DNA of 64,000 bases from Somniosus microcephalus (taxonomy: Eukaryota), in the NCBI GenBank assembly GCA_052327205.1, contig CM126207.1, positions 54,498,001 to 54,562,000 on the forward strand. The letters are read 5' to 3'. The notes below the pieces were generated by a model. It ran no database searches. It was given only the letters and a program-made list of their open reading frames with translations, and had not been told where the DNA came from. Shown piece after piece: positions 1 to 64,000 of this stretch. The position numbers and the translations under genes are program-made. Positions within the stretch are counted from its first letter, which is position 1. Each line of letters opens with the position of its first letter.

Positions 1-639
1 CTCCCACGCTTTTGCTTCTTCCCCTTACTGCCACGCTGCTCCTAGCGTTCTACGGGGTAATGGCGGCGACCCGCAGCTTTGGCGCGTCTCGCTTTCCTTC
101 CCCCCCGTTTAGTTTCTCTCCGCTGTCCTGTTCTCGAGCACCGACCGCACCCTGTGCGCTCCACCCTCTCTCTTGTTTTCTTTTCCCGGCGACGATGCGC
201 GGCCCGATTTGTAGAGCCGCTCGATCGAGCTTGAGCCCGCCGCAGTCCGGAAGAGTCAGCGCGCTACCTGCTACCAGCACGATTCGCTGGAACCACAGTC
301 TCTCCCGCAATTCTCCGAACACCGATGGATTCTTCAGGCGGTTGCCCTCGGTCGACGCCCGTTGCTCAGACTACGACCTTCCAGGACCTTCCTTTCAGGC
401 GAGATCCCTGTGAGATGATGCCACACTGCAGGTGAGTTCGAACTTACTCGTCGCCACTGTAAAGTCCGCGCCTCAATAATACACGGACTTCGGGAGAACA
501 GTTTAACAGGTACTTTACTGAACAAGAGGCAGCTTGAAACTGAAACTACAGAAGCCTGCTAGGGCCTTTTATACAGGGGTGGTCACTGCCGGTACTGCAG
601 TCTAAGACCAGTTATTCCCTTAAAGGTACATACACAACA
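1..639 (-). mobile_element. 5' end of a Gypsy-type LTR element: LTR 458-639, PBS 447-456, GC-rich leader running off the window
   Basis: On the minus strand the LTR reads TGTTGTGTATGTACC...GACTTTACA, followed by G-TGGCGACGAG. The same LTR-end/PBS junction occurs at 36652-36671, and the LTR is similar to the solo LTR at 26955. Confidence 0.85.
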
Positions 640-659
640 GTCCTGAGGTTGTGAAAGGT

Positions 660-915
660 GTTATATAAATGGAATTCCTTTCTTTCTCCTTTTCCCTATA
701 TGTCTGTGCTTCTCTTTCTCCTTCTCCCTGTGTGTTTGTGTTTTTCTTCCTCTCTCCCTGTGTGTCTGTGCTTCTCACTCTCTCCCTGTGTGTCTGTGCT
801 TTTCACTCTCCGTGTGTCGGTGCATCTCACTCTTCCTGTGCTTTTCTCTCCCTCTTGTCATATGTCCCTGCTTCTCTCGCCATCTTTCTTGTGTCTGCAC
901 TTATCTTTCTCTTTT
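660..915. repeat. TC/TG-rich low-complexity tract
   Basis: Degenerate (TC)n/(TG)n; the overlapping ORFs are compositional artefacts. Confidence 0.7.
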
Positions 916-934
916 CAATGGAACAGAAGACATG

Positions 935-1100
935 GATCTGCTGGGTCTCTTTAAAGTTAGGAGGGGTTTTGCGAAGGTAAATAGGGAAAACCTATATATT
1001 TTTTTATGCAGTGGATTTTTATAATCTACCAGAAGTAGTTGTGGAAGCAGAACCCATAACAGCTTTTAAAAGGGAAGTGAATAAATATTTGAAAAGAAAT
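935..1100 (+). mobile_element. Degraded CR1-type LINE 3' fragment
   Basis: Resembles the CR1 ORF2 C-terminal region (ctaccagaagtagttgtggaagc...gcttttaaaagggaagtgaataaatatttgaaa) seen in other copies in the window. Confidence 0.5.
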
Positions 1101-1357
1101 ACATAACCACGTACATATTAAGACCAAGACCACAGGACAAAATTGACTTTATATGTACAATGTCAACATTCTCTGCAAAATAAACACGCAAACATTATTA
1201 ATGTGATCCCAGCATGGTGTCTCTGCTGAGAATATACTCTTGCGAAAGGAGGTAGTTGGTTTGGTTGACAGGCCGACAGGCAAAATCCCTTAGCAGGAAA
1301 GGAGTTGAAGGGACACACCTCCCATTTTCTGGGAACACAGAGATAAAAGGGAGAACA

Positions 1358-1961
1358 GGGGGCGAAATTCAGTTACTCCCCGCTTAGGGGCGGTAACCGA
1401 ATTATCACCGGAGATTTAGCACCCAGCACGGAAGTACCGCTCCGGCCGCTAAATTCGGCTTACCGCCCCGGCGAGGAAGCGGAGCGTTATCTCAGGGGTG
1501 CAGAGCGTTATCTCGGGGGTGCAAAGCGTGGCAGCGCCGGTGCGCTACGTGGCCGCTCCGCATTGCACTGACACATTTCAGTGCCGCTGCAGGGTCTCCA
1601 ATGGCCCACATTAGCCCACCAGGGTGGCATGGTGTCGTGGCTGCAGCCCGGCGCCGAGATGCAGTGCCAGGCTGCGCGATGGTGGCTATGGACCACGCCA
1701 AGGGCCACCACGGAGGGCCAACCTTGAGATCGGCCAAAATAAATAATAGCGGCGCGGTCGCGACCACACCTCCCTTTAATTAGCGCCCCGTAAGCGGAGG
1801 TTGGCCCGGCTCAAGATCCACGAGGCTGGCGCTGACGCCACCCGTGGCAGCCTTGCGGGGCGCAGCCAAATTTCTGATGATGTCATCGCCGGTGACGCAG
1901 TGGCCCGGCGCGTCCCTCGGTGGCGCTAACGGCAAACACAAAGGAGCCAAATTTCGCGGCC
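1358..1961. mobile_element. Harbinger-type MITE
   Basis: Ends GGGGGCGAAATT...AAATTTCGCGGCC, 3-bp TSD ACA (1355-1357/1962-1964), GC-rich with repeated AGCGCC/GGCGCT motifs. Confidence 0.8.
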
Positions 1962-2315
1962 ACAGACACTTGGGCAGTTAGCCAAATTGTGAGGTGTAGG
2001 CCTGTGGTCTGGAGCTGGAAGCTAAAATGCAGGTCAATTTTTGCAGTTAGAAGTAGTTTAGAAAGAAAAGTAATGCCAAAGACAAGCCAGCCCACAAAAA
2101 GGATAGGGCGCATGGTTTATTATATTTTTCCACTGTTTGAGGAGATATGCGATTGAATTAAATGGAATTTGCTTTGACTGTCACTCTGTATGTTCACTTG
2201 CTATCTGTAAATAAAGCAGCTCATTGACTTGCATCAAGCCAGTATTTCACTAGCATTTCTCAGTCCGCCTACTGAAAGGTTAGTGAGTGCACATAGCGCA
2301 CGTGTGAAAGATTTG

Positions 2316-3027
2316 GGGCTGAATTTTAGCGCCCAAAAATGGGTGGGTTGGGTTCGAGTCAGATGTTTTAAAATCTGAACCCCAACCCCAAACTGCCCAC
2401 TTCCAGGTTATACGGAGATGGGGTTGGCAATTTAAATATTTTAATGAGGCTGTTGGCCTCTGATTTAACCTGCTTTACAGTGGGTGGCCGGGTTTGCCAG
2501 GGCTCGGGAAACCCAACAGCTGAAGTGAGGCGAAGACAGCTTGGGAGGCAAGGTGAGTGCCTTCACAACACTGCTTGTGGGCCAGGAGGAACAGGAGTGC
2601 TTCCCCCTGGCCCTGCAAGCTCCTCCCCCATCAGACCCCCCCCACCTATACAACGGCCCCCGAGGTCAGAGATCAGACCCCCTTGGGGTCAGAGATCAGA
2701 CCCCCTTGGGATTGGACACCCCCCCCCACCTCATCCCCGGGGGTCTGGAATCAGACACCTCCCTCCGGGATTGGAACCCCCCCCCCCCCCCCTCGGTTGT
2801 GGATCGGGCCCACCTGGTCCTGCGGCCTGCTCCAGAGTGCTTGCTGCCCGATTGGCAGTCAAGCCTGTCAATCAGGCTGACTTATGGGCAGGGAACCTGT
2901 CGATGACAGAAGTCGCACACGGGGAGTTATAACTCCACAGCGGACTTCCGGGTTTACCCATATGAAACTCCACCACCCCCCCACCCTGCCTATGTAACCC
3001 GCCCCCATGGCCATGGTATCCAGCTCA
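2316..3027. mobile_element. Degraded Harbinger-type MITE
   Basis: Left end GGGCTGAATTTT resembles the GGGCTRGATTTT TIRs elsewhere in the window. The right end is degenerate and the interior has C-rich short repeats. Confidence 0.5.
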
Positions 3028-4920
3028 AATGATAAAGGGGGCTGTTTGTTACAGTTCTAGGTCATCTTACCATATAAACAAATACTGGACTGCAATGGTA
3101 CATTCCTGATTGTAAGATGCTCGGGTGCTTATCGGAGTGACCAGCCCCGATGTACTCAAGAGAATATATAAAGCAGACCCAAAACTTATAACACCCCCAT
3201 ACACAAAAGCCCAAACCTGACCTGCAAAAAGAATTGGTTGGCTGCTCATACCTCACTTACATTTTTGCTGTCCACTACCTGGCTTGGCCTGGCCTGGCCT
3301 GGCCTGGTCTGATCCACCATAATTTTTCACCTTTGCTCGTGATCTCCATCACTGCTGCTGCTGTTGTACACGTTCACTCCACCTCCTCCCCTGCTTCCAT
3401 CCACCTACTGCTGTTTCATTCCAATCTCCCTGAATACTAACACTGGGAAAGTTTTTCAGTCTCCCAGCCTGGAGACATGGTAAAAGCTGCTTCCTGACTG
3501 GTATAAATCTAACATTCAGGGAGCAGCCTTTGTCCAATCCTCCAGATCATGAAGTTTAAATGGCCAACATTCCAGAAGATTATGTACGAGCATGCAAAGA
3601 AGAAACAATCCAACTCGGGCTTCATAGGATTGATAATGGGAGATCTCGGCCACTCTGTCTGTCCTTTTGAACATCCCATTCTAAGCACCTTAAAAAGGTT
3701 GAGGTTGGCTGGTAGTGTGTAAACAGGCCACAACACAACCTTATATTTCAGATATGGTGAGCCACTTAATTGTGTTTTAGCCTTGCATTCTAGATGGATT
3801 GCTTTGTGGTGTTGATGCAGTATACGAGGTATTTGATACATCAGTGGAACTTTCACGTACTGAACATAGATCTAGTGAAACTACTTTTATAGTAAAAACA
3901 TTGAAATGTTCCAATCCACTTAGCATGTAACCGAATGGAATAACATCTTAATCATAGTGAAATGACTATCCACTCACAGAAAAAGTCTCCGCTTTAATTT
4001 TCCATTGTTTAGTCTATAAAGGGAGTGAATAATGCACAGCACATCAACGGGAACAAGTGTTCTGAAACCCAACATCCCCAGTATCTATCTATCTATCAAG
4101 TTCAACTGCAGTTCATAAACAGTCTCAGGATTTTAAGTGTGTCCAGGACAAATAGACAGCCAGTTTCAGGATCAGAAGTGGAGATTGCAGTACTTCCTTA
4201 TGGACTAAAGAACCTTTGAGTCACTCTGAATCTATTTTGACTAGCTATGATATTAAGTTGAGCCTAATATCACTGAAGCAACATCCAGAAGCAAAATTAT
4301 TTGGTTTTTTATATTTAGTAATCGTGCCTTTGAATGAAAGTCACTCACACAATAACTCCATGCAAATGATCAAACCCACTCTCTGTCACTGTACGTGTCT
4401 GTGGTTTTCTCTCTATTTCTGTATCTATTGTTTTCTCTCTCTCTCTCTCTCTGCCTCTGATTCTCAATGTGCCTTTTCCCAGCTGTGATTTTTGGGCCAT
4501 GCTATTTACGGGGAGGCAGACAGGGTGCGGGGGAAGCCGAAAATGGCTGAAGAATCTGGCAACGCCGGGGATGCACATGTCCTGCTGAACTTAACGGCAG
4601 GACCTCACTATCGATTTTTTTTTTGTTCTGTTTCCCGCCTGGCAGCCAGGCATATTGACAGCCTGGCAGGCAGCCGGTGTGAAGGAATAAGCCATAAACC
4701 TATTCCGAAAAATACACCATTCTATGAAAGAATTCTGGCCTCATTAAAACATGACAAACTGGGTTTGGAAATCTAGAAACCTAACGATGGAGAAGCTGTA
4801 TTGTTAACAGCATTCTGGCTATGGGGATGGGATGGTTGTTGACACTGAGTCAATGGCCTTGTTGAAACAGAAGGTTGGAGGCTCCCGACGGTCTGAATCT
4901 TTGGAAAGAAGACTGGTGCA

Positions 4921-5290
4921 TCCTGGTTAAGGTGTTCTAAATTACACTTCGTAAAGAAGCAGAAACATATGCCTTCGTAAAAATGACATCAAATAAAAGA
5001 AACACCTGCCGTCACACCGTTTTTGTGTTGAGCTTAAGACACCTACACAGGAGATATAATTCTGTATTGCAACCAGCTGAGGTAACTAAGAATTGCATAG
5101 ATCACCCTGGTTGAGGTGTTCTAATTTACATTTCATAAAGAGACACAAACAGATGGCCTTAGTAAAAATTACATCAAATGAAATGCACCTGCTGCTACAC
5201 CGTTTTTTATGGTAAGCTTCGAACAACTAGGGTAGAGACACGATTCTTAATGCTACCAGCTGATCTGACTGTAAGAATTGCAGAAGTCAG
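4921..5290. repeat. Diverged tandem duplication of about 185 bp, possibly within an LTR-like element ending near 5795
   Basis: CCTGGTTAAGGTGTTCTAAATTACA...AAGAATTGCA starting about 4922 recurs starting about 5106. Confidence 0.6.
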
Positions 5291-6941
5291 CAGAAAAATG
5301 ACTAGAGATAATTAGCTTACATCAGCAGAAAACCTTAAAGGAATACCACTGGAAAAGGGTATAAATATTGAGCTCTCAAATAGGATACTAGATTCACTGT
5401 AAAGGGGCAAAGCAATTCTCGGACTTCAGAGGTGGCTCTGTAAGTCTACAGCTCTTTGTATCTCAGGGATCAAAGGTATTGTACTGTATTTGATTTTGGT
5501 GGATATCCTGAATAAACTTTAAGAACTGTAAAACTGTAGTGAAGTTAAAATTTGAGAATAAGGATCTCTGATAAAAGAATTGTAAGCTTTCTCTTTTTGG
5601 AACTGTTAATGTTGCGATTGAATCATCAATTGTAAAATACATGTTGGTTCTTTAATAAATCTATATATTTTTAGAATTGTCTCACATAATACTTCTGTAT
5701 CAAACTCGCGAACTCAATCTCTGTACACTCTTTGGTGAGGAGTTGCAGAATTCTGGGGGAGTTTTCCGGACCCTCATAATATCCGGAACGTTACAGTCTA
5801 GTTAAACGTATTAAAAATGCTATCTGGAGGAAGGTAACATTTTCAGGTTGTTCCTTTTCTTTAGGGAGAGAGAGTCCGGACCTTTAGACCCAATTAAGTG
5901 TCTTTAGGAGTCGGCTACCTCAAACTTTAGTTGAAAGTGAACGTCTGAGGAATACGCCTGATCCAGGGTAGCCCTAAAGGGGCTAGGACTAGTAATTATC
6001 CCTTCACCGGAAGGGTTAATCAGCAGGTTGGGGATCCTTGGGGATGGTCCCCGGCAATCGGGAGTGGGGGAGGTCAGTGGTTACAGCAGGGGGGAGAGAG
6101 AGGCCACGCTCGGTGGGGGATGGCCGAGGGTTTCCCTGAGAGGCCGGGGGGCACTCCTTCTCCTGGCCCACAAGGAGAGCAGGAAAAGACACTTGCCTTA
6201 TGGAGCCAGCAGCTCCCGCCTCTTTCGCTGCCAGGTTTCCCGACCCCTGGGAAAAACATGCAGCAGCAGCAGTGAATTTTAAATCGGGCTCCCAATTACA
6301 CTGTAGGAGCCTGATTTAAATATGTTAATGAAGTGTCCCACCTCTCCATGCCCACAATATACGCCACTATAAAAAAGGCAGCAGGCACATGTGCAGCGTG
6401 TTGGTGATGCATTCCCCATATCCAAGTCTTTAATCTCCCCCCCCCACCACCCCGACTCTATCCCACCCGTCGTGAGGGGGTTAATATCGAGGCCTTTAGC
6501 TGTGTGAGTTTGTGAATCTCTCTCTATCCCAGTATCTGCTGTGCTTTACTTTTTCCCTCTGTTTCTTGTTATTTATACCCCTCTGTCTATCTGTGATTCT
6601 CTCCCAATCCATGTGTGTGTCTGTGGTTCTTTTTCTGTCCTTGTATGTACATTTGTGGTTTCTCTGTCTGTGTGTAGCTGGTTTGCTCATTTTCTGTTCT
6701 GGTGTATGTCTGTGGTTTTCTCTTTCTCTCTCCACTTGTCTCTGTTATTCTCACGTGTACCTCTGATTGTAAGACTAACAGCGTAGGACAATGAAGGTTT
6801 TGTTTAAATAGGAAGGAGCTTCTGATTGTCTTTTTGCCCTCTATGGATGCGCTCACTAGGTAAGCACTACATATTGTCTATGTTCTTCATATTTACTAAT
6901 AAGTGAAATAGACATTTAAAAATGTTTCCTATGTTCAGTCT

Positions 6942-7700
6942 TGTAATATATGTGGGAAGAACAAATGAAGGACAGAGACACGATGAGTTGCTAGTACAGA
7001 GCTTGCTTTACTCGGCCAGAGCAGACTGAGCATGCTCATACTAAACCATGTGATAAAATATTACACTTTCCCCTTTAATAAAATGCATGTATTCCCCTCT
7101 CAAATACAACAAAACTATGGTCCCACCTTTCCCAGCATTACATGTACCACATAAAAATTCCTGGCTTTTTTTCTTTTAAATGAACTACAGTTTATTCCAG
7201 TTTAATAACAGGTTTGTGGAGCCTTCCTGATCTCCTTACAGAAGGTTTGGTGTTGAACCAATTTTCGGGCTGTTTTGTTTTGGTTCCGCACTCAAAGATG
7301 ATCCTGTTTCTATCTCGGATTTGATTGAACCTGGTACTTCAATTTCTGAAGTCTAAACAGAGTCAAACTCATGTATGTGTTCAGGATCAAGTGATTCAAG
7401 ATCACATCTTGGTTCATCTCCAGCAGAGATCATTTGAGCTACAAGAACACGTCGGATGTTGTCATCAATTTCAACCAAATATCACTTGGTTCCATCAACC
7501 TCTACTATGTCCCACTTGTGTGTGTGAATTCGACTTGCCAGGGGATGAGAACACTTGTTTTGTTTGAAACTGCATTCTTTCTGATTAGTGTCATAATAAT
7601 GTTTCTGACTCAACTGTTTCTGTTCAACTCTTGAGGTCAAATTTGGTTGAACAAGACTCAATCATGTTCTCAATCTCCTCTTCATCAAGTGTTCTGCTGG
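6942..7700 (-). mobile_element. Gypsy remnant: 3' LTR 6942-7065, PPT 7066-7078, eroded integrase C-terminus
   Basis: LTR bounded by TGTAATAT...ATATTACA, adjacent to a minus-strand purine tract AAAGGGGAAAG. Minus-strand translation gives RRSGRLHKPVIKL, typical of Gypsy integrase tails. Confidence 0.6.
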
Positions 7701-8310
7701 GATATATCCAGTTGTAGTGTACGGAGTAGTTCTGTACTTCAGCAAGAAGTCTCTACTCTCCCACCCCCATGTTTAGTCCTGTTTGGCACCTGGTATTCAG
7801 CCCCTGTTCTGCTCCTAGAGTATAGCCCCTGTGCTGTCTTGCTCTGCTCCCAATGTTGCTGAGAATTGAAGACTCATCAAGAAATGGTGCAAAGTTTACG
7901 GCTCATTCACCAGCAGAATAAAAATGACAACACTTCCTTTCATCAGAGGAGTGGGACGGTGGAGGAACTTTTAACCCCCATAAACAGGCGGGGTTGGGTT
8001 GGGTGGGATGTTTAACCACCATTTTAAATCTAATCCTGGCCGGCTGAGTTTTCCGGGCCTTGGTAAACCCCGCAGCTAAAGGAAGGCGAGGACTGTTGGA
8101 TCCAGGAGGTCAGTGCCTTTCCACTTAACTGTTGGATCCAGTTTACCTGCTTCACCCATGCCCCGTGATCGGTCAACCCCCCACTGAACCTTCCGATTTT
8201 CCCACCCCGACCCTTCCGATCTCCTCCACGAGGCCTCCGATCTCCTCCATGACTCTTCAGATCTCCCCCCTCAAGGCTGCCGACCCCTCCCTCCCTCCTC
8301 TCCTTGTAAT

Positions 8311-8766
8311 GTCAGCTGTGGCTCAGTTGGTAGCACACTCGCCTCTGAGTCAGATAGTTGTGGGTTCAAGTCCCACTCCAGGGGCTTGAGCACATAAAGC
8401 TAGGCTGACACTCCAGTGCAGTGCTGAGGGAGTGCTGCGCTGTCGGAGGTGTTGTCTTTCAGATGAGACGTTAAACCGAGGCCCCGTCTGCTTTCTCATG
8501 TGGATGTAAAAGATCCCATGGCACTATTTCGAAGAAGAGTAGGGGAGTTATCCCTGGTGTCCTCCCTCAACCACCATAACAAAAAAAACAGATTATCTGG
8601 TCATTTTCACATTGCTGTTTGTGGGAGTTTGCTGTGTGCAAATTGGCTACCGCATTTCCCACATTACAACAGTGACTACACTTCAAAAGTACTTCATTGG
8701 CTGTAAAGCGCTTTGAGACGTCCGGTGGTCGTGAAAAGCACTATATAAATGCAAGTCTTTCTTTCT
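8311..8766 (+). mobile_element. SacSINE1/DeuSINE-like tRNA-derived SINE, nested in a degraded MITE (about 7960-8967)
   Basis: A box TGGCTCAGTTGG, B box GGTTCAAGTCC, Deu-like core (GATGAGACGTTAAACCGAGG), tail CTATATAAATGCAAGTCTTTCTTT. Confidence 0.85.
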
Positions 8767-9317
8767 CTGCTTCCCGACTGCGGCCTGGTGCCGAAGACCT
8801 ACCCGACCAACAGTCAGCCAGCTTCTCAATCTGACTGGCAGTGGCCAGAAATCAGAGACAAGAACTGCTAATCAGGTCCTGCCGAATTTAACCCATTCTC
8901 CTGGCATTTCCTGACTTTAAAGCAGCAACCCCCGCTCCCTCCTCGCCTCTGCGTTAATAGCCAGCCCAGTGTGCTCAGGCTGGTGTGGTGGGGGTGACAG
9001 TGCACTTGGTTGTGTCTGGGAGTGTTGTACCTGGTGGAAGCAGAGTGGCTGTGTTATTTTATTATCGGGCTTTTAACTCCAGTTATTATTATTTATTCAG
9101 TAGAAGTGAGGACATCGTGCCCACGGATTTCGTGACGGAGCTCGACATTCGGTTCTTCACTGATAATCTGCTGAGCAGTGAGGACTGGGTTAAGAGGGAG
9201 AGAGGAGTGAGACTAAGGAGAGGGGAGGGGAGGGGAAGATTGAGGGGTAAGGAGGTAGGTGTAGGGAGTGGGAGGGGAGCAGGAGGACAAGTAGCACTGG
9301 AGCGTGCAGAGTTAGGT

Positions 9318-9745
9318 GTCAGCTCAGTGGGAGCACTCTCAGATCTGCGTCCAAAGGTGGTGAGTTCAAGTCCCAGTCCAGAACTGAGTAAATGATCTAG
9401 GCCGACACTCCAGTGAGGGATTGCTGCATTTTCAGAGGTGCTGTTTTTCTGATGAGATGTTAAACCAGGTCTGCCCTCTGAGCTGGATGTAAACAATCCA
9501 ATTACACTATTCCTGGTGTCCTGGCCAACATTTATTCCTCAGCCAACATCACCAGAAACATATTATCTGGTCATTCACCTCATTGCTGTTTGTGGGACTT
9601 CACTATGCACACATTTTCTGCTGTATTTCCCTGTATTATAACAGTGACTACACATCAAAAGTATTTCATTGGCTCTGAAGCACTTTGGGACATCATAAGA
9701 CCATGAAAGGTGCTATATAAATATAAGTGCTTCTTCTACTTCTTC
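9318..9745 (+). mobile_element. SacSINE1/DeuSINE-like SINE, older copy
   Basis: Colinear with 8311-8766; B box GAGTTCAAGTCC and tail GCTATATAAATATAAGT. Confidence 0.8.
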
Positions 9746-9994
9746 TTTCCTTTTGCCCATCGCCAATGATTCCCACATCTTGAAGGTGTTCCTGACCCAA
9801 GATACATTCACAAACCATTCGCTGGAGTCTGTTTGCCAACTTAATTCACTTCCTGGATTTGAAAATGGCAGAGCCATTTTATAAGATGTACTTAACCAGC
9901 AACCTCACACCTCACTTTAAAATTGGTGAGGGGTTACTCTATGGCACAGCATTAGCATTGTGATCTGGAAAAATGGGTCTGACAATTGTGCAAA

Positions 9995-10586
9995 TCATAG
10001 AATGATACAGCACAGAAGGAGGCCATTCAGCCCAGCGTGTCTGTGCCGGCTCTTTCAAAGCGATGCCCAATTAATCCTACTCCCTTGCACTTTCCCCATA
10101 GCCCTGCAAATTTTCTCCTTCAAGTATTTATCCAATTCTCTTTTTAAAGTTATTATTGAATCTGTTTCCATCACCCGTTCAGGCAGTGCATTCCAGATCA
10201 TAACAACTCGCGACGTAAAACAATTTCTCCTCATCTCGCCTCTGGTTCTTTTGCCAATTACCTTAAATCTGTGTTCTCTGGTTACCGACCTTTGTGCCAC
10301 TGGAAACAATTTCTCCTTATTAACTCGTCATGATTTTGAACAGATATATCAAAATCTCCTCTCAACCTTCTCAGCTCGATGAAGAACAACCCAGCTTCTC
10401 CAGTCTCTCCATGTAACTGAAATCCTGCATCCCTGGTACCGTACTAGTAAATCTTCTCTGCACCCTCGCTAAGGGCTTGACATCCTTTTTAAAGTGTGGT
10501 GATCAGAATTGGACACGATACTCCAGCTGGGGCCTAACCAGTGATTTATAAATGTTTTGCATAATTTCCTTGCTTTTGTACTCTAT
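9995..10586 (-). mobile_element. CR1-type LINE 3' fragment
   Basis: Minus-strand ORF 10055-10309 (TREHRFKVIGKR...WNALPERV) is a CR1 ORF2 C-terminus; interrupted by the Harbinger at 10587. Confidence 0.85.
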
Positions 10587-12400
10587 GGGCTGGATTTTGT
10601 CATTGGGGCGGGCTGGGGTCATGTCAGCCGCTTTTCGTGTTATCCACCCGATTCCAAATTGATGCGATTTTCACATAATTGAGCAATTGAGTTCCAGCGT
10701 GTGGGAACCCATGGCCCAATTAGTTTTTTCAGTCTGAACCTCGCCTCCAATGACATCATCATTCCTGCTGCAATTAAGGTCTGCAAGAAGCCTTGCTTCT
10801 TCTGCAGACTGCCAACCTTTTGGCCTTTGCAGTGAGAGGGAGCTGGAGGCAGAATGAGCAGCGGGAGACCTAAGTCTGCTCCCAGATTTGATGACGTCGC
10901 CCTGCAAGCTTTGGTGGAGGGAGCAAGAGCGAATAAGGAGGTGCTCTTCCCTTCTTCAGGGAGGAAGAAGCCTCCCCAGCAGACGAAAGCTGTGTGGATC
11001 CAGGTGGCCCAAGAGGTCAACTCGTTGTCCCTCATCCGCAGAACCTGGCTTCAGTGCAGGAAGAGGTTTCATGACTTTCTGCACACTGGAAAAGTGAGTA
11101 TGACTTTGCCATACCCTCAATCTGACCCCCATTGCCTCTCCTCACCAGCACTCGGCTTTAGTAACCTCTTCCTCCACATCCCACTTGACACTGACATCCC
11201 TGCACCCTTTCCCATTCACTCTCTCTCTATGGTCACATTCACCTAACTATTCAACTATGCAGCCCTCACACTCCCTATCACTGTGATGCTATGAAAACAA
11301 CTTACAAACAGGGAGGGCCCTTGGTTTTGCCACCTCACTCCATCTTTGTCTCCTTCTAGCATCTATGCTATGGATTCGCTACACTCACTCCTTCATTCTA
11401 ACTCAAACTCCACTTGTCTCCCTCATTGCAGGAAAAGAGAGCTCACAATAAGAGGGAAAGAGCAAGGACAGGAGGAGGGCCACCCTCAGTAGCCCACCTC
11501 GCCCCTTGGGAGGAGGTGGTCCTGGAGATCGTGGGACTCTAGGACGATGCGCAAGTGGGGGACGGACAGACGGGTGCATCAGAGAAAGCTGGTGACAGAA
11601 TAGTTTTTCATCGCCCTCATTGACATTGCATGAGTCGCTGATAATGATTCTGAAGCTCTAACAGATGGACATATGATCATCTGCAATATGCAATGTGCAT
11701 GTAACCTTGGCCTCACATCTCTGACTCTCCTTTACTCCCCACAGGACCATCGCAAGCACCCATCCCCACTATCCAGGAGGAACAGCCTGAGTCTCCAGAC
11801 TCCTCAGAGGAAGCTGCAACCTCTGAGGGCGCAGCATCAGCAGAATTCAGCCAACCCAGCACCAGTGCAGACACTCACACCTCAGTGGGGCCATCGCGTG
11901 ATAGAGTAGTGTTGTCACCTGGTGCATCACAGCTCACAAGTGAGCATCAGCAGATTGTGGAGACAGGGACAGCAGTGGAGAGTCCTAGTCGGAGGGCGCA
12001 GGACTCTCCCACCTCGGCTCAGCTGCATGTCGACCCTCTGCCTCTGGGTCCATCCAGAAGAACAGCGGTGCTGGAACTCCAGGAACAGGTGCAGGAGTCT
12101 CTGGCAGTTTTTGTCCCCCAGGGTCGCTGCGAGTGTGGCGCGAATGGAGGAGTCCATCGCGAACGTGAGCAGAGCCTTTGTGGAGTCATTGGCGCATGTA
12201 CGCAGCACCATGGAAAGGATGGCAACCTCCATGGAAAGGATGGCTACAGTAGACGAGAGGATGGCTATGGCCATGGAGGAGCTAAGTCGCCAGAGTGTAG
12301 AAAACATGGTGAGTGTTCAGAATACACTCTGGAGATCCAGGGCATCTCTGGAGGAGCGATGGTCAGCTATTGAACAGAGAAACCAGACCTTCATGGAATT
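10587..12400 (+). mobile_element. Truncated PIF/Harbinger element carrying only a Myb/SANT-like pseudogene
   Basis: TIR GGGCTGGATTTT at 10587. Exon 1 is 10854-11093 (APRF...W..VA..VN...RTW.QCRKRF.D, then GTGAGT). Exon 2 starts at 11432 (EKRAHNKRERARTGGG) and has an in-frame stop. Exon 3 is coiled-coil and frameshifted. Confidence 0.85.
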
Positions 12401-13149
12401 TATACAAAGCATTACCTTAAGATACCTACACACCAATACAGAGTGGTTAGTTTGTATTTTTATCTTAATTTGATTGGTCTGTACTATATCCTGAATGATG
12501 TATTGGGAAAGCTGAACTTACTTTAGGTTAATGCTGTCACAAGGGTCAAACTCTCAACTAATGAATTAAGTAGGTGGAGCATCAGGCAAAGTTTGTTGCT
12601 CACTTCCCAATAGCACAAGTTGAATCAGCTGGTGGTAATCTGCTGTTCACAACTCAGGAGTGGTGCTTATAACAAATTCCCCCTCTTAGCGCTGGCATTT
12701 AAGGCTAGTTTCGGCAGAAAAATGGCGGCCGCCTCTCTTTGGGTCGCTTCTGGCCTGGGCCACGGTGGTCGTCATTTTGGGCAGGTCAGTAGTGTGGCTG
12801 TTGCCGCTGTGCGTATGGCAGAAGAATGCAAATGAAGCAGATTGTGACATCAATGTAATGCTGATTTGATGCATGACCTGCTATCTTGGATGTCGTCACT
12901 CCACTGTACGCCCTCTCCAAAGCATGCACGATGGACCCCCCACCAGCGCTACTTAAAGGGACACAAGCAACTTTGAGGTAAGTTGCTTTTTGCTTTGTAC
13001 TGGTCCCTGTACAGTTTATTTGAGTAGTGGCTTGGTGTAAGAAATTTAAAAAGTTGTTAAAATGTGAAGGGAGTGCAGGGAGTGCTGTTGGACATTTGCA
13101 AGGCGTTGACTCTTAAAGGACGGCCTCTAAGAACACCACTTGCTCCCAG

Positions 13150-15100
13150 TCCTTGGGGCTCCAGTTGCAGTCCCACTTGAGCTGCAGCATGACATGGAGA
13201 TGGAGCACAGGCAGCAAAGGGGACAAGCTGCTCGCAGAGGGAGGAGGAGGAGGAGGAGGAGGAGGAGGAGGGCTCTCCGCAGGAGGCCTTACCCACATCG
13301 GGTCTTCAGGGCGCACTTCTCCTACCTGCACCTAAACCAGGAGCAGTGTGTTCATTGGCTCTGCATCACCAAGGAGTTGGTCATGAAACTCTGCCACCTG
13401 CTGCAACCAGACCTGGAGCCTCAGAGCAGGGCGAGGACGGCACTGCCAGTCTCTCACAAGGTGACCGTGGCCCTCAATTTCTTTGCCAGTGGATCCTTCC
13501 AAGCTGGAATAGGTGACATAGCAAACATCTCACAGTTCGCTGTTCACCGCTGCATCCGGAGGTCACAGCGGCTCTGTACGCTAGGAGAGGGGACTTCATT
13601 GTCTTCCCTTTAAACAGAGAGAAACAGGAGGAGCGTGCCCGTGGCTTTGCCAGGATATTAGGCTTCCCCATGGTGCAGGGCACCATTGACTCCACACACG
13701 TGGCTTTGCGGGCTCCGTATCTCCATGCTGAGATGTACCGCAGCCGCAAAGGCTACCATTCACTTAATGTGCAGTTGGTGTGCAACCATGCCCAGCACAT
13801 CATGCTGGTGAATGCCTGTTATCCTGGCAGCAGACATGATGGGCTGGATTTTCATTCAGGAGTTGGGTAGGAGGCGGGACTACAACTTTCGAGGTTGTAG
13901 TCCCGCCTCCATCGAGATGTGGCCAATCCACGCAATTTTAACTTGATTGACCTTGTTGAGCCCACCCAGTGGACTCAGCAGGCCAATTAAGGGACACCCG
14001 GCAACAGGTGACATCACAGACTGAAATTTCATCTGTCAAGAGGTTTTGACAGATGAAATATCAGTGTTTCACAGCTGTTTGAAGCTGTCAAACACTGACA
14101 GTCTTACTTCTAACCTGAGTCCTTCTCCACAGACTCAGTTAGAAATCTCTCCTGCACAGAAAGCTGAAGGCTGTCACTTTTGACAGTTCGCAGCCATTCT
14201 GCTTTCTGTGCCGGTGAGATGAGGGACTCCCGAGATCTAAAGGAAGGAAGGCTGAAAAGGTAAGAAAAGGTAATTTAAACTTCTTTAAACACACCAAACA
14301 CACTTACCTTTGCACTCATGCACCCATCACTCACCTGAACACCGACATCTCGACCCCTCCAAGTCCTTCAACCCGACGGCCCGCCTCCTCTAACTTGGCG
14401 TGGTTTGGAGCTGTCGGAAATCCCACACTTCAGCATTAAAAATAGGGATTAGGCTAAAAACTGCCTGCTAACTACCTGCTAATCCCTTCCCACCTCGGGT
14501 AGGCGGGTCCCAGTGCGGGGCGGGTACCTGCCTCCTTTGAAACTGGCATGGAGGCGGGTTGGGTGCGGGATGGGGTCAGGACCCCTGATTTCGGGATTTT
14601 AACCCCCCACACGCCTCCAATCCCGCCTCCACGGTCCATTGAAAATTGAGCCCGATGCCGCCTTCCCGTGCTAGACTGGTGTGCCAAGAATATTCCAGCC
14701 ACCACTTCAAACCCGAGGATGGCTACTTGGTGACCAGGGCTATCCTCTCCACACTTGGCTGATGATTCCTCTCCGCAATCACACTCGTGGCCAGCAATCA
14801 TACAACAAGAGCCATACTGCCATACGAAACATCATAGAACAGACCACTGGGGGCTGAAGCAATGGTTCCGCTGCCTGGACCACTCTGGAGGAGCCCTACA
14901 GTACTCACTGGAGCATATGTGCCGATTCATGGTGGTCTGCTGTAGTCTGACAACCTGGCCATCATGACGCATAGCCCTTGCCACCAGGGATATGACCACC
15001 AGCTCATGAGGATGAGGATGAGGTAGGAGGAGGCAACCCAGACAGCCCCTATCTGAACGGGATATCTGGGATCGAATTATTTGCCTGCTGTACCAGTGAA
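13150..15100 (+). pseudogene. Harbinger DDE transposase pseudogene split by a MITE
   Basis: Motifs [44 protein letters not shown]|A, FRCLDHSGGALQY; several frameshifts. Confidence 0.9.
13841..14653. mobile_element. Harbinger-type MITE
   Basis: Ends GGGCTGGATTTTC...GAAAATTGAGCCC, TSD GAT (13838-13840/14654-14656). Removing it restores CAT GAT GCC (HDA). Confidence 0.85.
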
Positions 15101-15349
15101 CATAACCTCAACTCCCCATCATAGTATCCGCTTGGCCACAATGCTGAAATAAAAGCCACCAAAAAGCCAACATTCCAAACCAACTTTATACATCTATCCA
15201 TCCAATATTACATCAAAAAATCAACTAACCACCCTTGTGCATTCCCTTAGTGCCTATCTTCCATGTGCCTTTGCCTATCCTAGTGCTCCTACACAGTGCT
15301 AACCCAATGGCTGCAGCATGGCTGGTGGAAGGCTGCTGACTTTCAGTGG

Positions 15350-17095
15350 GGGAGACAGCAGATGGCCTTCAAGAACGATCTCGAGGAGCTTTGGCCCTAG
15401 TAGGCCCGGCTTCGGACTGCACCACCTCGGCATGGGCGGCAGCAGTCTGGGCTGGCTGGCTGACAGGCAAGGGCACTGGCGGAGTGGTAGAGGTGGGAGT
15501 ACGAATGCTGTCTTTCTGAGAGAGGACAGCAGGTTCAGCCTCCATTAATCCATTGCCACTCCCCCGGGGCAGCGCCTCAACAGTCCTAGTAATCTGCTGG
15601 AGCACAGACTGCTGTGACGCCCTGCAAGCCCCTTTTAACACTGCCATGATGGCAACAGTTTGTGTTTGCAAGGCGGCTAGCTGAGCTTTCATGACTGAGG
15701 TCTGAGCTTCCATTTCAGCACTCAGACGTTGGGTGGCTTCTGCTTGTGCTGCAGTGGAAGCTGAGATATCAGCCATCAGATGTGGCATGATGGTTGTGTC
15801 CACAAGTGTGTTAGTGGATTGCCAAGCCCTTCCACACTGGAAAGGATGGGCTCCAAGCTCTGCCCAAAGCCCTGTGCAAGGCTGGAGCAGGACTCCTCCA
15901 TGCTCCTTGACATTACATGCAGACTTTCAGGCAGGTCTGCCAATGCACCAAGCATTTCATTGTGTATAACCATTAGCGTTCTTCTGTAGGCCGTCCCATC
16001 GAAGTCCTCATCCGAGTCCTGTGCAGCAGAACTCGTGTGCGACTTCACCCTCCAGGGAGTTGGCACTTATGCTACCCTTTCCCCCTGCCCTGGCTGCAGT
16101 CCACTTGTGCCTGGTGTCTCACCACGTGCAGATCCCGTGTCTAACCTGTCCTCTGAAATATGCGGAGTGTCAGTATCTGAGCTGGTGGCTGGGAGTATGA
16201 AGTTGATTGACAGTGCTTCTTCCTCTTCAGTCTCCTCTCTCTCTTGTTCAACTACTGGCTGGGCAGGCTGGATTTCTTGTGTCTTCCTCATTTCAGATAC
16301 CCAAGGGTAGGGTTGTGTTGATGGGAGGGTTGAAAAGCAAGAGGTGCATGCTTACACCATGTGTAGCTTGTAAATCAGAAGAGATAGTGGGATGAGGGGG
16401 AAGTGGAATGCGAGAAGGAGGATAACGTGTGAGGATACCGGCATCTTGTATTCTCTCAGCCTTGCCCGTACCAAGAATGGCCAGCACCGTCTCCTCCATG
16501 GAGGTGAGGCCATGCAGGCGAACCTGTGTCCTGCCGGTTAAGTTCTGCTGGCGCTGGTTATGCGTCACCTTTTCCTGCAAGAGAAAGGGAAGCATGTCAG
16601 TGAGTGCGGTGTAATATATTTGTTTGATGTGGGTGCCATGGTTGATCAACTGACTGTGTTCAAGTGGTGAGATATGGGTAATAGGCTTGCAGCAGTGGTA
16701 TGTGTGTGCGGGTGAGGTGAAGCTATGAATGTGATGTGTGAGTCATGTTTGGTATAGATTGTTGGTAGGTGAGTAATGGGGGTGTGGTGCATTGAGCAGT
16801 GGGTGAGGCTCGTGGAGCAGTTGGTTGGAAACAGCTTTTGAAGATGCATTCACTGACCTTGACCATTCGTCTGATGTCATTAAACTTCTTTGGGCACTGG
16901 AGCCACATCCTGGGGGCAACACTTCTGGCAGTGACCGCCTCGGTGATCTGGTCCCACATCCTTCTTAGTGTTTCTGGAGGGGCTCCTGGCCTCCTGTGGG
17001 TAGAAAACCTCTCTTCGAGTGTTCACCCCCTGCACAAAGGCCTCGAGTGTTGCGTCCGAGACCCTGGGTGCCCTTTCCCTGACCTGTTGAGGCAT
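15350..17095 (-). pseudogene. Harbinger Myb/SANT-like accessory gene, spliced and frameshifted
   Basis: MPQQVRERAPRVSD.../W..I...V.ARSVAPR.WLQC.KKFND, then exon 2 EKVTHNQR and an acidic/coiled-coil exon 3. Confidence 0.8.
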
Positions 17096-18046
17096 TTTGG
17101 TTTGTGGTGAAGCAGATTTAAAATTTTTGATAACCGGAAGGCAGCTCACCTTTTAAATGGTGCAAACTGCCTTTTAGAGGCACAGCCTAGATTTAAATAA
17201 AGGCGTGAACTTCGGCCCCCTATTGAGCATGCATCCTGGACTGTGCGCTGCTATCATGCAAAGTAGCAGTCAGCACGAATTTTACATGCTGCCTGCACTC
17301 CTTTCAATGGACACGGGGCTGATCACGCATCGCGATCATCGCGCCCGTTTTCAGGCCTAATCCAATTGCACCCCCACGGTGTTCATTCTAGTTTGTGGAA
17401 ACAGGATAAAAAGCAAAATCAAAGAATAAACATATCTTTGGATTTCCACTAGAGGGCTCCCTTTCAAAACAAATCTACCCTTAATTCTCCTGCTGTTGTT
17501 TGGTCTAGTTTAACTTAATTCCTCAATACAAATATGTTTAGCTATCCGTTGGGTTAACAAATACGGACACCTCGAATTATGCACTTGTTTTGCAACAGCA
17601 GCATTAACAGAATCAGTTACTGCAAACTGAACAGAATTTGTTTCATCCGGTCAGTGAGCTGAATAAGAAGGGAAACTTCCAAAGGTCTGTTCAACGTGCA
17701 CAAAAAGAGTATGAAAGAGTATCTGTTTCAAACTCTGTACTATGAACGAGTCATGGTGTTTAGAAACAAAATTTGTTTTGTCATTAATGTTAAAAGTATG
17801 ATATATAAGTAGTTATGCAAGCACTTCTAAATGGTTACTGAGGTACAATAGTACACTGAATAAAAACAAGGGGAAGAGATGCATAACATCCATGATCTGT
17901 AAAAATATTACCAGAATGTAGTGAATTGATAATACGTCCAACTTATCAGACTATAAATAAAATACAAACCCAAGGAGGTGATGAATTCTTTAAAGGAGTA
18001 TAACGGTGCAATTTTGCATAAAAGGCGGATTCAACTGAAAAGAAAC

Positions 18047-18420
18047 GAATTGCATTTATTAGCCACTACACGTTTATTATTTGAAGTATTGTGACTGTTA
18101 TATAGGCCAGCAGGGCCGTCACGTCGTGCATTGCAAGATCCCACAAACAGCCATAAGATGAATGACCAGTTAATCTATTTTTGGTGGTATTGGTTGAGGT
18201 AGGAATATTGGCCAGAATACAGGGAGAACTCCCTGTTCTTCTTTGAATAGTGAAATGGGATTTTTAACATCCACCTGAATCACTAGAACAGCCAAAGGCC
18301 AGCAACACCAATAGTGCAGCACTGCTGTGGAGCCTCAGCCTGGATTATGTGCTCAGGTTCTGAGTAGGGTTAATCTGACAATTTTGTGACTCAGACGCAG
18401 GAGTGTTAATAAATGACAAC
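18047..18420 (-). mobile_element. Degraded SacSINE1/DeuSINE-like SINE
   Basis: Reverse-complement similarity to 8311-8766 (CCCACAAACAGC, GACCAG, CATCCACCTGA). Confidence 0.65.
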
Positions 18421-20689
18421 TACGCAGTATAGTGAGTATATATGAATAACAGTTGCTATATTTTTAGAGTTGCCTATATATCATTGAATTTGGCAGCCCA
18501 TTAATCAGCGCAGTTACAAGAGAATATTATTGGTTGAGTGTTGAAGGTGATGGCCCTAACTGTTTGTAAGTAGCAATTCAATACAAGTGGAGCTTACAAG
18601 TGGAAGTGGAAGGGTTACTTAAATTTCTTCAACGCACATGCTTAGTTTATTGTTCCTTCAGTTTTTAAGGATGATGTATGCAGAGCAACATATTTGATTA
18701 ATCAGTTAATCAGAAAAAGCTCTTAACAGGAAGAGATGATTGATGTGGAGAATGAACTTAACACGGACAATCTGTTCTTAGCGTAGTGAATCATGGTGGT
18801 GAGCTGTCCATCACCACTCAGAAATCTTGGATCGTGTAGCTAGCATATGTCAGTAGATCTGTTGAGTTCCAATTATGGTCGGCAGAACATTTCATTCCAT
18901 AGTTTCTTTGGAAATCTTTTTGTATTTCTCTTGATCGTGTAACCAGACACCTTCTATCAATTAATTAGTTACGTCCATTGGCAAACCATTCACAAATGTG
19001 CAGGAAATTTAGTTTGTGTTTTATTCCAAACCAAAACTCAGTCAAGCTCTGTGTCTCAACCCCCATTTGGTACAATGGATGCTGCATATGACTTTGTTTA
19101 GAAATAAATGTAAAGGGTATTTTTATATGCCAGTCAGACATGCCTGGAGTTTCTAGGGCGCTTCTCCAGATCTCCTGCTATATCTTCAGTGGAAGATTGG
19201 TAGAGACCCCAGAGCCATTTTTGTTGTTTCTCCCAGGTTTCCGTCAAAGTTACGGCAGGAAATTCTATCCCCTGTCTTCGCTAGAAACTAAGATTTGAGC
19301 TGCTAAGTGGAAGCAGATGTTTAACATGAAAAAGGGGGAAAAATCCAAATCATTTAATGGAAATAAAATACACAAAACTTTAAACAGAGCCAGGGCACCA
19401 GTACTGTGAACGTCTCTGGAACACTTGCAGCTGATCTCCTGTGGCATTGCTCATAGATAGTCTGCAATCAGGAGCACAACTGTGATGTTTACCTGCTAAA
19501 ATGGAGTTGTGTTTAACCTGGCTTTCCCTATAAAACTACTGCTCAACTATCCATCCCCAAGGAAGAGGTCTAAATAGGCAAGTCCAGGTAATTGTACATG
19601 CTTTTCAATATCTTGCTCCACATTAGAAGAATCTAGAATGAAATGAATGCCTTTTTTAGGATTATTTTAGGATTGGTAAGAATGTGTGCTGTATTGAAGT
19701 GTGTCACTTCTGAAGTATGACATTTGAAGTGTGCTGGATATGCATATGTGTAACTGATGTATTTCTCATGGTGTTGCTTATACTGAGTTGGACGATATGC
19801 TGATTTATTATGACTGTGGTGTTATACCTTATAACGAACAATGTATTATTCTGCTGATAAGTTGAGTTGTATTTAAGGTGGCTTGCCCCTTTAAGCCATA
19901 AAGATTAATTGATGTCATTGATCATAACTGGAGTTTAATTGCTGAGAGTGAGTGAATTTTGCATATTGTCAGGTGCTTGTAAATTTCTGGCAGACTTCCT
20001 TCCCCATAAAAATAGCCTGCAGTGACTGGCTTTCTCACTTTTATACTTTTCACTTTGAAGTGTGACATCTGAAGTGTGAAGGATGGTTGTATAATAAATA
20101 GCACTGTGATTTATTGACCACTGTAGTTGTTTGAGAATTTGACACCTCGTTACATTGCCGTGCGCTTTTCTGTTTCTGTTGCTGCTGTAACCTATGGCAA
20201 ATTACAAAAAAATGGAATTTACATAGTCTTTATAAATGTAGAACATTTACCATGTGGGAATAGCAGGCAAAATTATGGAAACCACACACAGAACACTGCA
20301 AATATTTTGCCAAAGGAGTCTATGTTGCATAATCTTATGGTTGCTATTTTGGATTAAACCTTTAACATAAAGTATGGATTGAAGAAAGCCGAGTTGGCCT
20401 ATTAAAGCCCATTGCTTTCACAAACCATTTTTTATTTGTCCCACAGCCCGTTACTTTTGAAGACTTTTCAGAATTTTATCTTATCTACACCAAAATTTGA
20501 GAAAATAAACATTGTGCTTAACACAATGGTCCAGAATTTGCTGGAGTGGGGCATCTTGCGGTGTGGCCCAGTTTGTTCGATTTTTTTCTTACTCCTTCAG
20601 CCCAAAAGATTTTTGCGCTGCAGTTGATGGAAGTGTGAGATCAACGGGGCACCTGAGACCTTGGTGAATGACAAGACCAATAGCCTATA

Positions 20690-21462
20690 AAGAAAGAAAG
20701 ACTTGCATTTATCACAGAATCACAGAAACCCCACAGTGCAGATAGAGGCCATTTCGGCCCATCGAGCCTGCACCGACACATATCCCACCCGATCCCCGTA
20801 ACCCCATGTATTTAATCCCCCTAACACTAAGGGTCAATTTATCATAGCCAATCAACCTAACCCGCACATCTTTGGACTGTGGGAGGAAACCGGAGCACCC
20901 GGAGGAAACCCACGCAAACACGGGGAGAATGTGCAAACTCCACACAGACAGTCACCCGAGGCCGGATTTGAACCCGGGTCCCTGGCGCTGTGAGGCAACA
21001 GTGCTAACCACTATGCCACCGTGCTGCCCCAAAGCACTTTTTACGACCACTGGACGTCTCAAAGCGCTTTACTGCCAATGAAATACTTTTTGAAGTGTAG
21101 CCACTGTTGTAATGTGGGAAACATGGCAGCCAGTTTGCGCACAGCAAGCTCCCACAAACAGCAATGTGATAATGACCAGATAATCTGTTTGTGATGTTGA
21201 TTGAGGGATACGTATTGGCCAGGACACCGGGGATAACTCCCCTGCTTTTCTTCAAAATAGTGCCATGGGACCTTTTGCGTCCACCTGAGAGCGCAGACGG
21301 GGCCTCAATTTTTAACGTCTCACCTGACAGTGCAGCACTCCCTCAGTACTGCACTGGAGTGCCAGCCAAGGTTTTTTTGTGCTCAAGTCTCTGGAGTGGA
21401 ACTTGAACCCACAACCTTTGACTCACAAGTGAGGGTGCTACCAACTGAGCTTCAGCTGACAC
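20690..21462 (-). mobile_element. SacSINE1/DeuSINE-like SINE interrupted by an HE1-like SINE
   Basis: Minus-strand tRNA-like head at about 21400-21462, Deu-like core, and tail AAAGAAAGACTTGCATTTAT at 20693-20712. Confidence 0.8.
20713..21030 (-). mobile_element. HE1-like V-SINE
   Basis: Minus strand: tRNA head GGGCAGCACGGTGGCATAGTGGTTAGCAC, V-domain TTTGCACATTCTCCCCGTGTTTGCGTGGGTTTCCTCCGGGTGCTCCGG, CR1-like tail. Confidence 0.88.
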
Positions 21463-24400
21463 TCTTTAACCAATGAGATTTAAGGATAGAAAAACAGGAG
21501 AATGATGGAAAAGGAAATTGGATGACTTAGAGTCAAATCAGGTATAGAAAGAGAAATAAAGAGAGAGAGACAAATGATTGGATTAACAGAGAAAAAAGAG
21601 ACTGAAAAAAGTAAGATTTCTTAAAATAAAAAAATTTATAATTTAAAAAACCTCGAACAATTTACTACCTATAGCAATGAGACTCTGCAGTATCAGTTGT
21701 TCCGGGCCTGAGAGGTTGAGTGGCATTGCCGGAACAAAAAATCTCATCATTAAAAAGGTCCTTACGCTATTAAGTACCAGCCCTAACTTTCTGCAGTGAG
21801 TTTAATTAATTTTAACAGTGCAAATGCGACAATTTCTTGAAACTCGTGGGGAGGTTGACAGCGAGCTCTCATTTTTGAAAGGCTAATGGCAGAGCGGTGC
21901 AAATTGTCCAGCAATTTGTGGCGATTCGCAACTCGCGGGGTATCACTTCCTCGCCACAAATGACTGAGTTATTTACACACTGATTACAACGTATTAAACT
22001 CAGTTATTTTCCCAGCAAATTCTGAGCCATTATGCAGCATGTTATAATTCCCAAAATGTAAATGAGAGATTGATTTCAGAAGACATGTTTTTAATACAAT
22101 GATAGGTAAATGTGGACAATAATGAACTAAAGCAGTAGGAGGAACCAATGCTAAAACAATTGCTGGTGTGGAGGAACCCTGCTATAAAGTGGTCTTGAAG
22201 TTTGCTATTGATATTAGATCATAAGTTCATTCTGTAGATTGAAAAAAAACTACAAGAATTGAAAGGAGATGAACCACTGCCAAAAAAGGCACACAGAAAC
22301 AAATGGAATTTGATTCCCTCGTGTTCATTCTGAATGTATGAAAGCCATTATTTTACCATTGATCTAATGTGATGTCTGTACAATGAGTTCATGGTTATAT
22401 GCACAGTAGAACCAGGGGATGTCAAACATTTTTAATGAGTTCTGTTGTTGAGAAGTCTTAAAAAGGTTTGTAGATGGTTCCCAAAAGTAAAATATAGTTC
22501 ACACAAGCTATTTGCATATTTATCTGTAGGTAAATGACTCCAATCCAATCAAATTTTTTGTGATATATAATCTTTGTGGTGGATTAATAGCGAAGTGAGC
22601 ATTGGCTGTTTCAGTCCTGTCTCCATTGGACTGGTGTAATTCTGCCATTACAGCTCTAAAGAGTGGCAGTTGAAAGAACCATTTTACAATATCCCACTGC
22701 TCATTGTGAGCATTTTATGAGGTTGGAGCTTAGGTTATATAGTTGAAGTGCTATCATGTACCCTGTATACCAGTTCTGTGTGAGATTGATGATTCACATC
22801 TCTTAAACATAAAACACAACTGTGTCCAGGAACTAAATCATAAAGAAACGATTGATCCATTGTGGAAACGTTAGACAGAACAGAGCTGATCCTGTTGCTG
22901 AAAAGGAGGTTTAAAATTGTGACTCATTTTGATGTACTTTGCTCACAAAAATAATCAGAGCTCCATTTGTTGCAATCTGTGTCACTCGGGACAAATACAA
23001 ATGCCATTCTAACATGTTTGCATGGAGAGAATAAACAAATGGGGATTTCTATGGTTACTGTTTTCTCATGTGGCATAAAAATAATTCAGGAATTTCCATT
23101 CTGGTATTCTGTACATCCTGCTCCCAAAAAACATCCTGCACTTTGTGTTTCAAAATCCTTGATCTGCAGTTGATGGCAAAGGTAGCATCGCTGATCATTT
23201 TAGGTACCAAACTTTGAAATGGCCTCTCTAAACTCCTGTGCCTCTCCATCCCCCTCTCCTCCTTTAAGACTCTCCTTACAACCCACCTTTTGCTCATACC
23301 TTTATAAAAGCAAGTTGTTGTTGAAGATACTGAAGACTGTTATTAACAACTAATATTATCTTTTTTAGATGCATGGGAATTAAAATAAAGTATTGAGTGT
23401 GTAGCTATAGTCAATCCTTCAGGACCTCTGAGCCAGCACTCCAGCTTTTGTTTGAATGCATAAACTGCATGTGGTTACACCATTCAACCAGCAGATGGAG
23501 ACAAAGAATTACAATTGGTAGAAATCAAAGTCAGTCACTTGTGGAAGTCAGACGTGGCGCTAACTGGAACCTCATGTGATCTGACCCTTTCTACATTCTA
23601 GTATTGATTTCTCATACTTGATGTAGCACAGAGGCAATGTCAGAGGCAGTTTCTATTGCTGCTGGCCACGCCATATCAAAAGCACGAATGCCTACTGTTA
23701 AACGATCTATAAAGGAAAGAAACGCTTCATTCTTTAGTGGTCTTAATCCTTACACTATAAGTGTCAAAATTAGCATGCACCGCGCTAAATTCAGGCTAAA
23801 GCCCCTTTCAGAATGGCATTAAATTACAGAGTTCTTGGAGTAATTCAATAGTTTCACTGTGGGATGCAAGCAAAGTCACTTTTAATGAGCATTCAAAAGC
23901 GACTGGTAAGCTGATTAAAAAATCTAAAATTACAGAGGTTGGTACCTATCTGAAAATTATGGTGGTAATTAATTTCATTAATTCATTTGTGCTGTGGACT
24001 ATATAACCGAGTTTCACAATAAATATTAATGAGTCTTCACATTTTTCCTTTTTCTTTTTGGGGGTGAGCTGCATCCTTGCATATGTAGAGGGAGCACTTC
24101 TTTTGGAAATGAATTTATTTGCTTTTGGAGCGCTGCCAACCCATGCTACACATTGTGCCCCAGTTCAGAAGATACACAGACGACAAGGTCACAGGCCCCT
24201 ACTGATGTTGCTTTGAAACTGGCCACTAGGAGATGTAGGAAAGCAGCTGACGGTGACTGCTACCCGATTGTTTACTTTGCCCCTGAGGAAAAGTATCTGG
24301 CTTGCTAACTTCCCATCAACAGCACCATTAAAACTGGGACCTCACTTTGTGGGGAATCATAGCTGATAACCACCACCACCACCACCAACAACAATTGGTA

Positions 24401-27400
24401 TTTATATAGCGCCTTTAACGTAGTAAAACGTCCCAAGGTGCTTCACAGGAATGTTAAAAGACCAAAAAAAACACTGTCCTTGAGCATGGTATATCAGAGC
24501 TGGAACGCACTGTATCATTGCACTGATTTCTAATGATTTGGAATTTTCCTGACAAAACTTTTTTTCTGCTGAGTTATTCTCGCAAATCCCTATCTTATCC
24601 CATCCCAGCTCGCTCCAGATCAGCTCAAGTGATCACTGTGATAGTCCGCTTATTGTGTATCTGTATCACATACACTTTCTGGGGAATAGGGACTGGCCAC
24701 AGGTGGGTAGGAATTTACAGTTGCAGATTGCCCAGCCCAACCACATTTCAATAGACATTGATGGGGTTTGAATTTAATCCAAGTTCTATATATTTTTTTA
24801 AGGGCCATATTGGTAGTCGGATGGCAATTTTAGAACTTGAACCACCAAGAACATTATACTAAAGCATTCTGCTCCTTTTACTGCAGTGTGAGTGATTTAA
24901 AGAGAAGTATAGCATTCAAAGTGTTAATAAACATCCCTGACTGAGGCACTGATGTCCTTTGTATCTCATTGCCTCAGGTGAAATAGCAATAAATGAAACA
25001 TGATCATGCAGAATAGCCTTCCTAGTTCAACCAAGCATGTGTTCTGCATTATGGAATAAGGGAACTGGGGTATTTTTTGACTGAGTGGATAAAATACAGG
25101 GAATGTTCATAATTAATAAACTTGTAATTTTATCGCTGAGAGCATAAACTAATGGGGATTTCTACTGTTACTAATTTTTTTAACTTGCCACAAAAATATT
25201 TCAAGAACTCCCACTGTGGTATTTTGTACATCCTGCCCCAAAAACCCCATCCTGTGCTTTGTCTCTCGAACTCTTTTGATTCAGGAATGTTACCAGCATT
25301 CAAATCTACTTTTATGTACTAAAATGTTCACATGATATGCAAGGGATGTGAGGGCTATAAGAACTGTACTTTTATTCTGGTATTTATGTCTTGACTAATG
25401 ACTAGATTTGTGAGTAACAGAAAACTTTCATGTACTGTGTCCAGTGAAACCTATGCCAATTAAGGGGCAAGGCAATTGCATGGCTTAATAGCTTAGCATA
25501 CTGGAGGAGATTCTGAATATGGATTAGATCTAGCGTCACTTAAAGTTATGAATTGTTTAGAGCATCTGGAAAAGTGGGGGAGAGCCCAACGAGTGGATTT
25601 ACTTTGCCTTGCATGCAACAGCGATTCCCATTCTTTCTGTTTAGTTATGCTTCCAAATGCTGAGATGACAGACATTTACCAAAATCTTCACACGTCTACG
25701 CTCTGGATTAGCAACTAACTGGAAGTCTGCAAATGCCAAGCCATTTCACATGAACCCTGTGTAACAGCTTTTATCCAGACCAGCTGTCAGTGAGGATGGA
25801 TAAGAACTTGGATATAAAGGCATTTCTTTTAGGTTTAAAGACTGCCTTTGTTGGCATTTTATAGTAAAATATTTTCACCGTGTATAAATTTGAACACGCT
25901 TTAAATAGAATGTTGAATATATGACAGATTACCCCAGTGCTCTGAAATAACAGTTGGTGTTTATATAGAAAATTAATATTTGAATGTAAAAAGTTTTTTT
26001 TTTAAGGTCCAATTTTTTATTTCAGTGCATCTAGATGGAAGAGGGAGCAAAGCGTGCAAAGTTTCATTCATATCAAAGGATACAGAGCGTTGAGATTCCG
26101 TGGGAGCTCCACTGAGCTCCAGCAGAAACCTGGTTGCACTGGGTCCCCACTGTTTCAATCAGACTCTTATAAGGCAAATGATGGCCAGGGGCTGGAGTTC
26201 TATTTCTCAGGCCTTCTTGGAACCCAGTGTTGGAATAGCAGCCAGCTCCACCAATGGGTTCCAGGCCAGGCAGGCAGCCTGGAGTCCTGCAGAATTATAT
26301 ATATTTTTTAAAGTCTCACCAGATTGGCCACTGGAGCCGAGGAGAACATTGCCAGGATCGTGGTAAGCCCTTGCCAGGGCGTACTAATGTCGAAGTTTTC
26401 ATGGGCATGCGGCAGGCAGGTGCCAGAGATGCATCTGTAGTGGCACGTGTGCCTGCCTGCCCCTTGCTAATGAGGCGCCCTTCCAATGACCCCACAATCC
26501 AGCAGGATAAACATTGGCGGATGCCTTTAGAGTCTTGTGTACCTTGACTTCCAAAAGGCTTTTGATAAAGGTCCTAATGAAAACCTATGAATTAAATTCA
26601 AAGCTATGGGGAGTCAAAGTAAACCCTGGGGATCAATAAGAAACTGGATGAAGGATAGAAAACAACAAGTACTCTTTATTAGAGTTACGTCAGAGTTGAG
26701 TGGAAATACTGAGAGGGATGCCACAGTGTTGGGACCACTGCTGTTTCTAATTTACATAAATAACCTGGTCTCAGAACCCCAAAGCAAAGTGGTCAGATTT
26801 GCAGATTTTTCCAAACTTGGAGGGGCAGTGGCAGTGGAAGAGAGAGCTCAGAATGAGTTGGACAAGATATGTAAGTGGGCAGAACAATGGCAGTTGAAAT
26901 CTAATGCAGGTAAGTGTAAAGTGTCACACAAGGATAAAAGCAAAAGATAGGAAGTGTTGTGTATGTACCTTTTTAAGAGAAGAACTGATTCTATACTGCA
27001 GTACCGGCAGTGACCACCCCTGTATATAAAGCCATAGCAGGCTTCTGTACTTCAGTCTTAAGTTACCCTCTGTTCAGCTGCAAGCACGAGCAGAGGGAGC
27101 AGCCAGACTTTGGAGAGTGGATTAAAGTGGTGGTCCCCTGACCAGGAAGAGGAGGAGAACGTTGGACCACCACCACCACCAACTCCACCATCATTACATC
27201 AACTGAGGTGCCTGGAGAGAGAGGACAGAGGAGGAGAAGGAGAAAGGAGGCCTACATCAACATCAACCAGGGGAGAGGCCTTTTCTATCACTGCCTCCCC
27301 AAATTGGCCTCCACTTCAGGAGAGGGAGAGAGGGGAGAGAAACCAACTGCTTGAAAGGAGGGAAGAAAACTTCATCTGGAACATCTACAGGTGGGTGTTA

Positions 27401-28075
27401 TTTGGGGCACTCTCCCAAGACTTTGTATTTTAGGTGGGGGGAGAAAAGAAGAAGCAAGGCCGGATCATCAAGGGGTGTAGTGTGTGTGTGTGTGGCTCTT
27501 GTTAAAAGCTAGGCCACACACACCACTAATTAGCATCCCTTCTATTGCCTGCCCTGGGAGAGCTTGGAGCTGCCCAAGGTGAAGTCCTTAATTTAATTTA
27601 ATTACATCGTTAAGACCTGTTGCAGGACTGAGCCTGAAAATAAAAGGCTTCTCCAGCTTTTCCAGGTGAAGACGTCTTCTCCCCCTGCCAGAAGACCACC
27701 ACCACCAAAGACTTTTTCCATCGGAGAGTGCAACCCTGCCAACACCCACCCACCATCCTGAGTGGCAACACTGCCCTTTGCGGCCTCCCTCCTTCCCACC
27801 CCCCCACCTCTCTCTCTCTCTCTGTCTCTCTCTGCCTGTCTTTCTAAGGCACCTTAGTTTCATCTATTTTATTAATTGCCAATTGAGCAGAGGGGAGAGG
27901 GCCCCTCTCCCAATTTAAATCAATAAGGAGAGAGGTGTGTCCTCATTTTAATCAGCTCCCTCTGCTCAATAGAGGACAAAAAAAATATATATACACCGAG
28001 GCCATTAACACCTTCAGGCCTGTGACTTGGGGTGAGTGTAGCCCTTAAAAAAAAAAAAAAAAAAAGCACCCCAGA

Positions 28076-30229
28076 ATGGCGACTGCGTCTTCGCCGGTGG
28101 CGGGGCCAGCCAGGACCTATGCGAGAGTGGTAGCCACAGCCACAGCTGCTCCCGCTGTTCCTGCTGCCCCGTCACCTTTTCAATTAATAACAAAAAAGCT
28201 TGGGGTGAAGAGCTACACTCACCCCACTATGACCATCGAGGCCTGCGTCAAGGCCATGGCTGGGGTTGTCGGCCCCTCAGCCATCGTCGCGGCCTCGAAA
28301 ATGTATGGGAAGGCTGTGTTCTTCCTGGGGTCGGAGCGGGCGGTGTCCCTGGCTGTCGCCAAGGGGCTCACCGTGGGCAGGACCTTCCTGCCGGTGGATC
28401 CTCTCGAGGCCACCGCGCAGAGGATCATTATTTCCAACGTCCCGCCCTATGTTCCTGGTGAGCTCCTCCTTCCCCATTTGCGACAACTTGGGGAGGTGAG
28501 GTCGGGGATCACACCCATCCCGCTCGGCTTCCGGGAGGCCAGCCTTCGCCACGTCTTCTCCTTCCGGCGCCAGCTGTTTATCCAGCTGGCGCAGGAGGAG
28601 GACACTGACGGGGCGTTCGTCGTCCTCCACGAGGGGACCGCCTACCGCACCTTTTGGACGTCGGACGGTGTGAGGTGCCATGCCTGCAGGGAGGTGGGGC
28701 ACATCAGGAGGAACTGCCCTGCCTCCAAGGCCGCCGGATCATCTCGTGCGGCCGAGGCTGGCGCCGCCGCCGCCCTTCCCCCCGGATCTGCCCGCGCGTC
28801 AAGTACGTCTGATGCGCGGTTGACGTCGGGGGCCGATGCCACCAAGGCCTCCGGCGGGGGGGAGGGAGCGTGTCCGGCCGGAAAGAAGGCGCGGGGAAAA
28901 AAGAAGCACCTTAGGGCGGGTCCCCCCGTGGATGGCGAGCCCTTGCCCCTTGAGCCCCTTACACCCGCGCTCCTCGCGGAGTTGATCAGGGCAGATGTGA
29001 GCGGGAGGGGCCTCGTGCCCGAGCCTGTGGCCGCAACCACCGCAGCGGTAATGCCAATACCTGCGGCCGGGCTCGGGCCCGAGGAACCCGACAAACCTGC
29101 TCCGCCGGAGGGAGTTGAGGAGGAGGCCTTTGCAGACATGGAGGTCTCCCTCGCTCCCTCCGTGCTAAAAAGAAGGCGCGACCCCCTGGATGAGGAGGAG
29201 GACCGGGAGGAGGAAGGTCCCTCCGAGCAGGGGGAGTCGTCGCCCGCCGCGGGTACTGCGCCCCCCCCCCCCCCCAGCGCTGTCGTCATCACCAGCGATC
29301 GGCAGGGGTCGCCTGTCCCTCGGGAGGCTGAGGCAGATGTGTCTGTCCAGCACGTGCCTCCCGGGGATGGGGATGAGACCCTGCCCGTGGGGGGGGTTGC
29401 GGAACAACCCGCGGCAGTAATTGAAATTGACCTTTTATCGGTGCCGTTACCCCTCGCCGGGTCGGGCAGCCTGGGGGCTGGGTCGGGCGAGCTCGAGGAT
29501 AATGAGCTCGCCCAATGCGACCCGGACGTCTCCCAGGGGATGCTCGTCCTGGTAGAGCTTTTAATTCAAAACCCCCCGTCCGCTGGGTCGGAGGTTGGTG
29601 GCGGGGAGGAGGATGGCCCCCTGGCTGCGTCTCTGGTGCCGGACGTACTGGATGATCTGGAAATTGTTCTCTCCCCGGTTTCTCCGGTCGTTCCGGCGTC
29701 TGAGGCGGAGGGGAGCTCTGAACCGCCGCCGTCTTCTGGCCCGGCACCCCTAGAGGAGCCCAGGGAGAAATCCTCTGCCGCCGATCCTGGGGGTGGGATC
29801 CGGGCGGAGGCGGGGCTGGCTGGCGCGGCCGAGTCATTCGCTTCGCACTGCGCGGCGGACGGGTCGGCCGCTGGTGACGACCCCCTGGAGGAGGATGGGG
29901 ACTCGGTGATGGGCACGGAGGACGATTCGGACTCCAGCGCCGACGTGGCGATGGATGACCTCGTGCCCCTTGCCGAGTCTCCCCTCATTTCCGTAAAGGA
30001 ACTCCGGGATTTTATGGCCACGTGCCTGGGTCAGCGCAATAAGGTCCGGCTGGCCCTCGACAGGTGGTCGGAGCTGGCGCTGCTCATCGATTCCGTCCGC
30101 GCCGCCGTTAAGATCATGGGCGCGGACGAGGGTGTGAACCCGCTCGAGCTGCGTCGGCTCACAACGTTTCTCACTGGGCTGCTGAGGAAGTGGCGGCTGA
30201 CCAGCGGCTGCGCTTCCTCCCCCCGTTAG
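28076..30229 (+). CDS. Tx1 ORF1 (RRM-like region, CCHC zinc knuckle, acidic low-complexity tail), 717 aa
   Basis: SAIVAASKMYGKAVFFL, IIISNVPPY, HVFSFRRQ and CHACREVGHIRRNC are typical Tx1 ORF1 motifs. Confidence 0.9.
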   Translation: MATASSPVAGPARTYARVVATATAAPAVPAAPSPFQLITKKLGVKSYTHPTMTIEACVKAMAGVVGPSAIVAASKMYGKAVFFLGSERAVSLAVAKGLTVGRTFLPVDPLEATAQRIIISNVPPYVPGELLLPHLRQLGEVRSGITPIPLGFREASLRHVFSFRRQLFIQLAQEEDTDGAFVVLHEGTAYRTFWTSDGVRCHACREVGHIRRNCPASKAAGSSRAAEAGAAAALPPGSARASSTSDARLTSGADATKASGGGEGACPAGKKARGKKKHLRAGPPVDGEPLPLEPLTPALLAELIRADVSGRGLVPEPVAATTAAVMPIPAAGLGPEEPDKPAPPEGVEEEAFADMEVSLAPSVLKRRRDPLDEEEDREEEGPSEQGESSPAAGTAPPPPPSAVVITSDRQGSPVPREAEADVSVQHVPPGDGDETLPVGGVAEQPAAVIEIDLLSVPLPLAGSGSLGAGSGELEDNELAQCDPDVSQGMLVLVELLIQNPPSAGSEVGGGEEDGPLAASLVPDVLDDLEIVLSPVSPVVPASEAEGSSEPPPSSGPAPLEEPREKSSAADPGGGIRAEAGLAGAAESFASHCAADGSAAGDDPLEEDGDSVMGTEDDSDSSADVAMDDLVPLAESPLISVKELRDFMATCLGQRNKVRLALDRWSELALLIDSVRAAVKIMGADEGVNPLELRRLTTFLTGLLRKWRLTSGCASSPR

Positions 30230-30260
30230 GTGTAGGTAGAGGTTGCACTATGCTTCTGAC

Positions 30261-33200
30261 ATGAAGATAACCATAGCCAGCTTCAACATCAACGGCAGCA
30301 GGGAGGCGCGCCGCAGATTCAATAACTTCTCGGTCCTTCGGGACGGGAAGTATGCGGTGTGCTTCCTGCAAGAAACCCACACCGTTCCGGGAGACGAAGC
30401 CACGTGGCTCCTGGAGTGGCAAGGAGGGGTCAGCATGAGTCACCTCTCCAACAATTCCAGCGGGGTGGCTATCTTGCTGGCCCCGCATTTTCAGCCGGAG
30501 ATCTTGGGGGTCAAGGAGCACGTGCCGGGCCGCTTGCTCCAGGTCACTGTTCGCCTGGGGGGCGTGCCGCTCCATCTAGTGAACGTGTACGCCCCTCAGA
30601 CCAGTGCGCAGCAAGTGCACTTCTTCGAAGAAGTGTCCGCTCTCTTGGGCTCCATCGACGTGGGCGAGTGCGTCATCCTCGGGGGGGATTTTAACTGCAC
30701 CCTCGAGGCGAGGGACCGTTCGGGTCCCCCGCGAAGCCCGGCGGCGATGGAGAAGTTGAGGGACCTGGTTGGGTCCTTCGACTTGGTGGACGTCTGGCGA
30801 AATCTCCACCCCGACTCCAGCGCCTTCACTAGCGTGAGGTCTGGGGGAGGAAGGTCCAGAATCGACCGCCTCTACATTTCCCGGGCGTACGTCTCCTGCG
30901 TTCCGGCAGCTTCCATGCGGCCGGTGCCGTGCACGGACCACCACCTGGTGTGGGCGGAGCTCGCTCCGCTGCGCGCGCGGGGGGGGTCCGTGTACTGGCA
31001 TTTTAACAACCTGCTGCTGGAGGACGCACGGTTCCGGGATTCGTTTCGTCGATTCTGGGCCGACTGGAGAAGGAAGCAGGGGGGCTTCCCCTCCTTGAGG
31101 CTATGGTGGGATGTGGGCAAGGCTCACATCCGTCTCTTCTGTCAGGAGTACGCGAAGGGGTCGACCAAGAGGCGGGAGGCCCGGGTCGGGCGGTTGGAGA
31201 AGGAGGTGCTCGACCTGGAGTCCCGTCTCGGTCAGGTCGTCGAGGACCCGGCCCTGCGGAAGGTGTACGAAGAGAAGAAGGGCGCGCTGAAGGACCTGCA
31301 GCTCGTCGGGTCCCGAGGCGCGTACGTGAGGTCGCGGATCCAGCTCCTGCGGGACCTGGACCGCGGCTCCCCCTTCTTCTACTCGCTGGAAAAAAGACGG
31401 GGGGTCCGTAAGCAGCTCTTGGGGCTGCTGGCCGACGACGGATCTCTGGTCTCGGATCCGGAGGGAATCAGCGCGGAGACCCGCGCCTATTACGGGGCTC
31501 TGTTCTCTCCGGATCCATCCAGCGAGGATGCGCGCAGAGTTTTGTGGGAGGACCTGACGAAGGTTGGCCCGGAGGGCGCCGAAAAATTGGACGCTCCGCT
31601 AAGTCTGGCGGAGCTGACCGGCGCCCTCCGCCAGCTCTCTAGGGGAAAGTCCCCGGGGCTGGACGGGCTGACCGTGGAGTTCCACAGGGCGTTCTGGGAC
31701 GTCTTGGGGGGCGACTACGCGCGGGTCCTGGGGGAAAGTTTGGCGACCAGGGAGATGCCCCTCTCTTGGCGCAGGGCGGTCATTGTCCTGCTGCCTAAGA
31801 AGGGCGATCTCCGCCTCCTTAAGAACTGGCGCCCGGTCTCCCTCTTCAGCACGGACTATAAAATCTTTGCCAGTGCCATGTCTGCTTGCCTCGGCACCGT
31901 GCTGGCCCACATGATCCACCCCGACCAGTCCTACACGGTCCCGGGCCGGACCATCCACGATAACATCCACCTGGTCCGGGACCTGGTCCACCACTCCCAG
32001 AGGGCTGGTCTGTCGGTCGCCTTCCTTTCCCTGGATCAGGAGAAGGCGTTCGACAGGGTGGATCACGAGTATCTCTTCGGGACTCTGCGCGCATTCGGGT
32101 TCGGGACGCATTTTGTCGCCCGGATCCGACTTCTGTACGCCGCCGTGGAGTGTTTGATTAAAGTTAACGGGTCCTTGACGGCGCCCCTTCGCTTCGGGAG
32201 GGGGGTGCGTCAGGGATGCCCCATGTCCGGTCAGTTATACGCCGTTTGCGTGGAGCCATTCCTGCGCCTTTTGCGGAAGAGGTTGACGGGACTGGCTCTG
32301 CAAGGGCCGGGCGTGGAGGTGGTCCTCTCGGCTTACGCCGATGACGTGCTCCTCACGGTCACGGATCCCGCTGACTTGCGGAGGATGCGGGAATGCCAGC
32401 AGATTTACTCGGACGCATCCTCCGCCAAGATCAACTGGGAGAAATGTTCCGGACTCCTGGTGGGTCAGTGGCGGGTGGACTCCCTGCCAGAGGAGTTCAG
32501 GCCTTTCGCCTGGAGCACCACGCACCTCCTCTATTTGGGAGTCTACCTTAGCCCTGCCGAGGACGCCTGGCCGGCGAACTGGCAAGAGCTGGAGGCCAAA
32601 GTCACCACTCACCTAGGACGCTGGACAGGACTGCTCCGAGTGTTGTCCTACAGGGGTCGAGCGCTGGTCATAAACCAGCTGGTGGCCGCCATGTTGTGGT
32701 ACCGGTTGGTCACTTTGATCCCTCCCCCTGCGTTTGTCGCCAAGATGCAGAAGAAGCTCATCGACTTCTTCTGGGACAAAAGGAAGCACTGGGTCTCTGC
32801 CGCGGTTCTGTGTCTCCCACTTAGGGAGGGCGGTCAGGCGCTGGTGTGCCTTCGCACCCAGGCTGCGACTTTCCGTCTTCAGACTCTGCAGAGATACCTG
32901 TACGTCGAGAATCCTCCGAGATGGTGTGCGTTGGCGATGTTTTTCTTCCGCCAGCTGCACGGCCTCAATTACGACACGCAGCTCCTGTTCGCGAAAGTGG
33001 GCGGCAGGTGTGCCGGCCTGCGGGAGCTGCCTGTCTTCTACCAGGAACTGCTATGGGTTTGGAACTACGTCGCTTCCAGGCGGAGCTCTCCCCCCGTCAG
33101 GAGCGGCAGCTCTCCTTCGGGAGCCGCTGCTCAGGAATCCGCACCTCCACGAACGCGGGTTCGGGCGGCTGGCGGATGGCAGAGCTGTGCTTGGCAAGGT

Positions 33201-34159
33201 GACCAGAGTCGGGGACCTGCTCGATGGCGGAGGAGCGGGCTGGATGGCGCCGGAGGAGCTGGCGCGGCGCCTGTCCTGGGCCAACGTCCGGCTCGCGGTC
33301 GAAGCCATCGAATCGGTGAAATCGGCACTGGGCCCCGACTCCACTAGGTGTATCGAGGCGGCTCAAGCACGTGGGGCGATCCCGTCCAAGCTTACCCCCG
33401 TTCAGACGGAATTCCTCATCGGCGCCCGGCCCCGAATCTCCCCTCGGGAACCGGCGCCTCACAACTTGAGCCGTCTCGAGGAAATACCCTCCGTGCCTTT
33501 TCATTCCGCGCGGAGGGGTTTCCTGTACGGGCTGCTCCTGCACACTCTCCACTTTGCCATCTTCGTCTACCGTCCGGACACGCCTTGGCGTGGCGTCTTG
33601 CCGACTGGCGGTGGCGGAGGTCCCCAATGGAGGGCTCTCTATGCGGGAGTCCTCCCTTGTTCCATCGGGGACTTGGCCTGGAGGGTGTTGCACGGAGCGG
33701 TCCCGTGCAATAAGGTTTTAAGTAGGTTCACGGACTCCCAGGCCGCCTGCATTTTTTGCGGCCTGGAGGAGTCCGTGTTTCACCTTTATATGGAATGTGA
33801 GAGGTTGCAGCCCCTCTTTCACTACTTGAAGGGGCTGCTCCTCGATTTTTGGTTGCACTTCAGTCCCACGCTCTTGATCTACGGTCACCCGGTGCGGAGG
33901 GAAGCGGACAGGTTGGAGGACCTCCTTGTGGGCCTGCTCTTGGGCCTGGCAAAAAGCCATCAATTGGTCCAGGCAGCGGGCGGTCGAGGGGGTCGTCCAG
34001 CCGGATTGCCTGCCTCTCTTCCGCGGCCATGTTCATGCCCGGGTGGCCCTGGAGATGGAGCACGCGGTGTCCGCCGGTGCGCTTGAGTATTTCCGCGACC
34101 GGTGGGCGCCGCGGGGACTGGAGTGCATCATCAACCCGGAAAACAAAATTTTAATTTGA
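30261..34159 (+). pseudogene. Tx1 ORF2 (APE endonuclease, RT, C-terminal CCHC) with two frameshifts at about 33092 and 33953
   Basis: SFNING, FLQETH, GGDFN, SRIDR, TDH; KSPGLDG, LDQEKAFDRV, GVRQGCPMSG, AYADD; CIFCGLEESVFHLYMEC. Confidence 0.93.
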
Positions 34160-34423
34160 TTTGTTAAATTTTAGTTGAACTTTTGTTTACAGTCCAATTT
34201 GGGTTTTTTTTGGGTACAAACAAGAGAGTTACCCTCTGTTCGGTAAATACCTGTTATTATTGTTCTCCTGCAGTCCGTGTATTATTTATATACTCGGACA
34301 CTACAGGAAGGAGAAAAACAAAAGTGGCAGTCAGAGAAATCAACGGTTTAAATCAAACATGGCCACAGTAAATAATAATTCTAATAGGTCTAAGAGCGTT
34401 AAAAAAACAAGCTTGAAGGCTTT

Positions 34424-34978
34424 GGCCTCGAAATTGGCCTGAGGTGCCCAAGCAGCGCAAAGTTCGCCTGGGTGCTGGAATTTGCGCCGCGATCACCGCA
34501 TTAGCGATCACCGCAAATTCAGTTGAAGTGCCCCTAGAGGGAGACCGGGCGCGGCTCGAGGTGCTCCGCGTCCCTCTTAGGGCGCTGAAAGTGAATTTCG
34601 CAGCGCTACATGCCACACGCTGCGGCACGGCACGCTGTGGTACTGCAGGCCTTCCTCCCACTGTTAAGGGGCAGGGGCCTGCAACAGCGCGAGCCCCGAT
34701 CGCGAGTGCCGGCAAAAGTGCCGGCACAGCAAGGCCCCGTGAACAGGGCGCGGGTAGCGAACGGCGCTACAGCGGCGTTCGCTACCAAATATCGCGATCG
34801 GGGCGCAAATGGGGCGCTGCGCACACCGATGACGTCATCGGTGGCGGCGCAGCGCAAAAGGCTAACACCACCATTAGTGCCCCTGCTGAATATCACGGGA
34901 GGCGCAGCCAGTGGCGCTACAGCCACTGACGGCCTCTTTAGGTGCTAACAGGTGGCGTACTCACCCAATTTTTCCCCC
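34424..34978. mobile_element. Harbinger-type MITE
   Basis: Ends GGCCTCGAAATTGG...CCAATTTTTCCCCC, TSD TTT. Removing it restores the CR1 codons L-K-A-L-C-L-N-A-R-S. Confidence 0.88.
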
Positions 34979-36661
34979 TTTGTGTCTTAATGCAAGGAGC
35001 ATTCGGAATATGGTGGATGAATTAGCTGCACCAATAGAGGTAAACGAATATGATTTGATTGGGATTACGGAAACATGGCTCCAGGGTGGCCAAGGCTGAA
35101 AACTGGTTGGCAGACAGAAAGCTAAGAGTTGGAATAAACGGATCTTTTTCCGAGTGGCAGGCAGTGGCTAGTGGGGTACCGCAGGGATCGGTCCTTGGAC
35201 CCCAGCTATTCACAATATATATTAATGATCTAGACGAGGGAACTAGATGTAATATCTCCAAATTTGCAGACGACACAAAGCTAGGTGGGTGTGTGTGCTG
35301 TGAGGAGGATGCCGAGAAACTCTAGGATGATTTGGACAGGTTGGGTGATTGGGCAGAAGCATGGCAGATGCAATATAACGTGGATAAATGTGAGGTTATC
35401 CACTTTGGTGGCAAAAACAGGAAGGCAGATTATTATCTGAATGGCAATAGATTGAGCGAAGGGGAAGTGTAACGAGACCTGGGTGTCCTTGTGCACCAAT
35501 CACTGAAGGTAAGCATGAAGGTGCAGCAGGCGGTTAAGAAGGCAAATGGTATGTTGGCCTTCGTAGCGAGAGGCTTTGAGTACAGGAACAAGGATGTCTT
35601 GCTGCAGTTGTACAGGGCCTTGGTGAGACCACACCTTGAGTATTGTGTGCAGTTTTGGTCGCCTTATCTGAGGAAGGATGTTCTTGCCATGGAAGGAGTT
35701 CAGCAAAGATTCACCAGGCTGATACCTGGGATGGCAGGAATGACGTATGAGGAGAGATTGGGTCGATTGGGCTTATACTCACTGGAGTTTAGAAGAATGA
35801 GAGGGGATCTCATTGAAACGTATAAAATTCTGACAGGACTGGACAGACTAGATGCAGGAAGGATGTTCCCGATGGCCGGGGAGTCCAGAACCAGGGGTCA
35901 CAGTCTAAGGATAAAGGGTAGGCCATTTAGGACAGAAATGAGGAGGAATTTCTTTACCCAGAGAGTGGTGAACCTGTGGAATTCTCTACCACAGAAGGCA
36001 GTAGAGGCCAATTCATTAAATATATTCAAGAAGGAGTTGGATATATTTCTTAAGGCTAAAGGGATCAAGGCGTATGGGGAGAAAGCAGGGACAGGGTACT
36101 GAATTTGGATGATCAGCCATGATCACATTGAATGGCGGAGCAGGCTCGAGGGGCCGAATGGCCTACTCCTGCTCCTACCTTCTATGTTTCTATAAGGAAA
36201 ATAGATGACATCCGTACTCCAATAATGGCATTGAAATAGCTACCAATGAAGCTGAAAGAGACCTAGAGGTCTTCGTAGACTCAGCGGTTAGTACATTCAA
36301 CCAATGAAGAGCAACAATCAACAAAGTCAATTTGACGTTGAACTGCATAGCCAAAACAGTAGGATATAAGTCAGAGGAAATAGTTATCAAACTCTATACA
36401 ACAATGTAGTGTATGTACCCGTCTATCTTTAAGGGAACTATTGAATGTAACCGTTCACCTTTAAGGGAACTACTTTAGGTGTGGCACTATTTGTTTGGCT
36501 TCTGTATACTGTAATACCGATAGTGACCACACCAGTATATAAGTGTTGTGCCAGGAGTTATTGGGCAGATTCGCCCGGACCTTCGAATAGTAAAGACCTG
36601 TTTTGTTTGTTACTTCTGAAGTCTGTGTATTTATTAACTGCACAACCCACAGACTTTACAG

Positions 36662-36671
36662 TGGCGACGAG
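36662..36671 (+). promoter_or_regulatory. Primer-binding site TGGCGACGAG, complementary to the 3' end of tRNA-Ser(GCU)
   Basis: Lies 1 nt after the LTR. Vertebrate tRNA-Ser(GCU) ends ...CTCGTCG-CCA (recalled). Confidence 0.75.
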
Positions 36672-37149
36672 TCCGATCGTACCCTGCGGCAAGATTACCA
36701 AAGCAAGAAGAGCGTCGAAGAGAGGCAACCGCCCTCGTCGTGCTGCTGGAAGAAAACACGAGGCTGCAGCAGGAGAAAGGTGGAAGACTTTAGCAACAAA
36801 AGCTTCCATTAGCAACAGGCACTGACTACCCTTCTACCACGGTGCGGAGTGAGTCGATCGGCAGGGAACAAGGCGGCCGAAGAGACTGTGAGTAGGGGAA
36901 GGTGTAGAAGTATCCGGAGGATAAGGGCAGAGCACTCGACCTCGGTCGAGGGGGAGCTGTGCCGGCCAAAAGTCGGGTCCAACGGCGTCGGGTGACAGCT
37001 GGACCGCGATCGGCGGGGAAAATCCAGGCAGCGACCGCAGCCACGAAGCGCTGAGCCTGCGAGTAGGCGCGGGAAGAGAAGCCCAGCCGCAGCCGGGGAG
37101 GGAAACACTGGTCTGCGAGAGGGCTGGGGAGGCGAACGAGAACCGTGCG

Positions 37150-37780
37150 GGTGAGAGCCGGGTGCGGAGAGAGAGACTGCGAGGAGCCAGTCCAGCGGCT
37201 GAGCTGTTCTCCACCAACGGGGTACTCAGAGCCGGCAAAACCGAACGTGCGGGAGTGGGTGAGAGACACAGCCGAAAACGGGGTGAGAGACTGCGCGAGA
37301 GCCAGTCCAGCGGCTGAACTGTTCTCCACCAACGGGGTACCCAGGGCCGGTAGCACCGAACGTGCGGGTGAGAGAGCGACAGAGCCGGGTACGGAGAGAG
37401 AGACTGCGCGAGAGCCAGTCCAGCGGCTGAACTGTCCTCCGTTAACGGGGTGTACCCAGCGCCGGTAGAGCCGTGCGGGCGGGAGGAAAGGACATAGCCG
37501 AGTAAGGGGAGCTGTGCGGAAGCCAGCCAGCGGCTGAACCTGTCCGCTGTGGGGGAAGCGTACCCCTTCCACCGGGAAGAAACGCGGGAAGCCGCCATTA
37601 GGCGGAGAAGACGCCAGAAGCGGGAAACCGCCATTGAAGTGGGCGGGGCGAGAAAGGAAGAGCGGGAAACCGTCATTTTTGCGGGAAAACCGCCATCTTG
37701 ATTGACATACCGCCATTGAAGTGGGCGGGGAGAGAAGGGAAGAGCAGGAAACCGCCGATTTCGCGGGAAAACCGCCATCT
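37150..37780 (+). repeat. Tandem repeats in the LTR-element leader (about 114 bp x3 and about 81 bp x2)
   Basis: GAGCCAGTCCAGCGGCTGA at 37184, 37299 and 37412; CCGCCATTGAAGTGGGCGGG at about 37628 and 37709. Confidence 0.85.
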
Positions 37781-37844
37781 TAGAAACAAACAAATAAATA
37801 AGAATACTTAAAGAAATACTGGTGCTGCTCCCAAGGGAAGAGAA

Positions 37845-40800
37845 ATGCCTAAGCGAGGGAATATTAATGACTTTAATTCGGAAATAGAAGACTGGGCCAC
37901 GTACGTGGAACGCATAGAAATCTATTGCGAAGCCAACAAAATAGAGGAAGACGACAAGGCGATAACATTGCTAAACTCGATGGGGGCAAAAACATACGGG
38001 CTCTTGAAGCATCTAATAGCACCAAATAAACCAGCGGATCAGACCTTCGAAGAGATTGTGGCTGTGCTGAAGGACCATTTGAACCCCACACCGCTGATGC
38101 TGGCTGAACGATTCAAATTCTACGCAAGAACGCAGAAGAAAGACGAAAGCAATGCGGAATACTTGGTCGAACTGCGTAGGCTAGCGAAATACTGCCAGTT
38201 CGGAGGGAATCTGACAGAAGCGCTGCGGGACAAGTTCGTATGCGGATTGTCCAAAGAAGGGACGCAGAAGCGACTACTGGAAGAGAACGACCTCACACTG
38301 GACAGGGCTGTCCTTATAGCTGCATCGCACGAAGCCGCAGCGAAAGGAATGGCGGAAATGCAACTAAAGGCGGCGGCACTCGGGGTGGACCAAATTACTT
38401 CAAGCACAACAAAATGCTACCGTTGTGGGAAGACAACGCATGACCAGAATCAATGCTGGTTTAAGAACCAAGAGTGTAGGAAATGTGGCAAACTGGGTCA
38501 CATCGCGAAGGTATGCCGGTCCGGGAAAAAGACCAATAATCAAAGGAAGCCACCACCAGAAAAGTACAACAAGGTACACAAGGTGGCTGAGAAGAGTTCA
38601 GACGAACAGAATTCAGACTCAGACCCAAACAACCAGGAGCTGGGTAGGCTGAGAATCCACAATGTGGGTAAAGAAACGGATCTACAGGCCATCTGGGTCA
38701 CACTAAAAATAGCTGGAGTCCAAGTAAGAATGGAGCTGGACACTGGATCAGCTCTATCAGTCATCAACCGAAGGGACGACCACCGGCTATTCTCTCACAT
38801 ACCTTTAAGAAATACCAAGTTCGTATTACAGACATACACGGGGCATAACGTATACCCCGTGGGGAAAATAAGAGACAAGGTGAGAGATAGGGGTAAAGAA
38901 CACCCAAGAATGAACTTGTACGTATTACCTGAGGGAGGACCACCACTTCTAGGACGGGAGTGGATTAAGAAAATAGACATGGAATGGCATTACCTAAAAG
39001 CCATAATGAGGGAGGACTCGGTGCAAGCTATTAGCTCAGATTCTGAAATGGATGATGATAAGACCAAGTCGAATATGGAAGACAAGGCTAAAAGGGACTT
39101 GCCGACGGTGGGAAAGAAAACGAAGACATGCAGAAGGACTTATGGTACCAAGAAGAATAAAGCTGCAGAGCAGAACTCCAGGTTGACAGAGAATTCTGAG
39201 CCTGTTCAAGCAAAGGATTCATCCATGACGGAAGAACACCGAGCTCGGACGCAAACTTATGTCAAAGTACGACAACAATTAGAACAGTTGAGTGACCGTC
39301 TCGTACAAGAGATGAAAAATATGGAAAGGTTCTGGGACACCGAATGGGAGAACCTGGAAAGACTACAGAGGCAGCTAGCTCAAGCAGAGAGCGACCATAG
39401 AGCCATCGTGGTCAAATACCAATCACATTCCCCTGATGCTGTTCAGGAACTAGAATATTTACAGAATGAACCAAAGGAAGAGGAATCTTCAGGGAGCCAG
39501 GATTTTATTCCAGTTCTTCTCTACGACTCCTTACAAGCAGAGTGTGAGAAGTTGAAAGAACAGTATGAACAGGCCCAGGCTACAATTCTGGAGGGGGTTA
39601 ACTCGGCAGCCTCCGAAAAGCTAGTTTCAGTAGAAGCATATGAACAACTAAAGGTTGAACATGAGCAAGAAGTCCAAAGGCTGCAGGAAATTCTTGATGA
39701 GCTCAAGGCCAAGACAGACTCATCGGTAGGAGATCCATCCATAGATGAGAAATTAGAGGTGAAAATCATGGCAGAGCATGAAAGACAGGGGGCTAGATTT
39801 TCAGTATAGACAGTTTTGGGGCGCTAACCTTAGCGCCCGCCCGAAGTTAGCGCCCGCCCCAAAGTAGCGCCCCGTTGCCGGAAATTCAGTGGCTTCGCCC
39901 TAAGAGAGTGGTGGAGCGCTAAAAGAGGCATTCCACTCCTACCTTTAGGCGCTAAGCTGGCGGTCCAGAGGGATAGCGCCCAGGCGGGGCGCAGCGCGGG
40001 TGCGGTCATTTTTGCACTGACAGCAGACCCCGTGGTGCCGACCAGCTGTTAAAGGGGGAAGGGACGAATTGGTCTGCTGCCACGCCCTGCACACTGCAGC
40101 CTTGCAAAGAGGCCTCAACACTGCTGCTCAGCCCCAGGGAGTCATGGCAACGCCAGAGAAGGCCCGTCAGCGTGCCCTGCGCTTCTCAGAGGGTGATCTG
40201 GACATAATGGTCACAGCTCTGGAGGTGAGGCGCAAGATCTTGTTTCCAGAGAGTGGGAGGAATCCAACCCACCATGACTACACCAAAGCCTGGAAGCAGA
40301 TCACCCAGAGGGTGACGTTCACCGGCGATGCCCCCAGGACCCACAAACAATGTCGTAAAAAATACAACGATCTGACCAGGATTGTGAAGGTGAGTAGCCT
40401 TTCCAGTCTCCTCCTCATTCTTGCATGTACACCTGACATGATGGGCAAAGGGAGCTGAAAGTCCTATTGGCCAGCCCTCAGCCAGCAGCATTGGGACAGT
40501 CATGAGCATCAAATGGCCATTCGGCACTCTACACTTTGGCCAAGCTATTCCACCATGGGAGGCAGTGCACACTACATCAGGGCTTCACTCTCTCCAAGCT
40601 ATTCCACCATGGGAGGCAGTGCACTCTACATCAGGGCTTCACTCTGTCCAAGCTATTCCACCATGGGAGGCAGTGCACACTACATCAGGGCTTCACTGCG
40701 CACTTACAGCCCGTCCTTTCTCTTGCAGGCTAAAGTAGCGTTTAATCGCCAGGCCCATGCCAGGGGTGGCCGCGCCAAGCTGCAGAAGCTCACTCGGCTG

Positions 40801-43800
40801 GAGGAGCGCGTGTGTGTGCTCATGGGAGCCCGTGTGATTGTCCCCACAGCGTGCGGTGTATCCGACCCTCCACTGCCCGGCAATGGTAAGGACCTCGCCT
40901 TTTGGCCCTCTCGCGTCGCACTGGCCCATCCGAGCTACCTCCTTTGCCACTGTCCCACCAATGCGCTGAATGCCACCAGTCCTAACTCCCTCGCTGACGC
41001 CGTCTCCTCACTCTGAAGCTACTCTTGTGCATTCCTGCTTTCAGCTGGTGACGACCAGGACCCTGAAGCTGCCAGTGACAGCACCTCCGACCAGGAGGAG
41101 GAGGAGGAGCAAGCCGGACCTTCGGGGGAACAGTCACGTCCCACAGGAGAGGAGGAAATGCTTGACACCTCCTCACTGGACGAGTGCCTGGAGGAACTGT
41201 CGCAGGGCAATGCAGCTTCTGGGACCAGTGGCGTCCAGCCACCCAGGAGCCGTGCGCGTGGCCCGCGGCCTTCCCCCCAAAGGGGGGAAGGATCAGAGGG
41301 GAGTGCTGCTACTCGGCACACTCGCCGCCACCAACGCGGCAAGGGTCCCCTAGTTTGGCCCCCTCCTCCCCAGCGGGAGAGTCGCGACTCCAGTCCGGAC
41401 ACCTTCACTTCGGAGGAGGTGCGGAAGCTGGATAAGATGGCCGAGGACTCGGACCGGCGCCACACGGAGCTCATGAGCGTGGTGGGGTGCATGCCTGAGG
41501 CCATCGAGTCGCTGGCGACCAGTGTGCGCGAGTTCGGGGCAGCAACTGCCGCGAGTGGCCGCATGCTGACTGATGCCGTCAAGACCCTGGCGGCTGTGAT
41601 GCGCGCGCACACCAGGACCACAGGGGCACTCACTGCTGCCACACGCGCTGTCTCAGGCAGGCATCGCCAGGGCAGCCGCCGCGCTGGACCATCCCAGCAA
41701 GCCGCCCCTCGGCTGATTGCTGCGAATCCTGCAGTGCGGGCCCGGCCGAGTGCCACCGCGCCACAGCACCAGCCAGCGCATCCCAGACGCCAGCTGGCCC
41801 ACATTGCGCCATCCGTCGCCGCCATTCCCCCACTGGGGCATCAAGGGCAAGCGGCTGCAGCTGATGGTGGCCAGGCTCAGGTGCGCCACTCAGCAGACGG
41901 CCCCTCGAGGCCCAAACGCCGTGTAGGCTGCCCCCCAGCGGCATCTGGTGGAAGGGCATCTGAGCCTCAGGCGCCTTCCCCCAGCCTCGCAGCAGCCACT
42001 GGGCAGAGCTTGCGAAGGAGCAGCAGGCCGGGCAGGGGAGGCAAAAGGCTGGCCAAGGTCTCGCCCTCGCGGGCCACTCAGTAGAGGGTGTGGGCAGCTT
42101 TCCTTTAATATGGCGGTGGCCATCTTTATTTTGCCCATGGTTGTGTTGTTGGAGGGCTTATTTTTTGCGTTAGGCCGACGTTGAGGCCCGGTTTGAAGAA
42201 AGGTGGAGTGACTCCTCCCCAGTTTGTGGGAGTGAGTCGTTTATTGGGCTTTTTGTGGGGCCCGTTTATTGTTTTTGGGGATTCATGTGGGAAGGGCTTT
42301 TCATTTTTGTGCAATAAAAAATTATCTTTATTCATGCAGTCTCCATGGTTGTTCTTCTTAGTGTTTGTTGGCTCCGCCGGCTGAGGGCTTGCGGAGCGGC
42401 TGCATTCATCTTCCCTCATGGCCCCTGGCCATTCCCTGACAGGGGGCTTAGAAGTACCGTGTAATAAGGTGGCGTCGTGCGGCCCTTGGCCCTGGTCGCT
42501 CCCTCCTGGGAACGTACTCCTCCTCCTCCTCCTCCTCCTCATGCTCCTCCTGCTCCTCCGCCTGAGGTGCAGGTCCAACGTCAGGAGGCAGTGCCTGAGT
42601 CCTGCGGATAGCCAGGTTGTGTAGCATGCAGCAAACCACCACAAATTGGGAGACCCGGTCCGGCGAATACTGGAGAGCTCCTCCGGAGCGATCAAGGCAG
42701 CGGAACCGCTGCTTGAGGACCCCAATAGTTAGCTCGATGATGTTGCGGGTGGTTTGATGGCTCTCGTTGTAGGCCTCTTCAGCAGCGGTCCTGGGCGCGC
42801 GGAGCGGGGTCATGAGCCAGGTGCACAAAGGATAGCCTTTGCCCCCGATGAGCCATCCTCTTGGGGGAGGCTGTGCTTGGAACATGTCATGCACAGTACT
42901 CTGCCGCAGGATAAAGGCATCGTGGCTGCTGCCTGGGAAGCTGGCATTGACTGCCACGATGCGCTGCTTGTGGTCACATACCAGCTGCACATTCAGAGAA
43001 TGGTAGCCCTTCCTGTTGCGATACTGCTCGCCATGCTCCAGAGGGGCCCGCAAAGCCACATGCGTACAATCAATGGCGCCCTGCACCAAGGGGAATTCCC
43101 CGAGTCTGGCAAATCCCAATGCGCGCTGATGCTGGCTCTCGAGGGCCATGGGGAAGGAGATGAATTGGCTTCTCCTTCTGAACAGTGCTTCGGTCACCTG
43201 GTGGATGCAGCGATGCGCGCCGTACTGGGAGATGTTTGCTATGTCCCCAGCAGCGTATTGGAAGGAGCCGGTGGCATAGAAGTTCAATGCCACCGTCACC
43301 TTCACTTCCACCGACAGAGACGTCCTGCACCTGAGCTTTGGCCGCAGATCTCGGCGAAGCAGGTGGCAGATCTCTGCAATCACCTCCTTTCGGAATCGGA
43401 GCCTTTTAACACATCGCGCGGCACTCATGTTTAGGTAGGAGCGCTGCTGGCGGTATAGCCTGACTGGGTAAGGCCTACGTGGCCGACGCCTGTAGCCCCC
43501 TCTGCCTCTAGCCAGGGCTGCCCCTCTCACAATGCGTCTGCGAGCCCTACGGACATGGCGCTGCAGCTCCGCGTTGGCACCCCATGCAGGCCCCATCAAA
43601 TCCTGGCAAACAGTCTAATTTCCAAATGGCCACTTGCAGCGCTATGGCCTGAGTCCAAAAATACCTGGCTCTTGCTGCTTGAAACCAGTTAGCTATCCTC
43701 CTTGTTGTGTCTCCAGAAATGCGTTGCACAAGACTGTTTTCTGAAAAAAGGCTGGCCTTTATACTGGAGAGGACGTTCCCTTTAATTAGCGCCCCCCGGG

Positions 43801-45036
43801 GCCCGCGCTGGTTGTGTTGCGTTCCTTTTTCCAAACGCTCCGGCCGCCCGCCGCACAATGGGGCGGTCCGACTGAAGTTTGGAATCGGGGCGGCCAACGG
43901 GCGTTGCACGAGGATGTGACGTCATTTTCTGCGCGCGCATCCGGGCGGGCGCTAAACTTTGCGCCGGCGCTAACGGGCAACTTAATTTGGGGCGGGGCGC
44001 AAACTGCGCTGCGCCCGGGCGCTACACGCATAGCGCCCGGAAATCACTTCTCTTAAGGCGCTAACTGCTGGCGCAAGCGACTGAAAATCTAGCCCAGGAT
44101 GTCCAAGAACTTATAAAAACATTGAAGGACACCCAAGACAAATATAAGGCGGCAATGACCGAGGTTCAACAACTTGAAGAACAGATTCAACTGGGAATCC
44201 TTTCAGTGGAAGAACAGGACACTGTAAGAATGGTCCCTGAACATGAACTAGAGAGCATCAGGGCGCAACTTTTCCGAGCGCTGAAAGCCAAAGTTCAAGA
44301 GGAACGTAAGGTGGAAGTATTGGAGAAAGAGGTGGAGGAAATGGAGAAGACTCTGATCCACCGTGTTCCCAGGGAAGAGTTAACGGTCAGCCAACTCCTT
44401 CATATGCTGAAGGACAAGACTCTGCAAGGGGAACAATCTGAACACGAGCTTCAATCTTCAGGGGGAACGAGTTCGGAGCTCTCAAAAGTCACGGAGATAG
44501 CTGAGGTGGCAACACAAATTTTACAAGGATGCCAAAAGTACGTTGAATCACGTCAAGGTGAACAGAAGAATGTGGAAACCGTTACTTCAGTAGAAGGGTT
44601 AAATAGCCTGATAACGCAATTACCGATGGAAAGGAAGGTATTGAACTCACAAACGAGGTCCGTCGTGAAGGAATGGCAGATAACCCAGGAAGAGTGGGAT
44701 GAATATGAATGCATGAAGAAGGCTTTTCAAGAAAGATGTTTAGGGAAGGAACCACCGTCAGCTAACGTCCAGACGGGTGAGGAGGAAGAAGAAGTCTCTC
44801 TTGCTGGCCTAACTCAGGACGAACCCGAATATTACCATGACCTGTTGAGTGACACTGAATATTACGAGGATGTGGTCTGCCCAGCTTGTGATGAAAACTC
44901 TCAAAGTGCTGAAATCCGGAGGAAGCACTTAAGGTCTAAGGAACATAGAGAGTTGGTGGCGCTACAGCTGGCAGCCGAGAAAGGAGCTCCGAGAGTTTCA
45001 AAAAGGCAGAAAAGAAAAAGAAGAAGCAGAAGATAA
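37845..45036 (+). CDS. Gag, two zinc knuckles, aspartic protease, coiled-coil and C2H2 zinc-finger fusion; 960 aa after removing the nested Harbinger (37845-39789 plus 44099-45036)
   Basis: Gag motifs (EDWATYVER, AERFKF, LRDKFVCGL), CYRCGKTTH/CRKCGKLGH, protease MELDTGS...PLLGREW. The in-frame join reads ...HERQ-DVQELIKTLKD.... Confidence 0.88.
40144..42084 (+). CDS. Harbinger Myb/SANT-like DNA-binding protein; predicted exons 40144-40389, 40729-40885 and 41045-42084 (480 aa)
   Basis: RALRFSE...W..I...RT..QCRKKYNDL. GT-AG introns (GTGAGT/TTGCAG and GTAAG/TTTCAG) give a 1443-nt in-frame CDS with no internal stop. Confidence 0.85.
40541..40698. repeat. 54-bp tandem repeat x3 in intron 1 of the Myb-like gene
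   Basis: CAAGCTATTCCACCATGGGAGGCAGTGCAC... at 40541, 40595 and 40649. Confidence 0.9.
42448..43599 (-). CDS. Harbinger (HARBI1-like) DDE transposase, about 383 aa; the GDKGY motif reads GGKGY
   Basis: [73 protein letters not shown]. Confidence 0.93.
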   Translation of the reverse strand: MMGPAWGANAELQRHVRRARRRIVRGAALARGRGGYRRRPRRPYPVRLYRQQRSYLNMSAARCVKRLRFRKEVIAEICHLLRRDLRPKLRCRTSLSVEVKVTVALNFYATGSFQYAAGDIANISQYGAHRCIHQVTEALFRRRSQFISFPMALESQHQRALGFARLGEFPLVQGAIDCTHVALRAPLEHGEQYRNRKGYHSLNVQLVCDHKQRIVAVNASFPGSSHDAFILRQSTVHDMFQAQPPPRGWLIGGKGYPLCTWLMTPLRAPRTAAEEAYNESHQTTRNIIELTIGVLKQRFRCLDRSGGALQYSPDRVSQFVVVCCMLHNLAIRRTQALPPDVGPAPQAEEQEEHEEEEEEEEYVPRRERPGPRAARRHLITRYF

Positions 45037-45447
45037 TAACTGTCTAAAATATTAGCACTTCTACCATTCCAGGCGGGACATTACGAAAGGAGCTAAATTA
45101 GTTGAAAAACTGGAAAATGTCAAGACAGCCAGTTGGTTGTAAAGGTCCGCACTGCTGGTTCAACAGGACGAAGGTTCAAGCTGTTACGTCAAGAAAAAGG
45201 CTATGGAGGAGTCACACTAGCCAGGTAATCCGGCTACACCAAAGAAATGTTGTTCGGAACGAGTCAAGATCAGAGACTGAATCTATGAACTGTTTCCGCA
45301 GAGACTGAACCTGTGAACTGTTTCCACCGAGTTTATATTTGTAAATTGTTTTATATGACATTGACTCCACCGAGATTATGTCTGTAATTTGTTTTATAGG
45401 AAGTTGAAGATATGTATGTTTAACGGGGACTCTGTAAGTAATGAGCT

Positions 45448-45460
45448 AAAAAGGGAGGAT
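45448..45460 (+). promoter_or_regulatory. Polypurine tract
   Basis: AAAAAGGGAGGAT immediately before the 3' LTR. Confidence 0.8.
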
Positions 45461-45716
45461 TGTAGTGTATGTACCCGTCTATCTTTAAGGGAACTATTGA
45501 ATGTAACCGTTCACCTTTAAGGGAACTACTTTAGGTATGGCACTATTTGTTTGGCTTCTGTATACTGTAATACCGATAGTGACCACACCAGTATATAAGT
45601 GTTGTGCCAGGAGTTATTGGGCAGATTCGCCCGGACCTTCGAATAGTAAAGACCTGTTTTGTTTGTTACTTCTGAAGTCTGTGTATTTATTAACTGCACA
45701 ACCCACAGACTTTACA

Positions 45717-47070
45717 AACAACAAGTTGCCTTTATATAGTGGTGTAAAAAGACTACTGAGCGATTGGTTTGAGTATAAGACAAGGCTTTAATGAACTGTT
45801 TCAAAACCATGAGATTTTAGTTACATCACTAGTTCCTGGTTACAGAAACATCCTGAGCAAGCTGGGCCCACGCCCGAATATTTATACTCCTTGGATGGTG
45901 CCACCAGCTGGCCACCCAGTGTTACTTCATGAGCCATTTCTTCATAAATGATAAGATTCATGACATATAACACCTTTAACTTGGTAAAATGTCCTGAGGC
46001 ACTTCACATGAACGTTATCAAACAAGATTTGACACTGAGCCACATAAGGAGATATTGGGACAGGTGACCAAAAGCTTGTCAGAGGCAGGGGGAGAAATTC
46101 ATTATAGCCCTGCTTGGGGCTCTAAATTTTAAAAGTTTGGAAAATTAGCGGCAGGTGCTAATGATTCTAGACTTTAAAAAAATTTGCCGTTTGCGCTCCA
46201 GGAAGGAAGTGGAGTGCTCAACCAAGCCGTCCAGCGCTGCCGCGTTCAAAGGCTCCTTCTCTCCCTTAAAGGGAAGGGCCATCGCTGCAGGCTCTGCAAT
46301 TTAAAAATTACCTACCTGGACCATCAAGGCAGCCGTGATCCAGCGTGATCAGCCCGGCACACAAGCAGAGTGCTGGGCTGATCGATCGCAGACAGGAAGC
46401 TGTGAGAAAAAGCGGAACAACAAAGGTAAGTTTTTTTTACTTACCTCGGCCACCTCGCCTTTAATCATCGCCCCCAAAGCGGCCGGCCGCCTGATGCTCG
46501 CCTCCTGCAGCTGTCGGTGTTTTCGCCCGGCGCTGCTGCAGGGGGCGGAAGTCAATTTCGGTTCCAGGGCGATGCGCAAGGTGAATACGTCACAATTCCT
46601 GGGTGAAGGCGATCGGGGCACAATGCCGTAGTGCCGCCGGGGGCACTAACTGGAGGCACAAAGGCACCCAATTTTGCCCCCATAGGTTTTAAAGAGCATC
46701 TTAAAGGAGGAGAGCGAGGTAGAGAAGTGGAGAGGTTTAGTGAGGAAATTCCAGAGCTTAGGGCCTAGACAGCTGAAGGCACGGCCGCCAATGGTGGAGC
46801 AAATAAATTTGGGATGCGCAAGAGACCAGAATTGAAGGAGCGCAGAGATTTTGGAGGGTTGTAGGGCTGGGAAGGTTACAGTGATAGGGAAGGGCGAGGC
46901 CATGGAGGGATTTGAAAATGAGGATGAGAATTTTAAAATCAAGACGTTGCCGGTCCGGGAACCAATGTAGGTCAGCGAGCACAGGGCTAATGGGTGAATG
47001 GGACATAAGGGCTCAAATTTACGGAGGGTGCAAGGTAGGAGGTTGGCCAGGAAAGCATTGGAATAGTCAA
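45717..47070 (-). mobile_element. L2-type LINE 3' fragment; its tail at 36399-36404 and 45717 onward was split by the LTR element
   Basis: Minus-strand ORF fragments RLDYSNAFL, SPVLADLHW..QRLDFKIL, GGRAFS..GPKLWN are typical of the L2 ORF2 C-terminus. Confidence 0.75.
46088..46681. mobile_element. Harbinger-type MITE inside the L2 fragment
   Basis: Ends GGGGGAGAAATT...AATTTTGCCCCC; TSD degenerate; similar to the MITEs at 1358 and 34424. Confidence 0.7.
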
Positions 47071-47551
47071 GTCTATAATACTCTGGTCGAACCATACCTT
47101 GATTACTGCATCCAGTTGTGTTCAAGAAGAAATGAGATACATTCAAGTGCTGGAGTCTATGCAGACGAGAGTCACGAGGTTGCTCCTCAATGTCAGGTGT
47201 CTGATTTGTGAGGAAAGACTGGTAGAATTGGGCTTTTCAGCCTTGAAAGGAGGAGTCTGACAGGTGATCTTATTTAAAGTAACATTACCTTAATGTTACT
47301 TTAAATTAAACTGCCTGAGTAGGACAAGTGGACATAGGTTCAAACTAGTAAAAAGTAATTTTAGGACTGATCTCAGGAAATTCTTCTTCACATGTGGAAT
47401 GATCTTCCAGATAGAACATTGCCAGAGTCATGGGAAGCCCTCCCCAAGGCGCACCAACGTCAAAGTTTCCATGGGCATGGGGCAGGCAGGTGCCAGAGAT
47501 GCATCCATGGTGGCACTTGAGCCCACCTGTCCCTTGCTTTGAATTAGATTA

Positions 47552-47878
47552 CAGGAAACTTTCTGGTATCCGGCACTGACGGGACTGAGCTGGTGCCGGT
47601 CGATCAACACTGCCGGAGAAACCAGCGCTAATGTTAAAACATATGGAGCTTCTGAGCTCCGTATCTAGCAACAAACCCTTCAAAACAGCTTCAAAACAGT
47701 CGGCGCAGCTTGTAAGTGTCTCTGTAGCTAAGCAACAGCTTCAGCTAGAAGCTTGCAGAGCCAGGAATGGAGAAAAAAAGCAACGAAAAGTAAAAAAAGT
47801 TATCGAACCGACTCCTGAATTTTGCCGGTGGATAGAGCATTCCGGAGATTTAACCTCCGTTTAAACGAAAGTTTCCTG
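47552..47878. mobile_element. Tc1/mariner-type MITE
   Basis: TIR CAGGAAACTTTC/GAAAGTTTCCTG flanked by TA. The empty site aligns without gaps to the reverse complement of about 26580-26605. Confidence 0.75.
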
Positions 47879-48744
47879 TAATAGGCTTTCATGTGGCCCT
47901 TTACCAAAAGCCTTTTGGAAGTCAAGGTACACAAGACTCTTAAATGATAGAGTCCCAAAGACGCCATCCAATGCTGATCCTCGATGGATTGTGGGGTCAT
48001 TGGAAGGGCACCTCATTAGCAAGGGGCAGGCAGTGGGGAATAATAAATTCAATAATTTAAGTAACAATTGGAGGGAATGTAGGATTCTTCTGGTTGGATG
48101 AATTAACATGAGCCGATAGCCTTTCTCAGCTGTAATTATCTTGTGATCTTGATAACTAGGCTGAATATATTATTCAGATTAAAATGATCGAAAACTGTAA
48201 GAACTCCAGAGTTAGGAAACAGTTAATGGGACAGGCATAAGAATTAACTGTTGACCTTTCTGTGTATGATGCCACATGTGTCGTGTTGTAGACTTTAAAC
48301 TGAAAGCTATTAAGTAAGACAGCACAAGATAACTGGCCAACTGTGGAAAGGACCAATTAGTCAGATTCTGTGTGTAGCAGTGTGTTGAAAGGAATTCTGA
48401 TATGCAGTGTTGAGAGATGGAGATTTGAATTAATTTATATTGTTTGGTGAATCTACTGCCCCAAAATATTCATGTCTATTACCACCTTTTTGAAAAAACG
48501 GACAGGTGAACTGTATCTCCAAATGTTCCATAACAGATAAAATCTGGTTGTTGATAAATTAACTGTAAGTGGCTCAATTCAAGCAATTCCCATTTTGGAA
48601 TCTGGTTCAGTGCTCACCCCGACGAGCAATGCCCCATTTTAATGAGTGAGATGACATTTTTCTTTGCTGCAAAATCTTTTTGTATCTCTGGATTATATCG
48701 GAGACATAAAAATGCCCCATTAACACTAAGGCCGGAATTGAAGA

Positions 48745-49143
48745 TTGAGAGGGGATCTCATCGAAACCTATAAAATTCTGTCAGGCCTGGACAGACTAGA
48801 TGCAGGAAGGATGTTTATGATGGCCAGGGAGTCCAGAACCAGGGGTCATAGTCTAAGGATAAGGGGTAAGCCATTTAAGACTGAAATGAGGAGGAATTTC
48901 TTCACCCAGAGAGTGGTGAACCTGTGGAATTCTCTGCCACAGAGGGCAGTGGAGGCCAGTTCATTAAGTATATTCAAGAAAGAGTTGGATATATTTCTTA
49001 AGGCTAAAGGGATCAAGGGATATGGGGAGAAGGCAGGGACAGGGTACTGAATTTGGATGATCAGCCATGATCTCATTGAATGGCGGAGCAGGCTCGAAGG
49101 GCCGAATGGCCTACTCCTGCTCCTATCTTCTATGTTTCTATGT
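48745..49143 (+). mobile_element. CR1/HER1-like 3' fragment
   Basis: RGDLIETYKIL...GYGEKAGTGY*, tail TTCTATGTTTCTATG; near-identical to 35798-36190. Confidence 0.9.
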
Positions 49144-50912
49144 AACGCGTGCAGGATTGGAAGTGGGTCAGGAGTAAAATTGGAAATAAATCAAAGCGGG
49201 TCAGGACACTGCCGTCATCCCGTCTCCTCGCGCCTTTAACTCGGGCGCGTTTGCTGGCATGGCAGCGACCCGAACAGCAGAGGCGGGTGACCTAATTTAG
49301 ATCATTATAATCTTGTTGTCAGACCCTTAACTGTGTTTTTAACCAGACCTTTTGAATTTCACTGCATGACCACGGGAATCACACAGCTCAGGAACCATGT
49401 CTGTCAAGCTGTGGCAGAAGTTCAGTGGCCATTGATCGAGATCATTAATGCAGAGCATGGAAAGTACAATAAATTTGGTCCTCAGAATCAGACTAGGATG
49501 AGCCCCAACACCAACAGCACCAGGCACACCAGCAGCAGCAACAACAACACCAACCTTCTCCTCAACCACCTGATGCTACACAGGGCAGAGGGCATCAGCA
49601 CAGGGCTGCACCACGCCGGAGGCGATACCCCCAACACAGGGTATACAGACAGAGGATGAGCTTCCTCAACATGACAGACTGAGCCTCCTTTGGCACTGCT
49701 CAATCACGCCAGGTCATCGCAGACATTAGCACATTGCTCAAGCAAGACCTGCAGCCCAGAGGAGCAGGTGGACATGCCTTACCAGTGACTGTCAAAGTCA
49801 CCAGCGCCCTCAACTTCTTCGCCTCCGGCTCCTTCCAGGGATCTACAGCAGTCATTTGAGGCATCTCGCAGTTGGCCGCCCATAGGTCCCCGATGCCTTG
49901 TTTGACAAGTCAGCCATTTATATCAACTTTGCCACTGATGAAGCCAGTGTTACTGAGCGGGTGCTCGGCTTTGCCGCTCTAGTTGGCTTCCCATGGGTGC
50001 AGGGAGTCATCGACTGCAGACATGTGGCCATCAGGGCACCCCATCATCACCCAGGACTGTTTATGAACCGCAAGGGCTTCAACTCCCTCAATGTGCAGCT
50101 GGTCTGCAACCAGAGGAAGATCATCATGCATGTGTCCGCCAAATTCCCTGGCATCCGTCATGACACTATCGTCATGCGTCAGTCGACCCTCCCTCAGCTC
50201 TTCACACCTCCAGACAGACTTAGTGGCTGGCTGCTTGGAGACAAGGGCTATCCACTGAAGATGTGACTCATGACACCCTTGAGGTGACCAAGTACTGAGG
50301 CTGAGGAGAGATATAATGAAAGCCACATGTCTACCAGATATGTCAGAGCAAACAATAGGCATGCTGAAAATGCGCTTCAGTTGCCTTGACAGATCTAGAG
50401 GAGCCCTTCAGTACGCACCAAGTTATTCAGAATTGTCATTGTCTGCTGCGCGCTGCATAACAGCGCAGCAGTGAGGATTAGCACTGCATGAGAAGCAAGG
50501 CTCTAAGCACACAGCTGCTTCTTCAGAGGAGGAGCAGGAGGAACCTGAGGTCCGGATGCCACGAGCACCCGAGCGCATTGTTGCCCGGGAGGCCAGGGAT
50601 GGCCTCATCATGGCCAGAATTACTTAACTTCCTGCATTACACCCATATGGCTGCCACATGCTGTGCCAGTTTCCCCCCCCCCCACCCCTCCCCCACAATA
50701 CCATAAAGCATCCCTACAATGACCCCCATTGCTGGAGGGAACGTTGCATTGCGCCATTCTCTCCAACTCACTAAGCCACTTCCAAAGTAGCAGACAAAAT
50801 TGGCCATGACCGGAAAGTGAAAATAAATAGTTTTATATGTGACATAAGAGTAATGGAACCTTAACAGAAACACTTCTTTAAACACCCATGTGCTTACCCT
50901 TGTGCATCTACT

Positions 50913-52463
50913 GTGCCTGATAATCTACATCCTAGGGTACTTAAGGAAGTGGCCCTAGAAATAGTAGATGCATTGCTGATCATCTTCCAACATTCGATGG
51001 AATCTGGAACAGTACCCATGGATTGGAGGGTAGCTAATGTTACCCCACTATTCAAAAAAGGTGGTAGAGAGAAAAAGGGGAATTACAGACCGGTAAGCCT
51101 GACAACCGGTAGTGGGGAAAATGCTAGAGTCCATTATAAAAGATGTAATAGCATAGCACTTGGAAAACAGTGACAGGATCGGACAAAGTCAACATGGATT
51201 TACAAAAGGTAAATCGTGCTTGACTAATCTACTGGAATTTTTTGAGGATGTAACTGGTAAAATAGATAAGGGAGAACCAGTGGATGTGGTGTATTTGGAC
51301 TTTCAGAAGGCTTTCGATAAGGTCCCGCATAAGAGATTAGCGTGTAAAGTTAAGGCACATGGGATTGGGGGCAAGGTATTGACTTGGATAGAGAACTGGT
51401 TGGCAGACAGAAAGCAAAGAGTTGGAATAAACGGGTCTTTTTCCGAGTGGCAGGCAGTGACTAGTGGGGTACCGCAGGGATCGGTCCTTGGACCCCAGCT
51501 ATTCACAATATATATTAATGATCTAGACAAGGGAACTAGATGTAATATCTCCAAGTTTGCAGACGACACAAAGCTGGGTGGGCGTGTGTGCTGTGAGGAG
51601 GATGCCAAGAAACTCCAGGATGATTTGGACAGGTTGGGTGATTGGGCAGAAGCATAGCAGATGCAATATAACGTGGATAAATGTGAGGTTATCCACTTTG
51701 GTGGCAAAAACAGGAAGGCAAATTATTATCTGAATGACAATAGATTGGGAGAAGGGGAAGTGCAACGAGACCTGGGTGTCCTTGTGCACCAGTCGCTGAA
51801 GGTAAGCATGCAGGTGCAACAGGCGGTTAAGAAGGCAAATGGTATGTTGGCCTTCGTAGCAAGAGGGTTTGAGTACAGGAACAAGGATGTCTTGTACAGG
51901 GCCTTGGTGAGACCACATCTTGAGTATTGTGTGCAGTTTTGGTCACCTTATCTGAGGAAGGATGTTCTTGCCATGGAAGGAGTTCAGCGAAGATTCACCA
52001 GGCTGAAACCTGGGATGGCAGGAATGACGTATGAGCTGAGATTGGGTCGATTGGGCTTATACTCACTGGAGTTTAGAAGAATGAGAGGGGTTCTCATTGA
52101 AACTTTTAAAATTCTGACAGGACTGGACAGACTAGATGCAGGAAAATGTTCCCGATGGTCAGGGAGTCCAGAACCAGGGGTCACAGTCTAAGGATAAGGG
52201 GTAAGCCATTTAGGACAGAAATGAGGAGGAATTTCTTCACCCAGAGCGTGGTGAACCTGTGGAATTCTCTACCACAGAAGGCAGTAGAGGCCAATTCATT
52301 AAATATATTCAAGAAGGAGTTGGATATATTTCTTAAGGCTAAAGGGATCAAGGGGTATGGGGAGAAAGCAGGGACAGAGTTCTGAATTTGGATGATCAGC
52401 CATGATCGCATTGAATGGCGGAGCAGGCTCGAGGGGCCGAATGGCCTACTATGTTTTTATGTG
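50913..52463 (+). mobile_element. 5'-truncated CR1/HER1-like LINE (RT to 3' end)
   Basis: [44 protein letters not shown]; contains stops and frameshifts. Confidence 0.92.
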
Positions 52464-53346
52464 TCATCTTTCACTTATGCGTGCTCCTACGAGGTGCTAC
52501 CCCCATGGCTTTAGCAGAGGTAAAGGCAGCCTGCTCACTTCCCTGTTGCGACTGCATAGACACTTTTGGCGGATGGCCTCTGGGTTTCGGAGCCTCTGAT
52601 GGCCCCGCCAAAGTCTGCTCCTCCTGCGACTGTGCAGGGCCAGACTCGGCCATCTCGATCCCAGGAGGCATCTGGGGCTCTGTCTGAGGGGGAGGCAATG
52701 GGGGAGAAGTGTGAGTGCTTTGAGAGGAGCCCCACTTCCATGTCCCCTGTCACCATCAGCCCTCTCATGGGCCACCCGCACTACCTTGCTAGCAAGGAGC
52801 TGGAGAGCACCTTGCTGCACAGCAGTGGGGTCATGAGGACACAAGTCTACATTGACATCCCTCCTAGAGAAGGAGGTCTATGAGCCTCTGCCATCTATTC
52901 TCCATAGATAGCATGTGCTCATGTGAGTGGCGCATTAGCTGCTCCATCCTTTCCATGGAAGAGCCTACAGTCACCATCACCTGCAACATGGTGGAGCTCA
53001 TGTTGGAGATGGGCTCCTCCATTCGCTGCACATTTGCAGACATCATGGTTGTAAAACCTGTCCGAGCCTCCTGCACTTCTTCCAGCACCTCCAGGGTCGC
53101 CCTCTTTCTGGATGGCCCCCGAGGCATGCAGCTGAACAGAGCTGGCAGCATCCTGCGCCCTCCGGCAAGGAGTCTCCACTGCTGTCCCTGTCTCCACCAT
53201 CTCCTCTGCTCACTTGTGACTTGTGAGACCCCGGTGACAACACGACTCAAAGTGTGCATATCTGCGCTGGTGCTGGGTGCACTTAGTTCTGGTGACGGTG
53301 CACCCTCAGAGAGTAGAGGCTCCTCTGAAGAGTCCTCTTCCTCTTA

Positions 53347-53790
53347 TAGAATCATAGAATCATCGAATGGTTACAGCACAGAAGAAAGCCATTTGGCACG
53401 TCGAGCCTGTGCTGGCTCTTTGCAAAAGCACTTCAGTTAGTGCCACTGCCCCGTCCTTTCCCGATAGCCCTGCAAATGTTTTTCCTTAGGTACTTATCCA
53501 ACTCCCTTTTGAAAGCCATGATTGAGTCTGCCTCCACCACCCTTTCAGGCATTGCATTTCAGATCCTAATCACTCACTGTAAAAAGTTTTTCCTCATGTC
53601 GCCTTTAGCGCTTCTGCCAATCACCTTAAATCTGTGTCCTCTGGTTCTCGAGCCTTCTGCCAATGGGAACAGTTTCTCTCTATCTACTCTGTCCAGACCC
53701 CTCATGATTTTGTACACCACTACCAAATCTCCTCTCAATCTTCTCTGCTCTAAGGAGAACAACCCCAGCTTCTCCAGTCTATCCACGTAA
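53347..53790 (-). mobile_element. CR1 3' fragment
   Basis: LEKLGLFSLEQRRLRGDL...TRGHRFK; tail (ATCATAGA)n. Confidence 0.85.
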
Positions 53791-55723
53791 CAAGTCTCTT
53801 CCACCTGGACAGTGAGGTTGGAGGGCCTCTTGATGGACCTGTGGGAGTGTAAAGAGATTATTTAGAAATGTGTGCATCATGAATGTGTACCAATTATGCA
53901 CATGATGAACATTCACTGGCTGCTGACATCAGTCCCCATATGAGTGACTGCTGTATGCCATGTGATTGTATGAGATGCAATTCTGTCACCAGGTTGCTGA
54001 GAGGTCTCCTTTTCTCTGTCTCCCACCGCCAGCAGCTCTGCAACTCTGGAGACCTCCAGGGCCACCTCCTCTTCTGGAGTCAACATGGTGAATGATGGAG
54101 GGCCACCTCCGGTTCTCTTCCCTCTCCCTCTTATTGTGGGATCTCTTCTACAAGGAGGGAAAGAAGAGATGTTTGAGTGAGAGTGATGGCATGTGTGTAA
54201 TGAATGTGTGGCTTACATCTTTAGAGGGTGACTATGAGGGGGTGTGGTGCCAATGCCAAAGTTCCAATGCAAAGTGGCCTCTTTGTGTGTTGTCAGTTGG
54301 TATGATTGCATTAGGATAAGGGTGAATTTGAGTCGTGGTTAGTCAGATGGGGATGTGATAATGTAGATAGAGAGTGAGGGATGGGTGGACGTGCAAGGTA
54401 TGTTGGTTTGAGTAATGATGTACAGGAGTAGGTGTGGGAAGGCAGAGTGATGGGGATGTGATGAGAGGCACAGTAGGATGAAATTGAGTGTGGCTTTGTA
54501 CTTACCTTTCCTGAACTAATGAGATCACTGAAGCGCTTCCGGTCCTCCTGAATACACCCCTGCTGTTGACTTCCTCTGCTATCTCCAGCCAGGCTCTTTT
54601 GGTCTCCTGGGGTGGTCTCTTGAGCCCTTCAGAAGGGAAGAGGACCTCCCTGCGTTCTCGGACTCCCTGCACAAGCATATGTGGGGAGTCATCTGAGAAC
54701 CTGGGTGCAGCCCTCTGCCTCTGTGAAGCCATGTGCGCAAGGCTGAGCAGTAAGCAGATGCTGAAATGTTCAGCTTGCACACTCCTAGATGAATCTTCAA
54801 ATGCAATGTGGCCAAGGCTCCTTTAAATATCCCTGCTGGAAATGAGTAATCAATGATGTCATCAGACCCGCACCATTTAATAGGGCCGGCCGGCCTACCT
54901 TAATAGAGCCATTAAGGGAAAGTTGCTCTGAGGAACGTGATGATAAGAACAGGGTTCTGACCCACCATGCCAACTGACCGCACCCGAACTGCCCAGGTAA
55001 AGAAAATTCTGCCTAACTGTTCAGCATGGGTAGCAAAAATAATGGCAGTAAATTCTAATAATAATCTGCATGATTTAACATTTTTTTGCATGAAAACAAA
55101 ATGGTTACAGCTCAGCATGCTGCACTTTTTTTTATTCATTCATGGGTTGTGGGCGTTGCTTGCAAGGTCAGCATTTATTGCCTATCCCTAATTGCCCTTG
55201 AGAAGGTGGTGGTGAGCTGCCTTCTTGAACCACTGCAGTCCGTGTGGTGAAGGTTAGGGAGTGTGTTCCAGAACTTTCACCCAGCGACTATGAAGGATCG
55301 GCGATATATTTCCAAGTCAGGATGGTGTGTGACTTGGAGGGGAACTTGCAGGTGGTGCTGTTCCCATGCGCCTGCTGCCCTCGTCCTTCTAGGTGGCAGA
55401 GGTTGCAGGTTTGAGATGTGCTGCCGAAGAAGCCTTGGCGAGTTGCTGCAGTGCATCCTGTAGATGGTACACACTGCAGCCACAGTGTGCTGGTGGCGGA
55501 GGGAGTGAATGTTTAAGGTGGTGGATGGGGTGTCAATCAAGCGGGTTGCTTTGTCCTGGATGTTGTTGGAGCTGCACTCATTCAGGCAAGTGGAGAGTAT
55601 TCCATCACACTCCTGACTTGTGCCTTGTAGATGGTGGAAAGGCTTTGGGGAGTCATGTGGTGATTCACTCGCTGTAGAATACCCAGCCTCTGACCTGCTC
55701 TTGTTGCCACAGTATTTATGTAG

Positions 55724-58700
55724 TGTGGTAAACCACTGTTTGTATTCCACTGTGTACATGCCTGTACATGCCTCGGCTGACTCCTCCCACGAATCCAGGT
55801 ATAAAGGTGACTGCTCCACAGCCCCTTTGTATTCTGGACCGGTCGACCACTCGAGGCACACCTTCATTCTCTTGTTAATAAAAGCCTGTTAATTACTCGC
55901 TTAATCTCAGTCTTTTGAGTTATTGATAGCGCATCAATTTTATTAACAAGATTTTTATAATGGAGAAGATCCTCACACCAGCATGCCTGGACTTAGATCA
56001 TCGGGAGGTGGACTCATCCATCAAGTTTACTCACTGGCTTAGGTGTTTCGAAAAATTCCTGACCGCCTCCGCTGTAATCAAATCGGACGAGGACAAACTG
56101 GATGTCCTGACCTCCAAAGTGAACCACCGAGTGTACTCGGTCATCCAAGACGCGACCTCGTACGCAGATGCTATCAAGCTCCTCAAGGACCAGTACACGC
56201 GCCCAGTGAACGAAGTGTACGCCAGGCACCTTCTGGGGAGTCGTAAACAACAACCTGGGGAATCGACCGAGGAATACCTTTAGGCACTGTCTGTGCTTGG
56301 CCGGGCCTATGGTTGTAAGGATGTAAAGGCCGCCGTGTACACAGAGGAACTTATCCGGGACGCTTTTGTAGCGGGCCACAGGTCCAATTACACCCGACAG
56401 CGACTGTTGGAGCAGAGTGACCTCGACCTCAACAAGGCCTCTGAACTCGCACTATCATTGGACGCAGCCTACCGGGGCATGGATGCCTACTCCTCTGCAC
56501 CGTGGACGCCGCGGGGAACGACAGCCTGGGACACGGTAGGACCGTCTCATAGCGCCGTGCCACCCCAGCCACATCCCAGCCACGGCTCAACTACCGCAGC
56601 AGTGTCCCAAGGCCAGACAGCAGTGCCCCAAGGCCAGAAATGCTACTTCTGTGGCCAGGCCAAACACCCCAGAGCGCGCTGCCCGGCGAAAAATGCGATC
56701 TGCTCGGGCTGCGGGAAGAAGGGACACTACGCCAGCATCTGCAGGGCCAAAGCCACCCCGAACCCCAGCAGCGCCGCGTGTGGGCCGTGCGAGCCGCCAT
56801 CTTGGGCCTCCCCAGCCATGTGCGAACCACCGGAACAGCAGCCATTTTGGACGCCTCCAGCCACATGGGGATCATGGACGCCGCCATCTTGGATGACAGC
56901 CGGGACGCAGCAGGCCCCCAACACCGCCTCATCTGATACCCGCAGCGACACACCGACCCCTACGCTGGCCTCCGTTACACTGGACCAAGTGAGACCGCAC
57001 CAGCTGGCCAGTTCCACAATGGACATTAAGGTAAATGGTCATGAAACAATCTGCCTTTTTGACTCTGGGAGCATGGAGAGCTTCATCCACCCCGACACGG
57101 TGCGGCATTGCTCTCTCCCAGTCCTGCCTGCGCACCAGCGGATTTCTATGGCCTCCGAGTCCCAGTCGGCGGACATTGGCAGCCACTGCGTGGTGACACT
57201 CGTAGTAGACGGGACTGTGTACGATAATTTTAAACTTCTGGTCCTGCCCGACCTCTGCGCTGCCGTTCTACTGGGGTTAGATTTTCAGTGCCACCTTAAA
57301 AGTGTTACGATGGCGTACGGTGGACCCCTCCCCCCACTCACAGTCCGCAGCCAGCAGCTTCCAAATTGCCCGCCGCGCACCAGGTGCAACCTCTCCACAC
57401 TCAGAGTCACCCCCCCCCCCCCCACTCTTTGCTAACCTCACCCCCGACTGTAAGCCCATCGCCACAAAGAGCAGGCGATACAGTACCGGGGACAGGGTTT
57501 TCATTAAAACCGAAGTGGAGCGGCTCCTGAAGGAAGGGATTATTGAGGGCAGCACCAGCCCCTGGCGAGCCCAGGTTGTGGTCGTTAAGACCGGCGAGAA
57601 GCAGCGCCTGGTCATCGACTACAGCCAGACAATAAATCGCTACACCCTGCTGGACGCTTACCCACTCCCCCGCATAGCTGATATGGTCAACCAGATCGCG
57701 CAGTACCGCGTCTTCTCGACCATTGACCTGAAATCAGCATACCACCAGCTCCCTATCCGCCCTGATGACCGCCAGTATACTGCCTTTGAGGCAAACGGCC
57801 GCCTCTATCACTTCCTTAGGGTTCCCTTTGGCGTCACCAACGGGAGATGGACCGGATGGTCGATCAAAATGCGTTGCAGGCCACTTTCCCATATCTGGAC
57901 AATGTGACCATCTGCGGCCATGACTTGCAGGACCATGATGCAAACCTCGAAAAATTCCTCTGCACCGCCAAACTCCTCAACCTGACGTATAACAAGGAGA
58001 AGTGCATATTCCGCACAACCCGCCTCGCCATCCTTGGCTGTGTTGTGGAACACGGAGTCATCGGCCCCGACCCCGACCGGATGCGTCCCCTTATGGAACT
58101 CCCACTGCCTCAAGGCCCTGAAGAGGTGCCTAGGGTTTTTCTCTTATTACGCCCAGTGGGTCCCCTACTATGCGGACAAGGCCCGTCCGCTGATCAAGTC
58201 CACCTCTTTTCCCGTGACGGCAGAGACCCGCTTAGCCTTCCACCGTATCAAGGAAGACATTGCCAAAGCCACCATGCACGCAGTGGACGAATCCATCCCC
58301 TTCCAGGTGGAAAGCGACGCGTCCGACTTTGCCCTGGCCGCTACCCTTAATCAGGCGGGGAGACCCGTGGCCTTCTTTTCACGAACCCTCCAGGGCCCGG
58401 AGACCAGACACTCCGCTGTTGAGAAGGAGGCCCAGGCTATTGTGGAGGCTGTGCGTCATTGGAGGCACTACCTGCCCGGAAAACGATTTACCCTGCTCAC
58501 TGACCAGCGTTCAGTTGCTTTTATGTTTAACAACAAGCAGAGGGGCAAAATCAAAAACGACAAGATCTTGAGGTGGAGAATCGAACTTTCCACCTACAAT
58601 TACGAGACCTTGTACCGGCCCGGGAAGCTCAATGAACCCCCGGATGCTCTATCGCGTGGCACCTGCGCCAGCGCGCAGATCGATAGACTGCGGGCCCTCC

Positions 58701-60024
58701 ACAATGACCTCTGCCACCCGGGGGTCACCAGGCTCTTCCACTTCATCAAGGCCCGCAACCTGCCTTACTCCATTGAGGAGGTCAGGACCATGACCAGGAA
58801 CTGCCAAGTCTGCGCTGAGTGCAAACTGCACTTTTATAGACCAGACAGGGCTCACCTGATAAAAGCCACTCGCCCCTTCGAGCGCCTGAGCGTTGATTTT
58901 AAAGGGCCTCTCCCCTCCTCTGACCGCAATGTGCACTTCCTCAATATTATTGATGAGTACTCCCGTTTCCCGTTCGCCATCCCCTGCCCGGACATGACCA
59001 GTGCCACGGTCATTAAATGTCTGAACGACCTCTTCACCCTGTTCGGTTTCCCCAGCTATATCCATAGCGACCGGGGCTCATCGTTTATGAGCGACGAACT
59101 GCGTCAGTACCTTCTAGCTAGGGGTATTGCCACAAGCAGGACCACCAGTTACAACCCCCGGGGGAACGGACAGGTGGAAAGAGAGAATGCGACAGTTTGG
59201 AAGGCCGCCCTGCTAGCCTTAAAGTCTAGGGGCCTTCTGACCTCCCGCTGGCAGGATGTGCTCCCCGATGTGCTCCACTCTATTAGGTCACTGCTCTGTA
59301 CTGCCACTAGCGCCACCCCTCACGAGAAAATGTTTGTCTTCCCAAGGAAGTCCACGTCGGGGACATCGCTACCCGCCATGGCTGACGTCCCCAGGGCCGG
59401 TCCTACTGAGAAGACACGTGAGGACCCATAAAACAGACCCCCTGGTCGAGAGGGTCGACCTCCTCCACGCCAACCCCCAGTATGCTTACATTGCGTACCC
59501 GGACGGGCGGGAGGACACAGTCTCCATAAGAGACCTCGCACCCTTGGGGGCCGCAGTAACCCACTACCCACTACCCCCCCCCCCCCCAACGATCCGATAT
59601 CCAGCCCCAGCAGACGGCAGGCCTGGGCCCCGCGACCCGCTCGACATCTACGAGGACTACACACCAGTGCCCATGCCTACGCGGGACTCGACGCTGGAAG
59701 CTTCACTACCCTTGCCGTCGCCACGTCGATCACAGCGGCAGACAAGACCTCCGGAGAGACTCCAATACACTAACTTTTAATACACTTCACCCCGCTGGAC
59801 TCAATTTTAAACAAGGGGTGAATGTGGTAAACCACTGTTTGTATTCCACTGTGTACATGCCTGGCTGACTCCTCCCACGAATCCAGGTATAAAGGTGACT
59901 GCTCCACAGCCCCTTTGTATTCAGGACCGGTCGACCACTCGAGGCACACCTTCATTCTCTTGTTAATAAAAGCCTGTTAATTACTCGCTTAATCTCAGTC
60001 TTTTGAGTTATTGATAGCGCATCA
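55724..60024 (+). mobile_element. Full-length Gypsy/Ty3 LTR retrotransposon
   Basis: LTRs 55724-55936 and 59823-60024 (differing by a 10-bp duplication, a 1-bp indel and about 1 substitution), TSD TGTAG, PPT AAACAAGGGGTGAA. Confidence 0.95.
55960..59780 (+). pseudogene. gag-pol (Gag, CCHC x2, protease, RT, RNase H, integrase) with a stop at 56281 and several frameshifts
   Basis: CYFCGQAKH/CSGCGKKGH, LFDSGS, IDLKSAYHQ, PFG, YLDN, ESDASD, LLTDQ, H..LCH...CQVC, VDFKGP, HSDRG, GNGQVER. Confidence 0.93.
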
Positions 60025-60136
60025 TGTAGCTGCTCCAGTTAAGTTTCTGGTCAAATGGCAACCCCCAAGGATGTTAACGGTGGGGGATTCGGCAATGATA
60101 ATCCCATTGAATGTCAAGGGGAGGTGGTTAGACTCT

Positions 60137-61201
60137 TCCCTCTGCAACTGGACCCTGGACTTCCTAACAAACAGACCCCAGTCTGTCAAATTAGGTAACC
60201 ACACCTCCCCCCCCCGACCCTGAACACGGGGGCCCCACAAGGATGTGTGCTGAGCCCCCTCCTCTACTCCCTCTTCACCCACGACTGTGTGGCTGTTAAT
60301 GGTTCCAACACCATCATCAAGTTTGCAGATGACACCACGGTAGTAGGCCAGATCACCAACAACGATGAGTCAGCCTACAGGGAGGAGGTCCAGCATCTCG
60401 TGAAGTGGTGCGCCGACAACAACCTGGCCCTTAACACCAAGAAAACAAAGGAAATAATCGTGGACTTCAGGAAGTCCAAAGGCGGAAGTCACACCCCCAT
60501 CCACATCAATGGGGCGGAGGTGGAAAGGGTGGCCAGCTTTAAGTTCCTCGGAGTCCACATCACGGAAGACCTCTCCTGGTCCCTCAACACCTCCTCTCTG
60601 GTGAAGAAGGCCCAGCAGCGCCTATATTTCTTGAGGAGGCTGAAGGGATGTAATCTGTCACCCCCGATCCTCTCTAACTTCTACCGCTGCACTATAGAGA
60701 GCATCCTGACAAACTATCACGGTATGGTACGGCAGCTGTAGCTCCCATGACCGGAAAGCCCTGCAGCGGGTAGTCAAAACTGCCCAACGCATTACCGGCA
60801 CCCGGCTACCGACCATAGAACATATATATCAGAAACGCTGCCTACGGAGGGCACGGTCCAGCATCAAAGACCCTACTCACCCCAGCCACAGTCTGTTCAC
60901 CCTCCTACCATCTGGAAGACGCTACAGATGCAGTCGCACCCGTACGACCAGATTTAGGAACAGCTTCTTTCCCAGGGCTGTCATCCTACTGAACTCCACA
61001 AATAAACACTAAAGCCTGCACATCTGCCGATGCACTTTATTATGGTCATATTTATGCTAATATATATGTACAAATGTATGTTGAAATGTTTAAGTGTCCT
61101 AATCCAAATTGTACACTCTCGGGAGCCGCAAGCCTACATTTTGTTGCACTGCACTTGTGCACTAACAATGACAATAAAAGTTGATTTGATTTGATTTGAT
61201 T
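60137..61201 (+). mobile_element. 5'-truncated Rex1/Babar-type LINE
   Basis: GAPQGCVLSPLLYSLFTHDC, IIKFADDTTVVG, KTKEIIVDFRK, FKFLGVHI, KKAQQRLYFLRRL; tail AATAAAA then (GATTT)n. Confidence 0.88.
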
Positions 61202-62046
61202 TGTTGGAGATGGTCATTGCCTGGCCCAACCTGGCAGCTATGTCCTATAGGACTCTGCCAACTCGATCAGCTGTGTTGCTACCAAGCCACTCTTGGTGGT
61301 GGACATTGAAGTTACCCACCCAGAGTACATTCTGCGTCCTTGCTACTCTCAGTGCTTCTTCCAAGTGATGTTCAACATGGAGGAGTACTGATTCATCAGC
61401 TGAGGGAGGGCCCGTAGGTGATCATGAGCAGGAGGTTTCCTTGCCCATGTTTGACCAGATGCCATGAGATTTCATGGGGTTTGGAGTCAATGTTGAGGAC
61501 TCCCAGGGCCACTCCTTCCTGACTGTATACCACTGTGCCGCCACCTCTAGTGGGCCTGTCCTGCTGGTGGGACAGGACATACCCAGGGATGGTGATGGAG
61601 GATTCTGGGACGTTGGCTGAAAGGTATGATTCTGTGAGTATGACTATGTCAGGCTGTTGCTTGACTAGTCTGTGAGACAGCTCTCCCAATTTTGGCACAA
61701 GTCCCCAGATGTTAATGAGGAGGACTTTGAAAGGTTGACTATTAAAATTATCCAAGTGTAACAGTAGATTTTAAACAGTTCATTTCAACATATAAGGGAT
61801 TATTGTAACCCTGCCCACCCAGTGGAAACAGGGCAGGTGGGCAATTAACATCGCCCATGGGACTTACCCACCAAGGTTCCTGTTTCTTCCCACAAATTCC
61901 GATTTTAAGCTTCTGAGCAGGCGGTATGGACACCTGCTGTTAACTAGTGCCGTCCTTCTTTACATATGTGGTTTCGGGTCCGATGATGTCATCAGGGCCT
62001 GACTGCTATTTTAACCAGAGACCTGTGTAGGAAGACATGATGGCTT

Positions 62047-64000
62047 TCATAAGAACATAAGAACATAAGAAATAGGAGCAGGAGTAGGCCAATCGGCCCC
62101 TCGAGCCTGCTCCGCCATTCAATAAGATCATGGCTGATCTGATCCTAACCGCCAATCTACTATCACAGAACCATCTCCTGATTCTAACAGAATTAGACAC
62201 ACGCAATAGGAGCAGGATCAGGCTACATGGCCCCTGGGCCCGCTCCGCTACCCACAGGGCCATGTCCGATCCGAACCTAGACTCATGTCCAAATTCCTGC
62301 CCGCTCCCCGTAACCCTTAATTCCCTTTACTTCTAGGAAACTGTCTATTTCTGTTTTAAATTTATGTAATGATGTAGCTTCCACAGCTTTTTGGGGCAGC
62401 ATATTCCATGGACCTACCACCCTCTGAGTGAAGTAGTTCCTCCTCATCTCAGTTTTGAAAGAGCAGCCCCTTATTCTACGACTATGCCCCCTAGTTCTAG
62501 TTTCACCCATCATCGGGAACATCCTCCCCGCATCCACCCGATCCAACCCCTTCACAATCTTATATGTTTCAATAAGATCGCCTCTCATTCTTCTGAACTC
62601 CAATGAGTAGAGTCCCAATCTACTCAACCTCTCCTCATATGTCCATCCCCTCATCCCCGGGATTAACCGAGTGAACCTTCTTTGTACTGACTTGAGAGCA
62701 AGTATGTCTTCTTAAGTATGGACACCAAAACTGTATGCAGTATTCCAGGTGCGGTCTCACAAATACCTTGTACAACTGAAGCAATACCTCCCTATTTTTA
62801 TATTCTATCCCCTTAGCAATGAAAGCCAACATTCCATTGGCCTTCTTAATCACTTGCTGCACCTGCATACTAACCTTTTGAGTTTCGTGCACCAGGACCC
62901 CCAGATCCCTTTGTACTTCAGTACTTTCCAGTTTCTTGCCATTAAGATAATAACTTGCTCTACGATTTTTCCTGCCAAAGTGCATAACCTCACACTTTCC
63001 AGTATTGTATTCCATCTGCCAAATCTCTGCCCACTTACTTAGCCTGTCTATGTCCCCTTGCAGGTTTTTTATGTCCTCCTCACTCACTACTTTCCCTCCC
63101 ATCTTAGTATCATCTGCAAACTTTGATATGTTACACTCGGTCCCCTCCTCCAAATCGTTAATATAGATTGTAAAGAGTTGGGGACCCAGCACTGACCCCT
63201 GCGGAACACCACTAGTTACTGATTGCCAGTCTGAGAATGAACCATTTATCCCAACTCTCTGCCTTCTGTTAGATAGCCAATCCTCTCTCCATGCCAGAAT
63301 ATTACCCCCAATCCCGTGATTTTTTATCTTAAGCAATAATCTTTTGTGTGGCACCTTGTCAAATGCCTTTTGGAAGTCTAAATACACTACGTCCACTGGT
63401 TCCCCTTTATCCACCCTGTATGTTACTTCCTCAAAGAACTCCAGCAAATTTGTCAAACATGACTTCCCCTTCATAAAACCATGCTGACTTTGTCCTATTA
63501 AATTATGATTATCCAAATGTCCTGTTACTGTCTCCTTAATAATGGACTCCAATATTTTACCTACCACAGATATTAGGCTAACCGGCCTATAGTTTCCAGC
63601 CTTCTGTCTACTGCCCTTTTTAAATAAGGGTGTTACATTAGCAGTTTTCCAGTCTGCCGGGACCTTTGCCGAGTCCAGGGAGTTTTGGAAAATTATTACC
63701 AATGCATCCACAATCTCTACCGCCACTTCCCTCAAGACCCTTGGATGTAAGCCATCAGGTCCAGGTGATTTATCTGCCTTGAGTCCCATTATTTTACCGA
63801 GTACCACTTCCTTCGTGATTTTGGTCGTGCTTAGCTCCTCCCCCCCCATAGCCCCCTGTTTGTCCAGTGTTGGGATATTCTTAGTGTCCTCTACTGTAAA
63901 GACTGATACAAAATATTCATTCAGTGTTTTTGCCATCTCCATATTTCCCACCATTAATTTCCCAGTCTCATCCTCTAAGGGACCAACATTTACTTCAGCC
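62047..64000 (-). mobile_element. CR1/HER1-like LINE (RT to 3' end), continuing beyond the window
   Basis: ORF 62635-63954 has [24 protein letters not shown] and KFADD; frameshift near 62700; tail (TTCTTATG)n. Confidence 0.93.

Follow-up and report, generated by a model that had tools for sequence, protein, structure and literature searches.

A stretch of 64,000 nucleotides of Somniosus microcephalus DNA (the window) contains a young Gypsy-type LTR retrotransposon that lacks reverse transcriptase (RT), and its copy there is split by a Harbinger DNA transposon. Its frame continues past Gag and protease into cargo, a mosaic of intronless host RNA from STK10, an ANKRD24-like/ankycorbin gene, optineurin and a C2H2-jaz finger. 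In two cargo types, exons are joined in reversed order at true splice sites, as in circRNA-derived retrocopies, and the family likely shows how circular RNAs enter genomes. An earlier, sequence-only reading of the window missed the cargo donors and, above all, the back-splice junctions, one of which belongs to a full circle. We favour, with confidence somewhat above even, a non-autonomous Gypsy-type family in which spliced host RNA, two pieces of it with a back-splice, has replaced RT, RNase H and integrase and serves as an open-frame spacer leading to a basic tail.

Element architecture and natural copies

The window copy is organized as follows, with positions counted in the window.

36400..36404 and 45717-45721, no strand: target-site duplication (TSD) AACAA, 5 nt, matching on both sides
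36405..36660, + strand: 5' LTR, TG...CA, 255/256 identity with the 3' LTR
36662..36671, + strand: primer-binding site (PBS), first 9 bases common to the autonomous candidate helper family
36672..37844, + strand: 5' leader with direct repeats of 113 nt (three to four times) and 82 nt (twice)
37845..38549, + strand: Gag (aa 1-235) with a capsid-like region and a pair of Cys/His zinc knuckles, dN/dS 0.06-0.13
38670..38999, + strand: aspartyl protease, DTG motif, dN/dS 0.18-0.25
39008..39376, + strand: cargo 1, putative STK10 circle remnant, parts of three spliced exons, 69-79% DNA identity to host
39371..39446, + strand: cargo 2a, final bases of exon C of the ANKRD24-like gene and its penultimate exon D in full (66 nt)
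39446..39447, + strand: back-splice junction, where exon D ends and the large exon B, upstream of it in the host, begins
39447..39789, + strand: cargo 2b, coiled coil of ANKRD24-like exon B, part before the Harbinger
39790..44095, no strand: Harbinger DNA transposon, a copy-specific insertion and not part of the family, with 16-nt perfect TIRs and a 3-nt AGG duplication
44099..44380, + strand: remainder of cargo 2b, exon B as far as 7 nt of microhomology with optineurin
44374..44787, + strand: cargo 3, from optineurin (host C17:85.88 Mb), its spliced exons following one another in linear order
44800..45015, + strand: cargo 4, C2H2-jaz zinc-finger piece, presumably DNAJC21-like
44989..45036, + strand: basic tail at the C-terminus, 10 of 15 residues K/R, then the stop
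45037..45447, + strand: 3' untranslated region, in which STK10 sequence has decayed and a remnant of the integrase-tail end survives
45448..45459, + strand: polypurine tract (PPT), nearly the same in the candidate helper family
45461..45716, + strand: 3' LTR, 1 difference in 256 bases from the 5' LTR

The LTR identity, PBS, PPT and TSD given by the sequence-only reading are all confirmed, and with the TG...CA ends they are those of a Ty3/Gypsy element. Gag-protease DNA is 65-72% identical to that of autonomous relatives, with which it shares a tree and whose frames show the domain order PR-RT-RH-IN when read by eye. Its Gag pattern, with the pair of knuckles, would place the element in the Mag clade, and we assume that the PBS matches tRNA-Ser. 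The natural 960-aa protein matches Retrotrans_gag, zf-CCHC and aspartyl protease in Pfam, mostly just below the curated cut-offs. It has no Pfam match (E<=1) to RT, RNase H, integrase or env, which sets it apart from autonomous LTR elements and endogenous retroviruses. The element is thus RT-less, as first read, and its cargo maps to host exons.

The Harbinger carries a DDE_Tnp_4 transposase (E 4e-37; - strand, 42448-43614) and a Myb/SANT ORF on the + strand. The sequence-only reading removed it to obtain an in-frame join; the phases are compatible, by arithmetic only, and the second piece resumes at 44099-44101, not at 44122. The intact 960-aa Gag-protease-cargo frame is settled because natural, uninterrupted copies encode it. 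The Harbinger is absent from 19 of the 20 top-ranked copies fetched; 18 of the 20 have an exact empty site, one has a point change there, and in one the site was not detected. A 959-963-aa ORF with the same start methionine is present in 12 of these copies and an exact 5-nt TSD in 16, and their LTR pairs differ by 0-4 bases. Stop-to-stop frames of 964-978 aa hold 64 of the best 150 protein matches, a sample that as such is biased to young copies; the searches also favour copies with long frames. A 24-mer spanning the ANKRD24-like junction occurs 1,386 times in the genome and its reversed control not at all. The single copy that would have spoken against the earlier reading is not what is found, and a recently mobile, high-copy, non-autonomous family, as it had proposed, is supported.

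A plausible helper is an autonomous family with frames of 1,357-1,375 aa and LTR pairs 97.9-99.4% alike. Its first 12 LTR bases are the same, and its PBS and PPT are near-identical. Its integrase tail is 84-94% identical to the tails of sister subfamilies, which implies co-packaging with this candidate. The proposal that Pol is supplied in trans gains a candidate partner, but not one with the same LTR: the LTR interior does not align (apart from a 43-nt match in one of four copies), and Gag DNA is only 65-70% identical. Transcription is in the sense direction in RNA run X7 (11,077 reads; depth 100-831 vs 1-24 on the opposite strand over the ORF, and 471 in the bin containing the junction), and in run X8 both strands have similar depth, with reads assigned at family level. 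Element transcripts carry the same back-splice junctions as a host circle would.

Host donors and back-splice junctions

STK10 (C8:167.19 Mb), the ANKRD24-like gene and optineurin are mapped to host exons, which bears out the host-like cargo of the sequence-only reading and, from protein matches, excludes Pol or env as its source. As in LTR-mediated retrocopies, intronless partial host RNA replaces internal ORFs, with microsimilarity at the switch points: 7 nt between ANKRD24-like and optineurin, about 7 nt between STK10 and ANKRD24-like, and 11 nt at the STK10 entry. The exon C bases in cargo 2a are mostly microhomology shared with STK10. Sister subfamilies exchange in further cargo, namely Ig repeats and a myosin-tail coil. 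Many sisters retain about 300 aa of optineurin including a motif that we take to be the LC3-binding site; the window piece does not hold this motif, as it starts downstream of it. The finger donor was not found in genome searches. A PF21884 locus at C17:58.36 Mb was rejected, as its sequence fails to match, and RAD1-adjacent synteny gave nothing in 150 kb on one side. A representative search returned three generic finger proteins and PDB generic fingers, and atlas clusters combining ZUO1-like_ZHD with zf-C2H2_jaz (scores 0.88, 0.83) serve as leads only. Protein searches, weakened by length limits and masked repeats, gave no similar chimeric protein in other species.

In the ANKRD24-like junction, the end of exon D lies at host C13:62873413 with a GT donor next to it, and the start of exon B at C13:62861849 with an AG acceptor before it. 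The STK10 back-splice joins an exon end at 167191933 to an exon start at 167198433. In the sister element L129, the STK10 insert comprises five exons (1,245 nt, intronless, 97-100% identity to host) and runs from 167197008 to 167191933, then from 167198433 to 167196995. It enters and exits at the same 11-nt motif inside an exon, amounts to exactly one full turn of the five-exon circle, and replaces RT-RNase H-integrase. The joint of this entry and exit to a parent pol is probable; no direct parent was found in which the same protease linker leads into RT.

Such joins could instead come from template switches between linear mRNAs, from trans-splicing or from a tandem duplication of exons since lost by the host. 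In vitro, RT reportedly produces joins of this kind (PMC2923612), Dong and colleagues name non-circular routes (PMC4897178), trans-splicing yields the same junction, and the window junction at 39446|39447 shares four bases (CAG|G) with linear joints. Against these routes, which we consider quite improbable, two genes have joins exact at annotated-type splice sites and the STK10 join shares only AG. The chance that an in-frame backward join falls on exon ends on both sides is 1-2 in 10,000 for STK10 (10 exons mapped) and 2-6 in 100,000 for the ANKRD24-like gene (5 exons mapped); each host exon block is single within the fetched locus, and the L129 insert has exactly one circle length, beginning and ending at one within-exon point. 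An inverted repeat in the flanking introns is present for the ANKRD24-like exons (408 bits, with 400 or more in 2 of 40 control pairs), and none was found for STK10. The back-splice is confined to two of about seven cargo types, the rest being in linear order. A circular RNA origin of the back-spliced cargo is very probable from these junctions.

Host RNA was likely captured by RT template switching, with two pieces from circular RNAs. A host circRNA would be packaged together with element RNA, and RT, borrowed with integrase from the co-packaged autonomous family, would jump onto the circle at a microhomology, copy it once round until it runs into the part that RNase H has already degraded, and jump back to the element. 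Later rounds would have brought optineurin and the zinc finger, followed by the ANKRD24-like circle, into the same position. Capsid and protease would come from the element itself and would have to favour its RNA, because Gag would otherwise drift, as dN/dS alone suggests. Ty1 and HIV-1 Gag have no cis preference in the part of the source consulted (PMC3945221).

Selection on the frame and the role of the cargo

Gag-protease is under strong purifying selection (dN/dS 0.06-0.25), in keeping with the intactness first reported. Cargo dN/dS is 0.69 [0.53-0.89] against the sources and 0.68 [0.51-0.94] against the nearest sister, and stops number 0 where about 27 and 15, respectively, are expected. 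The frame, whose disruption the sequence-only reading had set against its own proposal, is therefore kept. Single segments have dN/dS of 0.6-0.9 with intervals mostly including 1; optineurin has 0.91 without a shifted block that the initial estimate included. Indels of +6, -18, -18, +30 and -39 keep the frame and a -20/-1 pair restores it; optineurin has a compensated frameshift at codons 788-803, with a 15-codon block read in a shifted frame. Within the cargo, constraint is strongest in finger plus tail (0.38 [0.17-0.86]), which with the overall cargo dN/dS below 1 indicates some protein-level constraint. For the same element pair dS is 0.54 in Gag and 0.18 in cargo, and recombination or rate differences behind this gap could hide stronger constraint.

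The basic C-terminus is Arg-rich through two origins. In one branch the integrase-derived end, still coding in sister subfamilies, turned Arg-rich through a frame change. In the window branch a second frame change dropped that end and simultaneously created a new Arg-rich end, whose final residues are STK10 sequence in another reading frame; the frame was shortened and the 3' UTR lengthened. In L119, L156 and one C13 sister, a frame change after the finger gives a non-basic peptide end. The Gag-protease tree has a midpoint root only, and only its 100/100 nesting of L155, a C13 sister and the window group is used; row L154, which contained a neighbouring element's Gag, is disregarded.

The spacer-plus-tail function, by which an open frame carries translation into the basic tail, has a little better than an even chance of being correct. 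The protease would cut the cargo off at a site after its domain, where the residues are retained in all subfamilies seen, and the tail would stand in for the basic integrase C-terminus in nuclear import or RNA binding. Selection purely on RNA, for stop-free filler that shields the transcript from nonsense-mediated decay and restores helper-like length with an incidental tail, accords with near-neutral amino-acid change, the lack of stops, and multi-cargo subfamilies of 4.7-5.0 kb beside a helper of 4.8-4.9 kb and STK10-only elements of about 3.5 kb. It is a distinctly minor prospect, given that these short elements are amplified too, the finger plus tail is constrained, and the second of two tail origins shortened the frame while lengthening the 3' UTR.

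The same origin could also have yielded a true accessory protein, released as scaffold, decoy or inhibitor, with subfamilies trying new modules; optineurin pieces might interfere with selective autophagy or the finger bind RNA. Both pooled intervals exclude 1, the finger-tail value is low, 73% of ANKRD24-like changes are conservative vs 58% expected (n=22), donors are nearly all coiled-coil or Ig-repeat proteins, and the optineurin stretch persists in many sisters. However, the ANKRD24-like and optineurin intervals include 1, as does that of STK10 against both sisters (not against host); conservative changes show no excess over neutral in STK10 (0.50 vs 0.56) or optineurin (0.62 vs 0.59), a block is shifted, modules are freely exchanged, and the window subfamily is without the presumed LC3-binding motif. 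A dedicated function is less likely than a spacer and, as an accessory protein, rather unlikely; of the mosaic accessory protein first proposed, the in-frame mosaic stands and the specific function is the weaker part.

Copy-private variants are neutral (N/S 50/23 and 52/23 vs 2.4-2.5 expected) and include stops and frameshifts, and selection therefore acts on the replicating lineage, not on single insertions. An intact, transcribed ORF might otherwise suggest a domesticated Gag fusion gene useful to the host. This is very improbable and already largely refuted by these variants, the interrupted window copy, and the existence of at least 1,386 dispersed copies, which have TSDs of their own.

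Known systems and significance

Maize Bs1 was reportedly described by Elrouby and Bureau (2001, 2010). In the portions of later accounts available, it resembles the window family as an LTR element with pieces of three host genes, a hybrid ORF that is transcribed and translated, and secondary retroposition (PMC5131818, PMC13317346). Bs1 has 1-5 copies sharing one set of switch points, whereas the window subfamily has at least 1,386 copies; in the same portions, further differences here are the vertebrate host, many subfamilies exchanging at least six or seven cargo types, measured purifying selection on Gag-protease, and two captures with back-splice junctions. LTR-mediated retroposition (Tan et al. 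2016, PMC5131818) likewise has, in the text consulted, partial host mRNA replacing internal ORFs, microsimilarity, multi-gene chimeras and further retroposition as non-autonomous elements; here circles are very probably among the templates, and one frame runs on from Gag-protease throughout a long replicating lineage. The main text of that paper, as consulted, has no occurrence of "circular" or "circRNA". TR-GAG elements, as the accessible part of their description has it, likewise have LTRs, one ORF with Gag, neither RT nor integrase, and helper-driven movement (PMC8704663). They are described in plants and encode Gag alone, whereas here protease and 570 aa of host cargo follow Gag.

The circRNA pseudogenes of Dong et al. 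2016 (mouse circRFWD2, 33 copies) also have non-colinear back-splice junctions, with LTR sequence enriched in their flanks (PMC4897178). Those copies are pseudogenes whose mechanism was called "mysterious"; the STK10 circle here is protein-coding and amplified, spans one full turn, and lies between defined pol points, the protease linker and the integrase tail. Searches of open-access main texts found no account of a circRNA captured within a coding LTR element. A broader view, tentative and on balance doubtful, is that a vertebrate lineage repeatedly harvests host circRNAs (one turn each) and mRNAs into the Pol slot and so forms a self-amplifying platform that shuffles proteins, that selected, protease-released mosaics act on host or helper, and that this supplies the mechanism of circRNA copying.

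The description of circRNA pseudogenes did not explain by what route circRNA becomes genomic DNA, and an intermediate is preserved here: one complete circle between two pol points, with a later second capture in the window subfamily. The prediction is that an RT with RNase H activity goes round a circle a single time before it jumps. The family also preserves, as a fossil record, the germ-line RNAs that entered particles. As a natural experiment on a large scale, it tells selection for keeping a frame open apart from selection on the protein sequence itself.

An RT-less family and its host-derived cargo

The sequence-only reading had described an LTR retrotransposon lacking RT and split by a Harbinger transposon, and this element, of Gypsy type, is real. 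Its LTRs, TSD, PBS, PPT and Harbinger insertion are as described, the ORF pieces on either side of the insertion are phase compatible, and the uninterrupted state is present in natural copies. Harbinger is absent from 19 of the 20 top-ranked fetched copies, and 12 of the 20 contain an ORF of 959-963 aa. Where two LTR matches were found, elements are 4.9-5.0 kb long (one, with an insertion, is 5.3 kb), and the LTR pairs of fetched copies differ at 0-4 bases. The window lies at C6:54498001-54562000 of a 6.4-Gb genome, across which a subfamily-specific 24-mer occurs 668 + 718 = 1,386 times (control, 0); domestication of the element is scarcely credible. Same-orientation pairs of family copies lie 4.4-4.75 kb apart at C1:42059530/42064278, C11:47638568/47643314 and C5:217244808/217249223 (C numbers denote contigs), a spacing of about one element minus one LTR, and are tandem copies.

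A domain search of the natural 960-aa protein matched Gag, knuckle and protease, with no match to RT, RNase H, integrase or env. In their place is a host-derived mosaic, whose parts have their best protein relatives in sharks and rays:

Residues ~389-511: STK10 cargo; host exons at C8:167.19 Mb
Residues ~510-742: ANKRD24-like cargo (ankycorbin or ANKRD24-like by source names); single host locus at C13:62.84-62.88 Mb
Residues 742-878: optineurin cargo; host C17:85.88 Mb; spliced exons in linear order
Last piece: C2H2-jaz finger cargo; E 3e-10 in a less diverged sister subfamily

Shark STK10 matches the best piece of the cargo at 94% in protein comparison, and a sister's STK10 cargo contains a PKK domain (E 1.7e-16). 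The finger piece is presumably DNAJC21-like; searches of the host genome found no donor locus for it. About 7 bases are common to both sides at module joints. L081 (C3:354658832-354658948, minus strand) is a 39-aa piece outside the STK10 gene, next to a LINE; it has 95% identity to a later exon of that gene.

STK10 is the sole cargo of some sisters; in others it is accompanied by optineurin, finger, Ig repeats, a myosin-tail coil or a further 158-aa piece, in several combinations. Three in-frame titin/obscurin-like I-set Ig domains occur in L110, L111 and L117, with obscurin as the presumed donor. The in-frame myosin-tail coil of L146, L147 and L156 we take to be cingulin-like 1, and the in-frame 158-aa piece of L112 and L120 gives a weak C2HC finger match. 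In the midpoint-rooted Gag-protease tree, with the L154 row disregarded, the window group nests first with a C13 sister bearing the same set of four modules and next with L155 (100/100), where STK10, optineurin, finger and the window-type tail are present without the ANKRD24-like piece. Synonymous distance to source is 0.65-0.72 for STK10, 0.52 for the finger, 0.41 for optineurin and 0.13 for the ANKRD24-like piece, which is thus the latest gain.

L063 (C13:~62.971-62.974 Mb, minus strand) is an LTR element related to the family; its single 851-aa frame reads Gag-protease-integrase, without RT/RNase H, so that it represents a second type of non-autonomous derivative, and its tail is similar to that of the full-circle STK10 element. 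The first coding exon of RAD1 (host gene at C40:6.87-6.88 Mb) has ~75 dispersed genome matches; five fetched copies, none of them part of the window's LTR family, are 87-95% identical to the host and have a 66-nt gap in common, and several also include low-complexity intron next to the exon. The Harbinger at 39790-44095 is flanked by an AGG duplication; TWA or CWG is expected for this group. Its transposase has Gly where a catalytic Asp is expected, and a 54-nt sequence is repeated three times within the first intron of its Myb gene. Other elements in the window, typed by eye, are:

28049-33344, plus strand: LINE, frames of 726 and 1,035 aa, the second with an endonuclease-type start
35473-36102 and 62638-63999: CR1-like LINE ends
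~56284-59428: decayed LTR element

Back-splice junctions in the cargo

The ANKRD24-like cargo of the window passes from the 66-nt penultimate exon D straight to base 1 of exon B, which is 1,512 nt long and lies upstream. At the host locus, GT directly follows exon D and AG directly precedes exon B. Judged from sequence, the join at 39446|39447 (exon D|exon B) is a back-splice junction. The same is therefore predicted for STK10, which is circularly permuted around optineurin in sister L067. Searching with the downstream part of STK10 uncovered subfamilies that join exon end C8:167191933 to exon start 167198433, with only AG shared at the join. Locus L129 contains the whole STK10 circle: its 1,245 nt comprise five exons at 97-100% identity to the host and are entered at 167197008 and left at 167196995 (C8), with the protease linker on one side and the final ~20 integrase residues on the other. 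The window lineage has long branches, whereas L129 is 97-100% identical to host exons.

Both circle lengths, 1,245 nt (STK10) and 1,743 nt (ANKRD24-like), are divisible by three. Across the mapped exons, an in-frame backward join at exon ends on both sides is expected by chance at no more than 2 in 10,000 positions for STK10 and 6 in 100,000 for the ANKRD24-like piece. Inverted repeats in the flanking introns reach 408 bits for the ANKRD24-like exons, a strength that 2 of 40 controls also attain; the same comparison found none for STK10. A non-circular origin of the reversed joins is very improbable.

Sister copy L053 (C13:62867070-62871961, minus strand) carries the ANKRD24-like junction and lies antisense within the exon C-exon D intron of the ANKRD24-like host gene itself. 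Its position inside its own donor may be a chance event at such copy density.

Helper candidate, transcription and selection

An autonomous family is represented by at least 150 matches to a single RT piece (96% or higher), and four fetched copies have frames of 1,357-1,375 aa and young LTR pairs. It shares with the window family the first 12 LTR bases and a near-identical PBS and PPT, and its integrase tail is present in several sisters at 84-94%. With a Gag no more than 65-70% alike, this family counts as a candidate helper or parent and not as a proven one. When RNA reads were mapped at 95% likeness to a natural copy, run X7 gave 11,077, strongly sense across the entire ORF and also in the junction bin, and run X8 gave 6,769 on both strands.

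Counting estimates of dN/dS, assuming a transition bias of 3, are 0.06-0.25 for Gag-protease against five sisters and 0.07-0.22 against the two nearest. Pooled cargo gives 0.69 (0.53-0.89) against its sources and 0.68 (0.51-0.94) against the nearest sister. Cargo segments range from 0.38 to 0.94, and the interval spans 1 for most of them; the lowest value belongs to the finger with the tail, at 0.38 (0.17-0.86) in comparison with the nearest sister. The cargo has no fixed stops (~27 or 15 expected), and its indels are multiples of three except for one -20/-1 pair, which puts 15 codons out of frame before the frame is regained. That the cargo is a dedicated accessory protein is unlikely, and that it is filler acting at the RNA level only is still less probable. 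Private variants in 18 copies are neutral in both regions. Between L029 and sister L053, dS is 0.54 in Gag and 0.18 in cargo, a threefold difference, which counts against a simple reading of selection. An Arg-rich C-terminus was gained twice through frame change, the second time with displacement of the integrase-derived end into the 3' UTR; three fetched copies have a different C-terminal end.

Probable capture from circular RNA

In animals, LTR elements are known to capture genes, with microsimilarity at the switch points, as described in portions of PMC5131818 (Tan 2016), whose main text does not mention circles. Excerpts of that paper and of PMC13317346 describe maize Bs1, a three-gene hybrid ORF in 1-5 copies, and TR-GAG, in the relevant passage of PMC8704663, encodes Gag only. 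In mouse, circRNA-derived pseudogenes have LTR sequence in their flanks, with the mechanism left open (PMC4897178, Dong 2016); in the pertinent part of PMC11872487, repeats are discussed as promoting the formation of circRNAs and not their capture. A search of open-access papers found no earlier account of an amplifying, coding LTR element that had taken up a circRNA; cases embedded in LTR elements may be listed in the supplements of Dong 2016 and Tan 2016.

Host RNA would be co-packaged with element RNA, and reverse transcription would switch template at microhomology. Copying would go one turn round the circle until stopped by an RNase H gap and then return to element RNA, and only frame-preserving products would be kept by selection. 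The element's own Gag-protease may favour its own RNA, unlike Ty1 as portrayed in part of PMC3945221. The protease would free a soluble spacer ending in the basic tail, which may stand in for the integrase C-terminus.

What the first reader, a model, noticed from the sequence alone, without database searches (positions are those of the whole stretch)
55870..55951. Gypsy with no tRNA PBS: the PBS position is a perfect 14-nt complement of its own LTR AATAAA region
Seen in sequence: after the 5' LTR end (…GCATCA, 55936) there is no TGG. Instead 55938-55951 (TTTTATTAACAAGA) is the exact reverse complement of 55870-55883 (TCTTGTTAATAAAA), which includes the poly(A) signal. The Gag ATG follows only 23 nt after the LTR. 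In this pairing the 3' end of the LTR strand sits 1 nt from the U5 edge, where a tRNA CCA would normally anneal. Established: Tf1/sushi elements self-prime using the first ~11 nt of the transcript. Here the partner lies roughly 40 nt downstream of the TATA-predicted start (TATAAA at about 55800). Inference: either a distinct tRNA-independent priming mode, a hairpin that masks the 5' poly(A) signal, or both.
Basis: partly seen in the sequence, partly recalled or inferred. Interest (0 to 1): 0.72.

Follow-up and report, generated by a model that had tools for sequence, protein, structure and literature searches.

The report
Gypsy retrotransposon that primes on itself
This young jumping gene has no tRNA landing site; that spot instead pairs letter for letter with a stretch of the element's own end-repeat, and related animal elements keep the pairing while changing the letters, so the whole lineage likely starts copying itself with a piece of its own RNA, as the yeast element Tf1 does.

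Summary
Confirmed. 55938-55951 is the exact reverse complement of 55870-55883, one base after the LTR's terminal CA, with no TGG. The element is a young 4.3-kb Gypsy with 441 exact junction copies in this genome. The pairing is lineage-wide: 35 of 44 loci have an exact stem of 11 bp or more, against 0 of 43 control sites; 12 of 13 pairs show two-sided changes in 26 sequences. In the same genome, Mag-like Gypsies carry tRNA sites and a chromodomain (sushi-like) Gypsy carries its own self-priming stem. This lineage lacks the chromodomain and is 28% identical to it. Best reading: Tf1-like self-priming outside the Tf1/sushi group; the cut and the priming are inferred. Poly(A) masking alone is unlikely, since only 15 of 28 families have AATAAA/ATTAAA in the arm. 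The TATA is kept about 70 nt upstream of the arm in this genome's subfamilies, so the primer may be a ~53-nt capped leader; RNA reads did not place the start. This scan noted the same signature before in other animal genomes.

The parts
55719..55723 (.). left target-site duplication (5 bp)
   Evidence: identical to 60025-60029
55724..55936 (+). 5' LTR, 213 nt, TG...CA
   Evidence: direct repeat with 59823-60024
55800..55805 (+). TATA box candidate; predicts a start near 55831
   Evidence: only TATAAA in the LTR; kept 79-85 nt upstream of the arm's 3' end in 56 of 59 located copies of other subfamilies in this genome and in all five correctly oriented rows; function inferred
55870..55883 (+). 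LTR arm, the predicted self-primer's pairing end; predicted cut between 55883 and 55884
   Evidence: exact complement of 55938-55951; covaries with it across relatives; cut inferred
55877..55882 (+). AATAAA, the only canonical poly(A) hexamer of the LTR, inside the arm
   Evidence: use as poly(A) signal not shown
55884..55932 (+). inner R/U5 helix stacked on the primer stem (U5-IR-like)
   Evidence: folds; significant in 3 of 7 subfamily representatives of this genome
55938..55951 (+). primer-binding site, 1 nt after the LTR; no TGG
   Evidence: junction exact in 441 places of this genome
55960..59780 (+). gag-protease-RT-RNase H-integrase region; in this copy interrupted by an in-frame stop in gag and split over several frames in pol; no chromodomain
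   Evidence: ORFs, Pfam
59809..59822 (+). purine-rich tract directly before the 3' LTR (plus-strand primer site)
   Evidence: sequence; similar G-rich tracts before the 3' LTR of relatives
59823..60024 (+). 3' LTR, 202 nt; holds a second copy of the arm
60025..60029 (.). right target-site duplication

Best explanation
The 14-base stem is the conserved primer-site pairing of a widespread chromodomain-less animal Gypsy lineage, which likely primes reverse transcription with its own RNA instead of a tRNA. Shown: the site one base after the LTR is complementary to an LTR segment ending in a run of A, in this element and across the lineage, with the letters changing in step. Inferred by analogy with Tf1: the 5' end of the transcript folds back so that the arm (55870-55883) anneals to the site (55938-55951); the element's RNase H cuts after 55883; the new 3'-OH starts minus-strand DNA one base outside the LTR's CA; the R sequence left 3' of the cut (from 55884 to a poly(A) site predicted about 15-30 nt past AATAAA) serves for the first strand transfer. 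Where the transcript starts is not shown. In this genome the conserved TATA predicts a start near 55831, making the primer a capped ~53-nt piece paired only by its last 14 bases (about 45% of this explanation's weight); a start at or just before the arm, as in Tf1, is the alternative (about 55%). Hiding the 5' AATAAA may be a side effect.
For: 1) Motif-free scan upstream of gag: 35 of 44 loci have an exact stem of 11 bp or more (median 13), 0 of 43 control sites inside gag (median 6); 46 of 90 loci were skipped for lack of a gag start or upstream DNA. 2) One row per family: 28 of 30 pair at 10 or more of 12 positions, 23 at 12 of 12; pairs 5-12 are 98% Watson-Crick with the own arm and 48% with swapped arms. 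3) 26-sequence alignment: 97.3% of 338 cells paired, 12 of 13 pairs with two-sided changes, 82 such cells, 0 of 500 shuffles as high; slid registers 28-50% paired. 4) The stem starts 1 nt after the terminal CA in 26 of 28 families (2 nt in two) while the loop varies from about 23 to 86 nt: a fixed register is what a primer needs and a regulatory hairpin does not. 5) G-U pairs are nearly absent from the stem (1 of 336; 2 of 338) but are 37 of 262 in predicted loop helices, as expected for strict primer pairing or for a site re-copied from the primer. 6) In this genome five arm variants shared by two or more copies each come with the matching site. 7) Same-genome controls: four Mag-like elements have TGG sites and self-stems of 3-4 bp; a chromodomain element has an 11-bp self-stem also starting 1 nt after CA; the site of three of the four Mag-like elements matches the tRNA-Ser(GCU) ends listed in PMC13524379 supplement 3. 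8) Precedent: Tf1 primes with its first 11 bases after RNase H cleavage (PMC7175516) within a three-helix 'pretzel' (PMC10085805).
Against: No cut, primer or RNA-DNA junction was observed. RNA reads from a related organism showed no sharp start or end in the LTR; in one run sense depth stayed at 60-100 across the LTR and rose only after 55950 to about 1000 in gag, which fits neither predicted start well and may reflect the hairpin, LTR divergence or a downstream start. 9 of 44 loci had exact stems under 11 bp; seven are explained by single mismatches or a wobble (10-11 of 12) but L044 and L070 (8 and 9 of 12) are not. The inner helix is significant in only 3 of 7 subfamily representatives and RNAalifold found no shared inner helix across 26 sequences. 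The register was chosen by maximising Watson-Crick pairs and energy-based folds favour G-U, so the wobble contrast is inflated by an unknown amount. Rows are related, so cells overstate independent changes. Four single copies have a changed site with an unchanged arm, so copies are not always matched.
Confidence: 0.74

Rival explanations
1. Self-priming, but by the 3' copy of the arm: the transcript's 3' end (from the 3' LTR, which also holds the arm) pairs with the site and is cut or trimmed back to the A run, priming on the same or the second packaged RNA.
For: The 3' LTR holds the same arm; the arm overlaps the only AATAAA, so the RNA's 3' end lies close by; the model needs no particular start site, which suits the distant TATA and the low sense depth over the 5' arm. 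All covariation results fit it equally.
Against: Trimming to the arm would remove the R sequence needed for strand transfer on that molecule (inference). The inner helix joining the arm's 3' neighbour to U5 can form only in the 5' context. No precedent found in the papers read.
Confidence: 0.1
2. The stem is a regulatory hairpin that hides the 5' poly(A) signal (or aids packaging or translation); priming happens by another, unseen route.
For: AATAAA lies inside the arm here and AATAAA/ATTAAA in 15 of 28 families; positions 1-3 of the arm are A in 27 of 28.
Against: 13 of 28 families lack a canonical hexamer in the arm, three carry one in the loop (L032, L033, L114), and L075 changes the A run with compensation; masking does not explain the fixed 1-nt register, the lack of G-U pairs, or the absence of any other primer site.
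Confidence: 0.08
3. The site binds a host tRNA half, tRNA fragment or other small RNA, and the LTR match is secondary.
For: Half-tRNA priming exists in some Ty1/copia lineages (PMC6317226). The host's full tRNA set was not searched.
Against: No TGG; no Rfam tRNA match over 55650-56050 at E up to 5; the site differs from family to family and always tracks its own LTR, even between subfamilies of one genome, which one conserved host RNA cannot do.
Confidence: 0.03
4. Chance complementarity in AT-rich sequence, or a one-off local duplication.
For: Both arms are AT-rich (11 of 14 bases A or T).
Against: 0 of 1000 shuffles exceed 9 bp; conserved with changed letters among elements down to about 53-60% RT-RNase H identity to the reference protein.
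Confidence: 0.01

Closest known systems
Tf1/Tf2 (Schizosaccharomyces pombe), Tj1 and Tosmo elements; Tf1/sushi group of chromoviral Ty3/gypsy elements
   Same: No tRNA site; primer site just after the 5' LTR complementary to an LTR segment of similar length (11 nt in Tf1; PMC7175516); extra helices beside the primer stem (PMC10085805). The sushi-like element of this genome shows the same 1-nt register.
   Different: No chromodomain or Tf2-type SH3 in 0 of 30 relatives scanned or in this copy's integrase tail; 28% identity in RNase H-integrase to this genome's chromodomain elements. The arm overlaps the poly(A) hexamer and lies 23-86 nt from the LTR end, whereas in the sushi-like control it starts 30 nt after a TATA-like motif, 160 nt from the LTR end, with the hexamer candidate far downstream.
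Tcn1 (Ty3/gypsy) and TAR/Houba/Osr-1 (Ty1/copia) lineages of plants and fungi
   Same: Self-priming predicted from LTR-PBS complementarity (PMC6317226), showing the mechanism is not confined to one clade.
   Different: Tcn1 is chromoviral and TAR is copia; neither is a chromodomain-less animal Gypsy.
Cigr-1 / RepeatMasker class Gypsy-Cigr (and Tor2, MolGy clades)
   Same: Named chromodomain-less animal Gypsy clades found in tunicates, molluscs and annelids (PMC6238403, PMC8556966). From memory only, Cigr-1 has one ORF of about 1,200 codons, short LTRs and a 5-bp duplication, as this lineage does.
   Different: No reference sequence was available, so identity with Cigr was not tested; the passages read say nothing on its primer site; the original paper is not held.
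Mag lineage and CsRn1 clade
   Same: Animal Gypsies with short LTRs; two CCHC knuckles in Gag resemble Mag (label recalled).
   Different: Mag-like elements here have TGG tRNA sites and fall on a separate long branch; CsRn1 has a tRNA-Trp site, a CHCC Gag motif and 4-bp duplications (PMC2582038).

Membership tests
Ty3/gypsy LTR retrotransposon | Two LTRs with target duplication and PR-RT-RNase H-IN order | tested here: met
Self-primed LTR elements (works like Tf1) | No tRNA-type (TGG) primer site | tested here: met
   none of 28 families with a stem has TGG after the LTR; no Rfam tRNA match
Self-primed LTR elements (works like Tf1) | Primer site complementary to own 5' LTR, conserved by compensatory change | tested here: met
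Self-primed LTR elements (works like Tf1) | The complementary segment is the very 5' end of the transcript | tested here: inconclusive
   TATA spacing predicts a start about 40 nt upstream; RNA reads gave no start
Self-primed LTR elements (works like Tf1) | Flanking 'pretzel' helices | tested here: inconclusive
   inner helix significant in 3 of 7 subfamilies; short hairpin after the arm predicted in many families; none shared; no helix 3' of the site seen
Self-primed LTR elements (works like Tf1) | RNase H cleavage at the arm's 3' end and extension from it | not testable with these tools
   needs biochemistry or particle nucleic acids
Tf1/sushi chromoviruses (membership) | Integrase C-terminal chromodomain | tested here: not met
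   0 of 30 relatives and window 59256-59777; detected at E 5e-9 and 5e-10 in two control elements
Tf1/sushi chromoviruses (membership) | Pol sequence nested among chromoviruses | tested here: not met
   28-31% identity; own branch with SH-aLRT 99-100 in quick trees; only one chromoviral family was available, so a sister relation is not excluded
Mag lineage | tRNA primer site and Pol clustering with Mag-like elements | tested here: not met
   the Mag label of the controls is recalled from their integrase motif, not from a reference sequence
CsRn1 clade | tRNA-Trp site, CHCC Gag motif, 4-bp duplication | tested here: not met
   no TGG, CCHC motifs, 5-bp duplication
Cigr-1 / Gypsy-Cigr clade | Pol clustering with Cigr-1 | not testable with these tools
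   no reference sequence in the papers or supplements searched

The most novel reading that the evidence does not exclude
An independently evolved self-priming system in a large animal Gypsy lineage, in which the primer is not the transcript's first 11 bases but an internal or 3'-terminal segment ending on the poly(A) hexamer: a capped ~53-nt leader (or the RNA's own 3' end) that anneals by only its last 14 bases, coupling 3'-end processing signals to priming.
Probability: 0.35. Interest if true: 0.76.

Novelty: new variant of a known kind. Interest (0 to 1): 0.58.

Why it matters
In the papers read, self-priming among Gypsy elements is tied to the chromoviral Tf1/sushi group. A second, chromodomain-less lineage whose close relatives are annotated from sharks and rays, a sea anemone, a shrimp, a nematode and a rotifer would show that escaping tRNA priming is widespread in animals and may have arisen more than once. 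Such elements are missed by tRNA-based PBS annotation and would be out of reach of 3' tRNA-fragment silencing (inference). The family is young, has hundreds of copies and is transcribed in a related organism, and one genome holds tRNA-primed, sushi-type and this type side by side, so the start site and the cut can be mapped by ordinary RNA-end sequencing.

Tried and rejected
Gag alone found no homologues among longer proteins. Single-protein scans of viral and metagenome contigs and an alignment scan of viral contigs gave no loci. No RNA holder was listed for the stretch; the reads laid came from a related organism and gave no start, end or poly(A) tail among the rows shown (82 loose ends not shown). 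A first family table located LTR ends by motif and mis-placed L034, L060, L070 and L074; it was replaced by the motif-free scan. Six rows were mis-located (longer leader) and were placed; L018 gave no stem there. Two of seven rows were in the wrong orientation and were ignored. Idea that the arm's conserved G at position 10 (23 of 28) with A at 11 (17 of 28) is a splice acceptor, prompted by earlier BEL/Pao notes: rejected, 9 of 28 including this element have T at 11, and 40 nt is too short for an intron; an initiator reading remains possible but pairs 13-14 still exceed the swap control (0.82 against 0.50). Idea that the outer end of the stem is a hypervariable junction marking the primer's 5' end: only weakly raised in one of four subfamilies, not supported. 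A>G changes in the site of 4 of 11 variant copies could be RNA editing or plain transitions: too few. The one-clade test left clade members outside the constrained group and says nothing on a sister relation to chromoviruses; the careful tree did not finish (quick tree used; P0024 left out). Copies with a changed arm were not listed genome-wide, so whether a new arm mutation is copied into the site in one round stays open. Literature: ten searches showed no paper describing self-priming in a chromodomain-less animal Gypsy clade; subscription papers, Repbase and GyDB are not covered, and I recall without being able to check that Repbase entries mention self-primed Gypsy families in invertebrates.

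Full report
Observation. The element runs from 55724 to 60024 between 5-bp target duplications, with LTRs of 213 and 202 nt that differ by one substitution and one 11-nt gap. After the 5' LTR's CA comes one A, then 55938-55951, the exact reverse complement of 55870-55883; there is no TGG within 20 nt and the gag ATG is at 55960. In 1000 dinucleotide shuffles of the LTR the longest complementary run was 9. The region folds with z -5.96, the 14-bp stem continuing into an inner helix at 55884-55932. The coding region carries protease, RT, RNase H and integrase in Gypsy order; this copy has an in-frame stop in gag and is split over several frames in pol.

The family. The genome has 6.4 billion bases; all 40 scored matches to the 5' end were 99-100% identical and the exact LTR/site/ATG junction occurs 441 times. 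The closest named proteins are from rays and sharks (77-85% over RNase H-integrase), followed by a sea anemone (67%), a rotifer, a nematode and a shrimp and many unnamed single-ORF proteins of about 1,200 residues. A profile of 60 of these fetched 80 metagenome loci (best 80 of 507) and 8 contigs from the genome collection.

The pairing is lineage-wide. LTR pairs were found by alignment in the loci that hold both; their 5' LTR ends in CA followed by A and a T run, not TGG, and 7 of 13 checked show a 5-bp duplication with my rough boundary rule. A scan using no motif looked for the longest exact stem upstream of gag: 35 of 44 loci reach 11 bp or more against 0 of 43 control sites; 46 of 90 loci were skipped because the gag start or upstream DNA was missing. 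With one row per family, 28 of 30 pair at 10 or more of 12 positions and 23 at all 12; the variable pairs 5-12 are 98% paired with the own arm and 48% with swapped arms; 4 of 756 swaps reach 12 of 12, which I attribute to near-identical families. L044 and L070 did not pass. On 26 aligned sequences RNAalifold predicts exactly this 13-bp helix; 97.3% of 338 cells pair, 12 of 13 pairs have two-sided changes, and no shuffle or slid register comes near. These counts overstate independent events because rows are related, but the stem is kept among elements only 53-60% identical to the reference in RT-RNase H. Inside this genome, 105 of 106 loci examined have a stem of at least 10 of 13, and five arm variants shared by two or more copies each come with the matching site; four single copies with a changed site keep the old arm, as expected for decay after insertion.

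Why priming rather than regulation. The stem starts 1 nt after the terminal CA in 26 of 28 families while the loop varies from about 23 to 86 nt. The start of minus-strand DNA defines the LTR end, so a primer needs this register (established for LTR elements; PMC5006619 passages). G-U pairs are 1 of 336 in the stem against 37 of 262 in predicted loop helices, a contrast partly inflated by method. A canonical poly(A) hexamer lies in the arm in 15 of 28 families; L075 replaces the A run with a compensated variant, and L032, L033 and L114 have a hexamer in the loop. A host tRNA fragment is implausible because each family's site follows its own LTR; Rfam found no tRNA in the region and ARAGORN none in the window, though the host's tRNA set was not searched.

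Controls in the same genome. An RNase H family search gave other Gypsies; of nine control stretches fetched, six gave a usable LTR pair. Four Mag-like elements have TGG sites and self-stems of 3-4 bp; three of those sites match tRNA-Ser(GCU) ends in PMC13524379 supplement 3. Two sushi-like elements lack TGG; L161 has an 11-bp self-stem 1 nt after CA and a chromodomain, and in L162 my scan found a 9-bp match. In L161 the arm starts 30 nt after a TATA-like motif, 160 nt before the LTR end, with the hexamer candidate 86 nt further on: the Tf1 layout.

Not a Tf1/sushi member. None of 30 relatives nor this copy's integrase tail has a chromodomain. Identity to this genome's chromodomain elements is 28% over RNase H-integrase and about 30% over RT-RNase H for the reference relative. 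Quick trees set the lineage on its own long branch (SH-aLRT 99-100), apart from the chromodomain and Mag-like elements; with so few outgroups, shared or separate origin of self-priming is unresolved. The lineage may be the described Cigr clade (PMC6238403 and PMC8556966 passages; size match recalled), which I could not test.

Where does the transcript start? In this genome a TATA motif stands 79-85 nt upstream of the arm's 3' end in 56 of 59 located copies of other subfamilies; it is kept while the spacer diverges, one subfamily has a variant that still fits the TATA consensus, and GC-box-like motifs precede it in some. That predicts a start near 55831 and a primer of about 53 nt paired by 14. 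Against this, 18 of 26 families from other hosts have no TATA-like motif in the up to 130 nt held, and the arm has a conserved G ten bases before the cut (23 of 28) in an initiator-like context. RNA reads from a related organism show strong sense transcription of gag in one run but no sharp start. The question is open and is the main possible novelty.

Mechanism proposed. Shown: complementarity, register, covariation, absence of a tRNA site. Inferred from Tf1 (PMC7175516, PMC10085805, PMC4600332, PMC5341516 passages): fold-back of the 5' arm, RNase H cut after 55883, extension from that end, strand transfer through the short R left after the cut. Rivals: priming by the 3' copy of the arm (0.10), regulatory hairpin only (0.08), host small RNA (0.03), chance (0.01).

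Literature seen. Passages by term search only: PMC3601003, PMC13524379 (supplement list; part 1 of 2 of supplement 3), PMC6317226, PMC10085805, PMC6238403 (five supplements searched, one picture file not), PMC6934838, PMC2582038, PMC8556966 (supplements searched except files 11, 13, 14), PMC4600332, PMC5341516, PMC2774666, PMC4402516, PMC7175516, PMC5006619. The primary papers of Levin, Lin and Butler were seen only as citations; the Cigr-1 paper is not held. Ten searches gave no description of self-priming in a chromodomain-less animal Gypsy clade; Repbase, GyDB and unsearched supplements could hold one. Earlier notes of this scan, read after my reading was formed (two searches gave nothing), report the same signature in other animal genomes; they are unchecked and are not counted as evidence.

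Verdict. A real, conserved feature; a new variant of a known kind: Tf1-like self-priming in a separate animal Gypsy lineage, with a possibly different primer geometry. Interest 0.58.

Noticed in passing
L161 (G000:C5:29098500-29108400, minus strand), L162: A chromodomain-bearing, sushi-like Gypsy family in this genome has its own self-priming signature: 11-bp stem starting 1 nt after CA, arm 30 nt after a TATA-like motif.
   Followed up: partly
L002:1878-1895: A copy of the window's family and a copy of a sister subfamily sit back to back about a dozen bases apart, each with its own flank; chance or shared target preference not tested.
   Followed up: no
L205 (G000:C3:13881000-13890000); G000:C20:55183260-55200598; G000:C3:15190165-15194722: Neighbouring copies spaced about 4.1-4.25 kb: two LTR-plus-site junctions 4,109 bp apart, five gag matches at about 4,248-bp steps and a pair 4,141 bp apart, suggesting tandem arrays.
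   Followed up: partly
L124, L125, L126, L127, L182: A>G changes at the two As in the middle of the primer site with an unchanged arm, which would give G-U pairs; possibly A-to-I editing of the RNA stem fixed by reverse transcription, or ordinary transitions.
   Followed up: partly
window 55871 and 55950: In RNA reads of a related organism both partners of this base pair vary in complementary ways (C>G with G>C, C>T with G>A), though linkage on single reads was not shown.
   Followed up: no
window 55930-56160: Sense RNA depth in one run rises from about 75 to about 1000 only downstream of the primer site, recalling the start just upstream of the coding region reported for Tf2 in wild-type cells (PMC5341516); may equally be a library or mapping effect.
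   Followed up: no
L111-L118: Eight contigs filed under bacterial genomes in the genome collection encode relatives of this animal retrotransposon, several with LTRs, likely host DNA in those bins.
   Followed up: no
window 51109-52450 and 62083-63999: Two oppositely oriented LINE-like reverse-transcriptase remnants, about 71-73% alike, flank the region; CR1 label recalled, not tested.
   Followed up: no
window 28001-34000 and 40001-42000: GC-rich stretches (62-66%) against a background of 37-52%; not examined.
   Followed up: no
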